Shown: positions 1 through 64,000 of the stretch, piece by piece
Position numbering within the stretch: the stretch's first letter is position 1
Layout: every line of letters starts with the position of its first letter
Source: Xanthobacteraceae bacterium
GTDB taxonomy: Bacteria > Pseudomonadota > Alphaproteobacteria > Rhizobiales > Xanthobacteraceae
Length of the DNA stretch: 64,000 nt
Direction of reading: 5' to 3'
Assembly (NCBI GenBank): GCA_040510815.1
Contig: JBEVIH010000031.1
Location: forward strand, 38,033 to 102,032
Made by a program: the position numbers and the translations under genes
The notes under the pieces: model-generated
The model's database searches: none
What the model was told of the DNA's origin: nothing
The model's input: only the letters and a program-made list of their open reading frames with translations

Positions 1-839
1 AGGACCGCTCCGGTCAGCAGAAAGGTCTGCACGCCCGGCCACAGGTCGCTGCCCAGCCTGATCGGCGCGCGCGCCGCGGCCAGGGCCGCCGGCTGCGGCC
101 CGCTGCGAGCCGTCGTCGGCCCGAAGTGCCGCACTGGGCGCTCCGCCTCGACCGCGACCTCCGGCAAGTCGGTTGCCGCCAGAGCGCCCTGCCGCATCTC
201 GTAGCTGCGCTGCGCACGCTTGGCGAGCTGCAGATCGTGGGTGACGAGCGCCAAGCCGAACGCCTCGGTTCGCTGCAGCGCTTCGAGCAGGTCGATGATG
301 TCGGCTTCGGTGTCTTCGTCGAGGTCGCTGGTCGGCTCGTCGGCGAGCAAGAGCGGCGGCGAATTGATCAGCGCGCGGGCGACCACCGCCCGGCGCTGCT
401 CGCCGCCCGACATGCTGCCCGGATAGGCGTCAGCGCGCTCCGCCAGGCCGACGCGGGCGAGCAGATCGTAGGCGCGCGCATACGCCGCCTGCGCATCCAT
501 CGTGCGGCCGAGCAGCGCCGGAACCGCGACATTGTCCACCGCCGTGAGGTTCGACAGGAGGCTTGGAAACTGGAACACGAAGCCGATATGGCGGGAGCGG
601 ACGATCGCCCGCTCCGCCTCTGGCAACGCCCAGATATCGGTGCCGTCGAGCAGGACCTTGCCTTGCGTCGGCGGGGTCAGCGCCCCGAGCATGGCCATCA
701 GCGTCGACTTGCCCGAGCCCGACCGTCCGACGATCGACACGAACTCGCCGCGCTTGAGCTCGAGGCTGGCGTCGCGCACCGCCACGTAGCCCGGCGCGGG
801 ACCGTATCGCTTGGTCAGCGACTGCGCCGAGAGGGTCAC
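1..839 (-). CDS. ABC transporter ATP-binding protein (MacB/LolD type), C-terminal end runs off the window
   Basis: Absent from the ORF track because there is no stop inside the window. Hand translation of the minus strand from GTG at 839 gives VTLSAQSLTKRYG..GRSGSGKSTLM (Walker A)..SMSGGEQRRAVVARAL (ABC signature)..LLLADEPTSDLD (Walker B)..VTHD. GTGA overlap with the stop of the upstream permease. The frame stays open about 60 codons past the usual end of the ATPase domain. Confidence 0.85.
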   Translation of the reverse strand, partial: MTLSAQSLTKRYGPAPGYVAVRDASLELKRGEFVSIVGRSGSGKSTLMAMLGALTPPTQGKVLLDGTDIWALPEAERAIVRSRHIGFVFQFPSLLSNLTAVDNVAVPALLGRTMDAQAAYARAYDLLARVGLAERADAYPGSMSGGEQRRAVVARALINSPPLLLADEPTSDLDEDTEADIIDLLEALQRTEAFGLALVTHDLQLAKRAQRSYEMRQGALAATDLPEVAVEAERPVRHFGPTTARSGPQPAALAAARAPIRLGSDLWPGVQTFLLTGAV

Positions 840-2137
840 CGGCCCTCCGTCTGGATGAGCGCATAGGGTGCCATGCGGCGCACCCGCCAAGCCGGCAGCA
901 GGGCCCCGACGAGGCCGAGGACCGCCGAGAACACGATCGCCACGATCGCGCCCACCTGCAGCACCGCGAGCGGCGGCCAGGCGAACGGTACGCCGAGCAG
1001 GCCGAAATAGAAGCCGAGCGAGCGGGCGAACATCAGCAGTATGACGGCGCCGAAGCCGAGCCCGGCGAGGCCGCCCAGGCCGGTGATGATCGCCGCCTCG
1101 GTGAGAATGATGGTCATGACCTGATTGGGCTGCGCGCCCATCGCCCGCAGCAGGCCGACCTCGCGATGGCGCTCCTGCACGATCGCCGAGAACAGCAGCG
1201 AGACCAGGATCAGCAGCGCGACGAGCTGGAACGCGGTGAACACCGAGATGCCCACCAGCAGCGTGCTCAGCGCCTGCCGCGACGAGGTGAGCACGGTGTT
1301 GCCCTCGACGATCTTGACGTCGGGAAGCTGGGCGAGCGCGAACTTGACGTCCTCCGGCCTCACTCCCGGTGCGAGCTGCAGCAGGAAGGCCGAAACCCGG
1401 TCGAGCGCGAGATCGGGCGAGCAGACGTCCGCATGGCTCATGGCCGCGAGTGCCGGCGTGTCGTCCGTCGCCTTTGGCGGCGGGTTGCCGGCAGCCACCG
1501 ACGTGCGGCAGAACGAGACGACGTCGGCCAGCGCGTCGAAGCTGAGAAAATAGGACTCGTCGAACGGCCCGACGCCGGTCTTGCCGAGCCGGCCATAGAC
1601 GCTCATCGGCCGGCCGCAGACGCTGAGCGCTCCGCCGAGCGGCGCGGCGAGGCGGCTGCCGGCGATCAGGCCCTCGACCGGTCCCGGCTGGCGCTGCTCA
1701 AGCCAGGTCAGGACCGAGAAGTCGTGCCCCGGATCGAACGCGATCAGGTTGGCGTGGCGTCCCTCCACCAGCGAGGGGACGATGCGCTGCGGCGCCACCT
1801 GGGCGACCCCGGGCATCGCGGCGATCCGCTGCGCCAGGTCCGCGGCCAGGGTCGCGTCCGTGGGCTGCACGGTAAGCAGGCTCGCGGTGATGTTCACCAA
1901 GGTCGCTCGCGGGACGACGACGAGATCGGCGCCCATGCGCGCGAAACTCACCGCGATGCCCTCGCGCAGCGCCCAGCCGGCGACGAAGCTGGCGAAGCCG
2001 ATGCCGACGCCGAGCATCACCGCCACGCCCAGGAAGATCGCGCGCAGCCGGCGGCGGCCGACGTTCTGCGCCGCCAGCCGGATCAGCAGCCAACGATCAT
2101 GCCGGCGCCGCGCCATCTCGCTTCCCGGCCTCCTCAT
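836..2137 (-). CDS. ABC transporter permease, FtsX/MacB type
   Basis: 433-aa ORF with an N-terminal TM helix, a large extracytoplasmic loop, and a C-terminal FtsX-like module (LLFSAIVQERHREVGLLRAMGAQPNQVMTIILTEAAIITGLGG..). Translationally coupled to the ATPase. An alternative start at 2116 (MARRRHDRW) is possible. Confidence 0.85.
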   Translation of the reverse strand: MRRPGSEMARRRHDRWLLIRLAAQNVGRRRLRAIFLGVAVMLGVGIGFASFVAGWALREGIAVSFARMGADLVVVPRATLVNITASLLTVQPTDATLAADLAQRIAAMPGVAQVAPQRIVPSLVEGRHANLIAFDPGHDFSVLTWLEQRQPGPVEGLIAGSRLAAPLGGALSVCGRPMSVYGRLGKTGVGPFDESYFLSFDALADVVSFCRTSVAAGNPPPKATDDTPALAAMSHADVCSPDLALDRVSAFLLQLAPGVRPEDVKFALAQLPDVKIVEGNTVLTSSRQALSTLLVGISVFTAFQLVALLILVSLLFSAIVQERHREVGLLRAMGAQPNQVMTIILTEAAIITGLGGLAGLGFGAVILLMFARSLGFYFGLLGVPFAWPPLAVLQVGAIVAIVFSAVLGLVGALLPAWRVRRMAPYALIQTEGR

Positions 2138-2191
2138 CGGCTGCAGCGAGCAGGAAACGGGCGGTTGCAGCGGCGGTGACGGCGCGCCGGG

Positions 2192-2857
2192 TTACGTGAA
2201 CCCGGCCCGTTGTCCGAGCAGAACATCCCTGGCCTCGTCGATCTTCATGCTCAGGTAATGGGTGCCGCCGAGCGCCGGATCCACTTTCTGCTCGAGGCGG
2301 CGGTGCGCGTCCAAGATCTCCTGGGCGCCGGCGGCGGGCATGAGCCCGAGCACGTCGAGCGCCTCCTCGGCCGACATCCGCGTGCGCAAGGCGCCGGAGC
2401 CATTCATCGGTCCGCTCGCGAGGGTCCGGTCGCTCGGCTTGGTCTCGATTTGCGCTCTGCTCTCCTCCAGATAGGCCCGCAACACCGCGATGGACTGCTG
2501 CACCAGCTCCGGATCGGTCGTCACGCGCGCCGTCGAGAAGCCGCCAGGCCCGGCGCCCACATCCGGGGCGGGAGGAAAGCCGGCATGGAGCGGGGCAAAC
2601 AGCACGCGCCAGCGCGGCGCCGCCTGAACGAACACCGGCAGCATGAAGGCCGCCAGCATCATGGCGCCGGTCCACCGGCCGCTGGCGATCAGCCACACCA
2701 AGGCGGTGACCGCGAGCACGACGAACGCGACCAGGGCCCAGCGCCCGGCATTGATGATCGTCCGCGGGTCGGCGTTGAGGATCCAGTCGCCCACCTTGAT
2801 CGCCGACACGAACAGGGAGAGCCCGAGCGTCGCATAGGCCATGACTGTCAGGTCCAT
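2192..2857 (-). CDS. membrane protein with C-terminal degenerate J (DnaJ-like) domain
   Basis: 221 aa. It has three hydrophobic segments at the N-terminus. The C-terminal ..MSAEEALDVLGLMPAAGAQEILDAHRRLEQKVDPALGGTHYLSMKIDEARDVLLG matches the J-domain helix II-III pattern, but the HPD tripeptide reads DPA. GAGGAG lies 9 nt upstream of the ATG. Confidence 0.6.
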   Translation of the reverse strand: MDLTVMAYATLGLSLFVSAIKVGDWILNADPRTIINAGRWALVAFVVLAVTALVWLIASGRWTGAMMLAAFMLPVFVQAAPRWRVLFAPLHAGFPPAPDVGAGPGGFSTARVTTDPELVQQSIAVLRAYLEESRAQIETKPSDRTLASGPMNGSGALRTRMSAEEALDVLGLMPAAGAQEILDAHRRLEQKVDPALGGTHYLSMKIDEARDVLLGQRAGFT

Positions 2858-3093
2858 GACAGACGCTCCTCTCAGCGGGGCCGCCGGATACGTGAAGAAT
2901 CGAATGATAGCCGCGGCCTGCGAGTTCGGCCACCGTCGATTTGCACAGGCGCGGCGCGGCTATTGCGCCGCTTCGGTCAGCGAGGATCGAAAGGCCTGAA
3001 TTGATTCAAACTGCTTGGAAATGCGCATCGATCAGCGCAAGACCATGCGAGCGGGGTGAGACGGGAACGCGGCTGGCTCCGGCGCCAAAGGAA

Positions 3094-3125
3094 AGAGCCC
3101 CGGGTGTGGGGTTTCCCGGGGCTCT
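3094..3125 (-). terminator. perfect 11-bp stem hairpin (agagccccggg / cccggggctct), T-rich tail on the minus strand
   Basis: Read directly: 11-bp GC-rich stem and 10-nt loop. On the minus strand it is followed by ttcctttgg. It is preceded by a second hairpin, cgctcgatg/catcgagcg, at 3132-3167. Both lie downstream of the small ORF 3186-3281. Confidence 0.45.
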
Positions 3126-3185
3126 TCTAGCCGCTCGATGGTGGATGGGGGTGGGGGTCATCGAGCGAAATGTCGGTGTCTCGGT

Positions 3186-3281
3186 CTAGTGAGCGGCGGC
3201 CGTGCGGCTCATCACCACCGCGATCAGACCGGGGAATGCGATCGCCGCCGCGAACAGGGCAAAAGTCGCCAGGGCCAGCAT
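3186..3281 (-). CDS. putative 31-aa hydrophobic small membrane protein
   Basis: Internal ATG of the 77-aa track ORF, giving MLALATFALFAAAIAFPGLIAVVMSRTAAAH. AAAGGGGA lies 5-6 nt upstream of this ATG. Two hairpins sit downstream. There is no homology support. Confidence 0.3.
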   Translation of the reverse strand: MLALATFALFAAAIAFPGLIAVVMSRTAAAH

Positions 3282-3631
3282 GACAGTCCCCTTTTGGTTG
3301 GGCCGGGAGGTTCCCGGCGTCATGAGGGCACCATGCCGGACGGCCGCCCTACGCGATGTGATGGTCATCACAAAATTGTCGAATAGCGGCCGGCTATCGC
3401 GGGGCCTTGGGGCCCGCATGTGGCCGCGGCCGGCGGTGCACCGGCGATCCGCGGGTCGCTCAGACCGCGACCTCGGGGTCGTAATCGAACGCCGCTCGTC
3501 CTGTCAGACGTGAACGTTCGTCTGCGTGCTGTCGAGCATCATCCTGATGACCTCGTCGCCGGCGGTGAGGTTTGTGCCCGTATCGCTGATCGTCGCCACG
3601 TGAGCCGGCGGAGAAGAAAAAGAAGAATCTG

Positions 3632-4639
3632 TCAGCGCGACGTCATTTTCCTGTTGCCTACGTCCGCCCTCAGGCCGCCGGCGAGACGCTCGATGGCCGC
3701 GACCGACAGCGGCTGCGCCGCCAGCTTGGCGGCGTAGATCGCCGCGCCGCCGCTGGGCGTGACGATCGGCGCCTGCAGGCGATAGCTGCCGGATTGCCGC
3801 ACGAGATGGCGCTCGAACGGGCCGAGGATCAGCGGCCCGGCATTGAAGACGCCGCCGGAATAGGAAACCGGAACGCCTTCGCCAGGCGCGAATTCCAGCG
3901 CCTGGCGCACCGCCTCGACCACGGCCGCGAGCTCGCGCGCCGCATCGTCGAAGATGTGGACGGCCGAGGGATCGCCGTCCCGCGCCGCGCGGGTGACGAG
4001 CTCCGACATGGCGGCGATGCTGCCGCGGGTGTGCTCATTGAGGACCTTGGCGCATAGGTCGAGGTCCGCGCTCAGGCCGAACGATGCCCTGAAAGCGGCA
4101 TGGAGCGGCCCCTTCGGCAGACGGCCGTCGCTCATCCGCGTGAAGACGTTCAGGCTTTGCACCGCGATCCAGTAGGCGGAGCCCTCATCGCCGAACACCT
4201 CGCCCCAGCCGCCGGCGCGCGCCGACTTGCCCCGGCGCTCGCCATAGCCGATCGAGCCGGTTCCGGCGACGACGTTGATGCCGTCCTCGCCGCCGAGCGA
4301 GCCGGCCCAGGCGCAGACCATGTCATTGCCGCAGCGATAGCGGCGATGGCCGAGCAGCGGCTCCGGCATGGCGTCGAGCAGCGGCTGCGCCACGCTGTCT
4401 TCGCCATGGGCTGGAATACCGAAAAAGGCGTGCGCGATGGCGCCGCCGTCGATCCCCGCCTGGCCGAACAGCGCGGCGAGCCCCTCGGCGAGCACGGCAC
4501 GCAGGCCGTCCATGCCGATCTCGAGATGATAGGAGCCCGGCCCCTGCTGCGAGGCGAGGAGGTTGCCGTCGCGATCGACCAGCACGAAACGCGTCTTGGT
4601 GCCGCCGCCGTCGACGCCGAGGAAGAGTGGCAGGCTCAT
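3632..4639 (-). CDS. BadF/BadG/BcrA/BcrD-type ATPase, N-acetylhexosamine kinase-like
   Basis: 335 aa. N-terminal LGVDGGGTKTRFVLVD phosphate-1 motif and AGTGSIGYG phosphate-2-like motif, typical of the GlcNAc-kinase/BadF family. Last gene of the sugar operon. Confidence 0.8.
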   Translation of the reverse strand: MSLPLFLGVDGGGTKTRFVLVDRDGNLLASQQGPGSYHLEIGMDGLRAVLAEGLAALFGQAGIDGGAIAHAFFGIPAHGEDSVAQPLLDAMPEPLLGHRRYRCGNDMVCAWAGSLGGEDGINVVAGTGSIGYGERRGKSARAGGWGEVFGDEGSAYWIAVQSLNVFTRMSDGRLPKGPLHAAFRASFGLSADLDLCAKVLNEHTRGSIAAMSELVTRAARDGDPSAVHIFDDAARELAAVVEAVRQALEFAPGEGVPVSYSGGVFNAGPLILGPFERHLVRQSGSYRLQAPIVTPSGGAAIYAAKLAAQPLSVAAIERLAGGLRADVGNRKMTSR

Positions 4640-4643
4640 GGCG

Positions 4644-5801
4644 TCACCTGACGGCGTGAATGCGCACGCCTTGCACGACGCGATTCACGGTGCCCGCGAC
4701 GTTGGGATTGTCCGGCGAAAGCCCGCGGCGGAGCGACTCCTCGAACGCGAAAATCTGCGGTGCGGCGATGAACGGGATCAGGAGATCGACGTCCTGCGCG
4801 TCCGCCATGGCGGGGACCAGGATGCGCTCGACCCCGGCGGGCACCCCGTCGCCGCGGCCGCAGATCGCGAGCAGGCCGCCGGCCTTGCCGTCGCGCCGGA
4901 TCTCCTCCAACAGGTCGAGATCGTAGCGGCGCGTATAGGCGTCGTTGGAGAGGAAGACCACGACGAGCGCCCGGTCATTGACCATCGTCTTCGGCCCGTG
5001 CCGGAAACCCATGGGGGAGTCATAGGCGGCGATCACCCCGCCGTCGGTCAGCTCGAGCAGCTTGAGCGCGGCCTCGCGCGCAAGTCCCTTGAAGATATGG
5101 CTGCCGAGATAGACCACGCGCTCGTATCCCTTTGCGGCGAGCATCTTCATCGCGTCCGCCTGCGATGCGATGATGATTTCGACCGCCCGCGCGATCCGAT
5201 CGACCCGCGTTGCCATGCCGTCGATGCCGGACAGCGCGGCAAGCGCCGCATACATCATGCAACTGAAGCTCGACGTCATGGCAAAGCTTCGGTCATGCGT
5301 TTCCTCGGGCAGCAGGATCGCGACCCCTTTGCCGGCTGTCCCGGTCTTGCGCGCCAGCGCGCCGTCCGGATTGCAGGTGATCGCAAGGTGATGGATGTCG
5401 CCGACGAACCGGTCGGCGAGATCGAGCGCGGCGACGCTTTCCGGGCTGTCGCCCGATCGGCCGAACGACACCAGCAGTGTCGGCGTGTCTGCCTCGAAAT
5501 AGAGACTTGGCGCGGACACCAGATCGGTGGTGGCGATCGCCTCGACCCGGCACGGCAGCCGGGCGGCCAGATAGGGCGCTAGGCATTCGCCGATGAAGGC
5601 GGACGTGCCGGCGCCGGTCAGAACCACGCGCGCCGCGGCGCGCTCCAGCAACGGGCGCAGGAAGCTCTCCAGCGCGGCCTTGCGGGCGACGAGCGCCGCG
5701 TGGGTCTTGCGCAGCATCACCGGCTGCTGCGCGATCTCGCGCGCGGTCCAGAGCGCGCCGAGCGCCTGCAGCTCACCTTCGTCGCGGCCGAGCTTAGCCA
5801 T
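4644..5801 (-). CDS. agaS: double-SIS-domain sugar-phosphate isomerase/deaminase, AgaS-like
   Basis: The track ORF extends to 5918, but the conserved N-terminus starts at the internal Met (MAKLGRDEGELQALGALWTAREIAQQPVML) at 5801. Motifs VLTGAGTSAFIG and SFGRSGDSPES are SIS-typical. 8-nt overlap with the upstream gene. Confidence 0.8.
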   Translation of the reverse strand: MAKLGRDEGELQALGALWTAREIAQQPVMLRKTHAALVARKAALESFLRPLLERAAARVVLTGAGTSAFIGECLAPYLAARLPCRVEAIATTDLVSAPSLYFEADTPTLLVSFGRSGDSPESVAALDLADRFVGDIHHLAITCNPDGALARKTGTAGKGVAILLPEETHDRSFAMTSSFSCMMYAALAALSGIDGMATRVDRIARAVEIIIASQADAMKMLAAKGYERVVYLGSHIFKGLAREAALKLLELTDGGVIAAYDSPMGFRHGPKTMVNDRALVVVFLSNDAYTRRYDLDLLEEIRRDGKAGGLLAICGRGDGVPAGVERILVPAMADAQDVDLLIPFIAAPQIFAFEESLRRGLSPDNPNVAGTVNRVVQGVRIHAVR

Positions 5802-7092
5802 GACACTTCTCTTTCGCGGGCGACACCGCCGCATGATAGTCGTCGAGCACCGTCCACACATGCGCCATTGCCAGCTCGGCCGGGCTGCCGCCGATGCGCC
5901 CGTCCTGCAGCGCGGCATGGGCGAGCGGCAGATATTGGCTGATCAAGGCTGGCGGCGGCGGGTTACGGGTGAGGTTGCGGAACATCGTCTCCTGTGCGCG
6001 GGCAATCTCCGAGTCGGGCCAGTAATAACGTATCCGGTCGCTGAGGCTGTATTGCAGGTCATGGTCCAGCGCGGCGCCGCGCGCATGATAGTATTTGGCC
6101 CAGTGCCGTGGCTCGGCCTTCATGCGCGCGATCGCGATATTGCGGAAGCCGGACACCGAACCGGGCTCGATCCATTCGCGTTCGATCGCGTCCAGCGCCC
6201 ACAGCGCCTCGCGCAGCGCGAAGGTCACGCCGGGGCCGACCTTGAGGATCGCGAAATGATCCCGCACCAGCGCCTTGAGCGCGGACGCTGTTTGATAGTC
6301 GGTCGAATGGGCCTCGAAGACCAGGCCGTCGCAGCCCTCGATCATCCGGTTGAGCGCCCGCGCCTTCTCGGGCGCATAGCTGACCACCTTGCGATGATCG
6401 AATTCGACGCCCGGCTGGACGACGGCGGCAATCACGCGCGGCCAGGCGTCGGCGAGGCCGGCCGCGGTGAAGGTCGCGCGATGGGTGTCGATCGTCGTGC
6501 GCGCCGCCTCAGGCGTGGTGATGGCGAGCGTGTCCAGCGCTTCCGCGGCGCCGCCGGGAACCGGTACCTCGGTGCCGATGACATAGACCGGCGGCTCTCC
6601 TCCCGCGCGCGCATGGGTCCGCTCGGCGACCGCGCAGAGGCGCGCCGCGCGCCGCGCGATCGTCTCGTCGGACAGCGGCGCTCGATCGTCCGCGCACGAC
6701 ATCGAGCAGTCGAGATGGATCTTGCGGAAGCTGGCGCGGACGTAGTCCTCGATCATCACGTCGGCCCGCGCCATCGCCTGCTCGGCCGGCAGCGCCTGCC
6801 AGGCATTGGGACCGAGATGGTCCCCACCGAGCAGGATGCGATCGCGAGCCAGGCCGACGCGATCGGCAATGCGATATACAGAGTCACGGAAGTCGGCCGG
6901 CGTCATGCCGGTATAGCCGCCGTCCTGGTTGACCTGGTTCGAGGTCGCTTCGATCAGCGCGAACGGTGCGCCCGTCTGCCGGGCATGGAGGAACGTCGCC
7001 TCGATCGCCAACGGATGCGCGGAGCATACCGAAAACAGCCCGCACGGCTCGCCTGCCTTGTGACGCGCGATCAGGTCGAGAATGGCCTTCAT
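5794..7092 (-). CDS. GatZ/KbaZ/AgaZ family protein (tagatose-bisphosphate aldolase non-catalytic subunit / tagatose-6-P epimerase-like)
   Basis: MKAILDLIARHKAGEPCGLFSVCSAHPLAIEATFLHARQTGAPFALIEATSNQVNQDGGYTGMTPADF is a clear GatZ/KbaZ N-terminus. Start chosen at the internal Met at 7092. Confidence 0.85.
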   Translation of the reverse strand: MKAILDLIARHKAGEPCGLFSVCSAHPLAIEATFLHARQTGAPFALIEATSNQVNQDGGYTGMTPADFRDSVYRIADRVGLARDRILLGGDHLGPNAWQALPAEQAMARADVMIEDYVRASFRKIHLDCSMSCADDRAPLSDETIARRAARLCAVAERTHARAGGEPPVYVIGTEVPVPGGAAEALDTLAITTPEAARTTIDTHRATFTAAGLADAWPRVIAAVVQPGVEFDHRKVVSYAPEKARALNRMIEGCDGLVFEAHSTDYQTASALKALVRDHFAILKVGPGVTFALREALWALDAIEREWIEPGSVSGFRNIAIARMKAEPRHWAKYYHARGAALDHDLQYSLSDRIRYYWPDSEIARAQETMFRNLTRNPPPPALISQYLPLAHAALQDGRIGGSPAELAMAHVWTVLDDYHAAVSPAKEKCHG

Positions 7093-7162
7093 TGAAACTC
7101 TTCTTCGGATTTCGCCCGGCGCCACAGGCGCGGCAATCACCCTGTTTTGAGTATCATGCGTC

Positions 7163-8125
7163 TCAGGACGTGGTCGGCTTCGTTGTCGTGTCGACCGTCG
7201 CTCCCTCCTCCGGCGTCAGCGCCAGCAAGAGCGCGGCGATGCACGCCAGCACCAGGCCGACGAGCTTGAGCCGTCCCGGCAGCGTACCGATCGCGATGAG
7301 CGAGATCACCGCCGTCATCAGCGGCGCGCCCGCATTGGTGAGTGGCGACACGATGATCGCCTGGCCGTAGCGGAAGGCGTAGACGATGGTGAGCGCGCCG
7401 ATCGCGTTCAGCAGCTGGATCCCCGCCGCCAGATAGGGGCCGTCGGCGCCCCAGTTCACCGGCTTGGTGAAGTCGGTCATCGTCCACGCGATCGGAGCCA
7501 GCAACAGCCCCGTCGCCGTCATGTAGAAGAAGATGCTCTCCGCGCTCATCGTGCGGTTCGCGAGCCGCATGAAGTAGGCCTGCACGCCCCAGGCCCCCAT
7601 GACGATGAGCGAGAGCAGGAACCAGCCCCGCCCCTGGCTCGCGACCAGGCGCTCGCCTTCGGCAAGCTCCGGCGGGGAGAAATCGAACAACGGCAGCGCC
7701 GCGAGCGCGAGCAGGATGCCGGCCGCGCCCACGATGTTCGTGCGCTCGCCGAGCAGGAGAAAGGACATGGCGATGGTCACGACCGGCGACAGCGAGATCA
7801 GCGGAAAGATCAGATAGGGCGGACCCGTGGTCACCGCATGGAACAGCAGCATCTGGCCGCCGGCGCCGGTGAGCCCGATGATCACGCCATAGGCCACCGA
7901 TCGCGGATCGCGATCGAGCCGCCAGCCGGCGCGCGCGAGCGCATAGAGCGCCGGCGGGATCATCGTCAGCGACCAGACGCAATAGACCAGCGTCTCTGGA
8001 AAGCCGCGCTCCGCCGAGATCCCGGTGAACGCGCCCCACACGCCCCACAGGATCGTGGTTGCGAAGGCATAGAGCAGCCATGCCTTCGGCCGCGTCGCCT
8101 GGTGCAGGGCCACGTCCGACACCAT
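7163..8125 (-). CDS. EamA/DMT-superfamily transporter
   Basis: About 10 hydrophobic segments with a two-fold EamA-like organisation. Start taken at MVSDVALHQ (8125), which gives a TGATG overlap with the stop of the glycosidase gene. Confidence 0.7.
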   Translation of the reverse strand: MVSDVALHQATRPKAWLLYAFATTILWGVWGAFTGISAERGFPETLVYCVWSLTMIPPALYALARAGWRLDRDPRSVAYGVIIGLTGAGGQMLLFHAVTTGPPYLIFPLISLSPVVTIAMSFLLLGERTNIVGAAGILLALAALPLFDFSPPELAEGERLVASQGRGWFLLSLIVMGAWGVQAYFMRLANRTMSAESIFFYMTATGLLLAPIAWTMTDFTKPVNWGADGPYLAAGIQLLNAIGALTIVYAFRYGQAIIVSPLTNAGAPLMTAVISLIAIGTLPGRLKLVGLVLACIAALLLALTPEEGATVDTTTKPTTS

Positions 8126-10224
8126 CACGCCCCATCGAGCGGCGTTGCCTCGAGCAGAAGGAAGCGCTCGAACGCGACGGACAGCCGATTGGCCGTGGCC
8201 GATGCAACGCCGATCGTCCTGCCGGTGAAGCTGTCGGCTACGGTGTAGCGGCCCTCGCCGAGCCCGCGCAGCTCGACCGGGCCTTCCCAGCGATCGGCGT
8301 AGAACGCGTAGTAGCACCGGCCGTCCTTCGCAATGGCATGGGCTTCGGGTTTGTCGAAGCCGATATCGTAGAGCTCACCGCGATAGCGCCCCTCGGGAAG
8401 CCGCTTCTCGTTATAGAGCGCGATCCATTTGCGCCATTCCGCCTCTCGTGCCGGCGTCAGCAGGAAGCTGTTCTTCGGCTTTGGATCGCGCGGCCAGGTG
8501 AATTTGGTGGAAACAATCGCGCCGATCCCGACCGCGGAGGCGAAATCATTCGCCTTGTCGCTCAGCTCCACATGGTCGCCGGCATAGGCCGCCGAGGGCC
8601 CCATCAGCGCCTTGATCGTCTTGCCCTTGTGGCGGACCTGCCACGACGACTCCGGATCGGAGGCGACCGGCTGGTTCATGTACGGCATGTTGTGAAAGGC
8701 TTGCGCCGTGCCGCAAGGGCAGAGTTCGACCACCGCGTCCGGATCGATCGCGATCGCCTCCGCGTAGATCGCCCTCCAGAAGTCTTGCAGCTTTTCGACC
8801 GACTCCTCGGGCCGCGTGTGCCTGTGCGCCGGATTGTGGCAGGGCGCGACGCCGTTGAGGTGCTGGCCGTCGAGCTTGAGCCCGGCATAGCCCCATTCGC
8901 CGATGACCTTGCGCACCAGCGCCTTGCCCCGTTCCACCGTCTCCGGATAGGCCGGGCACAAATAATAGCTGTCCCACCAGGTCACGTTCTGCACCGCGCC
9001 GTCCTTGTCCAGCAGCAGCAGGTCGGCATGGTCGCGTATGAGATCGCTTGCCGGATGCGCGGCCAGCGGCGCGATCCAGAGCTTGGGTTTGAGGCCCGCG
9101 TCCTTGATCGCCTTGACGAGCGCAAGCATGTCGGCGTCGCCGCGCGGAAACTTTTTCGGGTCGGGCTGCCAGTCGCCCACCGCCCTCTGCCAGCCGTCGT
9201 CGAGCCCGGCCCAGCCGAGCCCGAGCTCCCTCGCCTTGGGCAGCGTCGCCACCACCAGGTCGACGGTGAAATCGCGCTCGTAGCCCCAGGCGCACCAGAT
9301 CGGCGCATAGGCGGCGGCCGGCACCTTGGCCTGCGCCATCCCGCGCTCGGCGAGCAGCCTGCGATAGGCGTCGAGCGTCGCGAAATAGTCGCCGCGATGA
9401 ACGGCCACGAAAGTCTCGAAGGTCGAAAAGCCCTCCCCCGGCGCGAGCGTCAGCGTCCGGTCGCATTCGACCGCGAGGCGCGCACCGGCCTCCGTCATCG
9501 TGAGCGGCAGCGCAACGAGCTTCGGCACCGTTTCGACATGGCCGGCCGCCAGCCCGTAGTCGCGCCGCCAGACGTCGACCACCGGCGTGCCGCCGCCGTA
9601 ATCGGACGCATTCATGCCCATGAAGTTGCGCTGATCGAAGCCGCCGCGCACCGGCTGCACCCAGTCCCGGCGATCCTCGTGCGATGCGCCCGAGAACGAC
9701 CAATAGTCGAGCGCGCCATCCGCCGCCGGCTTGAGGACATGCGCGCCGTTGACCCAGCCTTCGATCCTCACCGGCGCTGTGCCGACGTTGCGATAGGCGG
9801 CGCGCAGCAGCGCAAAGCCCGGGAAGCGATCGTAGAGGACAATGGCGACCTCTTTCTCGATCCCTTCGCCGGCAAGCCCGCGCAGCACATGCCGCGTGCC
9901 GCGGCCGTGCGCGTCGTCCACGGGCTCGCTGCGCCGGTCGAGGAAGGGGAAATGCTCGATGCGCTTGCCGTCCGCGAGCCGCAGCGTCTCGCTGGACTCG
10001 AACTCGGTGAGCGGCTCGATCCCGCCGCCCTGCCGCGCGATCACGCGGCTGCGCAGGCCTGAATCGAACTCGAGACTTATCGCCGCATCGCCCACCTGCG
10101 CCGGCGGCTCGGCCGCCGCTGCCAAGCCCGCGCCGAGGCGGCTCAGCCCGACGCCCGCAACTGATCCGGCCAGCAGCTTGAGGATGGTGCGCCTGCGGGC
10201 GGCTGGCGCGATGCCTTTGGGCAT
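8125..10224 (-). CDS. Tat-exported alpha-galactosidase-family glycoside hydrolase (clan GH-D, GH27/GH36-like)
   Basis: Twin-arginine leader MPKGIAPAARRRTILKLLAGSVAGVGL..AAAA. Motifs GWAGLDDGWQ, KPKLWIAPL and LKLDG are typical of melibiase-type enzymes. The longest ORF would start at 10284. Confidence 0.7.
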   Translation of the reverse strand: MPKGIAPAARRRTILKLLAGSVAGVGLSRLGAGLAAAAEPPAQVGDAAISLEFDSGLRSRVIARQGGGIEPLTEFESSETLRLADGKRIEHFPFLDRRSEPVDDAHGRGTRHVLRGLAGEGIEKEVAIVLYDRFPGFALLRAAYRNVGTAPVRIEGWVNGAHVLKPAADGALDYWSFSGASHEDRRDWVQPVRGGFDQRNFMGMNASDYGGGTPVVDVWRRDYGLAAGHVETVPKLVALPLTMTEAGARLAVECDRTLTLAPGEGFSTFETFVAVHRGDYFATLDAYRRLLAERGMAQAKVPAAAYAPIWCAWGYERDFTVDLVVATLPKARELGLGWAGLDDGWQRAVGDWQPDPKKFPRGDADMLALVKAIKDAGLKPKLWIAPLAAHPASDLIRDHADLLLLDKDGAVQNVTWWDSYYLCPAYPETVERGKALVRKVIGEWGYAGLKLDGQHLNGVAPCHNPAHRHTRPEESVEKLQDFWRAIYAEAIAIDPDAVVELCPCGTAQAFHNMPYMNQPVASDPESSWQVRHKGKTIKALMGPSAAYAGDHVELSDKANDFASAVGIGAIVSTKFTWPRDPKPKNSFLLTPAREAEWRKWIALYNEKRLPEGRYRGELYDIGFDKPEAHAIAKDGRCYYAFYADRWEGPVELRGLGEGRYTVADSFTGRTIGVASATANRLSVAFERFLLLEATPLDGA

Positions 10225-10431
10225 TGTCGCTACTCTATCTGGCGCGCCATGGACAGGCGCCTTCGAATCCTCGGCTCGGGCCATATATGCTCGCAGATTC
10301 CGCTGGCATCAAGGCGGGCAACATTGATCACAAGGCCGAAGGACCTCTGGCTGCCCCGCCCGGTCCCCGTGCCCTGCTCGCATCAGGACCTGTGCTACAC
10401 TCTGGACGAAAGGACATGGCGGACCGAGGTG

Positions 10432-12195
10432 ATGGCGTCGGATTCTCGATTGTTTGACCGCTACATTCGCACGCGGCCCGCAAGCCGACTGCAACTCGTC
10501 GCTCTGGTCCTGCTTTCGCTGGCCGCTTCGACCTTCGTGCAGGCCCGGCAAGGGCCGAGCATCCCGTCGCTCTATTCGGACCGTGAGCCCTTCGTGGCGG
10601 CGATTGAAAAAGAGCGGCCCAAGCAAAAATCCGACGTCAAGTTGACGGGCATCACCGTGCCGCACCACCTGTTGGCGGCGGATCTCATCGCCCGCGGCTT
10701 CTGGGCTGCGTCGGCCGGCTCGTACGATCGCATCATCCTGGTGTCCCCGGATCACTTCAACCGCAGCCGCCGGCCGCTCGCCACCACCCGGCAGGACATC
10801 GAGACGCCGTTCGGCCTCGTTCGCAATGACGACGCGGCGACCGGCCGGCTGTTGTCCAACGACGCGCTGTTCGACGAGAGCGATCTGTTCAAGCAGGAAC
10901 ACGGCATCGCGGCCGTGCTGCCGTTCGCCAAGTATTTCTTCCCGGATGCACGCATCGTCCCGATCGTCGTGTCCTATGGCTCCACCCGCGCGGACTGGGA
11001 CGCGGCGGTCGCAATGCTCGAAGCATTTGTCGAGCCCGGCACGCTGATCGTCCAGTCGACCGACTATTCGCACTACCTGACGCAGCAGCTTGCGGTCCGG
11101 CGCGACCAGGAAACGCTCAACGTCATCGCGGCAAACGACGTAGACATCGTCGCGCGGTCGCGGCAGCCCGACCACATGGACTCGAAGGGCTCCCAGTACA
11201 TCCAGATGCGGCTGCAGGAGGTAAAAAAGGCGCGCGCAACTGTGATCGCCAGCCGCAGCTCAGCCGAGTACAGCTCGATCGGGTCGGCGACCACCAGCTA
11301 CATCGTGACCGTCTATTCGAGCGAGATCGAGGACGGCTCCAAGCTGCAATACGACGACCAGGAGATCGTCTATTTCGGCGGCGATACCTTCATCGGCCGA
11401 TGGTTCACCCGGCCGCTCGCCGATCCGGAGATCGCGCGCCAGGTCGTGGCGAAGGTGCGCGCCGTCACCGCGGGAGCGCCGTTGATCGTCAACCTGGAAG
11501 GGCTGCTGCTCGACGACCCGCCTTACGGCGTGGCTCCCGATCTGCACATGATGCACGCCAGCCTTACGGTGCCGATCCTCAAGGCGCTCAACGTGCGGGC
11601 GGCGGGTCTTGCCAACAATCACAGTCACGACCTCGGGCCGGCTGGTTTGCGCGAAAGCGTGGCGATCCTGAAACGGGCGGGGATCACGCCGCTGCAACAC
11701 ATGCAAGCCGTCGATCTCGGCCGCTTCGGTCTCATCGCGATCAATTTCATCGGGTCACGCGACCACCGAGGCTATCCGGTGGTCAAAAGCCCGGCCGATC
11801 TGCAGTCGCTGTGCCGCATGAAGGCGCGTTCGCCGCTGATCGCGCTGGTGCATTGGGGCGAGGAGTATCACCGCGTCGCGCAAGCCGCCAACTACACCGC
11901 CGCGCAAGCGCTGCACACATGCGGCGTCAACGCCATCATCGGCGCGCACAGCCATCATGCCGCCCAGCGGGTCGAAGCGATGCAGGGCGGCGAGTTTGCG
12001 ATGGTGTTCTCGCTGGGCAACCTGCTGTTCGATCAGCGCGGCGAGCGGGTCTCGAGCGCGCTGGTGGAGCTGCGGCTGTTCAAGCAAGGCACGTTCGCCA
12101 CCCGGCTCGTGCCGCTGCCGAATCTATTCGAGCTTGCCACCGGCGAGATGGCCCGCAAGGCGAGCGGAGAACAGCCCGCAGCTAGCGCTCGCTAG
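10432..12195 (+). CDS. exported fusion protein: MEMO1/AmmeMemoRadiSam-B-like domain + CapA (PGA_cap) metallophosphatase-like domain
   Basis: ATG at 10432 preceded by GAGG. Signal/anchor LQLVALVLLSLAASTFVQA. Memo-like VPHHLLAADLI..ILVSPDHF..QSTDYSHY. CapA-like YFGGDTFIGRW..ANNHSHDLG..LVHWGEEY..GAHSHH. Confidence 0.75.
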   Translation: MASDSRLFDRYIRTRPASRLQLVALVLLSLAASTFVQARQGPSIPSLYSDREPFVAAIEKERPKQKSDVKLTGITVPHHLLAADLIARGFWAASAGSYDRIILVSPDHFNRSRRPLATTRQDIETPFGLVRNDDAATGRLLSNDALFDESDLFKQEHGIAAVLPFAKYFFPDARIVPIVVSYGSTRADWDAAVAMLEAFVEPGTLIVQSTDYSHYLTQQLAVRRDQETLNVIAANDVDIVARSRQPDHMDSKGSQYIQMRLQEVKKARATVIASRSSAEYSSIGSATTSYIVTVYSSEIEDGSKLQYDDQEIVYFGGDTFIGRWFTRPLADPEIARQVVAKVRAVTAGAPLIVNLEGLLLDDPPYGVAPDLHMMHASLTVPILKALNVRAAGLANNHSHDLGPAGLRESVAILKRAGITPLQHMQAVDLGRFGLIAINFIGSRDHRGYPVVKSPADLQSLCRMKARSPLIALVHWGEEYHRVAQAANYTAAQALHTCGVNAIIGAHSHHAAQRVEAMQGGEFAMVFSLGNLLFDQRGERVSSALVELRLFKQGTFATRLVPLPNLFELATGEMARKASGEQPAASAR

Positions 12196-12258
12196 CCTAT
12201 GTTCGGCTGCTTTGCGCACGTAATATTCGCGAGCGCCGCCAAATTCGACGACCAACCG

Positions 12259-14595
12259 CTATCTGAGCGGCTGGCGCTTGATGCCGCTGTCGGTGTCGGG
12301 GTTCGCCTTGTATGGCTCCACCTGGTCGAACAGCGAGCAGTTCTGCTCTCTGCGCTTGAACGTGAATGCGACACAGGCATCTTCCGCCGCGCAGCGCGCA
12401 TTGCATTCCTCCAGCGTTGTCTGCTGGGCGATCAGGTACCCGAAGCCGGAAAACGCCTGGTCGCGATAGCCTTCGATGATCTTTGGGACGCTGGCGCTGC
12501 TCGGCAGCGGCGTTCCCTTCTTCAGCCCGAACACATATTGAGGATCGAGCCGCGTCTCCTTCGCCGAGCTCTTCAGGAAACATGTTTGCCGCCAATTGTC
12601 GTAGGTATAGCCACGACAGCGGGGCTCGGCCCCGCAGGCCTCCTGGCACTCGAACGAATATTTTTTCTGCGACTGCCCCAGGTCGTCGCCCACCAGATAG
12701 TAATTCGAGCGCAAGTCCTCATCGCCCTGCGGGCCCTGCCTGTCGAAGCTCGAGAGAGCGAACCATCGCGGCCGGTAATAGAGAAGATTGATCGGCCGCG
12801 ACTTGATTTCGCGCCCATCCGCCAACTGGATCACGACGCTGAGGTCGTGCGAGGACGACTTCGCGGCCTCGACCGGCAGGACCAAGCGAGCGGTTTGACC
12901 CGCGGCGACCGTGGTCTGGTAGGAGATCGCGATGCGATAGTCCTTGGCGTCGAGCCGCAGCTGTTGCGTCTTCCGGGTGATGATCTCGCGCTGCCCGCCT
13001 TCGCCCTGCTCCACTTCCTGCTTGAGCGCACCGACCATCAATTTGATGTTGAATGGCGATGAGGCCTGTTTCGCTGCCCCCGACGCGTCCTCCCAGACGT
13101 ATTCGAGGTCGCCGGAGACGCCGACCATGATGCGATTCTCATCCAGGGACAGGAGCGGACCCAGGGAGCCGAAAGCGCCCGTCGCCACGACTTCGCGCAG
13201 GCAGGCCGCCCGCTGCTTGCTTCGGCACGGAAAGCCCTCGCTGCTGTTGCGCTTGAGCACGCTCAGGTTGACGCCGGCGGCCTCCAGGTCGCTCTCGAAG
13301 TTGACCTTCACGCTGCGCTCAATCGCGCCGACCGTGTTGGTCCGTCGCGGCGCGGCGCCTGCGGGCGACCTCGGATTGACGAACTTCAATTGCAGCTTGG
13401 CGTCCTTGGCGGCCGACCAGCCGAAGTTCTCGACGAAATAGTAGGGCCGATAGTGTCCCTCATCGAAACTGGATTCCCCGAAAGCGCTGTCCTGCGACAT
13501 CTGAATGGCGGGTTGCAGGTCGGTTACGCTGGAATCGACCTGCAGGTAGACGCCCGCGATCTGAGCTGGCCGCGGCGATCGGTTCTGCACCTCGATCATG
13601 AAATTGAGCGGGACGAACTGTCCCCTGACCAGGGAAAGCACGCCGTAATTGTCGTAATTCTTGCCCTCCTCCTCTCTTTGCGTGAGCTGGATCTCGCCGC
13701 GCCCCTTCCACATGCTCATCAGGCGCCGGTTATCCGGCCGGATCAGCAGCCCGTTGGCTGCATTAGAGACGGCGTACCAGAGATCGCCCTTCTGCAGGTC
13801 GGAGCCGGCTTCGTTGCGTGACGAGACCGGCAGCCGCTTGTCCAGCGTGATCGCGATGCGGATATCGTCGGAGCCGCCGGGCACGCGGGTGCCCGGGGCT
13901 TGCGCCAGACGGATGAGACGCGAGCTTTCGCTTTCCTTGCCGGCGCTCCACAGCGACGTGTACTTGTAGCCGCTCGGCAATGTCGTCGTTCCGCGCCCGT
14001 GCCGCCGGCCGTCGACGAACGGGCCCTCGTAGATCTCGCCGGTCACGTCGATCAGGCGGCCGGGCCCATTGGCCTTGCCCGAGCGGAACTGACCCACGTA
14101 TTCGTCACCGCTCGGCAGCGTCAGCGTGCCGTGGCCGTCCATGCGGCCGGCCTTCCACTCGCCGTCGTAATAGAGACCGGAGCGGGCGAGGTAGATGCCC
14201 CGTCCCTCGATCCGCCCCTCGCGCACGGTGCCGCGATACTCGGCGAACACCGACGACGGGTCATAGGCGGGCTTGCCCTTGATGCGCCAGATAAGGTGCC
14301 CGCTGCCGTTGATCCGGCCCGGTCTCTCGTCGGAGGGCCGATCCGGCGTCCAGATGAAATCCAGATCGCGCGAGGGCTCGGCGTCCCAGACCGTGTACAT
14401 GCGCCGCGACAGCGTGCGCGTCGCTGGATCGAACACCTGCTGGATCTTGGTGCGCCACGCGCCCGGCTCGACCGACGCGGCGCCTGCGAGCTCGGGATCG
14501 CCGATGCCGTCATTTTGTTCTGCCGCGAGCGCGGCGGTCATCGTGGTCGCGAGCGCAAGGAGGCAAACCGAAGTCAGCCTGCTGAAGTCGTTCAT
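12259..14595 (-). CDS. exported MORN-repeat / PAN-Apple domain protein
   Basis: Start at the internal Met (MNDFSRLTSVCLLALATTMTAALAAEQ, a signal peptide) with GGGGAG upstream. It has 4-5 MORN repeats (YDGEWKAGRMDGHG, YVGQFRSGKANGPG, YEGPFVDGRRHGRG..), a roughly 400-aa unassigned middle, and two C-terminal PAN/Apple-like Cys patterns (FECQEACGAEPRCRGYTYDNWRQTCFLK; LEECNARCAAEDACVAFTFKRREQNCSLF). Confidence 0.8.
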   Translation of the reverse strand: MNDFSRLTSVCLLALATTMTAALAAEQNDGIGDPELAGAASVEPGAWRTKIQQVFDPATRTLSRRMYTVWDAEPSRDLDFIWTPDRPSDERPGRINGSGHLIWRIKGKPAYDPSSVFAEYRGTVREGRIEGRGIYLARSGLYYDGEWKAGRMDGHGTLTLPSGDEYVGQFRSGKANGPGRLIDVTGEIYEGPFVDGRRHGRGTTTLPSGYKYTSLWSAGKESESSRLIRLAQAPGTRVPGGSDDIRIAITLDKRLPVSSRNEAGSDLQKGDLWYAVSNAANGLLIRPDNRRLMSMWKGRGEIQLTQREEEGKNYDNYGVLSLVRGQFVPLNFMIEVQNRSPRPAQIAGVYLQVDSSVTDLQPAIQMSQDSAFGESSFDEGHYRPYYFVENFGWSAAKDAKLQLKFVNPRSPAGAAPRRTNTVGAIERSVKVNFESDLEAAGVNLSVLKRNSSEGFPCRSKQRAACLREVVATGAFGSLGPLLSLDENRIMVGVSGDLEYVWEDASGAAKQASSPFNIKLMVGALKQEVEQGEGGQREIITRKTQQLRLDAKDYRIAISYQTTVAAGQTARLVLPVEAAKSSSHDLSVVIQLADGREIKSRPINLLYYRPRWFALSSFDRQGPQGDEDLRSNYYLVGDDLGQSQKKYSFECQEACGAEPRCRGYTYDNWRQTCFLKSSAKETRLDPQYVFGLKKGTPLPSSASVPKIIEGYRDQAFSGFGYLIAQQTTLEECNARCAAEDACVAFTFKRREQNCSLFDQVEPYKANPDTDSGIKRQPLR

Positions 14596-14665
14596 TGCCA
14601 GCTCCCCTGCGGTCGCACGCCGGGTGGCGCAACCCATCTCTTCGCTCGGAATGCAATTTCTAGCG

Positions 14666-17600
14666 TCAATTCTGGGACGCAATGGATACCGGCGCAAGAG
14701 CCTCGATCCGCCGCTGCCATTTGGCCGGATCGAGACCGATCACGTTGATCGCCGACTCTGTTGTCGCCAATGCGATGGCATCGTTTCCGATCCACGCCAG
14801 CCAGGTCGCGGCCCGCTCGCGATCCTTTGCATCGGCCACCGCGGAGCGCCGCGGGAGCGCGCCGAACACCGCGTAACGCTCGGCGCCATCCTCGCGCAGG
14901 CTCCAGACATAGACACGGTTCTCGGAACCGAGCGCGGCGAGCTTGCTCCCGTCGGGGCTGAAAACGACCGCGCGAGGTCCGTCCGTGGTCATGTCCATGG
15001 GGAGCGCCCGCCAGGTGCGTTTGCGCGCGATGTCGTAGACGCGGACATAGCTGTCGCCGCCCGAGGTGGCGAGCCACCGGCCGTCCCGGCTCACCGCCAG
15101 GCTGCCGGCCGCGACCGGATCGCGCTTTTCCGCAAGCGTATAATCCATCGACCCCATCGGTTTGCGGGTGGCGAGGTCCCAGATGCGGATTTCGCCGTCG
15201 GAATCCGTGTAGCTCACGAACAGCGTCTGGCCGGAAGGGTCCACGGCCAGGCCCCATGGCGCTTGATCGGATCCGATCGGCTCGAGGTAGTGCTGGGCCC
15301 GCGTGCCGAATGCCGCGACCTCGATCAGGACCACGCGCTTGTCGCTGTGCAGCGGCATCGCGATCGACCTGTCGTGCTGCGCGAACACGATTCGGGTGTC
15401 CTGATCGGTGTCGATGTCGATCTCCTGGGCCGGTTGCGCAGCGTTCGGCGGGATGAGCGTGATGCCGCGGCTGTCATGCGCGGCGGCGAGCAGGCCGGAT
15501 TGCGCCCAGGCGAGCGCGGCCACTTCCGACTCGTTCGAGGACCTGATCGTCCGCGACAGCGAGCCCGCCGCCGCATCCCAGATGCGAATGCTGCCGTCCT
15601 TGGCGCCGGCCGCCAGCCAACGGCCGTCCAGCGACGTCGCGACCTTGGTGAGCTGCGCGGAGGTCTCCGCGTAGAGGACAAAGCCGGCGTCGGCGTCCTG
15701 GGCCACGCTCCAGACCCGCAAGGTGCCGTCGGCAGCAGCGGAGACGACTTGGTCGCCGTCGGGGGACCAGGCAAGATGGGTGACGCCGTTGGTGTGCCCC
15801 TCGAAGCGCCGGACCGGCGTAAAGCTCGCCGCCCCCTTTGCATCGACCGCGCCCGACCACAGGCAGACGGGTCCGCCCTCGCAAGCGAACGCCAAGTCGA
15901 GTCCCTGCGAGCTCCAGGCCAAGGTCGTTATCGGGGCGCCGGCGAGCGAGGGCTTGGCGATCACCGGTCGGGCCGGATCGCCGGCATCGACGATGACGAT
16001 GTCGCCGTTGGCGTTGCCGGCGGCGAGCCAGTCGGCCGCCGCTGCCCATCCGAGCGCCAGCAATGTGCCGCCGACCTTGATCGACTCGCCGAGGCGGAGC
16101 CCGGCGCGGTCATGGATCGAGACCAAACCATTCGCATCCGCGACCGCGATGCGGGTCTCGTCCGGGCTGATGGCGACGGCCCTCCCCCGCGCGTCCGCCA
16201 GCGGGCGCTCCCGGCACTGCGGCGCCGTCTGCCGGGCAGCGGGAATCGCGCATTCCAAGATGGTGACGTCGCCGTCGATCGACGCCGTCGCGATCAGCGT
16301 TCCACGCGCGCCGATCGCGACCGCGTGTGCGCCCGCTTGCAGCGACTTGGCCGCCGATGCCGGCGTCCACGCCTGCCCCGCCGTGGCGCCGCGCTCGGTG
16401 AGCACGACCGCGCCGTTGTCCAGGACCGCTACGACGCGGTCGGAGCCGAGGCCGCGCATGGCGCGCACGGTCGCCCGGTTGCCGTCCTGGGCGCGGGTCA
16501 GCCGCGGCATCGGCCAGTCGGCTCCGGCGCGGCCGCGGCCGGCTTGGCTCAGGTCGAGCGTCCGCAACGCACCACCGACCTTGGCCGGTGCAAAGACGAC
16601 GGCGTCGCGCGAGCCCCAGGCGATCGCTTCGGCGCCATTGGCGGCGATATCGAAGGTCGCCCGCAGATGCGGCGAAACCTCGAACACCGCGGCGGCGAGC
16701 GCGGAGCGGCTCGCCTCGCTCGGCAGCTCCTTGAACGCCCGCGCCGCATGGTCGATCGCCGACGCCACCTGGCCGTCGTTCAAGTCGGAGCGCGAGCGGA
16801 CGAGCCAGAGCGAAGCTTGCGCCTCCTTGCGAGCCTGCTCCGCCGTTTGCCAGAACTTGGTGGCGACGCCGCCGAGCGCGGCGGCGATGGCGCCGAGCAC
16901 GGCGAAAATCGCAGCCGCCGCGATGGCGCGCCGCTGCCAGCGCCGTGCGGTCTCGGCGCGCTCGGTCGCGCGCTCGGTTTCGGCCTTGGCGCGGGCGAGC
17001 TCCGCCTGGCGCAGCCGCTCCCGCTCGGCGGCGCGCTCGGCTTCCAACCGCTGCGCCTCGTCGGCGGAGGCTTTGATGTAGGCGGCTTCGTCGGCCGAGA
17101 AGCGCGCCGGGTGTGCGGCGAGCCAGGCCTTGGCGCGCTCGAGCAGGATGCCGCTCAACAGCCCCTTGACCTGTTCACCGCCGCCGAGCCGCGCGTAATC
17201 CTCGCGCGCCTTCTCGATCCGCGACCTGCCGATGAGAAACTCCCGCTCCTCCTCCAGCCAGCCGGCGAGCAGCTGCCAGACCCGGAAGATCGCCTCGTGG
17301 GCGACCTCGACGTGGGTGGTACCATCGTCGTCGGGCGCAATGACCAGAAGGCGGGCGTCGGCGAGGCAGCGCAGCAGCCGTTGCGCGGGCGGCGGCAGCG
17401 CATCGAGCTCCGCCTCGTCGCGCACGAAGCCGCCTTCGTCATTGACCTTCACCAGCGCGGGCACGAAGGCCTCGCGCAGCGCGGCAAGCTCCTCGGCGGA
17501 GGGATTGGCGACGTCGAGCGTGGCCTTGGCGGCATCGCGCACCACGACCTCCAAGGGCGAGAGCGGGCCGTCGCGCAGCGCCTCGTAATGGATCGCCATC

Positions 17601-18799
17601 AGCACGCCGCCCGAGGCATAGCGGTCGTGCAGCTGACGCAAGGTGAACGCGACCAGCGGCAGCACGTCGAGCGTCTTGGCGTCGCGCGCAATCGCCGTCA
17701 CCAAGGCATCTTCGGCACGCAGCCCGGCGACCCGCGCGGGACCTTGCACAATCAGGCCCAGCCGTTCGATCGGCATCGGGTTCAACAGGAAATGTTCGAA
17801 GCGGGCCGTAAGCCCTTCCGCGGTCTGAAGGTCGGGCAGATGATCGGCCCGCAAGGTCAGCACCGCGAGCGCGGGGTGATCGGCGGCGAGCAGCGCCGAC
17901 AACTGCTTGAAGAACGCAGCGCGCGTTTCCGCGGTTGCGCGCGTGAACAGCTCTTCGGCCTGGTCAATCGGGATGATCACCGTGGCCTGCGCCGCGCGGG
18001 CGGCTTGCCTGACCGCGTCGATCAGATCCAAGGCCGCCGGCGGGGTAACGGCCTCGTCGAAGCGCTGCCGTGACAGGCCGCTGTCGATCGCCTTAAATGC
18101 GTTGAACAGCTCCCGCAGCGGATCGACGCCGGGCCGGAACGCCGGCAAGACCAGGAAATTCTCCTTGTCGCGGGCGATGCGCGGAAGAACGCCGGCCTTG
18201 AGCAGCGAGGACTTGCCGGAGCCGGACCCGCCGACGACGGCGAAGATCTTGGCGCCGCCCTGCACGCGCCTGGCATTGAAGCGTTCGATGGCGCGGCGGA
18301 CCTCGTCGTCGCGGCCGAAGAAGATCGCCGCGTCGGCCGCCTCGAACGACATCAGGCCCGGATAGGGCGCGCGGCCCTTCTGCCAGTCGAACCCGCCTTG
18401 CGCATCGAGCGCCACCTCGCGCAGCCGGCGCGCCAGCCGCTCGAGGCCGCCCTCGCGGTTGCTGGTGAGATCGAGGTGCTGGATGTCGTTGGAGACGAAT
18501 TGCTCGCCGGCCGGGCTTTCGACGATGGCGAAGATAGCCTTGCCCAGGGCCCGCGCCTGGGCGAATTCGGCAAAGCACCACTTGGAGGCGAACCAATGCT
18601 TGGTGAGGATCAGAATGACGGCCTGCGAGCGCTCGAGCTCGCTGTAGAGCCGCCGCTCCCAATCGTCGCCCGGCGAGATGCCGGCTTGGTCGTCGAAATC
18701 GAGAAAAGACTTGTCGAAGCCGATCCCGTCCAACCATGCCTTCATGCGCTGGGCGGGCTCCCCATCGACGCTGGCATGGGAAATGAAGATGCGCGCCAC
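14666..18799 (-). CDS. TIR domain / STAND-type P-loop NTPase / coiled coil + predicted TM helix / WD40 beta-propeller protein
   Basis: 1377 aa, GTG start with GGAG upstream. TIR: IFISHAS..LILTKHWFASKWCFAEF (conserved Glu78). Pre-P-loop motif PYPGLMSFEAADAAIFFGRDDE. Walker A GGSGSGKS (aa 190-197). Walker B-like VIIPIDQAEE (aa 274-283). Charged coiled coil aa ~575-622. Hydrophobic AIAAAAIFAVLGAIAAALGGVAT (aa 624-646). WD-like blades such as GHTNGVTHLAWSPDGDQVVSAAADGTLRVWS, DGSIRIWD, DGEIRIWD, YVRVYD, RVYVWS. Confidence 0.9.
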   Translation of the reverse strand: MARIFISHASVDGEPAQRMKAWLDGIGFDKSFLDFDDQAGISPGDDWERRLYSELERSQAVILILTKHWFASKWCFAEFAQARALGKAIFAIVESPAGEQFVSNDIQHLDLTSNREGGLERLARRLREVALDAQGGFDWQKGRAPYPGLMSFEAADAAIFFGRDDEVRRAIERFNARRVQGGAKIFAVVGGSGSGKSSLLKAGVLPRIARDKENFLVLPAFRPGVDPLRELFNAFKAIDSGLSRQRFDEAVTPPAALDLIDAVRQAARAAQATVIIPIDQAEELFTRATAETRAAFFKQLSALLAADHPALAVLTLRADHLPDLQTAEGLTARFEHFLLNPMPIERLGLIVQGPARVAGLRAEDALVTAIARDAKTLDVLPLVAFTLRQLHDRYASGGVLMAIHYEALRDGPLSPLEVVVRDAAKATLDVANPSAEELAALREAFVPALVKVNDEGGFVRDEAELDALPPPAQRLLRCLADARLLVIAPDDDGTTHVEVAHEAIFRVWQLLAGWLEEEREFLIGRSRIEKAREDYARLGGGEQVKGLLSGILLERAKAWLAAHPARFSADEAAYIKASADEAQRLEAERAAERERLRQAELARAKAETERATERAETARRWQRRAIAAAAIFAVLGAIAAALGGVATKFWQTAEQARKEAQASLWLVRSRSDLNDGQVASAIDHAARAFKELPSEASRSALAAAVFEVSPHLRATFDIAANGAEAIAWGSRDAVVFAPAKVGGALRTLDLSQAGRGRAGADWPMPRLTRAQDGNRATVRAMRGLGSDRVVAVLDNGAVVLTERGATAGQAWTPASAAKSLQAGAHAVAIGARGTLIATASIDGDVTILECAIPAARQTAPQCRERPLADARGRAVAISPDETRIAVADANGLVSIHDRAGLRLGESIKVGGTLLALGWAAAADWLAAGNANGDIVIVDAGDPARPVIAKPSLAGAPITTLAWSSQGLDLAFACEGGPVCLWSGAVDAKGAASFTPVRRFEGHTNGVTHLAWSPDGDQVVSAAADGTLRVWSVAQDADAGFVLYAETSAQLTKVATSLDGRWLAAGAKDGSIRIWDAAAGSLSRTIRSSNESEVAALAWAQSGLLAAAHDSRGITLIPPNAAQPAQEIDIDTDQDTRIVFAQHDRSIAMPLHSDKRVVLIEVAAFGTRAQHYLEPIGSDQAPWGLAVDPSGQTLFVSYTDSDGEIRIWDLATRKPMGSMDYTLAEKRDPVAAGSLAVSRDGRWLATSGGDSYVRVYDIARKRTWRALPMDMTTDGPRAVVFSPDGSKLAALGSENRVYVWSLREDGAERYAVFGALPRRSAVADAKDRERAATWLAWIGNDAIALATTESAINVIGLDPAKWQRRIEALAPVSIASQN

Positions 18800-19000
18800 G
18801 CTGCGCTCCGTGGGCCTCTCGTCGGCGGAATTTCAGAGCATTGTACCGTAGCCGTGCAAAAACGGCCAACCGCGCCTGCTTCGAACCGGCTGTCGCGGCG
18901 CAGGTGCATGCGGCCGCCTTTCCGGCGCGGCGCTTGCCATGGCCGCACTGCAAATGATTAACCTTCGGCGGCCTGCCAGGTGCCCGGGGAAGGAACGCCG

Positions 19001-20644
19001 ATGACCAAGCCGCTACGAGGCGCCGATATCGTGGCTCGGTCGCTCGCCCGCCTCGGCTGCAAGCACGTGTTTACCCTGTCGGGCAATCACATCATGTCGA
19101 TCTTCGATGCCGCGCTCGAGGCGAAGCTCGATCTCGTGCATGTGCGCCACGAGGCGGCCGCGGTCCACATGGCCGATGCCTGGGGACGCCTCACCGGCGA
19201 CGCCGGGATCGCCCTGGTCACCGGAGGGCCCGGCCACGCCAACGCGGTCGGCGCGCTGTTCACCGCGCTCGGCGCCGAATCGCCGATGGTGCTGCTGTCG
19301 GGGCATGCCGCCACATGGGAGCTCGGGCGCGGCGGCTTCCAGGAAATCCGCCAGGCCGACATGGCGGCTCCCGTCACCAAGGCGTCGTGGATGGCGACGG
19401 CGGCGGCGACCCTGGGCCACGAGCTCGACAAGGCGATCCGGATCGCAAACTCCGGGCGGCCCGGCCCGGTGCATTTAAGCTTGCCATCGGACCTGCTCGA
19501 GGAGCGGGTCGAAAGCAACGCGATCGTCTGGCCGGATACGCGGAGGATCGCCGCGCCGGCGCCGGCGCTCGCAGCGCCGGTTGCCGATGCCGTGCTCGCG
19601 GCCATCGCCGATGCCGAACGGCCGCTCATCCTTGCAGGCCCTCACCTATCGAGCCCCGGCGGGCGCGCCCTCATCGACAGGCTGGAGATTGCGGTCAAGG
19701 CGCCGGTCGTGATCATGGAGAGCCCGCGCGGCATCGCCGATGCCACGCTCGGGGCGTTCCCGGACCTGGTGCGGCGCGCCGATCTGATCGTGCTCATCGG
19801 CAAGGCGCTGGACTTCACGACCCGATGGGCATCGCCTCCAGCCTTCGATCCCGGCGTGCGGCTGATCGCGATCGATCCCGAGGCGGCGCTGGTGGAGCGC
19901 GCCGCCAACGAGGCGGGTGACCGGCTGCTCCTGGGCGCCATCGCCGACGTCCGCAGCGCCGCCGAGACGCTCATCGCCCGCGCCGCGATGGTCAAGACGC
20001 GCGACGGCGATTGGCTCAGCGAGGCCCGTGCCGCGCTCGACTATCGGCCCGACACGTGGGCCACGGTCGCTGCCAAGACCGCGGGCCGGTTGCACCCGGC
20101 CGAAGTCTTCCGCGCCTTGCGTCCTTATATCGCACGACATGCAGACACGGTTCTCATTTGCGACGGCGGCGAGTTTGCCCAGTGGGGCCAGAGCATGCTG
20201 CCCGTGCGCCGCCGCCTGGTGAACGGCGTCGCCGGCGCCATCGGCGGCTCGCTGTCGTTTGCGCTCTCGGCCCGGCTCATCGAGCCCAAGGCGCCGGTCT
20301 TTGCCGTGCTTGGAGACGGCACCATCGGCTTCCACCTTGCCGAATTCGAAACCGCCGTGCGACGGCGGCTGCCCTTCGTCGCCGTGCTCGGCAACGACGC
20401 CTGCTGGAACGCCGAGAGCCAAATTCAGCTCAGGGAGTACGGCCGCGAGCGCATGCATGGCTGCGAGCTGCTGCCGGCCCGCTACGACCAGGTGGTCACA
20501 GCGCTCGGCGGCCACGGCGAATTCGTCGACAATGCCGCCGACCTGCCGGGCGCGATCGAGCGCTCGCTGGCCAGTGGAAAGCCTGCCTGCATCAACGTCA
20601 TGGTGGAGAGCATCGCCGCGCCGGTGGTCCGCCGGCCCGGCTGA
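19001..20644 (+). CDS. thiamine-pyrophosphate-dependent enzyme (acetolactate synthase / oxalyl-CoA decarboxylase superfamily)
   Basis: N-terminal GADIVARSLARLGCKHVFTLSGNHI and the TPP-binding motif GDGTIGFHLAEFETAVRRRLPFVAVLGNDACWN. ATG at 19001 follows GGAAGGA. Confidence 0.85.
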   Translation: MTKPLRGADIVARSLARLGCKHVFTLSGNHIMSIFDAALEAKLDLVHVRHEAAAVHMADAWGRLTGDAGIALVTGGPGHANAVGALFTALGAESPMVLLSGHAATWELGRGGFQEIRQADMAAPVTKASWMATAAATLGHELDKAIRIANSGRPGPVHLSLPSDLLEERVESNAIVWPDTRRIAAPAPALAAPVADAVLAAIADAERPLILAGPHLSSPGGRALIDRLEIAVKAPVVIMESPRGIADATLGAFPDLVRRADLIVLIGKALDFTTRWASPPAFDPGVRLIAIDPEAALVERAANEAGDRLLLGAIADVRSAAETLIARAAMVKTRDGDWLSEARAALDYRPDTWATVAAKTAGRLHPAEVFRALRPYIARHADTVLICDGGEFAQWGQSMLPVRRRLVNGVAGAIGGSLSFALSARLIEPKAPVFAVLGDGTIGFHLAEFETAVRRRLPFVAVLGNDACWNAESQIQLREYGRERMHGCELLPARYDQVVTALGGHGEFVDNAADLPGAIERSLASGKPACINVMVESIAAPVVRRPG

Positions 20645-20659
20645 CGCGCGTTCGGAGGG

Positions 20660-20692
20660 CGCCGGGGACGGCGCTGGGCTCTGTCCCCGGCG
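20660..20692. terminator. perfect 10-bp GC hairpin between convergent genes
   Basis: cgccggggac / gtccccggcg with a 13-nt loop, located between the TPP-enzyme stop (20644) and the PDZ-protein stop (20744). The T tract is weak. Confidence 0.35.
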
Positions 20693-20743
20693 TGCGTTCC
20701 AGCCGGATGCGTGACAATGCCGGAGGAACGCCCCTTACCCCGG

Positions 20744-21550
20744 TCAGGCGCGAGCGATCGGAATGGCGACGAACTTCGTCGCCTCGTCCGACTTCAACCG
20801 CATCAGCACCGCGCGCTTGCCATTCATTTGGGCGTCCCTGATGGCATTGCGCACGTCGACCGGGGTAACGACCTTTTTCCCGCCAACATCCAGGATGATG
20901 TCGCCAGCCTTGAAGCCGTGTCCGGAGGCAAGACCGTTGGGATCGATGTCGATCACGACGACGCCTTCGGAGCCGCTGCCCGCGACATGTTCAGCGGAAG
21001 CCAGTATCAAGCCGAGCTTTGGCACGTCGGTGCCGCTTGTGCCGGGCTGCGGTGTCGCGACGGGGCGGACCGCGTGCTGCTTCGGCATGTCGCTGAGCGT
21101 CAGCGAGACGCTCTTCTCGGCGCCCTCGCGCCAAATCGTGACGTTCACCGCGGCGCCGGGGGCCATGCTGGAAATCTGCATGGCGAGGTCGCGGGCATCC
21201 TTGACCGGATTATCGTTGAGGGCGGTGATGACATCGCCGGACAGGATGCCGGCTTTGGCGGCGGGGCTATCGGCCATCGGTTCGGCAACCAACGCGCCTT
21301 TGCTGTCCTTCATGCCGAGGCTTTCAGCGATGGCGGAGGTGACCGGCTGAATCTGGACACCAATCCAGCCGCGGCCAAGGCTTGACGCGCCCTCCGCGGC
21401 ATTTGCTGCGGGGAAGGTGGGAAGTACCGATTGGCGGAAGCCATCCGGCCCGAATAAAAGCGCGGCGATCGCGAGATTGGCGGCAGCGGCAAGAAGGATA
21501 AGGCGCCGCACGGAAGCGCCGTGTCCCGGTTTGCATTGCAGGGTCATCAT
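20744..21550 (-). CDS. tandem-PDZ domain protein (HtrA/DegP C-terminal-like, no protease domain)
   Basis: Signal/anchor RRLILLAAAANLAIAALLF, then two PDZ-like units (GWIGVQIQPVTSAIAESLGMKDSKGALV..AAKAGILSGDVITALN; GVVVIDIDPNGLASGHGFKAGDIILDVGGKKV). No His-Asp-Ser trypsin-like region is present. Confidence 0.75.
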   Translation of the reverse strand: MMTLQCKPGHGASVRRLILLAAAANLAIAALLFGPDGFRQSVLPTFPAANAAEGASSLGRGWIGVQIQPVTSAIAESLGMKDSKGALVAEPMADSPAAKAGILSGDVITALNDNPVKDARDLAMQISSMAPGAAVNVTIWREGAEKSVSLTLSDMPKQHAVRPVATPQPGTSGTDVPKLGLILASAEHVAGSGSEGVVVIDIDPNGLASGHGFKAGDIILDVGGKKVVTPVDVRNAIRDAQMNGKRAVLMRLKSDEATKFVAIPIARA

Positions 21551-21752
21551 GATGCTTGCATCTCCGTTCGATTGATGGCGCCGGCGGCGCCGTGTTGGCC
21601 GGCTAAATGGGGGCGACGGCATTACTTCGAGGTGGCCGTGGAATTAATATTTGGCAATCAATCGCGGCTTGAACGTGCCGCGTTGCCTGCAATCCAAGGA
21701 CAGCAAGAAATTGACCCGGCCTGCCGCCGCCAAATTCGTCATTTTTTTCTTC

Positions 21753-21804
21753 ATGCCGCACGCCAAAGAGATGGCGGAATGCCGCACCCCAAAGAGATGG
21801 CGGA
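21753..21804. repeat. 26-bp tandem direct repeat, 2 copies (ATGCCGCACsCCAAAGAGATGGCGGA)
   Basis: Read directly: copies at 21753-21778 and 21779-21804 differ at one base. The 26-nt period is not a multiple of 3. It lies in the intergenic region about 180 bp upstream of the TctC gene. Confidence 0.9.
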
Positions 21805-21981
21805 GGGACCAGAGACTTTTCGCGTATCAGGTGTCGGAGCACCCACATGCAGCTTGTGGCTGGCTGCGTGCGTGACAAAACTCTGTCTTGCAAGGCCAGA
21901 AAACGTAGATATTCGCCCCGGTCCGAGACTCATCTGGGGAATCCCGGGATACAATGACGGACCAACGCGGAGGAGCCTAAG

Positions 21982-22959
21982 ATGATGAGAGCCCTGCTTG
22001 CGGCATCGCTATGCGCCGGATGGGCGCTGCACGGCATCGACACCGCGCACGCCCAAGCCTATCCCAACCGGCCGATCCGGATGGTCGTGCCGTTCCCGGC
22101 CGGCGGCCCGACCGACGGCATCGCGCGCATCATCTCGGACCGGCTCGGGGCCGTCCTCGGCCAAACCGTCGTGGTCGAGAACCGCGGCGGCGGCGCCGGC
22201 GGCAGCATCGGCGCCAAGGCGGTCGCCACCGCCGATCCCGACGGCTACACCATCCTGATCACGCCCGGCGGCTCGCTGACCACCGGCCCGGCCGTGCACA
22301 GCAATATCGGCTACGATCCGGTCAAGGCGTTCGTGCCGGTCTGCCAGGTGATCGACACCCCCCAGGTCATGGCCGTGCACCGCGACCTGCCGGTGAAGAC
22401 GCCGGCGGAGGTGGTGGCCTACGCCAAGGCCAATCCCGGCAAGGTCAGCTGGGGCTCCCAGGGCTTCGGGACCGCCCCGCACCTGCTCGCCGAATTGTTC
22501 AAGCTCGAAACCGGCGCCAATATCGTGCATGTGCCCTATCGCGGGACGGCGCCGATGCTCGCGGCCGTCGTGGCGGGCGAAGTCCAGATCGTCATCGACC
22601 CGCTGACCACGGTCCTGCCGCACATCCAATCCGGCGCGCTGCGCGCGCTGGCGGTTACCCATGCGCAGCGCAGCCCTAAATTGCCGGACGTGCCGACCGT
22701 ATCGGAGGCGGGCTTCCCCAAGCTGCAGGCGACGTTCTGGCTGGGCGTGGTGGCGCCGGCCGGCACTCCGCCCGAGATCATCAACAAGCTCAACGCCGCC
22801 TTCCGCGACAGCCTCGCCCCGCCGGAAACACGTGCGCGACTCGCCACGCTCGGCGCCGACATCAAGATCGGCACGCCGGCCGAATTCGAAAAGATGCTCG
22901 CCGACGAGCTCGCGAAGTGGACCGCCATCGTCAAGGCCGCCAACATCAAGGTGGAATGA
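21982..22959 (+). CDS. Bug/TctC-family tripartite tricarboxylate transporter substrate-binding protein
   Basis: Signal peptide followed by the hallmark YPNRPIRMVVPFPAGGPTDGIAR, later GYTILITPGG and VPYRGTAP. GGAGGAG RBS. Confidence 0.9.
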   Translation: MMRALLAASLCAGWALHGIDTAHAQAYPNRPIRMVVPFPAGGPTDGIARIISDRLGAVLGQTVVVENRGGGAGGSIGAKAVATADPDGYTILITPGGSLTTGPAVHSNIGYDPVKAFVPVCQVIDTPQVMAVHRDLPVKTPAEVVAYAKANPGKVSWGSQGFGTAPHLLAELFKLETGANIVHVPYRGTAPMLAAVVAGEVQIVIDPLTTVLPHIQSGALRALAVTHAQRSPKLPDVPTVSEAGFPKLQATFWLGVVAPAGTPPEIINKLNAAFRDSLAPPETRARLATLGADIKIGTPAEFEKMLADELAKWTAIVKAANIKVE

Positions 22960-23038
22960 CAACTCGAGGGATCTGGCGCCTCCTTTTCACGAAGTAGGCG
23001 CCCGCCCCTTCGGCATCGGTACCAAGAGTCTCACCGCC

Positions 23039-24190
23039 ATGTTCCGTCATGACACGCCCGCCGAAGCCGAATTCCGCATTGAGGTGCGGACTTGGCTGGA
23101 GGCCAATCTCCCGGTTGCGTTGCGTGGGCGCACGGCGCGGCCGCCGCCCGCGGAGCTGATGCCTTGGTATCAGACCCTCTCGCGCAAAGGCTGGGTTGCG
23201 CCGCATTGGCCCAGGCAATATGGCGGCATGGGGGCCACCCTCAACGAGCAGATCATCATGACCGAGGAGCTGGCGCGCATCGGCGCGCCGCAGCTGCCGG
23301 CGCAAGGCCTCAATCACATCGGCCCGCTCCTCATGGAGTTCGGATGCGACGCTCAGAAAGCGCAACATCTGCCGCCCATCATTGCGGGCACCGTGATCTG
23401 GGCGCAGGGCTATTCCGAGCCGGGCGCGGGCTCCGACCTTGCCAGCCTTGCGACCCGCGCAACGCTGGAGGGCGATCATTTCGTGGTGCGGGGGCAAAAG
23501 ATCTGGACCACCTGGGCGCATCATTCGGACTGGATGTTCGCGCTGGTGCGGACCGATCCGCAGGCCCAGCCGCGGCAGGCCGGCATCAGCTTCCTGCTGC
23601 TTGATCTGCGCAGCCCAGGCATCAGGGTCAGGCCGATCAAGACGATCGCGGGCGATGATGAGTTCGCCGAGGTGTTCTTCGACGATGTGATCGTGCCGGC
23701 CGAAAACCTGGTCGGAAAGCTGCATGACGGCTGGCACATCGCAAATGCGTTGCTGGGACATGAGCGCCTGGCGACCTCGAACCCGCAATTCGCATTGATG
23801 GCGCTCGAGCGCATCAGGACGATGGCGCGCGCTTCGGGACTCATGGCGGACCCGGCGTTTCAGGATCGGCTCGCGGCAGTCAGCATCGACGTCACGGCGT
23901 TGTCGGCGCTGTTCAGTCATGCGGTGGAGCTCAGCAATCAGGAGCGCAGCCCGGGGCCGGAAGCCTCGATGATCAAGATTTTCGGGTCCGAGCTGCTGCA
24001 GGCGCTCAACGACCTGTTGATCGAGACGGCCGGCGGCCACGCGCCGACCGACAAGCCGATCGCGACCGATTTCGGCGAGGTGGATGTCGCCGCCCCGTTC
24101 CTCCAGTCGCGGCGTGTGACAATCTATGGCGGTTCATCGGAAATCCAGCGCAACGTCCTCGCCCGCCGCGTGCTGAACCTGCCAAGCTGA
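23039..24190 (+). CDS. acyl-CoA dehydrogenase
   Basis: The true start is the internal ATG (MFRHDTPAEAEFRIEVRTWL). Motifs WAQGYSEPGAGSDLASL, KIWTTWAH and C-terminal TIYGGSSEIQRNVLARRVL. Confidence 0.85.
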   Translation: MFRHDTPAEAEFRIEVRTWLEANLPVALRGRTARPPPAELMPWYQTLSRKGWVAPHWPRQYGGMGATLNEQIIMTEELARIGAPQLPAQGLNHIGPLLMEFGCDAQKAQHLPPIIAGTVIWAQGYSEPGAGSDLASLATRATLEGDHFVVRGQKIWTTWAHHSDWMFALVRTDPQAQPRQAGISFLLLDLRSPGIRVRPIKTIAGDDEFAEVFFDDVIVPAENLVGKLHDGWHIANALLGHERLATSNPQFALMALERIRTMARASGLMADPAFQDRLAAVSIDVTALSALFSHAVELSNQERSPGPEASMIKIFGSELLQALNDLLIETAGGHAPTDKPIATDFGEVDVAAPFLQSRRVTIYGGSSEIQRNVLARRVLNLPS

Positions 24191-24211
24191 CGGACGGCAC
24201 GATAGTCGCTC

Positions 24212-25306
24212 ATGGACCTGCATCTGACATCGGAGCAGACTCTGTTGCGCGACAGCGCCGCCAAATTCATCGCGGCGGCGGGAGCGAAGGTGGCGCGTGG
24301 ATTTCGCGAGCAGGATCCGAGCTTCGCGCCGGCACGTCTGCGGCAGGCGGGGGAGCTCGGATGGCTTGGCATCCTCGTTCCGAATTCCGCGAACGGCGCG
24401 GGTCTCGGCCTCACCGAGCTCGCCCTGGTGCTCGAGCAGGCCGGCCGGGGGCTCGTCTGCGAGCCAATTGGGCTGGCGGCGATTTCCGCTGCCGCCCTGG
24501 CGCAGGGGCATTCGCCGCATCCGATGCTGGGGCGGGTGATGGCGGGCGAGGCGCTGGTCGTTCCGGCGCTGCAGGAGAACGTCCAGGGCGACGACCCGCT
24601 TGCACCGCGCACGCGCGTAGCCGGGCAGGACGGAGCGCTACTTTTGACCGGCAGGAAGATGTTCGTCTGCGCCGGCGGCGCCGACGGCTTTCTCGTCAGC
24701 GCCAGCGGACGCGATGGACCGACACTGTACTATGTGGCGCGCAATGCGCCCGGCTGCATGCTGACGACGACGCAGACGGTGGAGGGCCGCAAGCTCTCGA
24801 CGCTCCGCCTCGAAGATGCGCCGGCCGATCTCGTTCCATCGCGTCAGTCCTCGAGGAATGCGGTGGATGCGCTCCACAATCTCGCGCTCATCGCGCTGTC
24901 GGCCGAATTGCTCGGCGTGATGGAAAAGGCGCAAGAGATCACATTCGAGTACCTGCGCATCCGCAAGCAGTTCGGAAAGCTGATCGGCAGCTTCCAGGCG
25001 CTGCAGCACCAGGCGGTCGACCTCTATATCCGGACCGAGACGACCCGGTCCCTGGTGTTTCAGGTCGCGGCCAACAATGATCCCTATCGCATCGACCCCG
25101 CGCTGGCCGTCGCCGTGAAGGCCAAGGCGTCGGACGACGCGCTGTTTGTCACCAAGGCCTGTATCCAGCTTCACGGCGCGATCGGATTCACCGATGAGCA
25201 CGACATCGGCCTCTATCTCAAGCGGGCGATGCTGCTGTCGTCGCTGTTCGGGAACGCGGCGGCGCAGCGGCGCCGCTACGTCGCAATCGCCGGCCTCAAC
25301 GCGTAG
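24212..25306 (+). CDS. acyl-CoA dehydrogenase family protein (partner-subunit-like)
   Basis: ACAD fold motifs with C-terminal QLHGAIGFTDEHDIGLYLKRA, but no YxGxxEIQ tail. It is adjacent to and co-oriented with the first ACAD. Confidence 0.8.
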   Translation: MDLHLTSEQTLLRDSAAKFIAAAGAKVARGFREQDPSFAPARLRQAGELGWLGILVPNSANGAGLGLTELALVLEQAGRGLVCEPIGLAAISAAALAQGHSPHPMLGRVMAGEALVVPALQENVQGDDPLAPRTRVAGQDGALLLTGRKMFVCAGGADGFLVSASGRDGPTLYYVARNAPGCMLTTTQTVEGRKLSTLRLEDAPADLVPSRQSSRNAVDALHNLALIALSAELLGVMEKAQEITFEYLRIRKQFGKLIGSFQALQHQAVDLYIRTETTRSLVFQVAANNDPYRIDPALAVAVKAKASDDALFVTKACIQLHGAIGFTDEHDIGLYLKRAMLLSSLFGNAAAQRRRYVAIAGLNA

Positions 25307-25347
25307 TGCGAGAGCACTGCCATGCGCCCTTCAACCAGGAGTCATTC

Positions 25348-26130
25348 ATGAGTGAAGAGCAAACGGTCACCTACGAGCTGGAGGGAGAGATCGCCCTTGT
25401 CGGCCTCAACCGTCCTGACAAGCGCAACTGCTTCAATCCGACCGTGATGAAGCAGTTGCGCGAGGCCATCGATCGCGCCGGCGAGGAGGCGAAGTGCGGC
25501 ATCATCTTCGGCCATGGCGACAACTTCTGCGCCGGGCTCGACCTGCGTTGGGCGGCGGAAAACTGGAAGACCGGGCGCTCGCAACGGCTGCCGTTCCCGT
25601 TCAATCGCAACACCTATTTTGAAGCGATGGCGCGCGGCAACATTCCCTTTATAGCTGCGCTGCACGGCGCGACCTTGGGCGGGGGGCTCGAGACCGCCGC
25701 GGCCGCGCATATCCGCGTCGCGGACGAAACGACGTTCTTCGCTCTGCCCGAGGGAACTCGCGGCATCTTCATCGGCGGCGGCGGCTCGGTTCGCGTGGCG
25801 AGGCTGCTCGGCTTTGCCCGCATGCAGGACATGATGCTCACCGGCCGGGTGCTCAAAGTCGACGAAGCCGAGCGCTACGGCATCGTGCAGTATATCGTGC
25901 CGAAGGGGCAGGCGATGGCCAAGGCCAAAGAGCTGGCGTTGAAAATCTGCAAGAACGCGCCCTTGTCGAACTTCGCGATCACCAACAGCCTGCCGCGCAT
26001 CCAGGACATGTCCTACGACGATGGCTTGTTCTTCGAACGCATGGTGGCGGAATACACCCGCAGCCCCGAGTCGATCGAGCGGCTGAACCAGTTCCTCGAC
26101 AAGAGCGCGCCGCGGGTGCGGCCGGACTAG
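25348..26130 (+). CDS. enoyl-CoA hydratase/isomerase (crotonase) family protein
   Basis: IALVGLNRPDKRNCF, FCAGLDL and ALHGATLGGGLE motifs. AGGAG lies 7 nt upstream of the ATG at 25348. Confidence 0.85.
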   Translation: MSEEQTVTYELEGEIALVGLNRPDKRNCFNPTVMKQLREAIDRAGEEAKCGIIFGHGDNFCAGLDLRWAAENWKTGRSQRLPFPFNRNTYFEAMARGNIPFIAALHGATLGGGLETAAAAHIRVADETTFFALPEGTRGIFIGGGGSVRVARLLGFARMQDMMLTGRVLKVDEAERYGIVQYIVPKGQAMAKAKELALKICKNAPLSNFAITNSLPRIQDMSYDDGLFFERMVAEYTRSPESIERLNQFLDKSAPRVRPD

Positions 26131-26261
26131 CGCATGTCCCGGAAAAGTGGGAACCGGTTTTCCGAAAAGGACATGCGCCAATCAAATGAAGCTGGCGCGC
26201 CATCTCGGAGACGCGCGACCGCCGGGACGCGGAGCATTCACGAATACAACGGGAGTGAACG

Positions 26262-27431
26262 ATGAGTCTGCGTGACAACGCCATCGTGGCTTACGCCGAA
26301 ACCAAGGTGATGGAGAAAAGCGACCGCAACGTCTGGGTCTTGTCCGGCGAGATTCTCGAGGAGCTGCTCGATAAGACCGGCGTCGACAAGAACGAGATCG
26401 ATGGCTTGGTGATGGCAGGACTGACCGGCACGGGTGCCGCCAATCCATTCTGGGCGCAAACCACGGCCGACGTGCTGGGCCTCGAGGTCGGGTTCTGCGA
26501 GCAGGTCCACACCGGTGGCTGTTCGGCGGCGGGATGCGTCGCCCGCGCGGCGGCGGCGATCGACTACGGGATGTGCGAGGTCGCGTTCCTGTTGTTTGCC
26601 GACACCCACGTGCTGGAGGACCGGACCGACCACAGCCACTCCTATCGGCGCGAATGGACCGAGCCCTACGGCCTGATGGGGCCGCCCGGCGCCTTCGGCC
26701 TGCTCAGCCGCGCCTACGAGGCGAAATACGGCCTCGACTACCGGATGCTGGGCAAGCTCGCGGTCACGCAGCGCAACCACGCGCTCTTGAACGAGAACGC
26801 CTGCGAGAAGCTGCGCGTGCCGATCACCATCGACGACTACATGAACTCGCGCATGATCGCCGATCCGATCCGGCTGCTCGACTGCGTGATGCGCGCTGAC
26901 GGCGCGGCCGGCATGCTCATGATGAGCCGCAAGCGGGCAAAGGAAAAAGGGCTTGCCAAGTGCATCATCCCGATCGGCTACGCCGAGCGGACCAACTTCA
27001 AGGGCGGCGATAACCTGGTCGATGTGACCAAGAGCGGTCACGAAATCTGCGGCAAGAAGGCGCTCGCCGCGGCTGGGATCGGAATCAAGGACGTTGCCTC
27101 GTTCCATCCCTACGACGACTTCATCATCGCGATCATGCTGCAGTTCGAGGCCTTCGGCTTCTGCAAGGCAGGCGAAGGCGTGCAATTCATCCGCGATCAT
27201 GATTTCTCGTATAACGGCGATCTGCCGCTCAACACCGGCGGCGGCCAGATTTCCGCGGGCCAGGCGGCCTGCTCGTCGAACAACCTGGTCGAGGCGGTGC
27301 GCCAACTGCGCGGCGAGGCCGGCAAGCGTCAGGTCAAGGACACCAAGAATGCGCTGGTGACCGGCATCGGTTGGATCAACTACGGACGCAACTGGGGCTC
27401 GAGCGCGGCCCTGGTGCTGGTTCCGGAATGA
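26262..27431 (+). CDS. thiolase-fold protein (SCP-x / lipid-transfer-type thiolase)
   Basis: 389 aa. It lacks the classical CoA-thiolase N-terminal Cys context, has the C-terminal NTGGGQISAGQAA motif, and is paired with a DUF35 gene by an ATGA overlap. Confidence 0.8.
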   Translation: MSLRDNAIVAYAETKVMEKSDRNVWVLSGEILEELLDKTGVDKNEIDGLVMAGLTGTGAANPFWAQTTADVLGLEVGFCEQVHTGGCSAAGCVARAAAAIDYGMCEVAFLLFADTHVLEDRTDHSHSYRREWTEPYGLMGPPGAFGLLSRAYEAKYGLDYRMLGKLAVTQRNHALLNENACEKLRVPITIDDYMNSRMIADPIRLLDCVMRADGAAGMLMMSRKRAKEKGLAKCIIPIGYAERTNFKGGDNLVDVTKSGHEICGKKALAAAGIGIKDVASFHPYDDFIIAIMLQFEAFGFCKAGEGVQFIRDHDFSYNGDLPLNTGGGQISAGQAACSSNNLVEAVRQLRGEAGKRQVKDTKNALVTGIGWINYGRNWGSSAALVLVPE

Positions 27432-27871
27432 GCGAGGGGATCATGGCCAAGGCATTGAACGATACGCTGGGCATCAAGCGCACCATCCGGCACTTCGATT
27501 TCTCCGAGCCGTATTGGGAGGCGACGAAGCAGAAGAAGCTCGTCATCCAATATTGCAAGGCGACCGGCAAATATCAGCACTTCCCGCGTCCGGTGAGCAT
27601 CTTCACCGGCCGCCGGCGCGACATCGAATGGCGCGAGGTGTCCGGCAAGGGCGTGGTGTTCTCCTACACCATCACCGAACGCGGCACGCCCGCCTTCCGC
27701 GGCGCCGAGCCCTACGCCGTGGTGAGCGTGACGCTGGACGTCGGCGTCAACTTCATCGCCAACATCGTCAACTGCAAGGCCGAGGAGCTGAAGGTCGGCA
27801 TGAAGGTGAAGCCGTATTGGCATCCGCTCGACGATGGCACGCATCTGCTCCTGTTCCAGCCCGACCGATGA
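27428..27871 (+). CDS. DUF35 OB-fold / zinc-ribbon protein
   Basis: YWEATKQKKLVIQYCKATGKYQHFPRP..GKGVVFSYTI..VTLDVGVNFIANIV. ATGA overlaps on both sides (27428, 27868). Confidence 0.75.
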   Translation: MSEGIMAKALNDTLGIKRTIRHFDFSEPYWEATKQKKLVIQYCKATGKYQHFPRPVSIFTGRRRDIEWREVSGKGVVFSYTITERGTPAFRGAEPYAVVSVTLDVGVNFIANIVNCKAEELKVGMKVKPYWHPLDDGTHLLLFQPDR

Positions 27872-29964
27872 ACGGACCAGAGGCAGCGCGCGGCCCGCAG
27901 GCCGTCGCCAGATTCCTGCGCCCGCGCTCGGTGGCGATCGTGGGTATGTCTGCGCGCGCGGGCAGCGCTGGACAGGTGATATTGCAAGCGCTGAAGCTCA
28001 ACAATTTCCAGGGCGACATCCATCTGGTCGGCCGCGGCACCGAACCGATCGACGGCCGGCCCTTGCTCAAGAGCCCGGACGAGCTGCCCGAGAGCGTGGA
28101 TCTCGCCGTGTTCACGCTGCCGGCTGCCGGCGTCCCGCAGGCGATCGAGGCCTGTGCGCGCCGCAAGGTCGGCTCGGCGATGATATTCGCCGCCGGCTTT
28201 GCCGAGGTCGGCGATCAAGCGGCACAGGACGCGGTCACCGCCACCGCGCGGGCGGCCGGACTTGCAGTCGTGGGACCCAATTGCCTGGGCATGACGAACA
28301 ACGTCGACGGCATGTGGCTGCACATGCTGTACGCGCGCGAGGCGCGGCGCAACGTCGAAGGAGGCGTTGCCTTCGTCGGCCAGAGCGGCGGCTTGCTCGG
28401 CCACTTCCAGCGCGCCGCCGACGGCCTCGGCCTGCCGCTCAGCTACGTGATCTCGACCGGCAACGAGGCCGGCCTCGAAGGCACCGATTTCGTCGAGTTC
28501 CTCGCCGAGGACCATTCCACCCGCGTGATCGCGATCTATTGCGAAGAGATCCGCCGGCCCGCGCAGTTCCTCGCCGCCTGCCGCCGCGCCCGCGCGGCCG
28601 GCAAGCCGATCGTGCTGATGCTGGCCGGGCGCACCGCCAAGGCGCGCAAGTCTGCGCAGTCGCACACCGGCGCGTTGATCGGCGATTGGGCGACGATGCA
28701 AACCCAGGCCGAGAACGCCGGCGCCATCGTGGTGACCACGATGGACGAGATGATGGACCTCACGCAGATCCTGGTGCGCTATCCGGTCCCGCCCACGAAA
28801 GGGCCCGGCATTCTCACAGCCTCAGGTGCCTATGTCGGGCTGACCAACGATCTCGCCGAGGACATCGGCCTCGAAATCCCCGAGCTCGATCCGGCAACAC
28901 TGGCGAAAGTCAAGGAGGTGCTGCCGCCGTTCGGCAACTACGGCAATCCGCTCGACGTCACCGCCGGCTTTTCGCCGGATGCGCTGGCGGCTGCAACCAA
29001 GGCCTTGATCGACGATCCCAATGTCGGGATGTTGTTCATCTCGTTCCCGATCAACTTGCCGATCCCGGTCAGGAACTTCAACAAAGGCATGGCCGATTCG
29101 CCCAAGCCCAAGGTCCTGGTCGCGCTCGGCGACACCTGGGAGCTTACGCCTGAAACCGTGCAGGCGATCAAGGAGGGTCCGGCGGTATTTTCGCGCTCGT
29201 CGGATCGCATGCTGCGTGCGATCACGCTCTATACCCGCTACGGACGCCTGCTCGCGCGCAGCCGCGTCGCCGCCGACCCGCTGCCGTTTCCCGGCATGCC
29301 GAAGCTCGGCAAGGGCGCGCAGCCCGAATGGCTGGGCAAGAAGGTTCTCGCCGCCGCCGGCGTTCGGGTGCCCGACGGCGAACTCGCCCGCACAGCCGAC
29401 GAAGCGATCACCGTGGCCAGGCGCATCGGCTATCCGGTGGTGCTGAAGGCACAGGCCGCGGCGCTGTCGCACAAGACCGAGGCGGGCGGCGTCATCTTGA
29501 ATCTCGCCGATGAAGGCGCGGTGCGCGCCGCCTGGGACACATTGATCAAAAACATCAAACGCGCCGCGCCCGGCGTCACGCTCGATGGCGTCCTCGTCGA
29601 AAAGATGTCGCCGAAGGGGATCGAGCTGATGGTGGGCGCCAAGCGCGATCCCGATTGGGGTGCCGTCTTGCTCGTCGGTCTGGGCGGCATCTGGGTCGAG
29701 GCGCTGGGCGACGTGGCGCTGCTGCCGGTCGACGCGGACGAAGCGCGGATCGTCGAGGCGTTGCGGTCGCTGCGCACCGCCAAGCTGCTCGCCGGTTTCC
29801 GCGGCGCGCCGCCGGCGGACATCGAGGCGGTCGCGCAAGTGGTCATGGCCATTGGTCGGCTGATGCGGACCATGCCCGAGCTGACCGAGATCGACGTCAA
29901 TCCGCTGATGGTCCGCGCCAAGGGACAAGGAGCGACCGCATTGGATGCGCTGATCGTTGCTTGA
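27868..29964 (+). CDS. ADP-forming acyl-CoA synthetase (CoA-binding + succinyl-CoA-synthetase-like + ATP-grasp domains)
   Basis: The true start is the internal ATG (MNGPEAARGPQAVARFLRPRSVAIVGMSARAGSAG). C-terminal ATP-grasp region GYPVVLKAQAAALSHKTEAGGV. Confidence 0.85.
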   Translation: MNGPEAARGPQAVARFLRPRSVAIVGMSARAGSAGQVILQALKLNNFQGDIHLVGRGTEPIDGRPLLKSPDELPESVDLAVFTLPAAGVPQAIEACARRKVGSAMIFAAGFAEVGDQAAQDAVTATARAAGLAVVGPNCLGMTNNVDGMWLHMLYAREARRNVEGGVAFVGQSGGLLGHFQRAADGLGLPLSYVISTGNEAGLEGTDFVEFLAEDHSTRVIAIYCEEIRRPAQFLAACRRARAAGKPIVLMLAGRTAKARKSAQSHTGALIGDWATMQTQAENAGAIVVTTMDEMMDLTQILVRYPVPPTKGPGILTASGAYVGLTNDLAEDIGLEIPELDPATLAKVKEVLPPFGNYGNPLDVTAGFSPDALAAATKALIDDPNVGMLFISFPINLPIPVRNFNKGMADSPKPKVLVALGDTWELTPETVQAIKEGPAVFSRSSDRMLRAITLYTRYGRLLARSRVAADPLPFPGMPKLGKGAQPEWLGKKVLAAAGVRVPDGELARTADEAITVARRIGYPVVLKAQAAALSHKTEAGGVILNLADEGAVRAAWDTLIKNIKRAAPGVTLDGVLVEKMSPKGIELMVGAKRDPDWGAVLLVGLGGIWVEALGDVALLPVDADEARIVEALRSLRTAKLLAGFRGAPPADIEAVAQVVMAIGRLMRTMPELTEIDVNPLMVRAKGQGATALDALIVA

Positions 29965-30016
29965 GCGAATTGCGCAACGTGCACGCCGCCCGACTCTGGA
30001 AAGGATCGAGGGTACG

Positions 30017-30778
30017 ATGACCAAGCAGCTATCGGATCGGGTGGCCATAGTCACCGGCGCAAGCAATGGAATCGGACGCGGAATTGCCGAAGCATTGGCG
30101 GCCGCCGGTGCGAAAACCGCTTTGGCGGCGCGCCGGACGGAGATGCTGGAGGACGTGGCGTCCGGAATTCGCGATGCGGGCGGCACGGCCCTGCCGCTGA
30201 CGACCGACGTGACGCGCGAAGACCAGGTCGTCCGGCTGTTCAAAACGACATATGACACCTGGGGTCGCGTGGACGTCCTCGTGAACAATGCCGGCGTCCC
30301 GACTCACGTGCCCGTCGAAGACATCACGCTGAAATATTGGCAGGAGGTTCTCGACGTGAACCTCACGGCCGCATTCCTGTGCAGCCGTGAGGCCGTCAGG
30401 ATCATGAAGAGCCAGACCCCGCAGGGCGGGCGCATCATCAATATCGGCAGTGTCTCGGCCAAAACGCCGCGACCGGATTCGCTGCCGTACACGGCAACCA
30501 AATTTGCCCTGCAAGGCATGACGCATCAATTGACCATGGACGGCCGCAAGTACGGCGTCGTTGCGTCGATCTTGCATCCGGGCGCGACGCTCAGCAGCTT
30601 TTCGACCCGCCGCGGCCGGACGAAGGCCGGGCCGGGCGCGACGCCCGACGACTACGTGATGGCCGCCGAGGATGTAGCGAAGGTCGTCGTGCTCATGTGC
30701 AGCTTGCCGCCCGAGGTGAATCTGTACGAGGCGACGATCCTACCCAATCACATGCGCTCGTTCATCGGGCGTGGTTGA
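30017..30778 (+). CDS. SDR-family oxidoreductase
   Basis: VAIVTGASNGIGRG (TGxxxGxG), NNAG and YTATKFAL (YxxxK) motifs. Confidence 0.85.
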   Translation: MTKQLSDRVAIVTGASNGIGRGIAEALAAAGAKTALAARRTEMLEDVASGIRDAGGTALPLTTDVTREDQVVRLFKTTYDTWGRVDVLVNNAGVPTHVPVEDITLKYWQEVLDVNLTAAFLCSREAVRIMKSQTPQGGRIINIGSVSAKTPRPDSLPYTATKFALQGMTHQLTMDGRKYGVVASILHPGATLSSFSTRRGRTKAGPGATPDDYVMAAEDVAKVVVLMCSLPPEVNLYEATILPNHMRSFIGRG

Positions 30779-31052
30779 GGGATCGCTGCTCCATGGAGCA
30801 TGCTGGCGCGCGCGCACGCTCTCAAATAATATTCCAGCGGGACCACTCAACGCGACCCGAAGACCGGCGGCCGGCTAATTCGATCGTCGGCGATGCGAGG
30901 GCCTGAGCATGATCATTCAGACGGCGCCGACCGGTCAGCCACGATTGGCAATCATGATGTACGAGCACACGGCGCTTTCGCATCAATTCGCTCGCGCCTT
31001 CGCCCGCGCAAGCGGCGTGGCGCAGCGGTCGGATTGATCCGGGCAGCGGGCG

Positions 31053-31442
31053 ATGCGCGAAGTCATTGCGGCGCCGCATCCCGGGCTTGATCTGCGGCAG
31101 CACTACGGACACCACCAGTCGCCGGCCATCCGCGCCGGCGGCCTCATCTTCTGCTCCGGGATGCTGCCGGTCGATCCGGAAACGGGCGAGCGCCGCCACG
31201 GCACGCTCACCAGCGAGGCGCACGTCATTCTCGGAAACCTGAAGCTGCTGCTGGAGTCGGCCGGCTCATCGCTCGACCGCCTCGTGCAGGTGCATGCGCT
31301 GATCTACGACAGCATCGAATACGACGTGCTCAACCGCGTCTATCGGCAATACGTGGCGAACGGACCGCCGGCGCGCACCGTATGGACGGCGCGGATCGAG
31401 GCGGGCTTCAAGATCCAGCTCGACGTGGTTGCCGCCGCCTGA
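31053..31442 (+). CDS. RidA/YjgF/TdcF-family protein (paralog 1)
   Basis: IRAGGLIFCSGMLPVDPETGE..LESAGSSLDRLVQV..PARTVW. Confidence 0.85.
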   Translation: MREVIAAPHPGLDLRQHYGHHQSPAIRAGGLIFCSGMLPVDPETGERRHGTLTSEAHVILGNLKLLLESAGSSLDRLVQVHALIYDSIEYDVLNRVYRQYVANGPPARTVWTARIEAGFKIQLDVVAAA

Positions 31443-31461
31443 CTGGGGTGAAAAACTTCCG

Positions 31462-31860
31462 ATGAGCGCCAGACGTGAAATCATCCCTCCACCGGGCCAC
31501 GCGCCTGATGCGGCGAGCAGGTCCGGTCAACCGGCGTCGATCGCGGTGCGGGGCGGGGATTTTCTGTTCGTGTCCGGTCTTACGGCAATCGATCTGCAAT
31601 CCGGCGAGCGCATGCCAGGGACGACAGCGAGCGAGACCCGGCAGATTCTGATCAACCTCAGGCTTTTGCTGGAAGCGGCAGGATCGTCCCTCGACAAGGT
31701 CGTGAAGGTCAACGTGCTGCTGCACAGCATGCTGGAAGCGCCCAACATGAACGACGTCTATGTCCGCTTCTTTCCCGATCCGCCGCCGGCACGGACGGTC
31801 TGCGGCGCGCGCCTTCCCGATGGAGTGAAGGTGATCATCGAATGCACCGCGCTGGCGTGA
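31462..31860 (+). CDS. RidA/YjgF/TdcF-family protein (paralog 2)
   Basis: VRGGDFLFVSGLTAIDLQSGE..LEAAGSSLDKVVKV..PARTVC. ATG at 31462 is preferred over the TTG at 31429. Confidence 0.8.
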   Translation: MSARREIIPPPGHAPDAASRSGQPASIAVRGGDFLFVSGLTAIDLQSGERMPGTTASETRQILINLRLLLEAAGSSLDKVVKVNVLLHSMLEAPNMNDVYVRFFPDPPPARTVCGARLPDGVKVIIECTALA

Positions 31861-31864
31861 ACCG

Positions 31865-32272
31865 ATGAACGAAAAGCTCGCACGTTCGGCGATCCAGCCG
31901 AAGAACCCGCTGCTCAACGCCTCGCGCGTCGGTAATCTGCCGCACGTTCCCGGCATCCGCGTCGGCGACTACATCTTCTTGTCGGGCATGGTTCCGGTCG
32001 ATCCGCAGACCGGCGAGCGCCGCCACGGGCCGATTGCCGAGCAGGTCCGCATCACATTGTCAAACATGCAGCACATGCTGGAATCCGCGGGTTCGTCGCT
32101 CGAGCGCGTCGTACGCGTGCATGTGGTGCTGGCCGACATCTCGCACATCGCGGAAATGGATCGGGTCTATCGCGAATTTTTTCCGGTCGACCCGCCGGCG
32201 CGCACCGTCTGGTCGATGCAGCTTCGGTTCGGCAACGGCTGCGAGATCGAATGCGTGGCGTTGGCGGGCTGA
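31865..32272 (+). CDS. RidA/YjgF/TdcF-family protein (paralog 3)
   Basis: RVGDYIFLSGMVPVDPQTGE..LESAGSSLERVVRV..PARTVW. Confidence 0.85.
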   Translation: MNEKLARSAIQPKNPLLNASRVGNLPHVPGIRVGDYIFLSGMVPVDPQTGERRHGPIAEQVRITLSNMQHMLESAGSSLERVVRVHVVLADISHIAEMDRVYREFFPVDPPARTVWSMQLRFGNGCEIECVALAG

Positions 32273-33435
32273 GCGTGCAGCCCGGCCATGCGGAGATCGT
32301 GGGCGCCGGCTTCGGCGGTTTGGTTGCGGCGATCGGCCTTCGCGAGGGCGGCTGGACGGTGCGCGTGCATGAGCGCCGCGCAACGTTGCAGGGCGAAGGC
32401 TACGGGATCGCCATCCACAACAACATGGCGCGGATTTTCTCGAGATTCGGGCTGCTCGAGCGGGTGCTCGCGGCCGGCATGAAGATCGATCGTCGCGATT
32501 CGCTCGACACGCACGGCAATGTCGTGATGAGCCGAAGGACCGCGCGAAGTCCCTACCGTATCGACCGGCAGCGCATCATCGCGCTGCTAGCCGAGCGGGC
32601 GCATGATGCGAGCGCCGAAATACGCTTCAACTCCGCGGTCACGCGCGCCGCTCCCGAGGGTACGATCACCCTGCAGGATGGCGCGCGGCTCGCCGCAGAC
32701 CTCGTGGTGGTGGCAGACGGCATCAACTCGACCATTCGCGACCAGCTCGGCCTCCTGAAGCACCGCATCTGGGGTCGCGACTGCGGGGTGCGCATCACCA
32801 TTCCGCGGCGGCCGCAGGAAATCGCCGAGGACGATCGCACCGGCACAGCGATGATCGAGGCATGGGCCGACAAGCGCCGCGTGCTCTATTGTCCCGTGAC
32901 CAAGAACGAGTTCTACGTGCTGCTGACCTGCCTGGTGCGCGACACCGCGGCCGCCACCTCACCGATCGATCCCGACATCTGGACGCGATCATTCCCGACG
33001 CTGCGCCACCTGTTCGTGCGCATGCGTGATGAAGCCGACTGGCCGCAGTCCCATTGGGCGCATTTCCAGACGATCCGGCTCAAACGCTGGTCGGCGGGAC
33101 GAGCGGTCGTGCTGGGCGACGCCGCCCATGCCATGGCGCCCTACCTCGCCCAAGGCGCCGGCCACGCCATGATGAACGCGCTCGGGCTCGCCGCGGCGCT
33201 GCAAGAGTGTCCCGATCTGCCGACCGCGCTCGACCAATGGGAACGCCGGGAACGGCCGTTGACCGAGCACACCCAGCGCTGGACGCGGATCTACGGCACG
33301 ACCATGTTCCTGCCCAAGATGCTCAAGCGAGCATTCATCCGGGTCGAGCAGATTCCTTGGGTGGCCGAGCAATATGTGCGGGTCGCCAATCATGTCCCGA
33401 CCGGATGCGCCGATCCCGGGCCCGGCATTTCCTGA
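32251..33435 (+). CDS. FAD-dependent aromatic-ring monooxygenase (salicylate/6-hydroxynicotinate hydroxylase-like)
   Basis: N-terminal dinucleotide fold IVGAGFGGLVAAIGL and LGDAAHAMAPYLAQGAGHAM (GD motif). An alternative GTG start at 32275 would remove the 22-nt overlap with the preceding RidA gene. Confidence 0.8.
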   Translation: MRGVGGLSVQPGHAEIVGAGFGGLVAAIGLREGGWTVRVHERRATLQGEGYGIAIHNNMARIFSRFGLLERVLAAGMKIDRRDSLDTHGNVVMSRRTARSPYRIDRQRIIALLAERAHDASAEIRFNSAVTRAAPEGTITLQDGARLAADLVVVADGINSTIRDQLGLLKHRIWGRDCGVRITIPRRPQEIAEDDRTGTAMIEAWADKRRVLYCPVTKNEFYVLLTCLVRDTAAATSPIDPDIWTRSFPTLRHLFVRMRDEADWPQSHWAHFQTIRLKRWSAGRAVVLGDAAHAMAPYLAQGAGHAMMNALGLAAALQECPDLPTALDQWERRERPLTEHTQRWTRIYGTTMFLPKMLKRAFIRVEQIPWVAEQYVRVANHVPTGCADPGPGIS

Positions 33436-33483
33436 AGCGCGTCAATCGAAGGGCGAGCGGTGCGGCTGCCCGGCTTTCGCCGC

Positions 33484-34812
33484 TCAATCGTTGAAATTCT
33501 CGCGCAGCGTTCGCCCGCCGTATTTCTTCTTGCTCAGGCCCCGCCGCTGCAGCTCGGGCACGACCAGATCGACAAATTCGCGGATATTGTCCATGGCGTG
33601 AAATCCGCGGCCCAGAATGAAGCCGCCATTGGCGCCGGTCTCGTAGTGCAGCTTCTCGAGCGTATCGACGATTGCTTTCGGGGTGCCGGCAGCCACCAGG
33701 ATTCGCCTGGTCATGAAATCGCGGCCGAACTCCGTGACCGTCATTTTGGGTTCGGTCGTTTTCAGGATCTCCTCGAAGGTCCCGAGGTTGCCCTTCTGCG
33801 ATTTGACCTGATCCGCGAAGTCGACGAGCCGCATGCCAGGTTTCGCAGTGGAGAAATCGACGCCGAATTGTTGCGACATCTCGATGAGACCAGCCTCCGG
33901 TGGGATCGAATCGAGAAATCGCCGCTCCTTTTCGCGCGCCGCCTCTTCCGAATCCGCCACCTGGATGCGGATCGACCAGAGAATGCCCAGGTCGCGCGGC
34001 TCGCGCCCGAATGCGGCCAACTTGGCGTCGATCGCGGCCCGATGCTGCTGCATGCTGGGCAGCGTCCGCCGGGTGCTGAATTGCAACTCCGCATACTTGG
34101 CGGCGAGATCCATCCCGGGCCCTGACGATCCCGCCTGGATGATGACCGGCCGCTGCTGCGGCGACGGCAGCGCCGGCAGCGGTCCCCGCACGTTGAAATA
34201 CTGTCCGCGAAAATCCAGCCGATGCACCTTGTCCGGATCGACGAACACGCCGCTCTCGCGGTCGAACACCAGCGCATCCGGCTCGACGCTGTCCCAGAGC
34301 GCGCACGCGACCTGCAAGTGTTCCTGCGCCCGTACGTAGCGCTCGTCATGATCGATCATGACGTCGAAGCCCCAATTCGCGGCCTCGCCCTTGTAGGCCG
34401 ACGTGACCGCGTTCCAGGCGATCCGCCCGCGTGTCACGTGGTCCAGCGCATTGAAGGTGCGCGCGACGTGGAACGGGTGATGATAGGTCGTCGACATCGT
34501 CAGCGCGTATCCGACCCCCGACGTAACCCGCGCCAACAGCGGGATCATCGGCGTCATGTCGTGACGCGGCCACTTGGCGCCGTAGCGGACGACGGCGCGA
34601 TGATCGCCGCCGTAATCCTCCGAGGTGCCGCCGTTGTCGCCGAAAAACAGCATGTCCATCACGCCGCGCTCGGCGATGCGGGCAACGTCTTCATAGAAGT
34701 CCGACGTGCTGTAATACGGATAGCCCACCCACGAGCCCGGCATGCGCCACAGGTAATCGGTGTGGATGAACGATATGTCGGCTGCCAGATGAATCGTCTC
34801 GCGCGCGGACAT
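33484..34812 (-). CDS. LLM-class flavin-dependent monooxygenase (NtaA/SnaA/DszA subfamily)
   Basis: 442 aa. Matches include MLFFGDNGG, HHPFHVARTFNALDHVTRGRIAWNAVTS and PVIIQAGSSGPG. Clearly paralogous to 48891-50231. Confidence 0.85.
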   Translation of the reverse strand: MSARETIHLAADISFIHTDYLWRMPGSWVGYPYYSTSDFYEDVARIAERGVMDMLFFGDNGGTSEDYGGDHRAVVRYGAKWPRHDMTPMIPLLARVTSGVGYALTMSTTYHHPFHVARTFNALDHVTRGRIAWNAVTSAYKGEAANWGFDVMIDHDERYVRAQEHLQVACALWDSVEPDALVFDRESGVFVDPDKVHRLDFRGQYFNVRGPLPALPSPQQRPVIIQAGSSGPGMDLAAKYAELQFSTRRTLPSMQQHRAAIDAKLAAFGREPRDLGILWSIRIQVADSEEAAREKERRFLDSIPPEAGLIEMSQQFGVDFSTAKPGMRLVDFADQVKSQKGNLGTFEEILKTTEPKMTVTEFGRDFMTRRILVAAGTPKAIVDTLEKLHYETGANGGFILGRGFHAMDNIREFVDLVVPELQRRGLSKKKYGGRTLRENFND

Positions 34813-34815
34813 GCT

Positions 34816-35859
34816 TCAAGCCTCGAGTCGCTCGGGGGCGCGCGCGACCGTTCCGGTTTCCGTCGCAAGCTGTCCGAGCACGGCTGCAAGCTCCCGATTG
34901 ATGTCCTGCGCAATGCTCCAGCCGTGATAGATGAATGCGGAATACAGATCGATGCAGGTCGCCCCGGCGCGCATCATCGCGATGACATCGGCGGCGCTGC
35001 TGACGCCGCCATTACCTTTGATCGGGATGCGTCCGCGCGCAAACCTGGCCGCTCTTGCGACATTCTCCAATGCTCTCTGGAAGATGGGTGGGCCGTGAAG
35101 CGTTCCTTGCTTGACGCCCAGGCGCGGCTCGGCCACCGGCTGACCGCCCGCGACCTTCAGGCCTTCGACTCCCGCTTCGACGCAGCATTCGACCATCTCG
35201 GCAACGCGATCATCCGACCGGGCGGTATCGTTCGGAATGCGGACGATCGCCGGCTTGCGCCGGCTGCCAAGGCGCGCAAGAACCCTCCTGAGCAAGCCAA
35301 TGTCGTCGAACTGCTCACCGGCCCGTAGCAGGTTCGGGCACATCAGGCTGATCTCGATCCCATCGACATGCGGCTCCACGGCAAGAAAGCTCGCCGCGAT
35401 CGTCTCCGCAGAAAATCCGCCGACATTGGCGAAGACCGGCACCCTGCGCTCGCCCCTGCGGCGAAGGCGCTCGACACAATATGCGAGCCCCCGGCTAGGA
35501 ACTCCCATGGCGTCCGCGAGCGAGCTCGTTTCCGGATAACGGACCAGGCGAGGAAAAGGATTCCCGAAGCGCGGCTCGGGCATGATCGAGCCGACCGTCA
35601 GGAAGCCGAAGCCGAGATGGGACAATGCGCTGATAAGCTCGCAGTTCTTGTCGAATCCCGCAGCGAGCCCGACCGGACTCGGCAGATCCACGCCGGCAAA
35701 CCTGGTCCGCAGCCGGGGATCGTCGACTTGCAGTCCCTCGAGCGCGGCAACAGCTCGCCACGGCAGGCCGAGGCGCAACGCGTAGTGCCCGATCGAATGG
35801 CTTTGATCGGGCGACAGCCGGAACAAGAGCGGACGCAGGACACTCCGATATAGCGACAT
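34816..35859 (-). CDS. dihydroorotate dehydrogenase (class 2)-like flavoenzyme
   Basis: LPSPVGLAAGFDKNCE, GFGFLTVGSIMPEPRFGNPFPRL and GVEGLKVAGG motifs resemble PyrD. Located in a catabolic operon, 3 nt upstream of the LLM gene. Confidence 0.7.
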   Translation of the reverse strand: MSLYRSVLRPLLFRLSPDQSHSIGHYALRLGLPWRAVAALEGLQVDDPRLRTRFAGVDLPSPVGLAAGFDKNCELISALSHLGFGFLTVGSIMPEPRFGNPFPRLVRYPETSSLADAMGVPSRGLAYCVERLRRRGERRVPVFANVGGFSAETIAASFLAVEPHVDGIEISLMCPNLLRAGEQFDDIGLLRRVLARLGSRRKPAIVRIPNDTARSDDRVAEMVECCVEAGVEGLKVAGGQPVAEPRLGVKQGTLHGPPIFQRALENVARAARFARGRIPIKGNGGVSSAADVIAMMRAGATCIDLYSAFIYHGWSIAQDINRELAAVLGQLATETGTVARAPERLEA

Positions 35860-35891
35860 GCGCGTTTCCTAGCCCGCCCGCAGCGGCGCTG

Positions 35892-36767
35892 TCACCCCAG
35901 GCCCTGCACCAGCGCGTGGGCGGCGGTCCGCCGTGGAATGGCAAGGCGCTCGGCCCATTCCACCAGAAAATACAGGACGACACCTTGCACCGTGAGCGCG
36001 ATGAGTCCCGCAAACAGCAGCGCCGTGTCCATGCTGCCGTTCGCCACCATGAGCAGATAGCCCAGCCCCGCATCCCCGCCGACGAATTCGCCTACAACCG
36101 CACCAACGACGGCCAGCGTGATTGAAATCTTCAATCCGCCGAAGATCGACGGCAAGGCGCTCGGCAGCCGGATCTTGAAAAAGGTCGCGAGCGCGCTCAG
36201 TCCCATCGAGCGCGCGAGGTGGATCTTTTCCTGCTCGATCGATGCGAGGCCCACCGCCGTGCTGATGACGATGGGAAAGAACGCGATCAGGAACGCGATC
36301 AACACCTTCGGGACCAGGCCGAACCCGAACCAGACCAGCAGCAGCGGGGCGACCGCCACCTTCGGCATGGCTTGCGACGAGATGAGAAGCGGCAGCACCG
36401 AGCGGGAAAAGGCCGGCCACAGGAAAATGGCGAGCGCCAGCGGGACGCCGACCACGATGCTGAGCAGAAATCCCAACACGATCTCGACCGTCGTCACCCA
36501 GGCATGTTTGAGGAGAAGACCGGCATGCTCGGTAAAGGAGTATGCGATCTGGCTGGGCGCCGGCAGAAGGTAGGCGGGAATCCCGAACAGCCGGGTTGCG
36601 GCCTCCCAGATCGCGAGCGTGCCGACCACGGTCAATGTCGGATAAACGATCGCCGAGATGCGCGCGCGGAATCGACGCTGAGCCCTGCGATTCTCCACCA
36701 GCGCTTCCACCTCGTCGATGGTGCGCGGCGCGCTGGTCTTGACGTTGGGATCGGTCGCCTCGGTCAT
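35892..36767 (-). CDS. ABC transporter permease (NitT/TauT/SsuC family)
   Basis: 6-TM binding-protein-dependent permease with an EAA-like loop (IEQEKIHLARSMGLSALATFFKIRLPSALP). Confidence 0.85.
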   Translation of the reverse strand: MTEATDPNVKTSAPRTIDEVEALVENRRAQRRFRARISAIVYPTLTVVGTLAIWEAATRLFGIPAYLLPAPSQIAYSFTEHAGLLLKHAWVTTVEIVLGFLLSIVVGVPLALAIFLWPAFSRSVLPLLISSQAMPKVAVAPLLLVWFGFGLVPKVLIAFLIAFFPIVISTAVGLASIEQEKIHLARSMGLSALATFFKIRLPSALPSIFGGLKISITLAVVGAVVGEFVGGDAGLGYLLMVANGSMDTALLFAGLIALTVQGVVLYFLVEWAERLAIPRRTAAHALVQGLG

Positions 36768-36778
36768 GTCGTTCGGCT

Positions 36779-37636
36779 CTAGTGCTCGCGCAGGACGCCG
36801 CGCGCGAGGAGCAGATCGAGAATCTGCCTGATGTAGGCGTTGAATTCGGGGGTCTCGCGGATGGCCAGGGTGCGCGGCCGCGGCAGATCGATGTCGATGA
36901 TCCGGTCGATCCGCCCCGGGCGCGGCGTCATGACGATGACGCGATCGGACAGAAACACTGCCTCGGCGACGCTGTGGGTGACGAACAACACCGTCATTCG
37001 CGTCTCGTCCCAGAGCCGCTGCACATCGAGTCCCAATTGATCCCGCGTCAGCGCATCAAGCGCGCCGAATGGCTCGTCCATCAGCAACTGCGGCGGATTG
37101 TGGATGAGCGCGCGGCAAATCGAGACCCGCTGTCGCATGCCGCCGGAAAGCTCGTCCGGATATTTGTTCTCGAAGCCGCCCAATCCAACGGCGGCCAGCA
37201 GCTCGCGGGCGCGCCGTTCGGCGGACTTGAGATCGAAATTGCGCGCCTCAGCCTGCAGCATGATGTTGCCGAGTGCGGTGCGCCATTCCAGCAGCACCGG
37301 ACTTTGAAACACGATGCCGATATCCGTGCGCGGCGCATCCACACGTTGGCCGCGCACCGCAACAAGGCCATCCGAGCCGGCAAGCAGACCAGCGGCGATC
37401 ATCAAGAGCGTGCTCTTGCCGCAGCCGCTTGGCCCGAGTATCGAAAGAAATTCGCCTTGCCGCTGAGCCACGGAAATCTGGTCGAGCGCCCTCACCGGAC
37501 CATCGTCGGTGGCGTAGACTTTGGTCAGGTTGCGAAATTCGAGGTAGGGTGGCTCTGACGACGCGGCTGCTGAAGCCGCAAGCGCAGCGACCCCGCTGTT
37601 GGCCGCGGGATCAGCCGTGCGTAGCGGCGACATCAC
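36779..37636 (-). CDS. ABC transporter ATP-binding protein (NitT/TauT/SsuB family)
   Basis: GPSGCGKSTLL, LSGGMRQRVSICRAL and LLMDEPFGALD motifs. The start overlaps the isochorismatase stop by about 26 nt. Confidence 0.85.
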   Translation of the reverse strand: MMSPLRTADPAANSGVAALAASAAASSEPPYLEFRNLTKVYATDDGPVRALDQISVAQRQGEFLSILGPSGCGKSTLLMIAAGLLAGSDGLVAVRGQRVDAPRTDIGIVFQSPVLLEWRTALGNIMLQAEARNFDLKSAERRARELLAAVGLGGFENKYPDELSGGMRQRVSICRALIHNPPQLLMDEPFGALDALTRDQLGLDVQRLWDETRMTVLFVTHSVAEAVFLSDRVIVMTPRPGRIDRIIDIDLPRPRTLAIRETPEFNAYIRQILDLLLARGVLREH

Positions 37637-38288
37637 GCTTCACAGATTGTGCTCTGCGCTCCCATGTGTCGATCAGATCGTCCGAGGTGACGACGGCGCC
37701 ATAGTCGCGATCGAACCGCTTGATCGCTCCGAGGTGATCGCTTTCGTCGAACGCGCCGCAACAATCCGCAACCAGTGTGACGTAATAGTCCATGAAATAG
37801 GCATCGCGACCGGTGGACTCGACGCATGTATCGGTCGCAATGCCGCTCAGCAGCAGGCTGCAAATGCCATGACGCTTGAGGATGGCGTCGAGCTCGGTCT
37901 TGTGCATCGCGCTGTAGCGATGCTTGATCACGACGGGCTCGCCAAGGGCGGGCCGGACCCCGTGAAAATCCGCGCCCCATGAGCCCGTCAGGCAGCGCGG
38001 CATTTCCACTTGCCGGCGCCGGTTCCGTTCCCGCATGGGCGCCGAGAGGTCTTTCGGGTCGTAGATTGCCTGTACGAAGACAACCAGTGTTCCGGCTGCA
38101 CGGGCACAATCGACGAGCCGGATCAGCGCTGGGATCACCGTCGCCTGGATACTGCGGACGTCCGCGCCGATCCGATCGAAGAATCCGCCGTCAGCCGCGA
38201 AGTCGTTCTGCACGTCGATGACCAGGAGCGCGGCGCAGCCAGGGTCGGCTTTTTGCGCCAGCGTCGTCAGCAGTCCATCGGAAGACAT
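37611..38288 (-). CDS. isochorismatase-family cysteine hydrolase
   Basis: ALLVIDVQNDF, a conserved Lys region, and GIATDTCVEST (catalytic Cys context). Confidence 0.85.
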   Translation of the reverse strand: MSSDGLLTTLAQKADPGCAALLVIDVQNDFAADGGFFDRIGADVRSIQATVIPALIRLVDCARAAGTLVVFVQAIYDPKDLSAPMRERNRRRQVEMPRCLTGSWGADFHGVRPALGEPVVIKHRYSAMHKTELDAILKRHGICSLLLSGIATDTCVESTGRDAYFMDYYVTLVADCCGAFDESDHLGAIKRFDRDYGAVVTSDDLIDTWERRAQSVKRDVAATHG

Positions 38289-38350
38289 GAGCCACGAGCT
38301 CCTCGTTCCGTCCGTTCCATCTCCTGCGGCCCGCTGTTTCGCAGCGACCC

Positions 38351-39397
38351 CTATTTGGGCTGTGGAGGCACGAATTCAGCCCCCGACGGAACGAGGTCGT
38401 TCGTGTACAGAACCGAGGCCTGCAACGGCGTCGTGACGCCGCCATACTCCTTGAGCACCTGCACCGTCGATTCCCAGTCCTTGTCCGACATCCACCCGAG
38501 CGCCTTGCCGGCCGTATTGGGCGTCACCCAGGTGTCCCACGACATTTCCAGCTCGCGACGGGCAATCTCCGGAACAACAGCCTCGGAGAATTTCTTGGTG
38601 ATCGCCACCGCCTCATCGGGATGCTGGCGCGCATGCAGAAAGCCTCTGATGCTCGCGGTGACGAAGCGCCGGATCAATTCCGGGTCTTCCTTCAACAGAT
38701 CCCGATGCACGATGATGCCATTGCTTATGGCGTTGACGCCGCAGTCGGCGTACCAGAAAATTCGCGCTTCCTTTTTCGCGCGGATTTCCACACCAGGCAC
38801 ATAGCCTTGTCCATAGCCGGCGATCGCCTGCACTTTGCCGGTGACCAGGGCCGGAACGCTCCCCGCCGGATCGATGTTGATCACGTTGATCTTGCTGCCG
38901 TCCAGCTTGCACCCTTTGACCACAGCCGGCCATTGCTGGAATTGCGTTGCACCGGTTGGGATCGCGATCGACCTGCCCTCGAGGTCCTTCAACGCCTTGA
39001 TGTCGGACTCCTTGAGGACCACGACCGCGGTTGGATTGCGGCGGTAGATCGCGGCAACCATGACGATGTTCATGTCCTTGGCGACGCTGTTTCCGAGCAC
39101 GTATCCGTCCGAAAATCCGAACATGGCGGCCTTGCTCGCCACAAGCTGCGCCGTGCTTCCCGATCCTCGCCCAGGCCCAATGTCGACATTGAGACCGGCC
39201 GAATCGTAATAGCCCTTGTCTTTCGCGACCATGAAGCCGGAGTTGGGCCCCTGGAACAGCCAGTCGAGCCGCAGCGACACGTCCCGCTTTGGCGACTGCG
39301 CATGTCCGGTTTGCGCACACGCGATGGCCAGGAGGCCGGCAGCGAGAGCAATGATCGGGAGATTGGATCGATTGTTGGTGGCGCCGGAATTGGACAC
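38351..39397 (-). CDS. ABC transporter substrate-binding protein (NMT1/THI5-like, NitT/TauT family)
   Basis: GTG start with AAGGAGG RBS, a signal peptide, and LRLDWLFQGPNSGFMVAKDKGYY typical of NMT1/SsuA-like SBPs. Confidence 0.85.
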   Translation of the reverse strand: MSNSGATNNRSNLPIIALAAGLLAIACAQTGHAQSPKRDVSLRLDWLFQGPNSGFMVAKDKGYYDSAGLNVDIGPGRGSGSTAQLVASKAAMFGFSDGYVLGNSVAKDMNIVMVAAIYRRNPTAVVVLKESDIKALKDLEGRSIAIPTGATQFQQWPAVVKGCKLDGSKINVINIDPAGSVPALVTGKVQAIAGYGQGYVPGVEIRAKKEARIFWYADCGVNAISNGIIVHRDLLKEDPELIRRFVTASIRGFLHARQHPDEAVAITKKFSEAVVPEIARRELEMSWDTWVTPNTAGKALGWMSDKDWESTVQVLKEYGGVTTPLQASVLYTNDLVPSGAEFVPPQPK

Positions 39398-39529
39398 GCT
39401 CGACCTCCTTGAATCTATCAGGCGTTGTAGTGCAACCGAACACGCTCATTCAATCTACGTGCCAAGTCTACTCCAGAAGACGAGCAATAACGAGCGTGTG
39501 TTATCGTCGCGCGCAATTGGTGAGCGTGT
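39394..39529. promoter_or_regulatory. four copies of the 8-mer ACACGCTC/GAGCGTGT in a divergent promoter region (candidate operator set)
   Basis: ACACGCTC at 39394 and 39440; the reverse complement GAGCGTGT at 39492 and 39522. The region between the divergent genes (39398-39714) is visibly AT-richer. Confidence 0.35.
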
Positions 39530-39714
39530 CCCGCAGCCATATCCGGCGACACTAGATTGCCAATAAATGGACTACCGTCGTCCGTTCTATTAGTTTTGGT
39601 ATGACAATGCGGCGCGAACCCAGCGTGTCAGATACGACGCCCCTTAATGACTCTCCTGCCAACGCTCGAAAGGCATTACCCTTGGGGCGGGAGAGGACCG
39701 GTGGAGAAATCGCA

Positions 39715-40686
39715 ATGAGACGGTGGAACCTGATCTTCCTTCTCATAATCGGCATTGTTGGATCCGATGCGGGTCCAGCCCTGGCGCAGCGCTATCCGAA
39801 CAAGCCCATCCGGATCATCGTGCCGTTCGCCGCTGGTGGCTCGGTAGATGCTTTGGCACGTGTCATCGGACAACAGCTGTCCGAGACGTTCAGTCAGCCC
39901 ATCGTGGTGGAGAACAGGCCAGGCGCTGGCGGCAATATCGGTTCGGATGTGGTGGCGAAGGCTGCCCCGGACGGCTACACCATCCTCCAGAATACGGTCG
40001 GTCTGGCGATCGCACCTGCCATCTTCCGCACGCTGCCCTTCGATACCCTCAGCGACTTCACCCCGGTCACCCAGCTCGTCGCCACGACGCTGATCCTGGT
40101 GGCAAGCCCCCAGCTTACCGCCAAGTCGCTGCCGGAGTTGATTGCACTCGCCAAAGCCAAGTCTCGCGATCTCAACTATGGCATGAGCGGCGTCGGCAAC
40201 CCGCTCCATCTCACGATGGAGATGCTCAAGGTGGCGACCGGGATCGATATCCAGGCGGTGCCATACCGGGGCGACGCGCCGATCATGACCGCTCTGGTTG
40301 CCGGCGAGGTGCAAGTTGCCATCGTACCGCTGGCGATTGCGAGGCCGCTCATCGAGAGCGGCCAGATCCGCGCCCTCGCCGTGACGAGAGCCCAGCGTTC
40401 GCCGGTATTGCCCGACGTGCCCACGATCGGGGAAACCGTCCCCGGCTTCGAGTCCACAAGCTGGCAGGGTTGGTTCGCGCCGGCCAAGACACCGCGCGAG
40501 ATCGTCGAGCTCGTTCAGGGGGGCGTCGCGAAGGCGCTTCAGGTGTCCGATGTGCTTGAACGACTACGCACATGGACCAACGAACCGGTCGGCAGCCGCC
40601 CGCAGGAGTTCGACGCTTATTTCAAGGCTGAAGTGGCAAAATTCAAGAAAGTCGTGAAGGAGGCGAATATTCCGCTGCAGGAGTGA
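39715..40686 (+). CDS. Bug/TctC-family substrate-binding protein
   Basis: Start at the internal ATG (MRRWNLIFLLIIGIVGSDAGPALAQRYPNKPIRIIVPFAAGGSVDALAR). VPYRGDAP motif. Confidence 0.9.
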   Translation: MRRWNLIFLLIIGIVGSDAGPALAQRYPNKPIRIIVPFAAGGSVDALARVIGQQLSETFSQPIVVENRPGAGGNIGSDVVAKAAPDGYTILQNTVGLAIAPAIFRTLPFDTLSDFTPVTQLVATTLILVASPQLTAKSLPELIALAKAKSRDLNYGMSGVGNPLHLTMEMLKVATGIDIQAVPYRGDAPIMTALVAGEVQVAIVPLAIARPLIESGQIRALAVTRAQRSPVLPDVPTIGETVPGFESTSWQGWFAPAKTPREIVELVQGGVAKALQVSDVLERLRTWTNEPVGSRPQEFDAYFKAEVAKFKKVVKEANIPLQE

Positions 40687-40746
40687 GCCGTCGGGACCTG
40701 TCCTTGACTCTCCGGTTGAGCGGGTGATGAATTGTGAAACGTCCGG

Positions 40747-40950
40747 ATGGGAGAAGGCAATATGGGTCTCGCTCCAACGCGAAGTTACGAGGACCTGCTT
40801 GGCGACGGGCTTGAAGCCCTTCTGCAAAGGGGTGTCAACACTCCGGAGGGGTTCGCCGCAGGTCTGAACGATGCGAACGTTCATGGCCCGAAAGGCGAGA
40901 AATGGACGCCCGCTCTGGTCTTGGCCGAGTTGGAGCGGCTCGGTGCATAG
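40747..40950 (+). CDS. small conserved-looking protein, recombinase-like helix-turn-helix C-terminus (tentative)
   Basis: 67 aa. The tail ..NVHGPKGEKWTPALVLAELERLGA resembles the short G..WT....V...L.R motif of serine-recombinase accessory domains. It sits immediately upstream of the Rieske oxygenase. Confidence 0.4.
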   Translation: MGEGNMGLAPTRSYEDLLGDGLEALLQRGVNTPEGFAAGLNDANVHGPKGEKWTPALVLAELERLGA

Positions 40951-40991
40951 GAGTGCGCAGCAAGACGCCGAGATTTGCCGCGGGGCCGGAG

Positions 40992-42053
40992 ATGAGCATG
41001 CAAAGCGCGAAAACCCAACCCTTCGCTCCTGAGCCTTCGTCGCCCGATGATCTGTTGGAGACCGGGCTGCCGAATCTCTGGTATTTGATCGCGCGCTCGG
41101 AGGATGTCGATGTTCGGCCCGTAGCGCTCAAGCGTCTCGACCGCAACATTGTGCTCTGGCGCGGCGAAAAAGGCGAAATCAACGTCGTTGAGGACTATTG
41201 CCCGCATCGCGGCGCGCCGCTGTCAATGGGCGAAGTGATCAACGGCAACTTGGCGTGCGCCTATCATGGCGTGCAGGTCACTGGACAGGGCATCGTGGCG
41301 GACGTGCCGCCCACTCCGAATTGTCCATTGGTCGGACAGAAGGCGATCAGGTCCTATCCGTGTCGCGAGCTCGCCGGTGCGATCTGGGCGTATTTCGGCG
41401 ATGAAGCGCATGCGCAAGCGCCGGAGCCGATTTTCCCGGAAGAGATCACGTCGAACGAGTGGACGGGCTTTCTCATCACCAAGACCTGGCAGTGCAACTG
41501 GCAGGTCGCGCTCGACAACCGCGCCGACCCCGTGCACGGGAGTTTTTTGCATGCAGGCACGTTCACGCTGGGGCGAGGACGCAAAGACACCGAATTGAAG
41601 ATCGTGCCGACGCCGAACGGCTTCGAGACGTCACGCGACAATCAGCGCGGCGTCAACATCGATTGGCACGAGGTGTTTTTCCGGCCGGAGAACATTTTTT
41701 GGGTTCGCACGGAGATCCCCTATCCCGAGTCGATCGGCGGCGGGTCGTTCCGCATCGTCGGCCTTCCGACGCCGATCGATCGAGACTCGACCTATTTCTG
41801 GGTCTACCGCTCTCGCAAATTGTCCGGATGGCAACGCAACCTCTGGCGCTTCCTCTACAAGAACCGGCTCGGACAGCGGTCCGACTCCGTGCTCGAGCAG
41901 GATCGCGTCATGCTCGAGGCCATCCCGTTGGAGGCGCGGCAGCGGGAAAAGCTCCTGCAGGTCGACATCGCCATCGCGCGCCTTCGTCGGATGGTAAAGG
42001 CGGAAGCCACCCGGCAGTTCGAAACCCGAAAGCAACCCGCTGCGGCCGAATAA
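40992..42053 (+). CDS. Rieske [2Fe-2S] non-heme-iron oxygenase, alpha-subunit type
   Basis: CPHRGAPL..CAYHG (Rieske CxH/CxxH) and DNRADPVHGSFLH (mononuclear Fe His-x4-His). Start chosen at MSMQSAKTQ (40992). Confidence 0.85.
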   Translation: MSMQSAKTQPFAPEPSSPDDLLETGLPNLWYLIARSEDVDVRPVALKRLDRNIVLWRGEKGEINVVEDYCPHRGAPLSMGEVINGNLACAYHGVQVTGQGIVADVPPTPNCPLVGQKAIRSYPCRELAGAIWAYFGDEAHAQAPEPIFPEEITSNEWTGFLITKTWQCNWQVALDNRADPVHGSFLHAGTFTLGRGRKDTELKIVPTPNGFETSRDNQRGVNIDWHEVFFRPENIFWVRTEIPYPESIGGGSFRIVGLPTPIDRDSTYFWVYRSRKLSGWQRNLWRFLYKNRLGQRSDSVLEQDRVMLEAIPLEARQREKLLQVDIAIARLRRMVKAEATRQFETRKQPAAAE

Positions 42054-42103
42054 GAATGCCACGCGCTGGAGCAGATGGGCGTCCAGATGAATTGGGGCGC
42101 TGA

Positions 42104-42964
42104 ATGGACATCGGGTTCATTGGCGTCGGCAAGATGGGCGGTCCAATGGGGCGGCGCCTGCTCGACGCCGGCCATCGCTTGGCCGTTTGCGATGTGAACC
42201 CGAATGCCTGCGCAGAGCTCGCCCGGCGTGGCGCGCAAATTCGTTCGACGCCGTCGCAAGTCGCCGCCGATTGCCCGAACATCATCACCAGTCTCCCAAG
42301 TCCGACGGAAGTCGAAATCGTCATGAGGGGAGCGGATGGACTCTTGTCATCTGTCCGGCCCGGGACCTTGGTGCTCGAGACGAGCACCATTGGACCCGCG
42401 TTGAGCCGCGCGCTGGCGCGGGAATTCGCTGAGCGGGGTGCCACGTATCTCGACGCGCCGGTGAGCAACGGCGTGCAGGCGGCGCACGATGGCACATTGA
42501 CATTCATGATCGGTGGGGACGAGGTCGATTTCGAACGCGCCGTGCCGATCCTGACCCCGCTGGCAAGCGATATTTTTCATGTGGGCCCTACCGGCTCCGG
42601 CAACATCGCAAAGCTCCTCAATCAGAATATCTATCTCGCCTATGTGGCGGCGTTTTGCGAAAGCATGCGACTTGGACGATGCGCCGGCCTGGATATTCAG
42701 ACCCTCCTTGATGTGCTGCGCAAGTCGGTCGCTGGAGACCCGCTCATGACGGGATGGGAGAAGCGAATCGAGACCGGCGACCTCAAGCCCGGCTGGACGA
42801 TTCGACGCGTGCTCAAGGACATGACGCTCGGCGCGGATGTTTGCTCGGAGCAGTCATTTGAGGCTCCAATATTCGCGACAGCGCTTCAGGCCTACCGGGA
42901 GGTTGGCGCGGCCGGCAACATGGAGAATGATCTGACGGCCCTCTACACGGCGTTCAAAAAATGA
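42104..42964 (+). CDS. NAD(P)-dependent oxidoreductase, 3-hydroxyisobutyrate dehydrogenase family
   Basis: IGFIGVGKMGGPMGRRLL Rossmann motif, DAPVSNG and GSGNIAKLLNQ. Confidence 0.85.
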   Translation: MDIGFIGVGKMGGPMGRRLLDAGHRLAVCDVNPNACAELARRGAQIRSTPSQVAADCPNIITSLPSPTEVEIVMRGADGLLSSVRPGTLVLETSTIGPALSRALAREFAERGATYLDAPVSNGVQAAHDGTLTFMIGGDEVDFERAVPILTPLASDIFHVGPTGSGNIAKLLNQNIYLAYVAAFCESMRLGRCAGLDIQTLLDVLRKSVAGDPLMTGWEKRIETGDLKPGWTIRRVLKDMTLGADVCSEQSFEAPIFATALQAYREVGAAGNMENDLTALYTAFKK

Positions 42965-43171
42965 AGGTCGGGAACGAGCATTCAGAATGAGCCGCGGAAC
43001 GACATTCAGAGCACCGAGACTGAAAAAATAACATTCTGATCGGGCAGCAGAACGATGTCGTGATTGACCGGAACGGTCACCGCAACTCACGCCGTTGCAT
43101 TGACCGAAGGCGGACTTCCGGGATTAAAGTTTGCTCCTTGGGCTACTGGCCTGCACGCAAGAGGAAACGCA

Positions 43172-44122
43172 ATGCCGGCAAAGCTTGCTCTCGTCGCGCT
43201 CATTGCCTTCGCCGGCTCCGCCCTGGCGGCCGAGCCATATCCCGATCGTCCCATCAGCCTCATCGTTCCATACGCGGCTGGCGGCAGCTCGGATGTGCTC
43301 GGCCGCCTTCTCGGCGAGCGATTGTCGAAATCGCTCGGCCAGCCAATCGTTGCCGACAACCGTGCCGGCGCCGGTAGCCGACTCGGCATCGAGGTCGCTG
43401 CCAAATCTGCGCCGGACGGCTACACCCTGCTGCTCGCCGACATGCCGCATACCATCATTCCGGCAATCCAGAAGGGCGTGCAATACGATCCCGTCCGCGA
43501 TTTCACACCGATCGGCCTGATCGGCACCGCCTCAATGTTCTTTTTCGTCAATCCGGCGGTGAAGGCGGAGACCGCCCGGGACTTCGTCGGGCTCGCGAAA
43601 GCCGATCCGGAAAAAATCACCATCGCCTCGGGCGGAATCGGCAGCGCGACTCACCTCACCGCGGAACTCTTTCAAGCCAAAGCCGGCATCAAGCTCGTGC
43701 ATGTGCCGTTTCGCGGCGCCGGGCCAGCCATGAACGATCTGGTCGCCGGTCACGTGCGCTCGGGCTTCACCACGCTCGCGACGGCGGCTTCGGTTTTCGA
43801 CCGCGTTCGCGCGCTCGCGATCGCAAGCGAGACGCGGTTGGCGACGCACGCGAATATCCCGACCTTCAAGGAAGGCGGCATCGATCTGGTCGTCGAGCAT
43901 TGGTGGGGCGTGCTCGCGCCGGCCGGCCTGCCGCCGGAAATCGCCGCACGTCTGACCAAGGACCTTAAAGCCATTCTCGACTCGCCCGAGTTCGCAACGC
44001 GCCTCGTGCCGCTGGGCGTCGCGAGGTCCGGTGCGTCACCCGCGCAGTTCCGCGCCCTGATCGAGAGCGACACGGCGCGCTGGGCCGACATCGTCAAGTC
44101 GGTCGGGATCAGCGCCCCGTGA
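43172..44122 (+). CDS. Bug/TctC-family substrate-binding protein
   Basis: MPAKLALVALIAFAGSALAAEPYPDRPISLIVPYAAGGSSDVLGR; VPFRGAGP. Confidence 0.9.
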   Translation: MPAKLALVALIAFAGSALAAEPYPDRPISLIVPYAAGGSSDVLGRLLGERLSKSLGQPIVADNRAGAGSRLGIEVAAKSAPDGYTLLLADMPHTIIPAIQKGVQYDPVRDFTPIGLIGTASMFFFVNPAVKAETARDFVGLAKADPEKITIASGGIGSATHLTAELFQAKAGIKLVHVPFRGAGPAMNDLVAGHVRSGFTTLATAASVFDRVRALAIASETRLATHANIPTFKEGGIDLVVEHWWGVLAPAGLPPEIAARLTKDLKAILDSPEFATRLVPLGVARSGASPAQFRALIESDTARWADIVKSVGISAP

Positions 44123-45408
44123 CGGACGCCGCATCGACGGGGCGGCTGCTCTCCCCGCCGGTAAGTTCCAGCGATCCATTGATGTGGGCGGACTTCCAGG
44201 CGCTGTGCGATCTGGGCGGCCGCCTCGCCGGCTCGGCGAGCGAAGCCGCGGCTCTGACGTTCGCCCGGCAGCGGCTGGCCGCCGTGCCGGGCGCAAGGGT
44301 TCGCGAGGACCCTGTGGACTATCCAGGTTGGCGGTGCCGAACGGCGCAATTGATCGCCGCAACGACGGGCTCTTCGTTCCCCTGCACGCCGCTTCTCGGC
44401 ACGGCGTCGGCGGCCGGCCTCGTGGCGGAAGTCCTCGATCTCGGATTGGGCCGGCCTGAGGATTTCGAGCGGCACGCAAACGCCATCAGCGGCCGGATCG
44501 TCATGGTCCGCCACGAGTATCCGTTCGCGACCGGGCACGTGCACCGCCGCGTCAAGCTGGGGTTGGCGCAGCGCACGGGCGCGGTCGGATTTTTGATCGC
44601 GCATCCGGAGGTCGGCGTCGGCCCGGTATCGGGCTCGAGCGGACGCAACGGCGGGGCCGGCATCCCGGCGCTCGGCATTGGTGCCGACGCGGCGGACGCG
44701 TTCCGCCGCTTGCCGGACGGCACGCTCCCAACCGCCCGCTTGGTCATCGACGGCGACGATCACCCCGCGCGGACCTGCATGTTGATTGCCGACCTGCCCG
44801 GCCGGGGCCCGGATTGGGTCGTGGTCAGCGCGCATATCGACGGCCATCCGCATGGCGAAAGCGCGATCGACAACGCCACCGGCGTCGCGGTCGCGCTCGG
44901 GCTGGCACGGCTGCTTGCGCCGCACGTCTGCGGAAGTCCGCGCGGCCTGCGGATCTGCCTGTTCAGCGCCGAGGAATGGGGACTGGTCGGATCGCGCATC
45001 TGGCTCGAACGGATGGACGAGGCCGCGCGGCGGTCGATGGTCCTCAACATCAATCTCGACTCCGTCGGCGGCGCATCCGGGTTGACCGCGCTCACGTCTG
45101 GCTTCGAGCGCCTAGATGCCTGGGTCAGGGAGACTACGGCGCTCGCCGGCCTGCCGGTCGCGACGCACCTGCCGCTGATGACCAATTCCGACCACGCCAA
45201 TTTTGCCGCGCACGGCATTCCTGCCGTCCGGCTGATCGCCGGATTTGACGCGCCCGACAGCAACCTCCGTCTCCTGCTGACGGCCGCCGACACCCGCGAC
45301 AAAGTGCGCCCGGACGAGCTCGATCAGGCGCTGAAGCTCGCAACTACGCTGACGTGGCAGGCGTTGGCCGCTGACGATGCAACGCTGTCGAGCCTGGCGC
45401 GCGATTAG
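44119..45408 (+). CDS. M28-family metallopeptidase
   Basis: GTGA overlap with the TctC stop. Zn-ligand contexts SAHIDGHPHGESAIDNATG, FSAEEWGLVGS, NLDSVGG and SDHANFAAHGIP. Confidence 0.8.
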   Translation: MTDAASTGRLLSPPVSSSDPLMWADFQALCDLGGRLAGSASEAAALTFARQRLAAVPGARVREDPVDYPGWRCRTAQLIAATTGSSFPCTPLLGTASAAGLVAEVLDLGLGRPEDFERHANAISGRIVMVRHEYPFATGHVHRRVKLGLAQRTGAVGFLIAHPEVGVGPVSGSSGRNGGAGIPALGIGADAADAFRRLPDGTLPTARLVIDGDDHPARTCMLIADLPGRGPDWVVVSAHIDGHPHGESAIDNATGVAVALGLARLLAPHVCGSPRGLRICLFSAEEWGLVGSRIWLERMDEAARRSMVLNINLDSVGGASGLTALTSGFERLDAWVRETTALAGLPVATHLPLMTNSDHANFAAHGIPAVRLIAGFDAPDSNLRLLLTAADTRDKVRPDELDQALKLATTLTWQALAADDATLSSLARD

Positions 45409-45707
45409 CACTGTCCGGCGTTCGGTGTGAACCGGAAAACATTTGCTCATTGCACGTTTTTCGCAATTTGACCCCAGACGCTGAGCTGCCCCGGGGAAAG
45501 ACCGTTCCGGGTACGCTTTGCGCGCTGATCCGAACGCCGAGTGTCACCATGCAAAAGCGCCGTTGGGTTTGCCGCCACTCACCATCCTTGGCAGGATGCA
45601 TAGAGCGCGTCATGCAATCTACTCTGCCGCATTCGCTGCGTGGTCATCCTTGAAACCAAGATGGCGCTCGTTGCAATATCGAGACATCACGGTGAGGAGT
45701 ACAGAAG

Positions 45708-46568
45708 GTGCCGCTGCAGGCGAACCGATCCGCCGCTGCGCCCCCGACTCCCGCGCATGCGTATTCGGCGCGCAGGCGCTGGCTTGGCGAGCGGAGTTCC
45801 AATCTGGTTGTCCCGACGCTCGCGATCGTCGCCGTCCTCGTGGTGTGGGCGGTGATCGTCAAGACCTTCGAGATTCCGGACTATTTATTGCCTGCGCCGC
45901 AGGACGTGGCCGCGCGCATTATCAAAGAATGGTCACTCCTTTGGAAGCATGGCGCCTATACCCTCATGTCCGTGCTGACCGGCTTTGCGGCAGGCGCCGC
46001 CATCGGCGTGCCGCTTGCATTCGGCATCGTGCTGAGCCGCAGCATGGAGCGCATCGCGATGCCATTTCTCGTGATGTCCCAGACAATTCCCAAAGTCGCG
46101 ATCGCGCCGATCCTGGTGGTCTGGCTCGGTTTCGGGATCTTGCCGAAAATCGCGATCGTCTTTCTTATCTCCTTCTTTCCGATCGTGGTGTCGACCGTCG
46201 TCGGACTCAAGAGCGTCGAGACCGACATGATCGACCTTGTCCGTTCAATGGGGGCGCGAACCGGCAAGATCATGCTGCGTGTGCGGGGACCGTCGGCACT
46301 CCCGCAGATGTTTGCAGGATTCAAGATCGCGGTGTGCCTGGCGGTGGTCGGAGCGATCGTCGGCGAATTCGTCGGCTCCGACCGAGGTCTGGGCTATCTT
46401 CTGCTGACCTCCACCGGGACACTCGACGGGACCCTCGTCTGGTCTGCGTTGTTTGTCCTGATCGCCATGGGCATTGCATTGTTCACCATCGTGTCCAAAC
46501 TGGAACGCCTTGCAATCCCCTGGCACGTCTCGGTGCGCGCCGAGGAGACCGCGGCCTATCAATCCTGA
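45708..46568 (+). CDS. ABC transporter permease (NitT/TauT family)
   Basis: GTG start. Paralogous to 35892-36767 (VETDMIDLVRSMGARTGKIMLRVRGPSALP EAA loop). Confidence 0.85.
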   Translation: MPLQANRSAAAPPTPAHAYSARRRWLGERSSNLVVPTLAIVAVLVVWAVIVKTFEIPDYLLPAPQDVAARIIKEWSLLWKHGAYTLMSVLTGFAAGAAIGVPLAFGIVLSRSMERIAMPFLVMSQTIPKVAIAPILVVWLGFGILPKIAIVFLISFFPIVVSTVVGLKSVETDMIDLVRSMGARTGKIMLRVRGPSALPQMFAGFKIAVCLAVVGAIVGEFVGSDRGLGYLLLTSTGTLDGTLVWSALFVLIAMGIALFTIVSKLERLAIPWHVSVRAEETAAYQS

Positions 46569-46576
46569 ACGGGGAG

Positions 46577-47593
46577 ATGCAGATGAACGTTTCCAACCTG
46601 TGCCGAGCGATCGTAGCTGCAGCCGCGGTGTTGCTCGGGACCTTTCCGAAACCCGCTGGCGCCGCAGCGGCTGTCAGCTTCCGGCTGGACTGGACCCTCT
46701 CCGGATATCATCTGCCATTCTATTGGGCGAAAGAGAAAGGCTACTACACGGCGGAGAATCTCGACGTCGACATCAAGGAAGGCGCGGGTTCCGGGAAGAC
46801 GGTCGCCTTGATGGCCGGCCAGCAGGATGACATCGGCCTCGCGGATTTCATGTTCATGTCGGTGGGCGCCGCCAAAGGCATGAAGCTCAAGGGCCTCTAC
46901 AGCGTGGTCCAGGACGGCGCATGGGCGGTCATTTCACAGGCCGACGCACCGATCAAGAAACCGGAAGACTTGATCGGCAAGACCATTGCAACGACCGCGG
47001 ACCACAAGTCGATGCTCGATCTGCTTCTGGCGATCAACAAGGTTCCGCCGGACAAGGTGAAAATCCAGGTCACCAGCCCAGCCACTCGCAACACCGTGTT
47101 CGTCAACGGGCAGGTGGACAGCTTTATCAGCGTCGTCATTGGCTCGCCGCTCGATCTTGTGGTGCGCGCTCAGCAGGGCAAGGGCAAGCCCGTCTATTTC
47201 ATGCCGTTTGCCGATTTTGGCATCGCCCCCATGGGACAAGGTGTCCTTGCGCATGAGCGCACCATCACGGAGAAGCCCGAGATGCTGCGACGGTTCGTGC
47301 GCGCGAGCGCACGAGCCCTCAACGACGTTGCCAAGCAGGAGAACTACGAGGAAGCGGTGAACGTGGCCATGCGTCTATCCGGCGCCCGTGAGGAGCGGCG
47401 GGACTCGGTGAAGCTGCAATGGATCGAGACCGTTCCGCGGCTGCGCACCAAGAATACCGCAGGCCACCCCTATGGCTGGATGAGCGAACAGGATTGGGCC
47501 GTCTCCGTCGACATCCTTCTGAAGACTGGGCAGCTCGAAAAGCCAATCCCGACCAAGAGCTTGTACACAAACGATTTTGTGCCGACGAACTGA
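46577..47593 (+). CDS. ABC transporter substrate-binding protein (NMT1/THI5-like)
   Basis: Only the C-terminal 338 aa of the 691-aa track ORF are real. Starts MQMNVSNLCRAIVAAAAVLLG.. (signal), then FRLDWTLSGYHLPFYWAKEKGYY. Confidence 0.85.
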   Translation: MQMNVSNLCRAIVAAAAVLLGTFPKPAGAAAAVSFRLDWTLSGYHLPFYWAKEKGYYTAENLDVDIKEGAGSGKTVALMAGQQDDIGLADFMFMSVGAAKGMKLKGLYSVVQDGAWAVISQADAPIKKPEDLIGKTIATTADHKSMLDLLLAINKVPPDKVKIQVTSPATRNTVFVNGQVDSFISVVIGSPLDLVVRAQQGKGKPVYFMPFADFGIAPMGQGVLAHERTITEKPEMLRRFVRASARALNDVAKQENYEEAVNVAMRLSGAREERRDSVKLQWIETVPRLRTKNTAGHPYGWMSEQDWAVSVDILLKTGQLEKPIPTKSLYTNDFVPTN

Positions 47594-48381
47594 TGCAAAC
47601 GAGAGCGCATGGCGGAGAAGTCATCGGAATCGAAGGTGTCAGCCTCATCTACCGTTCCAGGAACGCGGAGGTGCACGCGCTCGACAACATCTCCTTCGCC
47701 GCCACCGACCGCGAGTTTGTCGCGTTGGTTGGTCCAAGCGGTTGCGGAAAGAGCACGCTGCTCAAGCTGATCTCCGGTCTCCTTCCTCACTACAGCGGGA
47801 TGGTCCGGGTGAACGGTCGGCCGATCAGCGGGCCGACAGCCTCCATCGGCATCGTCTTTCAGAGTCCTCTTCTGATGGCATGGCGGACCGTGCTGCAAAA
47901 CGTGCTTCTGCAGATCGAGATCCGAAATCTGCGCGTGGCTGACTATCTGGCGGCTGCCCGCGATTTGATTCGACTCGTCGGGCTCGACGGATTTGAAGAC
48001 GCGCATCCGCATCAATTGTCGGGAGGGATGCAGCAGCGCGTTGGCCTATGCCGCGCACTCATTCATGACCCGGACCTGCTCATCATGGATGAGCCGTTCG
48101 GCGCTCTCGATGCCATGACACGCGAGCTGATGAACGCCGAATTGCAGCGCATCTGGATCGAGCGTCAGAAGACCGTTCTGTTCATCACCCACAGCATCTC
48201 GGAAGCGGTGTATCTCGCCGACCGCGTGCTGGTCATGTCGCCGCGCCCTGGCCGGATCGTGGGCGAAATTGCCGTGGATCTGCCGCGACCGCGGACGGTC
48301 GCGACGACTGAACTGCCGGAGTTCGTGCACTTCACGCGCGAAGTTCGGCGGAGCCTGAATACCGGGTCCGTCATCGAGTAG
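47593..48381 (+). CDS. ABC transporter ATP-binding protein (NitT/TauT family)
   Basis: TGATG overlap with the SBP stop. GPSGCGKSTLL, LSGGMQQRVGLCRAL and LIMDEPFGALD. Confidence 0.85.
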   Translation: MQTRAHGGEVIGIEGVSLIYRSRNAEVHALDNISFAATDREFVALVGPSGCGKSTLLKLISGLLPHYSGMVRVNGRPISGPTASIGIVFQSPLLMAWRTVLQNVLLQIEIRNLRVADYLAAARDLIRLVGLDGFEDAHPHQLSGGMQQRVGLCRALIHDPDLLIMDEPFGALDAMTRELMNAELQRIWIERQKTVLFITHSISEAVYLADRVLVMSPRPGRIVGEIAVDLPRPRTVATTELPEFVHFTREVRRSLNTGSVIE

Positions 48382-48387
48382 GCGATC

Positions 48388-48894
48388 ATGAAGGAAATCG
48401 ATGCGAAAGCGTTTTGGGGCGCCGTCGGTCAGCGCGCCATGGGGGTGTCGGTCGTCACGGCGTCTGGTGCCGATGGCCCGGCGGGATTTCTGGGTCTGTC
48501 GACAGCGCATGTGTGCGCCGACCCCCCCATGATGCTGGTATCGATCGACAAGCGAACATCGGCGCTCCAGGCCGTGCTGGAAAGCCGGCACTTCGCCATC
48601 AATTATCTGGCGCGCGACCATCAAGAGATCGCCGAGATTTTCGGCGGCAAGTCGGCGCTGAAGGGGGCGGATCGATTCAGCACCGCCGTCTGGGGAGCAT
48701 TGTCGTCTGGTGCCCCCGTGCTGCAAGCGGCCGCGGGCGCGATCGATTGCATATTGGAGGAAGCGATCGAGCGCTTCGGCGTGGTGATCGCCATCGGCCG
48801 CGTCGTCGATTTCCGCACGAGCACGAGCGATCCCCTGATCTTTTTCCGAGGCCGGTACATTTCTACGCCACCCAAGGCGGAAGCAGGCCGATGA
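48388..48894 (+). CDS. flavin reductase (FMN-binding split-barrel family)
   Basis: FWGAVGQRAMGVSVVTA..GFLGLSTAHVCADPPMMLVSI; ATGA overlap with the downstream monooxygenase. Confidence 0.8.
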   Translation: MKEIDAKAFWGAVGQRAMGVSVVTASGADGPAGFLGLSTAHVCADPPMMLVSIDKRTSALQAVLESRHFAINYLARDHQEIAEIFGGKSALKGADRFSTAVWGALSSGAPVLQAAAGAIDCILEEAIERFGVVIAIGRVVDFRTSTSDPLIFFRGRYISTPPKAEAGR

Positions 48895-50231
48895 AGGCGC
48901 AGATGCATCTGGCCATCGACGTGTCATGGACGCAGGTCGAGACGACCTGGCGCGAGCCGGGCGCGCGCGTTGGTCGCCACTATCCCGATATCGGATTGTT
49001 CGAGGATATCGCACGGGTGGCGGAGCGCGGGCTGATCGACCTGATCTTTTTTGGTGACAGCACCGGAATCCCGAACACCTGGAAGGGCTCGATCGAGGAC
49101 GCGGTGCGTTACGGCGTGGCCTGGCCGCGCATGGATATGAGCCCCTGGATCGTGGCCATGTCGCGGGTGACCAAGCATGTCGGCTTCGGCCTGACCTACG
49201 CAACCACCTTCATGCACCCGTTCTACGTCGCCCGCCTCCTGAACTCGCTCGATCACATCACCAATGGGCGCATCGCGTTCAACGTGATCACCTCTCAGCG
49301 CAAGGCCGATGCCCAGAATTACGGCTTCGATGAGCTGATGGAGCACGGTCAGCGCTACGACCGCATGGACGAGTTCATGGATGTTTGCCGGGCGCTGTGG
49401 GCCAGCATCGAGCCGGATGCCTTCGAATGGAACTGTGAAACCGGCCGGGTCGCCGATCCGGCCAAGGTGCGCGCTATCAATCATGTCGGACGCTTCTTCA
49501 AGGTGAAGGGCCCGCTCAGCGTACCCCCCTCCCCGCAAATCTGCCCCGTGCTCATCCAGGCCGGCGGCTCGCCCCGCGGCACGCGCACGGCGGCGCGCTT
49601 CGTCGACCATGTCTTTGGCGCCCGTAAGCCGATCCCGCAAATGGCCAAGCAGCGTGCGGAGGTGGACGCGGCGCTGCGCGCCGAAGGACGCGATCCCCAG
49701 AAGGTGGGGATCATCTGGTCCACGCAGGTCATGGTGGGCGAGACGGAAAGCGAGGCCAAGGCGATGAGGGAACGCCTCATCGACCGCGTGCCGCGGGAGG
49801 CGGTCGGCGTGTGGCTCTCGCACAATACCGGCTTCGACATGTCCACGTTGCCGCCGCGCTTCTCGCTGCGGGAGCTCAACGAGCGCATTGTGGCCGCCAA
49901 CGCCTCGCCCGTCGGGTTCGTCGCGACGCTCGCGCAGACCCTCGGCGAGGATGGCGAGATCACGCGCGAGGAGTTCTTCGAGCACGGGCTGAAGACGGCG
50001 ACCAGCTACGCCACCACCGTGGCAGGCACCGCGGCGCAGATTGCCGACTACCTCGAGGAGAGGTTCGAGGGGTCGGGCAGCCGCGGCGGCTTCATGCTCC
50101 GCCATTCGCAGGCCGAGCAGATCGAGATGCTGCACAATATCGTCGATCTCCTCGTCCCAGAGCTGCAACGCCGCGGCCGTTTTCGAAAGGCGTATACGGG
50201 CCGGACGCTACGCGAGAACCTCGCCACCTGA
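48891..50231 (+). CDS. LLM-class flavin-dependent monooxygenase (NtaA/SnaA/DszA subfamily)
   Basis: The true start is the internal ATG (MKAQMHLAIDVSW). LIFFGDSTG, MHPFYVARLLNSLDHITNGRIAFNVITS and PVLIQAGGSPRG. Paralogous to 33484-34812. Confidence 0.85.
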   Translation: MKAQMHLAIDVSWTQVETTWREPGARVGRHYPDIGLFEDIARVAERGLIDLIFFGDSTGIPNTWKGSIEDAVRYGVAWPRMDMSPWIVAMSRVTKHVGFGLTYATTFMHPFYVARLLNSLDHITNGRIAFNVITSQRKADAQNYGFDELMEHGQRYDRMDEFMDVCRALWASIEPDAFEWNCETGRVADPAKVRAINHVGRFFKVKGPLSVPPSPQICPVLIQAGGSPRGTRTAARFVDHVFGARKPIPQMAKQRAEVDAALRAEGRDPQKVGIIWSTQVMVGETESEAKAMRERLIDRVPREAVGVWLSHNTGFDMSTLPPRFSLRELNERIVAANASPVGFVATLAQTLGEDGEITREEFFEHGLKTATSYATTVAGTAAQIADYLEERFEGSGSRGGFMLRHSQAEQIEMLHNIVDLLVPELQRRGRFRKAYTGRTLRENLAT

Positions 50232-50429
50232 TCTTCGTCGTCGTCAACTCGACAATGAGCATCCGCACGAAGCATCATCTCCACCAGGATCGCGTCGCCC
50301 GACGCAATGCCGTGGTGTAACGCAGTACAAATGCCAATTGCAAAGCGAAGCGCGGTTCTATCTGTTCTCGCGCGATCTAGGGGCGTAAGCAGACATCGAT
50401 CACGCCAGCCGATTTATGAATACACGGCC

Positions 50430-51077
50430 TTAGGGCGTCGACTCGGGTCTGCCAGCTGATGCGACACGAGCCCCCGGACCGAGCACCACGACAGTCGCGC
50501 CAACCTTCACTCGCGAATAGAGATCGATCGCATCCTCATTGGTCAACCGGATGCAGCCCGATGAAATCGCCCGCCCGATGTATTCGGGCTGGTTGGTGCC
50601 GTGGATGCGATACAGCGTGTCCTTGCCGCCGGCGTAAAGATAGAGCGCACGCGCACCCATCGGATTGTGCGCGCCGCCCGCGACATAGCTCGGAAGCGGG
50701 CCGAGCCGTCGCTTCACATCCGCGGTCGGCGTCCATCCCGGCCATTCCTCCTTGCGGCCGACCGTGGCCACGCCCGACCAGGTCTGACCATCCTCGCCCA
50801 CGGTTGCGCCGTAGCGAACCGCCTTGCCTCCCGGCAGCACGTAGAAAACGTAGCGTCCAGCGGTATCGACGAGGATCGAGCTTGGCGCTTCCTTCCGGTG
50901 GTATGGCACGACCTGACGCTGATAGGCGGGTGAAATCCACGCGTGCTGATAGGGTGGGTTCGCCAATTGCCGCTTATCGCGCGCCGTGAAATTGGCGTCC
51001 GACACCGGAACGGACTGCATGCAGCCACCAAGCAGCAGTCCGCTTGAAAGAAAAACGACGCCTCGAACGAACAGCAT
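50430..51077 (-). CDS. L,D-transpeptidase (YkuD domain), probable lipoprotein
   Basis: YRIHGTNQPEYIGRAISSGCIRLTNEDAIDLY is the YkuD catalytic His/Cys motif. N-terminus MLFVRGVVFLSSGLLLGGC has a lipobox. GGGGGA lies 5 nt upstream of the ATG at 51077; starts at 51083 or 51095 are possible. Confidence 0.8.
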   Translation of the reverse strand: MLFVRGVVFLSSGLLLGGCMQSVPVSDANFTARDKRQLANPPYQHAWISPAYQRQVVPYHRKEAPSSILVDTAGRYVFYVLPGGKAVRYGATVGEDGQTWSGVATVGRKEEWPGWTPTADVKRRLGPLPSYVAGGAHNPMGARALYLYAGGKDTLYRIHGTNQPEYIGRAISSGCIRLTNEDAIDLYSRVKVGATVVVLGPGARVASAGRPESTP

Positions 51078-51485
51078 GGTCATCCCCCGCTGCATTGTCA
51101 GGGTTCCTGCAAGGCAACCATCACCTAACAATGAAAAGTGGCTTCCTGGCCGCGCTTTAACCTTCTTTGCCTTTTCTCATTTTTTTTCTGACACCTGTTG
51201 TGCAAGCGCCACACCTTTGCGGTAACCCAAGAATGCCAACTCGGCCGCCAAGCCGAGGCCGTGCACGAATCGGGCCGAGCAGCGGTATCATCTTCATCGA
51301 CGGCGAACGCGACAGGTGGTCGAACGACGGGCTCGTGCACTCCTCGCACAACTGCGAGAGTCAGAGCGATGCCGGGATTGCGTGTCCGAATCGTTTTTGG
51401 CTGGAAGCGATGGATTCGTCAGCGGGACTTGGGGCTGCCGAGTGCCGCGTGGGTTTCGCGCGCCGGCTCGGCTGACGGGCGCTGA

Positions 51486-52631
51486 TTACCGTTGAACGGC
51501 GGCATACCCAATGGCGCTTTCGGGCTGAGAGGCCGCCGTGCGCTCAGGGCCGCTGAAAAGGTCCTTGAGGAACTTTGGCAACCATCCCGCTATCTGCGAA
51601 CTGGGCGGGGTCGCCAGACGCTCGACGACCACGAGGCGGGTGACCTCACCCCTCAAGAAGGCGTTCAGGAAGGCGGGGTAATCGGTGAAGGACACGCATC
51701 CGTTCGACTCGCCGCTGGGACCGAGCAGGTAGGAATGCGCGAGCATCCCGTCGCGACCATACATCTTGCCATCGCCGACCGGATTGAGGCGAATGGCGCG
51801 AACGCCGTGAAAAAGGTTCTCGCGCAAGCTGAGGTCATAGACGTTGGGCGGCGTCGGCCCCTCTCTCCTCACGTTGACATAGCGAGGATCGTCCATGCGG
51901 TCGCCAAGGCCGGAATGGGCTTCCAACCTGCGTCCGTCGGGCATGTAAACCGTACGCGCGGTGATGTCATAGATCGCGGTGCGGCTGTCGGGATCGAGGG
52001 ACCAGCTCGAGCCCTTCGGCATTTCCAAGCTGGCCAGCCGTATTTTTTTGGCGGGGGTGGCGGGCGGTGCTGACGCGAGCGACGCAAGCCTGGGCGCGGA
52101 CCGGCCGACGGCGGGCTGTGCCATCTCATGCTGCCCCGGATCCGGCGATGGCGAGCGTGCGATGTTCGGGACGCTGCCCGTGCCCTCCGTCTCCGCGGTC
52201 ATGGCGGGAGCGCCGGCGGTTTCGTCCGCCGTGGCCGCAAAGCGCTGGTCGAAGGAATCCGAAGGCTGGTCGAAGGAAAAACGCTCGTCGAAGGACAAAC
52301 GCCCGTCGAAGGAAAAGCGCTCGTCGAAGGACATGCGTTGCCGCATGGACTCCGGTGGGTCGGACCGCCTGTCCGTCTCCTCGACCGCCGAGGCGAACGC
52401 GACGTCCGTTCCCAGGCTCGCCACGCGCGCGCCGTCCAATATCTGCGACCCGAGGGGGGTCGGGAGGTCAAGGCGCTTCGGATGGATCGTTCCGAAAACC
52501 GACGGGCGTGGAGACTCGGCCCGCAGCTCGGCATCGGCCGAGCCGATCTCGTGCCGCCCCTCGGATGGGAGTGCAAGCCCGAAGACAAACCCGGCAATGA
52601 GCGCCGCGATCCCTGCGGGGATCAAGCGCAT
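51486..52631 (-). CDS. membrane-anchored DUF2778 / Tlde1-like (L,D-transpeptidase-fold) domain protein
   Basis: Start at MRLIPAGIAALIAGFVFGLALP (TM anchor), then a long low-complexity linker. C-terminal GPTPPNVYDL..IRLNPV..GRDGMLAHSYL..SNGCVSF matches the DUF2778 pattern. Confidence 0.7.
   Translation of the reverse strand: MRLIPAGIAALIAGFVFGLALPSEGRHEIGSADAELRAESPRPSVFGTIHPKRLDLPTPLGSQILDGARVASLGTDVAFASAVEETDRRSDPPESMRQRMSFDERFSFDGRLSFDERFSFDQPSDSFDQRFAATADETAGAPAMTAETEGTGSVPNIARSPSPDPGQHEMAQPAVGRSAPRLASLASAPPATPAKKIRLASLEMPKGSSWSLDPDSRTAIYDITARTVYMPDGRRLEAHSGLGDRMDDPRYVNVRREGPTPPNVYDLSLRENLFHGVRAIRLNPVGDGKMYGRDGMLAHSYLLGPSGESNGCVSFTDYPAFLNAFLRGEVTRLVVVERLATPPSSQIAGWLPKFLKDLFSGPERTAASQPESAIGYAAVQR
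52249..52341 (-). repeat. 18-bp periodic coding repeat (five tcgaagga-containing units; hexapeptide xRxSFD repeats)
   Basis: TCGAAGGA occurs at 52249, 52270, 52288, 52306 and 52324. On the minus strand it encodes SFDERFSFDGRLSFDERFSFDQPSDSFDQRF inside the DUF2778 protein linker. Confidence 0.85.
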
Positions 52632-52835
52632 CCCGACGTTAACCAAGATTCCCCCGTCCCTACCTAGCGCGGTTCCCTCGTGCAGGCGGGCAGCCGGCAC
52701 CCCGCGTCCCCAAGTTCCAGCCGAACAGAACAGAGCATTGCGGCAAAGAATCGTCCGAGGGCAGTCCTTCTCACGGCAGGAGAAGGCGGAGTGTCGGCGC
52801 GCGGATCGGGAGTGGTCCGAGTGAATCAGGCCGCT

Positions 52836-53231
52836 CTAGAATGGACGATTACCACTGTACCCCGGATACGTTCCATTACCCCGTGGGGCAGCAACCTTCC
52901 GGGGCTTGGGCGTTCTCGCCTCGACAGCCTGCTCTGCCTGTCCGGAAGTCTCTGCCGCCGCCGGTTCGCCGGCCGGCGCGGACAGTCGCGCTGCCGGGCG
53001 CTGTGGCCCGCTGCGCAGAAATTCCCATGAGGTAGTGGGCTCTGCCCGCCGCCCGTCAGTATGAGCCGCGAACGTTGCGGACGGCAGCTTGGAGGCGGTG
53101 GATTCGGAATCTTTGACTATTGGCTGCAAAAGCCAATGGAACCCAACGGCAAGCACGAGATACACACCAAGGCAGCTGGCAAGGACGACAACCCAGGTCC
53201 GATCCCGATGTTTTGAACTGCGGATACGCAC
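52836..53231 (-). CDS. hypothetical single-pass membrane protein
   Basis: 131 aa with one TM helix (WVVVLASCLGVYLVLAVGFHWLL) and a Pro/Ala-rich tail. No recognisable domain. Co-oriented with the DUF2778 gene. Confidence 0.45.
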   Translation of the reverse strand: MRIRSSKHRDRTWVVVLASCLGVYLVLAVGFHWLLQPIVKDSESTASKLPSATFAAHTDGRRAEPTTSWEFLRSGPQRPAARLSAPAGEPAAAETSGQAEQAVEARTPKPRKVAAPRGNGTYPGYSGNRPF

Positions 53232-53645
53232 GGCGACGCTCCCCCGGTTGTGCGAGGACTACTCGTTGTTTGTCGCTGCGGCCGGTCTTGCGGTTCAAAT
53301 TGTGATTGGATCGGTAGCATCATGCGGCATCGCAGGCGACGCCGATCTCAGCCGCAAGGCGCAGCGCAACTGTTGCGCTCGCGCGAACGAGATCCTGGCC
53401 GCCGGCAGCTCGATGGTGGGACAGTTGTTGCAGGCGACCGGCGCGGCGCTTGCCCGCCTCCGGTACCGCATGATCGACATGTCGGTCGAGCCGAGCGGTA
53501 GTCGATTGCGACTGCCCCCACATCTCCGCTGGATTGGCGCATTCGAACCCCAGTGACGTCGAAATAGGTTGGGAGAGATCCGGCGAGCCGCTGCAATTCG
53601 GCGTGATCGGTGTGGCGTGTCGATTGCGCAGAAGGAGGGTGTCAG

Positions 53646-54515
53646 ATGCCAAAACGAATGACGGTATTCGCTTCGGCTACGCTTGCCGTTCTCGTATGCG
53701 CTTTGGTCTTGTCGGTGCACTCGAGCTCCGGCCAAGCCGCCACCGACAATTGCCTTGCCAAGCCGAACGCGGCGCCGCCGCAGGGCAGCCATTGGTTTTA
53801 CCGCGTCGATAAAGTCGGCAACCGTCGCTGCTGGTATCTGGGGGCGAAGGACGCGAAGCCGCGCCAGGCCTGGTCACCGAAGCCGCAGCCCGCCCTCAAC
53901 CCGCAGCCCAAGCCAGCACCGCAGCTTATGGCAACCGCAAGCGCCGCGACACCTGCGCAACTTGTCGCCCGCGCGGCCGATGCGAGCGCGACCTCATCGG
54001 CGCTCCCGACATCGGCCAATGCCGTGGACGGCGAGTCGGCGTCGGCGATCGACGGCGCCGGTGAGCATGCCGGCATGCATCCGGAGGACGACATGCCGTT
54101 GACTGTCCTCACCGCTGCCGATCTCGACGCAGCCGAGGCGCTGCCCGGATGGATCCCCAAGTCGGAGCCCAGGCTTGTTTATGTTGCTGCCGCGCTGGCA
54201 CTCCTGATGATCGTGCGCAAGGTTTTCAGACTGTTCGCCATCCGACGACTTCGCCGCCGTCGCCTGATGCTTCGCGAGCAATGGAATCAGGAGCGGGCGA
54301 CGCGCGCGCGCGAACCGATCCCGCAGGCATTCGCCGGCGCCGTCGCGGCAACCCGCCCGGCGCGCTCTCACCGCAACTCGGTTGCGATACCGCGCACCGC
54401 CGAGATCCCACGCCCACCGGCCGATGACCGTGATTCCGATCACGGCTTCCAATCGCTCGAAGCTAAGGAAAGCTTGCAGCACCTCTTGTATGGTGGGCAG
54501 CGCGTGGCGGCATGA
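53646..54515 (+). CDS. hypothetical exported/membrane protein
   Basis: Strong AAGGAGGG RBS before the ATG at 53646. Signal peptide MPKRMTVFASATLAVLVCALVLSV, a Cys-containing module (DNCLAKPNAAPPQGSHWFYRVDKVGNRRCWYLG), a Pro-rich linker, and a C-terminal TM helix (LVYVAAALALLMIV). Confidence 0.6.
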   Translation: MPKRMTVFASATLAVLVCALVLSVHSSSGQAATDNCLAKPNAAPPQGSHWFYRVDKVGNRRCWYLGAKDAKPRQAWSPKPQPALNPQPKPAPQLMATASAATPAQLVARAADASATSSALPTSANAVDGESASAIDGAGEHAGMHPEDDMPLTVLTAADLDAAEALPGWIPKSEPRLVYVAAALALLMIVRKVFRLFAIRRLRRRRLMLREQWNQERATRAREPIPQAFAGAVAATRPARSHRNSVAIPRTAEIPRPPADDRDSDHGFQSLEAKESLQHLLYGGQRVAA

Positions 54516-54555
54516 GCCTGCGCGCTGGGCGGCCAGCGTGTGCTGGTAGGCAAAT

Positions 54556-56901
54556 CTAGGGAGTGGTCGCCTTGGTGACCTGCGCACCGGCGCTCGCAAT
54601 CGCCTGCCACACGCGATACGGCGTGCACGGCGTGTCGATGTGCCTGATGCCGAGCACCGACAGCGCATCGACGATGGCGTTGACGCCGGCCGACAGCGAG
54701 CCGACCGTGCCGGCTTCGCCGGCGCCCTTCACGCCGAGCGGATTGGACGGCGTCGGCACCGGATTGTCCTCGATCACCACGGCGCAGAAGTTGTCCGCCC
54801 GCGGCATGGCGTAATCCATGAACGAGCCGCTGAGCACCTGGCCGGCCTCGTCATAGGATTTGTCCTCCATCAGCACCTGGCCCATGCCCTGGGCGATGCC
54901 GCCCATGATCTGGCCCTTGACCAGCATCGGGTTGATCACGGTGCCGACGTCGTCCACCACCCAATAGCCGACCATCTGCGTGCTGCCGGTCTGCGGATCG
55001 ATCTCGACCTCGCAGACGTGGCAGCCATTGGGAAAATTGCCGCTGAGGGCGCGATAGGTGGCGGTCTCGTAGAGGCCGGGCTCCATGCCGGCCGGCAGCT
55101 TCTCCAACTGGAACGCGGCCTTCGCCAGCTCGTGGATAGTCACGGCGCGGTCGGTGCCGGCGATGGTGAAGCGACCGTCGGTGAACTCGATGTCGCCCTC
55201 GGCGGCTTCCAGGATGTGCGCGGCAAGCTTGCGGCCCTTGGCGATGATCTTGTCGCTGACCATGACAAGAGCGCCGCCGCTCATGGTGGTCGAGCGCGAG
55301 CCGCCGGTGCCCATGCCGAAGGCCACCGCGTCGGTGTCGCCCTGGATGATTTTCACCCGTTGCGGATCGACCCCCAGCCGGTCCACCAGGATCTGCGTCT
55401 GCACGGTGGCATGACCTTGGCCGTGCGAGATCGAGCCGGTCACCAGCGTCAGCCCGCCGAGCGGATCGAAGCGGACCTCGGCGGTCTCGTAGGTGGGATC
55501 GGCAGCCTGCTCGATGGTGTTGGAGATGCCGATGCCGCGCAGCATGCCGCGCCTCGCCGCCTCCGCCCGCCGCCGCGCAAAGCCGGCCCAGTCCGCCAGC
55601 GTCATGGTGCGATCGAGGTTCTCCTCGAACCGCCCGCTGTCGTAGGTGAACGTGAGCGGCGTCTTGTAGGGCATCGCCTGCGGCGGGATGGTGTTGCGGC
55701 GGCGCAGCTCCGCCGGGTCGACGTCCATCCGGTCGGCGGCGATGTCGATCAGCCGCTCGATCATGTAGGAGGCTTCCGGCCTGCCGGCCCCGCGATAAGG
55801 CGAGGTGCAATGGGTGTTGGTCAGCATGCCGGACACTTCCACATGCAGCGCCGGCGTCGTGTAGGTGCCGACCACCGTGCCGATATTGATGACCGGAGGC
55901 ATGGCGCCGCGGAACGACACGAAGGCGCCGAGATTGCCGAAGCTGCGGATTTTCACGGCCAGGAACCTGCCGTCAGGGTCGAGCGCAAGCGCGGCATCGA
56001 CGATATTGTCGCGCGCGTCGTCATCGCTGATGTGCGCTTCGTTGCGGGTCTGCGCCCATTTTACCGGCCGGCCGACGCGGCGCGCCGCCCATAACATCAA
56101 AACGATCTCCGGATAGACCGAGCCGCGCAGGCCGTAAGAGCCGCCGATATCGCCGGTGATCAGCCGCAGCTCGGCCTCGGGGATCTTGAGCGTGGTGCGG
56201 GCGATGTCGTTGCGGAACAGCCAGGGCCGCTGGAAGCCGCAATGCAGGGTGTAGCGGCCGGTGCCGGCATCATAGACCCCGGTGACGCCGCGCAGCTCGA
56301 TCGGATTGGCGGTCACCCGGTTGATGACCAGGCGCTGCTCGACGACGTGCGCCGCGGCGGCGAAGGCGGCATCCACCTTGGCCTTGTCGCCGGCCTGGTA
56401 GACATAGGCCTCGTTGTTCGAGCATTCGTCGTAGAGCTGCGGCGCGTCCGGTGCGAAGGCGTCGCGCGCCGATACGACAGCAGGCCGCGGAGCATAGTCG
56501 ACGACAACACACTCGGCGGCATCGAGCGCCTGGTCGAGCGTATCGGCGACCGCCAGCGCGACCGGGTAACCCACATGCATCACGCGGTCGAGCGCAAGCG
56601 CCGGCCGCGGCGGCAGGAACATCGGGCCGCCACCGCGCGTCTTGTAGGGCGCCATCGACGGCAGCGAGCCGAGGCCGTCGGCGCGATAATCCTCCCCGGT
56701 GAGCACGGCATAGACGCCCGGCATCTGCAGCGCCGCGCGCGTCTCGATGCCGGTGATGCCGGCATGGGCATGCGGCGAGCGCACGATCGCCGCATTCAGC
56801 TGATCGGCGAGCTTGAGATCGTCGAAAAAGCGGCCCTGCCCCCGCAGCAGGCGCGGGTCCTCGCGCCGCAACACCGATTGTCCGATGGCAAATTCACCCA
56901 T
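54556..56901 (-). CDS. xanthine dehydrogenase/CO dehydrogenase-family molybdopterin-binding large subunit (CoxL form-II-like)
   Basis: 781 aa. N-terminal IGQSVLRREDPRLLRGQGRFFDD, the active-site loop SPYRGAGRPEA (AYRGAGR-type), and C-terminal NPLGVKGAGEAGTVG. Confidence 0.85.
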   Translation of the reverse strand: MGEFAIGQSVLRREDPRLLRGQGRFFDDLKLADQLNAAIVRSPHAHAGITGIETRAALQMPGVYAVLTGEDYRADGLGSLPSMAPYKTRGGGPMFLPPRPALALDRVMHVGYPVALAVADTLDQALDAAECVVVDYAPRPAVVSARDAFAPDAPQLYDECSNNEAYVYQAGDKAKVDAAFAAAAHVVEQRLVINRVTANPIELRGVTGVYDAGTGRYTLHCGFQRPWLFRNDIARTTLKIPEAELRLITGDIGGSYGLRGSVYPEIVLMLWAARRVGRPVKWAQTRNEAHISDDDARDNIVDAALALDPDGRFLAVKIRSFGNLGAFVSFRGAMPPVINIGTVVGTYTTPALHVEVSGMLTNTHCTSPYRGAGRPEASYMIERLIDIAADRMDVDPAELRRRNTIPPQAMPYKTPLTFTYDSGRFEENLDRTMTLADWAGFARRRAEAARRGMLRGIGISNTIEQAADPTYETAEVRFDPLGGLTLVTGSISHGQGHATVQTQILVDRLGVDPQRVKIIQGDTDAVAFGMGTGGSRSTTMSGGALVMVSDKIIAKGRKLAAHILEAAEGDIEFTDGRFTIAGTDRAVTIHELAKAAFQLEKLPAGMEPGLYETATYRALSGNFPNGCHVCEVEIDPQTGSTQMVGYWVVDDVGTVINPMLVKGQIMGGIAQGMGQVLMEDKSYDEAGQVLSGSFMDYAMPRADNFCAVVIEDNPVPTPSNPLGVKGAGEAGTVGSLSAGVNAIVDALSVLGIRHIDTPCTPYRVWQAIASAGAQVTKATTP

Positions 56902-57275
56902 GATCTTTCCGAGCCCCGCCGTAGTCGAGACGCCTGCCGTCGTCGCATGAAAGCGGCATCTTACGACGTCTTCCTATGTGCTTGGTATCGGGCCTTGAAT
57001 GCGCGGCGACAGGTAACCGACGTTTGGACAACCCTGAATATGCTCTTCGCCAATCGCACCCCCGCAGTCCGGGAGGAGGAGCCACCGCATCCGCTGCCCA
57101 ACCGACGGTCGGCTCGACATCGCAAGAGCTCGTCCGCCATGCGCTCAACGTCACGGCTATGCGCGGAAAGGCAGCATTGATCGGCCTTGCAGCGCCACCT
57201 AGTATTGCAGTCAAACTCGGTCTTGGCGGCAGTTCGCCGCGACTAATCGAGAATAGCAACGAGGGAGGACGTCTG

Positions 57276-58475
57276 ATGATACGGATGTGGAGCGCATTCG
57301 CTGTCGGCGCGGCGATCTTGGCCAGCGTCGATCCATCGGCGGCAAAGCAGAACTCATGCGACGGCCCGATCGTGCTCGGGACGACGATCTCCGTCACCGG
57401 CATCAACTCGTCGCTGGCCGGCCGCTGGGACAGAATGACGGAAGCATTCGAAAAAGAATTCAACAAGAGCGGCGGCGTGTTTGTCAGCTCCTGCAACAAG
57501 AAGCTGCCGATCAAGTTTGTCTATTATGACGATCAGAGCATCGCTGCGACCGCGGTGAGCCTCTATGAGAAGATGGCGACCGTCGACAATGTCGACCTGT
57601 TCCTCGGGCCGGACTGGTCGACCCATGGGTTCCCGGTTTCGGCTGTCTTCGAGAAGTACAAAATCCCGAGCGTGATGTCGAACGTCGCCACGCCGAAGGT
57701 GTATCAGAGCGGCTTCAAATACATCGCCGGCATTGCGCTCGACGCCAGGACTTGGTCGAAGAACTATTTCGAAATGCTCGCCGGCATGAATCCAAAGCCG
57801 AAATCGGTCTTCTGGATCGTGCAGGACAACCTGGTGACCAAGGCAGTTCACGAGAGCGGCATCCCGTTGGCCGACAAGGTCGGGGTGAAGACCGTCGGCA
57901 CCGAGCACTTCGCCGGCACCACCAAGAACTTCTCCGGGGCCATTCTGAAGGTCAAGGCTGCGCAACCGGACGTCATCTACATATCGGCGTTCGATGCGGT
58001 CTCGGTGCCCCTGATCCAGCAGATGCGTCAGCTGCAGGTCAAGGCGATGGATGTGCACCACATCATGGCGAACGGCTCGATGGCGCGTCAGGCCGACCTC
58101 GAGGGCGTTTCCGGTGAGATCTATTGGCACGAGGGCTTGGGTGGAAACTATACCGACTTCGCCCGCGCGGTCCTCGCGCAGGCTGACATCAAGGTCTTCG
58201 ATTATCTTTGGACGATCGGCCGCATCGACGCCTATCTCGTGATGCTGCAGGCGATCGAACGGGCTGGCGCCGTCGACCGCGAGAAGGTCACCGCCGAGTT
58301 GCGCAAGCCCGGCGCGTCGTGGAAGCACGTCGGCGGCGAGTTCCAGTTCGATGAGGGTGGCTTGTCGCAGATCGTCTCGTATACCCACCAGATGCAGAAA
58401 GGTGAGCCGGTCGTGGTGTGGCCCGCCGCTCAGGCGAACGGCAAGATGATGTGGCCGGCGCCGTCCTGGCGCTGA
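57276..58475 (+). CDS. ABC transporter substrate-binding protein (LivJ/branched-chain amino acid-type, periplasmic binding protein family 6)
   Basis: GAGGGAGGA RBS before the ATG at 57276. Signal peptide MIRMWSAFAVGAAILASV, then IVLGTTISVTG.. and the type-I PBP pattern. Confidence 0.8.
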   Translation: MIRMWSAFAVGAAILASVDPSAAKQNSCDGPIVLGTTISVTGINSSLAGRWDRMTEAFEKEFNKSGGVFVSSCNKKLPIKFVYYDDQSIAATAVSLYEKMATVDNVDLFLGPDWSTHGFPVSAVFEKYKIPSVMSNVATPKVYQSGFKYIAGIALDARTWSKNYFEMLAGMNPKPKSVFWIVQDNLVTKAVHESGIPLADKVGVKTVGTEHFAGTTKNFSGAILKVKAAQPDVIYISAFDAVSVPLIQQMRQLQVKAMDVHHIMANGSMARQADLEGVSGEIYWHEGLGGNYTDFARAVLAQADIKVFDYLWTIGRIDAYLVMLQAIERAGAVDREKVTAELRKPGASWKHVGGEFQFDEGGLSQIVSYTHQMQKGEPVVVWPAAQANGKMMWPAPSWR

Positions 58476-58488
58476 GCGTTCCGGCCTG

Positions 58489-58536
58489 GTCAGGTGCTGC
58501 GCCAAGTAAGGCGCCAAGCGCGGCGCGGCACCTGAC
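58489..58536 (+). promoter_or_regulatory. intercistronic 15-bp stem hairpin between SBP and permease genes
   Basis: gtcaggtgctgcgcc / ggcgcggcacctgac (one G-U pair) with an 18-nt loop, located between the stop at 58475 and the start at 58555. Confidence 0.4.
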
Positions 58537-58554
58537 GGCAGGATCGGCCACGGC

Positions 58555-59430
58555 ATGACGGCGATCATCATCCAGTTGCTGATCGGTGGCGTCCTGTTGG
58601 GCGGGCTCTACGCGCTGATCGCCTTTGGACTGTCGCTGATCTACGGCGTCGCGCGCGTCCTCAATTTTGCGCACGGGACCCTGCTGGCGATCGCCGGCAT
58701 CGCCGCCAGCGTGATGTCCGCCGCGTGGGGGCTGAACCCGCTGCTGATCGCGGCAATCCTGCTTCCGGTGTTTTTCGCCTTCGGCTGGCTCATGTATGTC
58801 GTTTTGCTCGAGCCGCTGAAGGCGCGCAGTCCGATGCAGACGGTGGTCGGAACCGTCCTGGTCACGGTCGGTCTGCTCCTGATCCTCAGCGACCTTGCGG
58901 CTCAGTTTGCCGGTCCGACCAACCGCAACATCAGGCTCGACCTTGACGTGTTCGCGTTCGGCGGCATCATCGTTTCGACCACGGAGCTTTACATCCTGCT
59001 CGGCATCGTCGGCTTGACGCTGGCGCTGCATGTCATCCTGACACGGACCTGGTTTGGCCGCGCGGTGCGCGCGGTAACGCAGGACAGCGTCGGCGCTCGC
59101 ATTTGTGGCGTACGCGCCGGCGCGATTCACGCCGCAACCGTCGCGTTCGGCTCGGCGATCGTGGCGATCGCCGGGGTGCTCTACACGCTGAACTTCCCGG
59201 TCAATCCCTATGTCGGGTTCGAGCTGACCGTGAAGGCGTTCACGATCATCATCCTGGGCGGGATCGGCAGCCTGCCGGGCGCCTTGCTCGCCGGCATCTT
59301 TCTCGGCGTGGCCGAGGCGCTCACCGGCTTCTTCTGGAGCTCGGATTGGGCGCCGGGACTGAGCATCATGCTATTGCTGGCAATCCTGATCTTGTTCCCG
59401 CAGGGCTTTCTGTCGCGGAGCGCGACATGA
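58555..59430 (+). CDS. branched-chain amino acid ABC transporter permease (LivH-type)
   Basis: MTAIIIQLLIGGVLLGGLYALIAFGLSLIYGVARVLNFAHG is a canonical LivH N-terminus. Confidence 0.85.
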   Translation: MTAIIIQLLIGGVLLGGLYALIAFGLSLIYGVARVLNFAHGTLLAIAGIAASVMSAAWGLNPLLIAAILLPVFFAFGWLMYVVLLEPLKARSPMQTVVGTVLVTVGLLLILSDLAAQFAGPTNRNIRLDLDVFAFGGIIVSTTELYILLGIVGLTLALHVILTRTWFGRAVRAVTQDSVGARICGVRAGAIHAATVAFGSAIVAIAGVLYTLNFPVNPYVGFELTVKAFTIIILGGIGSLPGALLAGIFLGVAEALTGFFWSSDWAPGLSIMLLLAILILFPQGFLSRSAT

Positions 59431-61268
59431 CCGCAGCGCGGCGGTTGCCGGGTCGGTTGCTCATTGCCGCCGTTCTGGTCGCCGCCGCCTTGGTCCCGGT
59501 GTTCGGCGGGGCCTACCTGACGACCTTCCTGTTCACGCTGCTCTACGCCTACATCGTCGCGCAGAGCTGGGACTGGCTGCACGGCGAAGCCGGCTACGTA
59601 AACCTCGGCCACTACATCTACTTCGGCGTCGGCGCCTATGCGTTTGCCATCGCCAATGTGAATGGCGTGCCGGTGGTCCTTTCATTCCTGGTCGCCGCCC
59701 TGGTCACGGGGGCGATGGGAGCGCTGCTGAGCTTCCCGCTGTTCCGGCTGCGCGGCGATTACTTTGCCTTCGCCACGCTCTCGTTGCTGCCGCTGTTCGA
59801 GCTGTTGGCCTCGAACCTCGTCCCGATCACGCGCGGCTCGGACGGCATTCTCCTGCCGCCGGCAACCGCGATGGTCTACGGCATCGACGTCAAGATGTTC
59901 GCTTACTACGTCGCACTGGCGGGATCGGTCGCGGTGTTCTGCCTGAGCATGTGGATGAGCCATACCCGGTTCGGCTATGCGCTGAAGGCGATCCGCAACG
60001 ACGAGCAGGCGGCGGAGGTCGTCGGCATCCGGATCTTTCCGATCAAGCTGCAGGCGATGGCCTACGGCGCGGTCGCGGCGGCCGTCGCCGGCGGCACCTA
60101 CATCTGGTCGTTCCGTTATATCGAGCCGCGCACGGTCTTTGGGCTCGACGTCGCCCTTATTCCGGTGGCGATGGCGCTGCTCGGCGGCTCCGGGCTGCTG
60201 TGGGGCCCCCTGGTCGGGGCCATCCTGCTGTCGGTCGGGATCCAACTGCTCATTCTCAATCTGACGATGCTGCAGTTCACCATCATCGGTCTTGCCATCC
60301 TGCTGATCGGGCGCTTCATGCCTGGCGGGCTGTTGCGCGCCGGTTGGGTACAGCGCGTTCCGTTGCTCGCACCATTGGGCCATGAGCACCATGAGCGGAT
60401 CGCCGCCGCGGCCGCCGCCGCGACCAACACCGCACCCATGGCGGCGGCGGACGGCCTGCCGCTCGCAAGAGTCAAACCTGATCGCGCGCGCGTGCTGCTG
60501 GCGACGCGCGATCTGACGATGGCGTTCGGCGGCAACGTGGCCGTGAACCGGGTGAGCCTCGAGGTCCGCGAAGGCGAGATCCTGGGCCTGATCGGCGCCA
60601 ACGGCTCCGGCAAGACCACCCTGTTCAACTGCCTGTCGAAAGTGTTCGAGCCGATCGAGGGTGATATCGTGTTTGCCGGCGAGAGCCTGCGGGGGCTGCG
60701 GCGCGATACCGTGTCTCGGCTCGGCATCGGCCGCACCTACCAGATTCCGCGGCCGTTCAGCGATTTGACGGTGCAGGAGAACGTCGCGATGCCGCTGATG
60801 TTCCGCGCCGACAATCCGTTGGATCGCCCGAGCGCGATGGCCGAGGCAACCCGCTTCGCCGCCTTCGCTGGTCTAAGCAACAAGCTCGCAGAACGCGCCG
60901 ACCGGCTCACGCTGCAACAGCGCAAGGCGGTTGAATTTGCCCGCGCACTGGCCTGCCGGCCAAGGCTTCTCCTGGTCGATGAGGTGGCATCGGGCCTCAC
61001 GCCGGCCGAAGTCCGGCGCTTCGTCGATCATATCCGCGAGGTCCGCGACACCTACGGTGTCACGGTGATCTGGGTCGAGCACCTCCTCTCGGCGCTGACC
61101 CAGGTGATCGACCGGCTGGTGGTGCTCGAGCAAGGCGCCATCATTGCCGACGGCGCGCCGCACAGCGTGTTGCGCGAAGAGCACGTGCTGCGGTCCTATA
61201 TCGGCACGAGTGTGGCGGTTCAGAAGTCCGCATCATTCTTGCAGCGGGTCCGAGATGCGGACTTCTGA
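59427..61268 (+). CDS. fused branched-chain amino acid ABC permease (LivM-type) + ATP-binding domain (LivG-type)
   Basis: ATGA overlap with livH. N-terminal half is a LivM-like membrane domain. C-terminal half has GANGSGKTTLFN, a signature-like LTLQQRKAVEFARAL and LLLVDEVASGL. The last ~17 codons lie inside a palindromic element. Confidence 0.8.
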   Translation: MTAARRLPGRLLIAAVLVAAALVPVFGGAYLTTFLFTLLYAYIVAQSWDWLHGEAGYVNLGHYIYFGVGAYAFAIANVNGVPVVLSFLVAALVTGAMGALLSFPLFRLRGDYFAFATLSLLPLFELLASNLVPITRGSDGILLPPATAMVYGIDVKMFAYYVALAGSVAVFCLSMWMSHTRFGYALKAIRNDEQAAEVVGIRIFPIKLQAMAYGAVAAAVAGGTYIWSFRYIEPRTVFGLDVALIPVAMALLGGSGLLWGPLVGAILLSVGIQLLILNLTMLQFTIIGLAILLIGRFMPGGLLRAGWVQRVPLLAPLGHEHHERIAAAAAAATNTAPMAAADGLPLARVKPDRARVLLATRDLTMAFGGNVAVNRVSLEVREGEILGLIGANGSGKTTLFNCLSKVFEPIEGDIVFAGESLRGLRRDTVSRLGIGRTYQIPRPFSDLTVQENVAMPLMFRADNPLDRPSAMAEATRFAAFAGLSNKLAERADRLTLQQRKAVEFARALACRPRLLLVDEVASGLTPAEVRRFVDHIREVRDTYGVTVIWVEHLLSALTQVIDRLVVLEQGAIIADGAPHSVLREEHVLRSYIGTSVAVQKSASFLQRVRDADF

Positions 61269-61371
61269 ACCAAAGCCACACTCGATCAATGAGTTGCTAG
61301 TGTCCTTCGATTCCGAAGTTCGCACACGTGCGCGCCGCTTATTGAGGCGAATTTCGTAATCGGGACACTAG
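61211..61371 (+). repeat. palindromic element: 18-bp perfect hairpin (61217-61234 / 61254-61271) plus an outer tgtggc/gccaca extension and a second 9-bp inverted repeat (61297-61305 / 61363-61371)
   Basis: Read directly: ggttcagaagtccgcatc ..19 nt.. gatgcggacttctgaacc. The livMG stop codon (61266-61268) lies inside the right arm. Confidence 0.8.
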
Positions 61372-61386
61372 CGCCAAGGTGGTCGC

Positions 61387-62097
61387 ATGATGCTCGAGGT
61401 TTCACACCTTGTCGTCGATCACGGAGAGCTTCGGGCGCTGTGGGACGTCAGCTTCCATGTCGGCGAAGGCGAACGGGTGGCGCTGCTGGGCGCCAATGGT
61501 GCCGGCAAGTCGACGACGCTCGGCGCCGTGCTCAGCCTCTATCGTCCGGCCAGCGGCACCATTCTTTACTGCGGCAAGCCGGTGACCGGCCGCGAGACGC
61601 ACGACAACGTCGCGGATGGCATCGCGCTGGTGCCCGAGGGCCGCCGCCTGTTCCCGGACATGACGGTGCGAGAGAATCTGCAGATGGGGGCCTATGTGCG
61701 CGCCAGGCGCCACACCGTCGGCGATGGACTGGATCGTTGCTACGCCTTGTTTCCAGTGCTGAAGGAAAAGGCCGATCAGCCTGCGGGCCAGCTTTCGGGT
61801 GGTCAGCAGCAGATGGTCGCCATCGGCCGCGCCTTGATGTCGCGCCCCAGGCTGCTCCTGCTCGACGAGCCCTTCCTCGGCGTCGCTCCGATCATCATCG
61901 AGGAGGTGATGGCCGCGCTGCAACGGTTGTCGCAGGACGGAGTCACCATGCTTCTCGTCGAGCAGAACATCCGCCGTGCGATGGACTTCGTCGCTCGCGC
62001 CTATGTCATCGAGAACGGCAGAACCGTCCTGGAAGGCACGCGGGAATCGCTTCTCGGCGACCCGAATTTCAGCAACAAGTTTCTAGGCCTGGATTGA
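61387..62097 (+). CDS. branched-chain amino acid ABC transporter ATP-binding protein (LivF-type)
   Basis: GANGAGKSTTL, LSGGQQQMVAIGRAL and LLLLDEPFLGVAP. Confidence 0.85.
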   Translation: MMLEVSHLVVDHGELRALWDVSFHVGEGERVALLGANGAGKSTTLGAVLSLYRPASGTILYCGKPVTGRETHDNVADGIALVPEGRRLFPDMTVRENLQMGAYVRARRHTVGDGLDRCYALFPVLKEKADQPAGQLSGGQQQMVAIGRALMSRPRLLLLDEPFLGVAPIIIEEVMAALQRLSQDGVTMLLVEQNIRRAMDFVARAYVIENGRTVLEGTRESLLGDPNFSNKFLGLD

Positions 62098-62191
62098 GTC
62101 GCCAATTCTTGCGACTCGAACCGACGTTTGGCTGAAGCAGGCTCTGAAAGGCGAAGTCCGGACAGCGGCGAATCCGGCGCGGCGTGGTGGC

Positions 62192-63037
62192 TCACGAATG
62201 TTTCTTCGGCGACCAACGGTAGGCCTTGGCGCACGCGCCGCCCATCAGCATCGCTCGCTCACTGTCGCTCAGGCGGTCAGTCTTGAGGAAGGGCTCGACG
62301 GCCTGCTCGTAGTTGACGACGGCGTTCGCGCGGGTCCAGTCCGTGCCCCACAGGCAGCGGTCGAAACCCCAGGCATCGAACACGCGGGCGAGCGGATCCC
62401 AGATGTCCGGAAACGGGTACGGTTCCCGGGACAGCGTGCAGGCGCCGCTCACCTTGATCACGGCGTTCTTGCGCTTGGCAAGCTCCAGCACCTTCGGCAG
62501 ATCGGCCCACGGCTGCGGCGGGGCCGGCGGCGTGCGAGGCTGCAGGATCGCCAGATGATCGATGATGAAGCGTGTATCGGGGTGGCGGTCGATCAACGTC
62601 GTGCCCGCATCCACGTTGCCCCAGCACAGGATGTTGACCGGAAAGTCGTGCTTTACCGCCGCGCGCAGAATCCGGTCGAAGCCCGGGTCATTCGGCTCGC
62701 GCTTCGTTTCCTTCGCCATGATGATGCGGATGCCGACCGCACCCGGTGTCTGCTTCCAGTCCGCGATGACATCGCCGACGGCCGGATCGTCCGGGTCGAC
62801 CGGCTTGACGATCGCGAACCGGTCGGGATGGGCCCGTTGCACGTCCACCGCATAACTCGCGTCGTAGCGGTACAAGCCGAAAGCAGAGATGAAGATCGCG
62901 CCGTCGATGCCGAGCTTGTCCATCGCCGCCACCATCTCGTCACCGGTCGCATGAGCGGGCCAGTTCGGCACCGTGTGCCAGGGTCGCTTCGGCGTGTTCG
63001 CCTCGTAGGCGTGGACCTGGGAGTCGATGATCGTCAA
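62192..63037 (-). CDS. amidohydrolase-2 (PF04909-like) family metal-dependent hydrolase
   Basis: TTG start with AGGAGG 7 nt upstream. MTIIDSQVHAY.. HxH-type N-terminus, with IIDHLA and WGTDW motifs. Confidence 0.8.
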   Translation of the reverse strand: MTIIDSQVHAYEANTPKRPWHTVPNWPAHATGDEMVAAMDKLGIDGAIFISAFGLYRYDASYAVDVQRAHPDRFAIVKPVDPDDPAVGDVIADWKQTPGAVGIRIIMAKETKREPNDPGFDRILRAAVKHDFPVNILCWGNVDAGTTLIDRHPDTRFIIDHLAILQPRTPPAPPQPWADLPKVLELAKRKNAVIKVSGACTLSREPYPFPDIWDPLARVFDAWGFDRCLWGTDWTRANAVVNYEQAVEPFLKTDRLSDSERAMLMGGACAKAYRWSPKKHS

Positions 63038-63059
63038 CGGACGTCCTCCTGGGAGACGC

Positions 63060-63134
63060 TGGCTGGGGCGCCAGGATTCGAACCTGGGAATGGCGGAATC
63101 AAAATCCGCTGCCTTACCACTTGGCTACGCCCCA
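63060..63134 (-). tRNA. tRNA-Gln (anticodon UUG), CCA encoded
   Basis: The reverse complement folds as a cloverleaf: acceptor UGGGGCG/CGCCCCA, D arm GCC-AAGUGGUAA-GGC, anticodon arm GCGGA-UUUUGAU-UCCGC, T arm CCAGG-UUCGAAU-CCUGG, then G-CCA. 75 nt. Confidence 0.9.
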
Positions 63135-63315
63135 TCAGGCGGCGCAATCGCCGCTGCGGCGCGCGGACCATAGCGGCGGGGCGGCGGGCGATCAACGGCC
63201 GGCCGATCGACGGCACCGCCAAAGAAGACCGCAGCACGATCGATGGCCGCCGCGGCGATCGCGCGTAGTCCTCGCCTTAGGTTGACCGCAACAGCCCCCC
63301 CGCTAGATTAGCCCC

Positions 63316-64000
63316 ATGACCTACCGCGCGCCGGTCGCCGACATCGCCTTTGCGCTCAAGCACGGCGCCGGGTTCGGCGCGCTGCTCGCCGAGGGTCTCT
63401 ACGGCGACCTCGGCGAGGACGTGGTCGACGCGGTGCTCGAGGAAGCCGGCAAGTTCGCGACCGACGTCCTCGCTCCCCTCAACATGGTCGGCGACCGCCA
63501 CGGCACCCCGTTCAAGGATGGCGCGATCACCACGCCGCCGGGCTGGAAGGAGGCCTACCGCGCCTGGGCGCAAGCCGGCTGGAACGGGCTCGCGGCGCCC
63601 GAGCAGTGGGGCGGGCAGGCGCTGCCGCACGCGCTCAACGCCGCCTGCGTCGAGATGTGGAATTCGGCCGCCATGGCCTTCGGGCTCGGGCCGCTCTTGA
63701 CCATGGCGGGCATCGATGCGCTGGTCGCGCACGGCAGCGACGCGCTCAAGCGCGCCTATCTGCCCAAGCTCGTCTCCGGCGAGTGGATGGGCACGATGCA
63801 GTTGACCGAGCCGCAGGCCGGCTCCGACGTCGGCGCGCTGCGCACCAGGGCCGCGCGCATGCCCGACGGCAGCTATCGCCTCACCGGCCAGAAGATCTTC
63901 ATCACCTACGGCGAGCACGACTTCACCGACAACATCATCCACTTCGTGCTGGCGCGGCTGCCGGACGCGCCGCCCGGCACGCGCGGAATTTCACTGTTCC
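63316..64000 (+). CDS. large acyl-CoA dehydrogenase (FadE-like), 3' end runs off the window
   Basis: Absent from the ORF track (no stop in the window). ATG at 63316 gives MTYRAPVADIAFALKHGAGF..WMGTMQLTEPQAGSDVGALRTRA..GQKIFITYGEHDFTDNIIHFVLARLPDAPPGTRGISLF. Confidence 0.85.
   Translation, partial: MTYRAPVADIAFALKHGAGFGALLAEGLYGDLGEDVVDAVLEEAGKFATDVLAPLNMVGDRHGTPFKDGAITTPPGWKEAYRAWAQAGWNGLAAPEQWGGQALPHALNAACVEMWNSAAMAFGLGPLLTMAGIDALVAHGSDALKRAYLPKLVSGEWMGTMQLTEPQAGSDVGALRTRAARMPDGSYRLTGQKIFITYGEHDFTDNIIHFVLARLPDAPPGTRGISLF

Follow-up and report, generated by a model that had tools for sequence, protein, structure and literature searches.

A 1377-aa protein that combines a TIR domain, an nSTAND1 NTPase, a transmembrane (TM) helix and a WD40 region raises three questions: which genes belong with it, on which side of the membrane its sensor lies, and whether it serves in defence. 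We addressed them for a locus within a 64,000-nt stretch of Xanthobacteraceae DNA (contig JBEVIH010000031.1), hereafter the window. A preliminary description of this stretch had proposed a two-gene defence module set among unrelated operons.

A conserved three-gene module

The two reported ORFs, here G1 and G2, are real and lie on the minus strand at the positions first given for them (Table 1). Their domains were also read correctly: Pfam and Kyte-Doolittle analysis recovered TIR, NTPase, TM helix and WD40 in G1, and signal peptide, MORN and PAN in G2, while the G1 motifs WCFAEF (with Glu78), PYPGL..FFGRDDE, GGSGSGKS and IDQAEE were all found as described. G1 starts with GTG. The ATG of G2 (14595) follows exactly 70 nt past the G1 stop codon and is preceded by AGGGGAG, and a sequence scan detected no terminator-like site between the two genes. 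The promoter-like site upstream of G1 is weak, since one was found by the consensus scan against 0.9 expected by chance. A plus-strand ORF (14273-18073) was dropped as a high-GC antisense artefact because all domain matches lie on the minus strand.

The module comprises three genes rather than two. A flanking plus-strand ORF, previously assigned to the unrelated surroundings, encodes a Memo + PGA_cap protein (G3) that is an overlooked, conserved third component. Its reading frame is open back to an ATG at 10249, and homologues together with the signal peptide favour the ATG at 10432. G2 and G3 are convergent, with stop codons 63 nt apart. We defined the triad as an adjacent set of a (TIR or DUF4062)-nSTAND1-TM-WD40 protein, a G2-core protein (mostly with a MORN sheet) and a Memo + PGA_cap fusion; by Pfam, all three genes stand next to each other in the window.

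Table 1. Features of the three-gene locus, in window positions.
Feature	Position	Strand	Description	Evidence
G3	10432..12195	plus	587 aa, exported or anchored Memo + PGA_cap (CapA)	Pfam, TIGR04336, conserved adjacency
G3 Memo/LigB-like domain	10621..11304	plus	invariant PHH, SPDHF, EHG, QSTDYSHY	alignment; Pfam Memo, 7.3e-24
G3 PGA_cap domain	11359..12126	plus	CapA-like, metallophosphoesterase-type	Pfam, 1.4e-24
G2	12259..14595	minus	778 aa, exported MORN / beta-sandwich core / 2 x PAN-Apple	translation, Pfam, AF2 model, homologues
G2 PAN/Apple x 2	12274..12714	minus	aa ~628-774	PAN_1 in two stretches, E 7.5e-18; PAN_4
G2 core	12730..13869	minus	aa 243-622, predicted tandem beta-sandwiches with small helical insert	AF2 model
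G2 MORN repeat sheet	13945..14460	minus	aa ~46-217	PF02493, E 2.3e-18
G1-G2 spacer	14596..14665	minus	70 nt; AGGGGAG 6 nt 5' of G2 ATG	sequence
G1	14666..18799	minus	1377 aa, TIR / nSTAND1 / coiled coil / TM / WD40	ORF, translation, Pfam, 32 orthologues aligned
G1 WD40 region	14669..16858	minus	aa 648-1377, predicted periplasmic	WD40 Pfam families
G1 TM helix	16859..16936	minus	aa ~622-647, after charged coiled coil ending RRWQRR	Kyte-Doolittle 2.38
G1 nSTAND1 NTPase	17186..18367	minus	aa 145-538	PF20703, aa 145-538, E 2.5e-74, 251.6 bits (cut-off 27.1)
G1 TIR domain	18434..18799	minus	aa 1-122, Glu78 in SKWCFAEF	Pfam TIR_2, aa 4-122, E 3.6e-16, 60.2 bits (cut-off 28)
Promoter-like site upstream of G1	18840..18869	minus	TTGGCC-18-TACAAT	consensus scan

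Searching from G3 across 185,579 species representatives yielded 40 species-representative genome loci. G2 adjoins G3 in 37 of these, and G1 is present in 33; the three loci lacking G2 end at a contig edge. Where G3 had at least 7 kb of sequence on each side (26 loci), G2 was present in 26 out of 26 and G1 in 25. All six contexts found from G2 homologues had the order G1-type gene, one to three G2 genes, G3, which bears out the proposed link between G1 and its MORN-containing neighbour. Adjacency to G3 is kept although the orientation of G3 flips among loci. The linkage of the three genes is thus a conserved property. G2 and G3 also occur without an adjacent G1 in loci L014, L031 and L043 (in L043 beside TctC and gamma-glutamyltranspeptidase), suggesting that the pair has a function of its own. 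Since G3 identities across loci range from 41% to 73%, the loci do not represent one recently spread element.

The description of the pair as insert-like was partly right. In relatives at 93-98% identity the locus is syntenic, and metabolic genes flank it both there and in the window; in other genera the module sits in unrelated contexts, and a diverged triad copy is carried by the conjugative plasmid pRL31b3 of R. leguminosarum, the one carrier among 72,556 plasmids. Neither a tblastn search of 50,697 phage records with G2 nor a pattern scan of IMG/VR with G3 turned up a copy. Bradyrhizobium, Rhizobium and Devosia all have homologues, and the carriers include many free-living taxa from soil, sea or groundwater (such as Enterovirga, Roseicyclus, Silicimonas and Paracoccaceae). 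A semi-quantitative survey of neighbours revealed further TIR or nSTAND1 genes within 10 kb in L001, L003, L005, L007 and L033, and, as other conflict-type neighbours, an integrase and a transposase (L002), BrnT (L006) and a CHAT protein (L053).

Across loci, identity to the window correlated with G3 identity for the WD40 region (Spearman 0.80), the G2 MORN part (0.84) and the G2 core (0.83), whereas identity of the G1 NTPase half was anticorrelated (-0.45). The NTPase half of the window protein shares 58-67% identity with TIR-nSTAND1-TM-TPR proteins, but only 27-36% with other triads' NTPases. The sensor side (WD40, G2 and G3) evolves as a unit with which the TIR-NTPase half does not co-vary, and the cytoplasmic NADase-NTPase cassette has been recombined between sensor types.

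Predicted architecture of the proteins

The best PDB relative of the G1 TIR domain is Brucella TcpB/BtpA (4c7m), and Glu78 aligns with its Glu, which we take to be the BtpA catalytic residue. This Glu column is unchanged in all 32 aligned G1 orthologues, including at least seven in which DUF4062 stands in place of TIR. DUF4062 has been shown experimentally to be a TIR-like NADase domain (bioRxiv 10.64898/2026.09.04.749371), and in Avs2 variants as well as further defence systems it serves as an NADase effector (bioRxiv 10.64898/2026.09.04.749371; 10.64898/2026.05.01.722283). Judged from these alignments, the NAD-directed output suggested earlier for the G1 TIR domain is plausible. In the NTPase, Walker A (GGSGSGKS) contains Lys196 and Walker B (IDQAEE) contains Asp279, Glu282 and Glu283; the patterns GxSGxGKSS and DQxEE are kept in 32 out of 32 orthologues. 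No relative of the nSTAND1 domain was found among PDB sequences.

A hydrophobic helix occupies the same position in all 32 orthologues, with three to seven Lys and Arg residues in the 15 aa before it and one to four after it. Many WD40 and beta-propeller Pfam families match aa ~855-1303 of G1, and PDB relatives of the region include PkwA, Apaf-1 and WDR5. It contains two Cys pairs (C850/C862 and C973/C979) whose columns are kept in 30-32 of the 32 orthologues. Because of the TM helix, the positive-inside charge bias and the conserved Cys pairs, the WD40 region is predicted to lie outside the cytoplasm, in the periplasm beside G2 and G3; the 730-aa region would accordingly have to be exported. 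The architecture is well supported; the role in defence is putative. The membrane-spanning layout had been singled out as a peculiarity, which it is not: among the 120 TIR-nSTAND1 proteins most closely related to G1, ~95 have a TM helix after nSTAND1, the majority of them with TPR.

G2 begins with a signal peptide, LTSVCLLALATTMTAALA-AEQ. According to Foldseek, its MORN part resembles MORN1 and junctophilin (E 1e-10) and its Apple part the apple domains of factor XI and prekallikrein; matches to the whole AF2 model (pLDDT 86) were limited to these two parts. The 380-aa core between them, which has a near-invariant Cys pair (C457, C465), had no Pfam, NCBIfam or PADLOC match and no phmmer match among PDB sequences. 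Searching PDB with a core-only model (pLDDT 89.6, pTM 0.87) returned nothing significant, the best match (E 1.5e-3, probability 0.35) being a generic Ig-like beta-sandwich resemblance, and matches to the core were confined to 295 clusters in a set of 1.84 billion representatives. As judged by these profile and model searches, the core belongs to no described family and is a new, structurally unmatched domain, predicted to be periplasmic. G2 has 98 strong homologues. The conserved portion of G2 is MORN plus core. The PAN/Apple domains of the proposed MORN/PAN partner are confined to one subclade, being found only in the window clade and L001-L003, and most G2 proteins (~600 aa) lack them. Each locus carries one to three G2 paralogues, duplicated and divergent.

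G3 has a hydrophobic N-terminus, LQLVALVLLSLAASTFVQA; like G2, it combines a signal peptide with conserved Cys pairs. It scores 101.8 bits against TIGR04336 (AmrB/Memo), above the cut-off. In a profile match to human MEMO1, SPDH aligned with GPSHH and STDYSHY with SSDFCHW. The PGA_cap motifs FGGD, NLEG, ANNHSxDLG, HWGxEY and GAHSH were invariant in 17 out of 17 sequences. Public annotations of G3 read 'AmmeMemoRadiSam system protein B' or 'poly-gamma-glutamate synthesis protein'. These names are misleading here, since G3 is exported and fused and the partner genes of the named systems are absent from the Pfam-annotated contexts.

Comparison with known systems

PADLOC and NCBIfam gave no system-level match for G1, G2 or G3. 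For G1, PADLOC reported no Avs, bNACHT or TIR-NLR profile, only a ThsB-type TIR (at most 25 bits) and a P-loop fragment, so that the view of the locus as part of no characterised system is upheld. G1 shares with Thoeris the TIR domain and these weak ThsB-model matches, but carries that domain on the same polypeptide as a STAND NTPase. We rejected Thoeris because ThsA is absent: no ThsA-type (SIR2/Macro-SLOG) effector gene was found in the window flanks or in Pfam-annotated homologous contexts.

Membership of G3 in two further systems was rejected. It resembles AmrB in its TIGR04336 score and CapBCA in its PGA_cap (CapA) domain, but differs from both in being exported and in having the two domains fused. 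In the Pfam-annotated contexts of G3 there was no gene for AMMECR1 (AmrA) or radical-SAM (AmrS), which excludes AmmeMemoRadiSam, and none for CapB or CapC; with PGA_cap alone and fused to Memo, a poly-gamma-glutamate Cap operon is excluded as well.

Each known Avs sensor is one soluble protein, with phage proteins as the ligands it binds in the cytoplasm. G1 resembles Avs and other bacterial NLR-like proteins in its N-terminal NADase-type effector, STAND NTPase with Walker A/B and C-terminal repeat sensor, and resembles Avs in swapping the N-terminal effector (TIR or DUF4062). It differs in that its NTPase belongs to the nSTAND1 clade, that a TM helix parts the switch from a sensor predicted to be periplasmic, and that its linkage to two exported partner genes is obligatory. 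The TM helix, positive-inside bias and Cys pairs thus predict something other than a soluble cytoplasmic sensor.

Described nSTAND1 conflict systems (Kaur, Iyer, Burroughs, Aravind, eLife 2021, PMC8195603) and DGR-diversified sensors (PMC10907252) share PF20703 and the logic of effector, NTPase and sensor. In the parts of these reports consulted, the features described are EAD/Death-like adaptors, FGE-sulfatase/CLec sensors and DGRs; the TM-WD40 form and the MORN and Memo-CapA partners are not among them. Apaf-1 and human TEP1 and NWD1 (CARD or DUF4062 - NOD - WD40) have the same order of effector, STAND NTPase and two WD40 propellers, mirrored by the DUF4062-bearing G1 orthologues in the case of TEP1 and NWD1, but differ in NTPase clade. 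Apaf-1 autoinhibition is not directly applicable to G1, since membrane insertion would bar the propellers from folding back on the NTPase. With Toll-like receptors G1 shares an extracytoplasmic repeat sensor (as predicted), a single TM helix and a TIR on the cytoplasmic side; for both, clustering is the natural model of signalling. The polarity is reversed, with the TIR at the N-terminus of G1; G1 has WD40 in place of LRR repeats and an inserted NTPase switch, and its TIR probably acts as an enzyme, not as an adaptor. The likeness is an analogy, not whole-protein homology.

Proposed function and alternatives

We infer from these features a system for periplasmic ligand sensing with an NADase output and a role in defence. 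G1 would sit in the inner membrane, with TIR and nSTAND1 in the cytoplasm and a double WD40 propeller in the periplasm. G2 would be an exported, non-catalytic binding protein whose MORN sheet is the conserved part and whose core, with or without the lectin-like PAN/Apple domains, is the variable part; G3 would be an exported two-domain metalloenzyme (Memo/LigB-like plus a CapA-like phosphoesterase fold) that keeps catalytic-type residues. A periplasmic or envelope molecule may be bound and processed by G2 and G3, and the state of their complex or of the ligand would then be read by the G1 WD40 region. Because the membrane between sensor and NTPase leaves no room for an Apaf-1-like fold-back, activation would come by clustering, through ligand or adaptor, and be relayed via the juxtamembrane coiled coil. 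Clustering would lead to nSTAND1 oligomerisation and bring TIR domains together, which would hydrolyse NAD+ or turn it into a signal, causing growth arrest. The overall logic would join a TLR-like topology to an NLR-like switch. That the module is such a transmembrane, NLR-like envelope-surveillance system for conflict or defence, with G2 and G3 as periplasmic partners, we consider evenly balanced.

G1 may do no more than monitor an everyday process of metabolism or the cell envelope. In that case G2 and G3 would be an ordinary periplasmic pair of binding protein and enzyme, with an envelope polymer or some exogenous compound as their target and G1 as transmembrane transducer to NAD-derived signalling or regulation rather than suicide. 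This non-immune role, which we think rather unlikely, would fit G3 being the most conserved component with its catalytic-type residues kept, the persistence of G2-G3 without G1 (L014, L031 and, beside TctC and gamma-glutamyltranspeptidase, L043), the synteny and metabolic flanks in close relatives, and the absence of the module from phages and near-absence from plasmids. It sits less well with the alternation of TIR and DUF4062 at the G1 N-terminus, a pattern of immune STANDs (bioRxiv 10.64898/2026.09.04.749371), with the swapping of the cytoplasmic module between sensor types, the duplicated and divergent G2, and a rare, patchy distribution (40 loci in 185,579 species representatives); no gene for a reader of a TIR-made signal lies nearby.

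Contact with a host or competitor is a further candidate trigger. In root-nodule bacteria, PAN domains are both over-represented and secreted, and they are proposed to be host-binding lectins (PMC4653623). On this view, Alphaproteobacteria of soil and rhizosphere could secrete G2 as an adhesin or to bind host glycans, and G1 would signal that a eukaryotic host or a competitor has been met. The homologues in Bradyrhizobium, Rhizobium and Devosia and the copy on an R. leguminosarum plasmid agree with this, but the restriction of PAN to one subclade and the many free-living carriers make it improbable. That G1 is instead a self-contained cytoplasmic Avs-like sensor with G2 and G3 as unrelated bystanders would recall the related TIR-nSTAND1-TM-TPR and shorter -WD40 proteins, which are solo genes. 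Chance adjacency was rejected on the co-occurrence and co-variation data: the genes adjoin in 25-26 of the 26 loci with full flanks, which span several alphaproteobacterial families and differ in gene orientation and surroundings, and the identities of WD40, G2 and G3 vary together. With the TM helix and conserved Cys pairs also speaking against a cytoplasmic sensor, this reading retains hardly any credibility.

Returning to envelope surveillance, no description of the G1-G2-G3 triad was found in the literature searched; the periplasmic repeat sensor family, its link to two exported proteins and the free recombination of the cassette are likewise undescribed there. To our knowledge, no bacterial STAND/NLR-type sensor characterised so far detects its trigger outside the cytoplasm. 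We suggest tentatively, while leaning against it, that these proteins are the first recognised outward-looking bacterial NLR-like immune receptors, with a diversifying G2 adaptor and a guard-like G3, detecting an invader or damage at the envelope before genome entry and responding by NAD+ depletion. If true, NLR-like surveillance in bacteria would reach the cell envelope. The module would amount to the prokaryotic equivalent of a TLR with an NLR switch fused to it, and would offer a tractable system for studying STAND activation across a membrane, by clustering as opposed to release of intramolecular autoinhibition.

Composition of the three-gene module

Both open reading frames (ORFs) of the preliminary description, a TIR/nSTAND1/WD40 protein (G1) and an exported MORN protein (G2), are present in the window on the minus strand at the coordinates given there, and every motif reported for G1 was recovered: SKWCFAEF with Glu78, PYPGL...FFGRDDE, the Walker A sequence GGSGSGKS with Lys196 and the Walker B sequence IDQAEE. 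Among PDB sequences, the nSTAND1 domain has no solved relative. The best solved relative of the TIR domain is Brucella TcpB/BtpA, with whose Glu the Glu78 of G1 aligns. At least seven orthologues (L001, L018, L033, L034, L036, L037 and L040) carry DUF4062 at the extreme N-terminus in place of TIR, with the Glu retained in the same alignment column. Recent work demonstrated that DUF4062 is a TIR-like NADase that uses a catalytic Glu, and that Avs2 variants, among other defence systems, employ it as their effector (bioRxiv 10.64898/2026.09.04.749371, 10.64898/2026.05.01.722283). The use of two alternative NADase-type domains at one position argues for NAD+ cleavage as the output of G1. A long plus-strand ORF opposite G1 (window 14273-18073, 1266 aa) and other long antisense ORFs there lack domain support and were set aside as typical high-GC artefacts.

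Location of features in the window and of domains in G1
Feature	Position	Strand	Remarks
G1	14666-18799	-	GTG start, 1377 aa
G1 TIR_2	aa 4-122	-	Pfam, E 3.6e-16
G1 nSTAND1 (PF20703)	aa 145-538	-	Pfam, E 2.5e-74; 252 bits vs cut-off 27
G1 hydrophobic (TM) helix	aa ~622-647	-	Single, strong; preceded by a charged coiled coil
G1 WD40/beta-propeller region	aa ~855-1303	-	Large set of matching Pfam families
G3	10249/10432-12195	+	Convergent ORF, Memo + PGA_cap (CapA) fusion
Melibiase-like gene	8125-10284	-	Divergent from G3
Two-PDZ-domain protein, 292 aa	20744-21622	-	Between TPP-enzyme and TctC genes; also in close relative L052
tRNA-Gln (TTG)	63060-63134	-	Sole tRNA in the window, far from the module

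G2 starts at ATG 14595 on the minus strand, 70 nt past the G1 stop and preceded by AGGGGAG; no terminator-like site was found in the spacer. The domain reading proposed earlier is upheld: G2 combines MORN repeats (E 2.3e-18), an unassigned core and two PAN_1 (PAN/Apple) stretches (E 7.5e-18) behind a signal peptide. The 380-aa core matched no family of Pfam, NCBIfam or PADLOC. An AF2 model of G2 (pLDDT 86) comprises a MORN sheet, beta-sandwiches in tandem that carry a small helical insert, and a pair of Apple domains; Foldseek recognised MORN1/junctophilin and factor XI apple domains in it. Modelled alone (pLDDT 89.6, pTM 0.87), the core gave no significant Foldseek match in the PDB. The core defines a very small family, of 295 clusters in a set of 1.84 billion representatives, that takes three forms: MORN+core (~600 aa), MORN+core+PAN (~780 aa) and core only (~400 aa), with PAN domains limited to the clade of the window and loci L001-L003.

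The module had been described as a pair of genes; this has to be revised, as a third gene, the Memo–PGA_cap fusion G3, shows conserved adjacency. Its ORF stays open for a further 183 nt upstream (window 10249-10431), overlapping the start of the melibiase-like gene, and ATG 10432 is the probable start, judged from homologue lengths and the hydrophobic signal or anchor sequence at the N-terminus. G3 is the most conserved component, with a mean column identity of 58% vs 33% for G2. Its Memo half holds invariant PHH, SPDHF, EHG and QSTDYSHY, aligned to the His/Asp/His positions of human MEMO1, and its CapA half holds invariant FGGD, NLEG, ANNHSxDLG, HWGxEY and GAHSH in a metallophosphoesterase-type pattern. 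G3 is probably an active two-domain enzyme.

Linkage, distribution and neighbourhood

Six contexts were retrieved starting from G2 (B. japonicum and five metagenomic contigs). All six place a 1380-1410-aa nSTAND1-WD40 protein before one to three MORN paralogues and a Memo+PGA_cap gene in either orientation, within outer flanks that differ and are unrelated between loci. The reverse scan, an alignment of G3 against one genome per GTDB species, yielded 40 loci with full-length G3, all from Alphaproteobacteria: Enterovirga, Devosia, Beijerinckiaceae, Bauldia, Dankookia, Rhizobium sp. SL86, Roseicyclus, Silicimonas, Paracoccaceae and Micropepsaceae. Six-frame phmmer searches found G2 adjoining G3 at 37 of the 40, the remaining three ending at a contig edge, and a G1-type gene at 33. 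Where at least 7 kb was available on both sides of G3 (n = 26), G2 was present in 26/26 and G1 in 25/26, so that G1 co-occurs with its MORN partner in 25 of the 26 fully flanked loci. The conjugative plasmid pRL31b3 of R. leguminosarum carries a diverged triad (1322-aa TIR protein, 408-aa core-only G2 and 'amrB') that adjoins a CHAT-domain protein.

Three loci (L014, L031 and L043) carry G2 and G3 without an adjacent G1. At L043:11605-16653 (Enterovirga rhinocerotis DSM 25903), a single case, the 10 kb around the pair contain no G1, G3 and G2 are separated by a TctC gene, and a gamma-glutamyltranspeptidase gene (GGT; PF01019, E 2e-111) follows G2; its position beside a CapA-type enzyme is curious, given that CapD of B. 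anthracis is itself a GGT. L034 and L036 have two G3 and two G2 copies around one G1-type gene. A 147-aa SAM_1/SAM_2-domain gene lies immediately 5' of G1 at L004:5309-5752, on a contig shared with L010. In the metagenome assemblies L051, L052, L007, L009, L038 and L044, G1, G2 or G3 is broken into 2-3 ORFs; given the 93-98% identity of L051 and L052 to the window, their splits look like frameshifts introduced by assembly, not real pseudogenes.

The suggestion that the genes sit as an insert between unrelated flanks was partly upheld: the outer flanks are unrelated between loci, but in the close relatives of the window the locus is syntenic, with metabolic flanks, and G3 belongs to the module itself. 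In the window, no integrase was observed next to the module. Elsewhere, TIR, nSTAND1, CHAT, BrnT or integrase genes are occasional neighbours. Several genomes encode, less than 10 kb from the triad, additional TIR proteins (one an FGE-sulfatase fusion), additional nSTAND1 proteins or a CHAT-domain protein (L001:886-4598 and 20726-22237; L003:1-1253; L005:526-4152; L007:16635-18899; L033:1-1399; L053:838-3648), which hints that the triad clusters with other conflict-type genes.

Topology and modular evolution

The transmembrane (TM) helix is kept in 32/32 full-length G1 orthologues, with 3-7 Lys and Arg in the 15 residues preceding it vs 1-4 following. In the WD40 region, the four Cys residues are arranged as two close pairs (C850/C862 and C973/C979) and are conserved in 30-32 of the 32 sequences; the cytoplasmic Cys478 is not conserved. 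TIR domains and P-loop NTPases require cytoplasmic NAD+ and NTP. Combined, these features predict, at the sequence level, a single-pass N-in/C-out protein with periplasmic propellers, which would share a compartment with the signal-peptide proteins G2 and G3. The membrane-spanning layout claimed for G1 is thereby supported, though the TM helix is not peculiar to G1: of the 120 TIR-nSTAND1 proteins closest to it, ~95 share a TM helix at the same position, most of them with TPR repeats. Relatives of the TPR type and of the shorter WD40 type stand alone, lacking G2 and G3.

Co-variation of the parts was examined at 30 loci. Identity to the window rose with that of G3 for the WD40 region (Spearman 0.80), G2 MORN (0.84) and G2 core (0.83), whereas the nSTAND1 region (27-41% identity to the window) was anticorrelated with G3 (-0.45). 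The TIR-nSTAND1-TM half of the window protein is 58-67% identical to TIR-nSTAND1-TM-TPR proteins. Together, these patterns indicate separate histories for sensor and cytoplasmic cassette: the periplasmic sensor evolves jointly with G2 and G3, and the cytoplasmic cassette has been swapped by recombination near the TM helix.

GC content across window 12000-17500 is uneven (0.62-0.64 in G2 and the end of G3, 0.73-0.74 in mid-G1), which may be compatible with a chimeric history; the boundary does not fall cleanly at the TM junction.

Relation to known systems and proposed function

Avs, bacterial NLR-like proteins and the nSTAND1 conflict systems (PMC8195603) already display the TIR-STAND-repeat plan. 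A PADLOC run, suggested earlier, returned no system match for the triad proteins. The triad is not a member of any PADLOC Avs or TIR-NLR family, whose profiles were not matched, nor of Thoeris, the AmmeMemoRadiSam system or a Cap operon, whose defining partners were absent from the annotated contexts. In the searchable literature, we found no description of a STAND-type sensor placed in the periplasm as predicted for G1, of obligatory exported MORN/beta-sandwich and Memo-CapA partners, or of sensor and switch/effector sides as separate evolutionary modules.

A role in conflict or defence fits the TIR/DUF4062 effector swap, the recombination of the cytoplasmic cassette, the duplication and divergence of G2, and the rare, patchy distribution with occasional conflict-type neighbours. 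The foremost alternative is a signalling pathway for the envelope or for nutrients that has no immune role. Defence is opposed or left open by the PADLOC result, by the lack of phage association (no copy in 50,697 phage records or in IMG/VR) and near lack of plasmid association (1/72,556 plasmids), by synteny with metabolic flanks in close relatives and by G2-G3 loci without G1.

Judged from sequence, the best-supported reading of the triad is a transmembrane NLR-like receptor system. Its periplasmic WD40 region would sense the state of a G2/G3 complex or a ligand thereof; activation would most plausibly proceed by clustering, because the membrane would block Apaf-1-style fold-back autoinhibition, and nSTAND1 oligomerisation would then switch on the TIR NADase.
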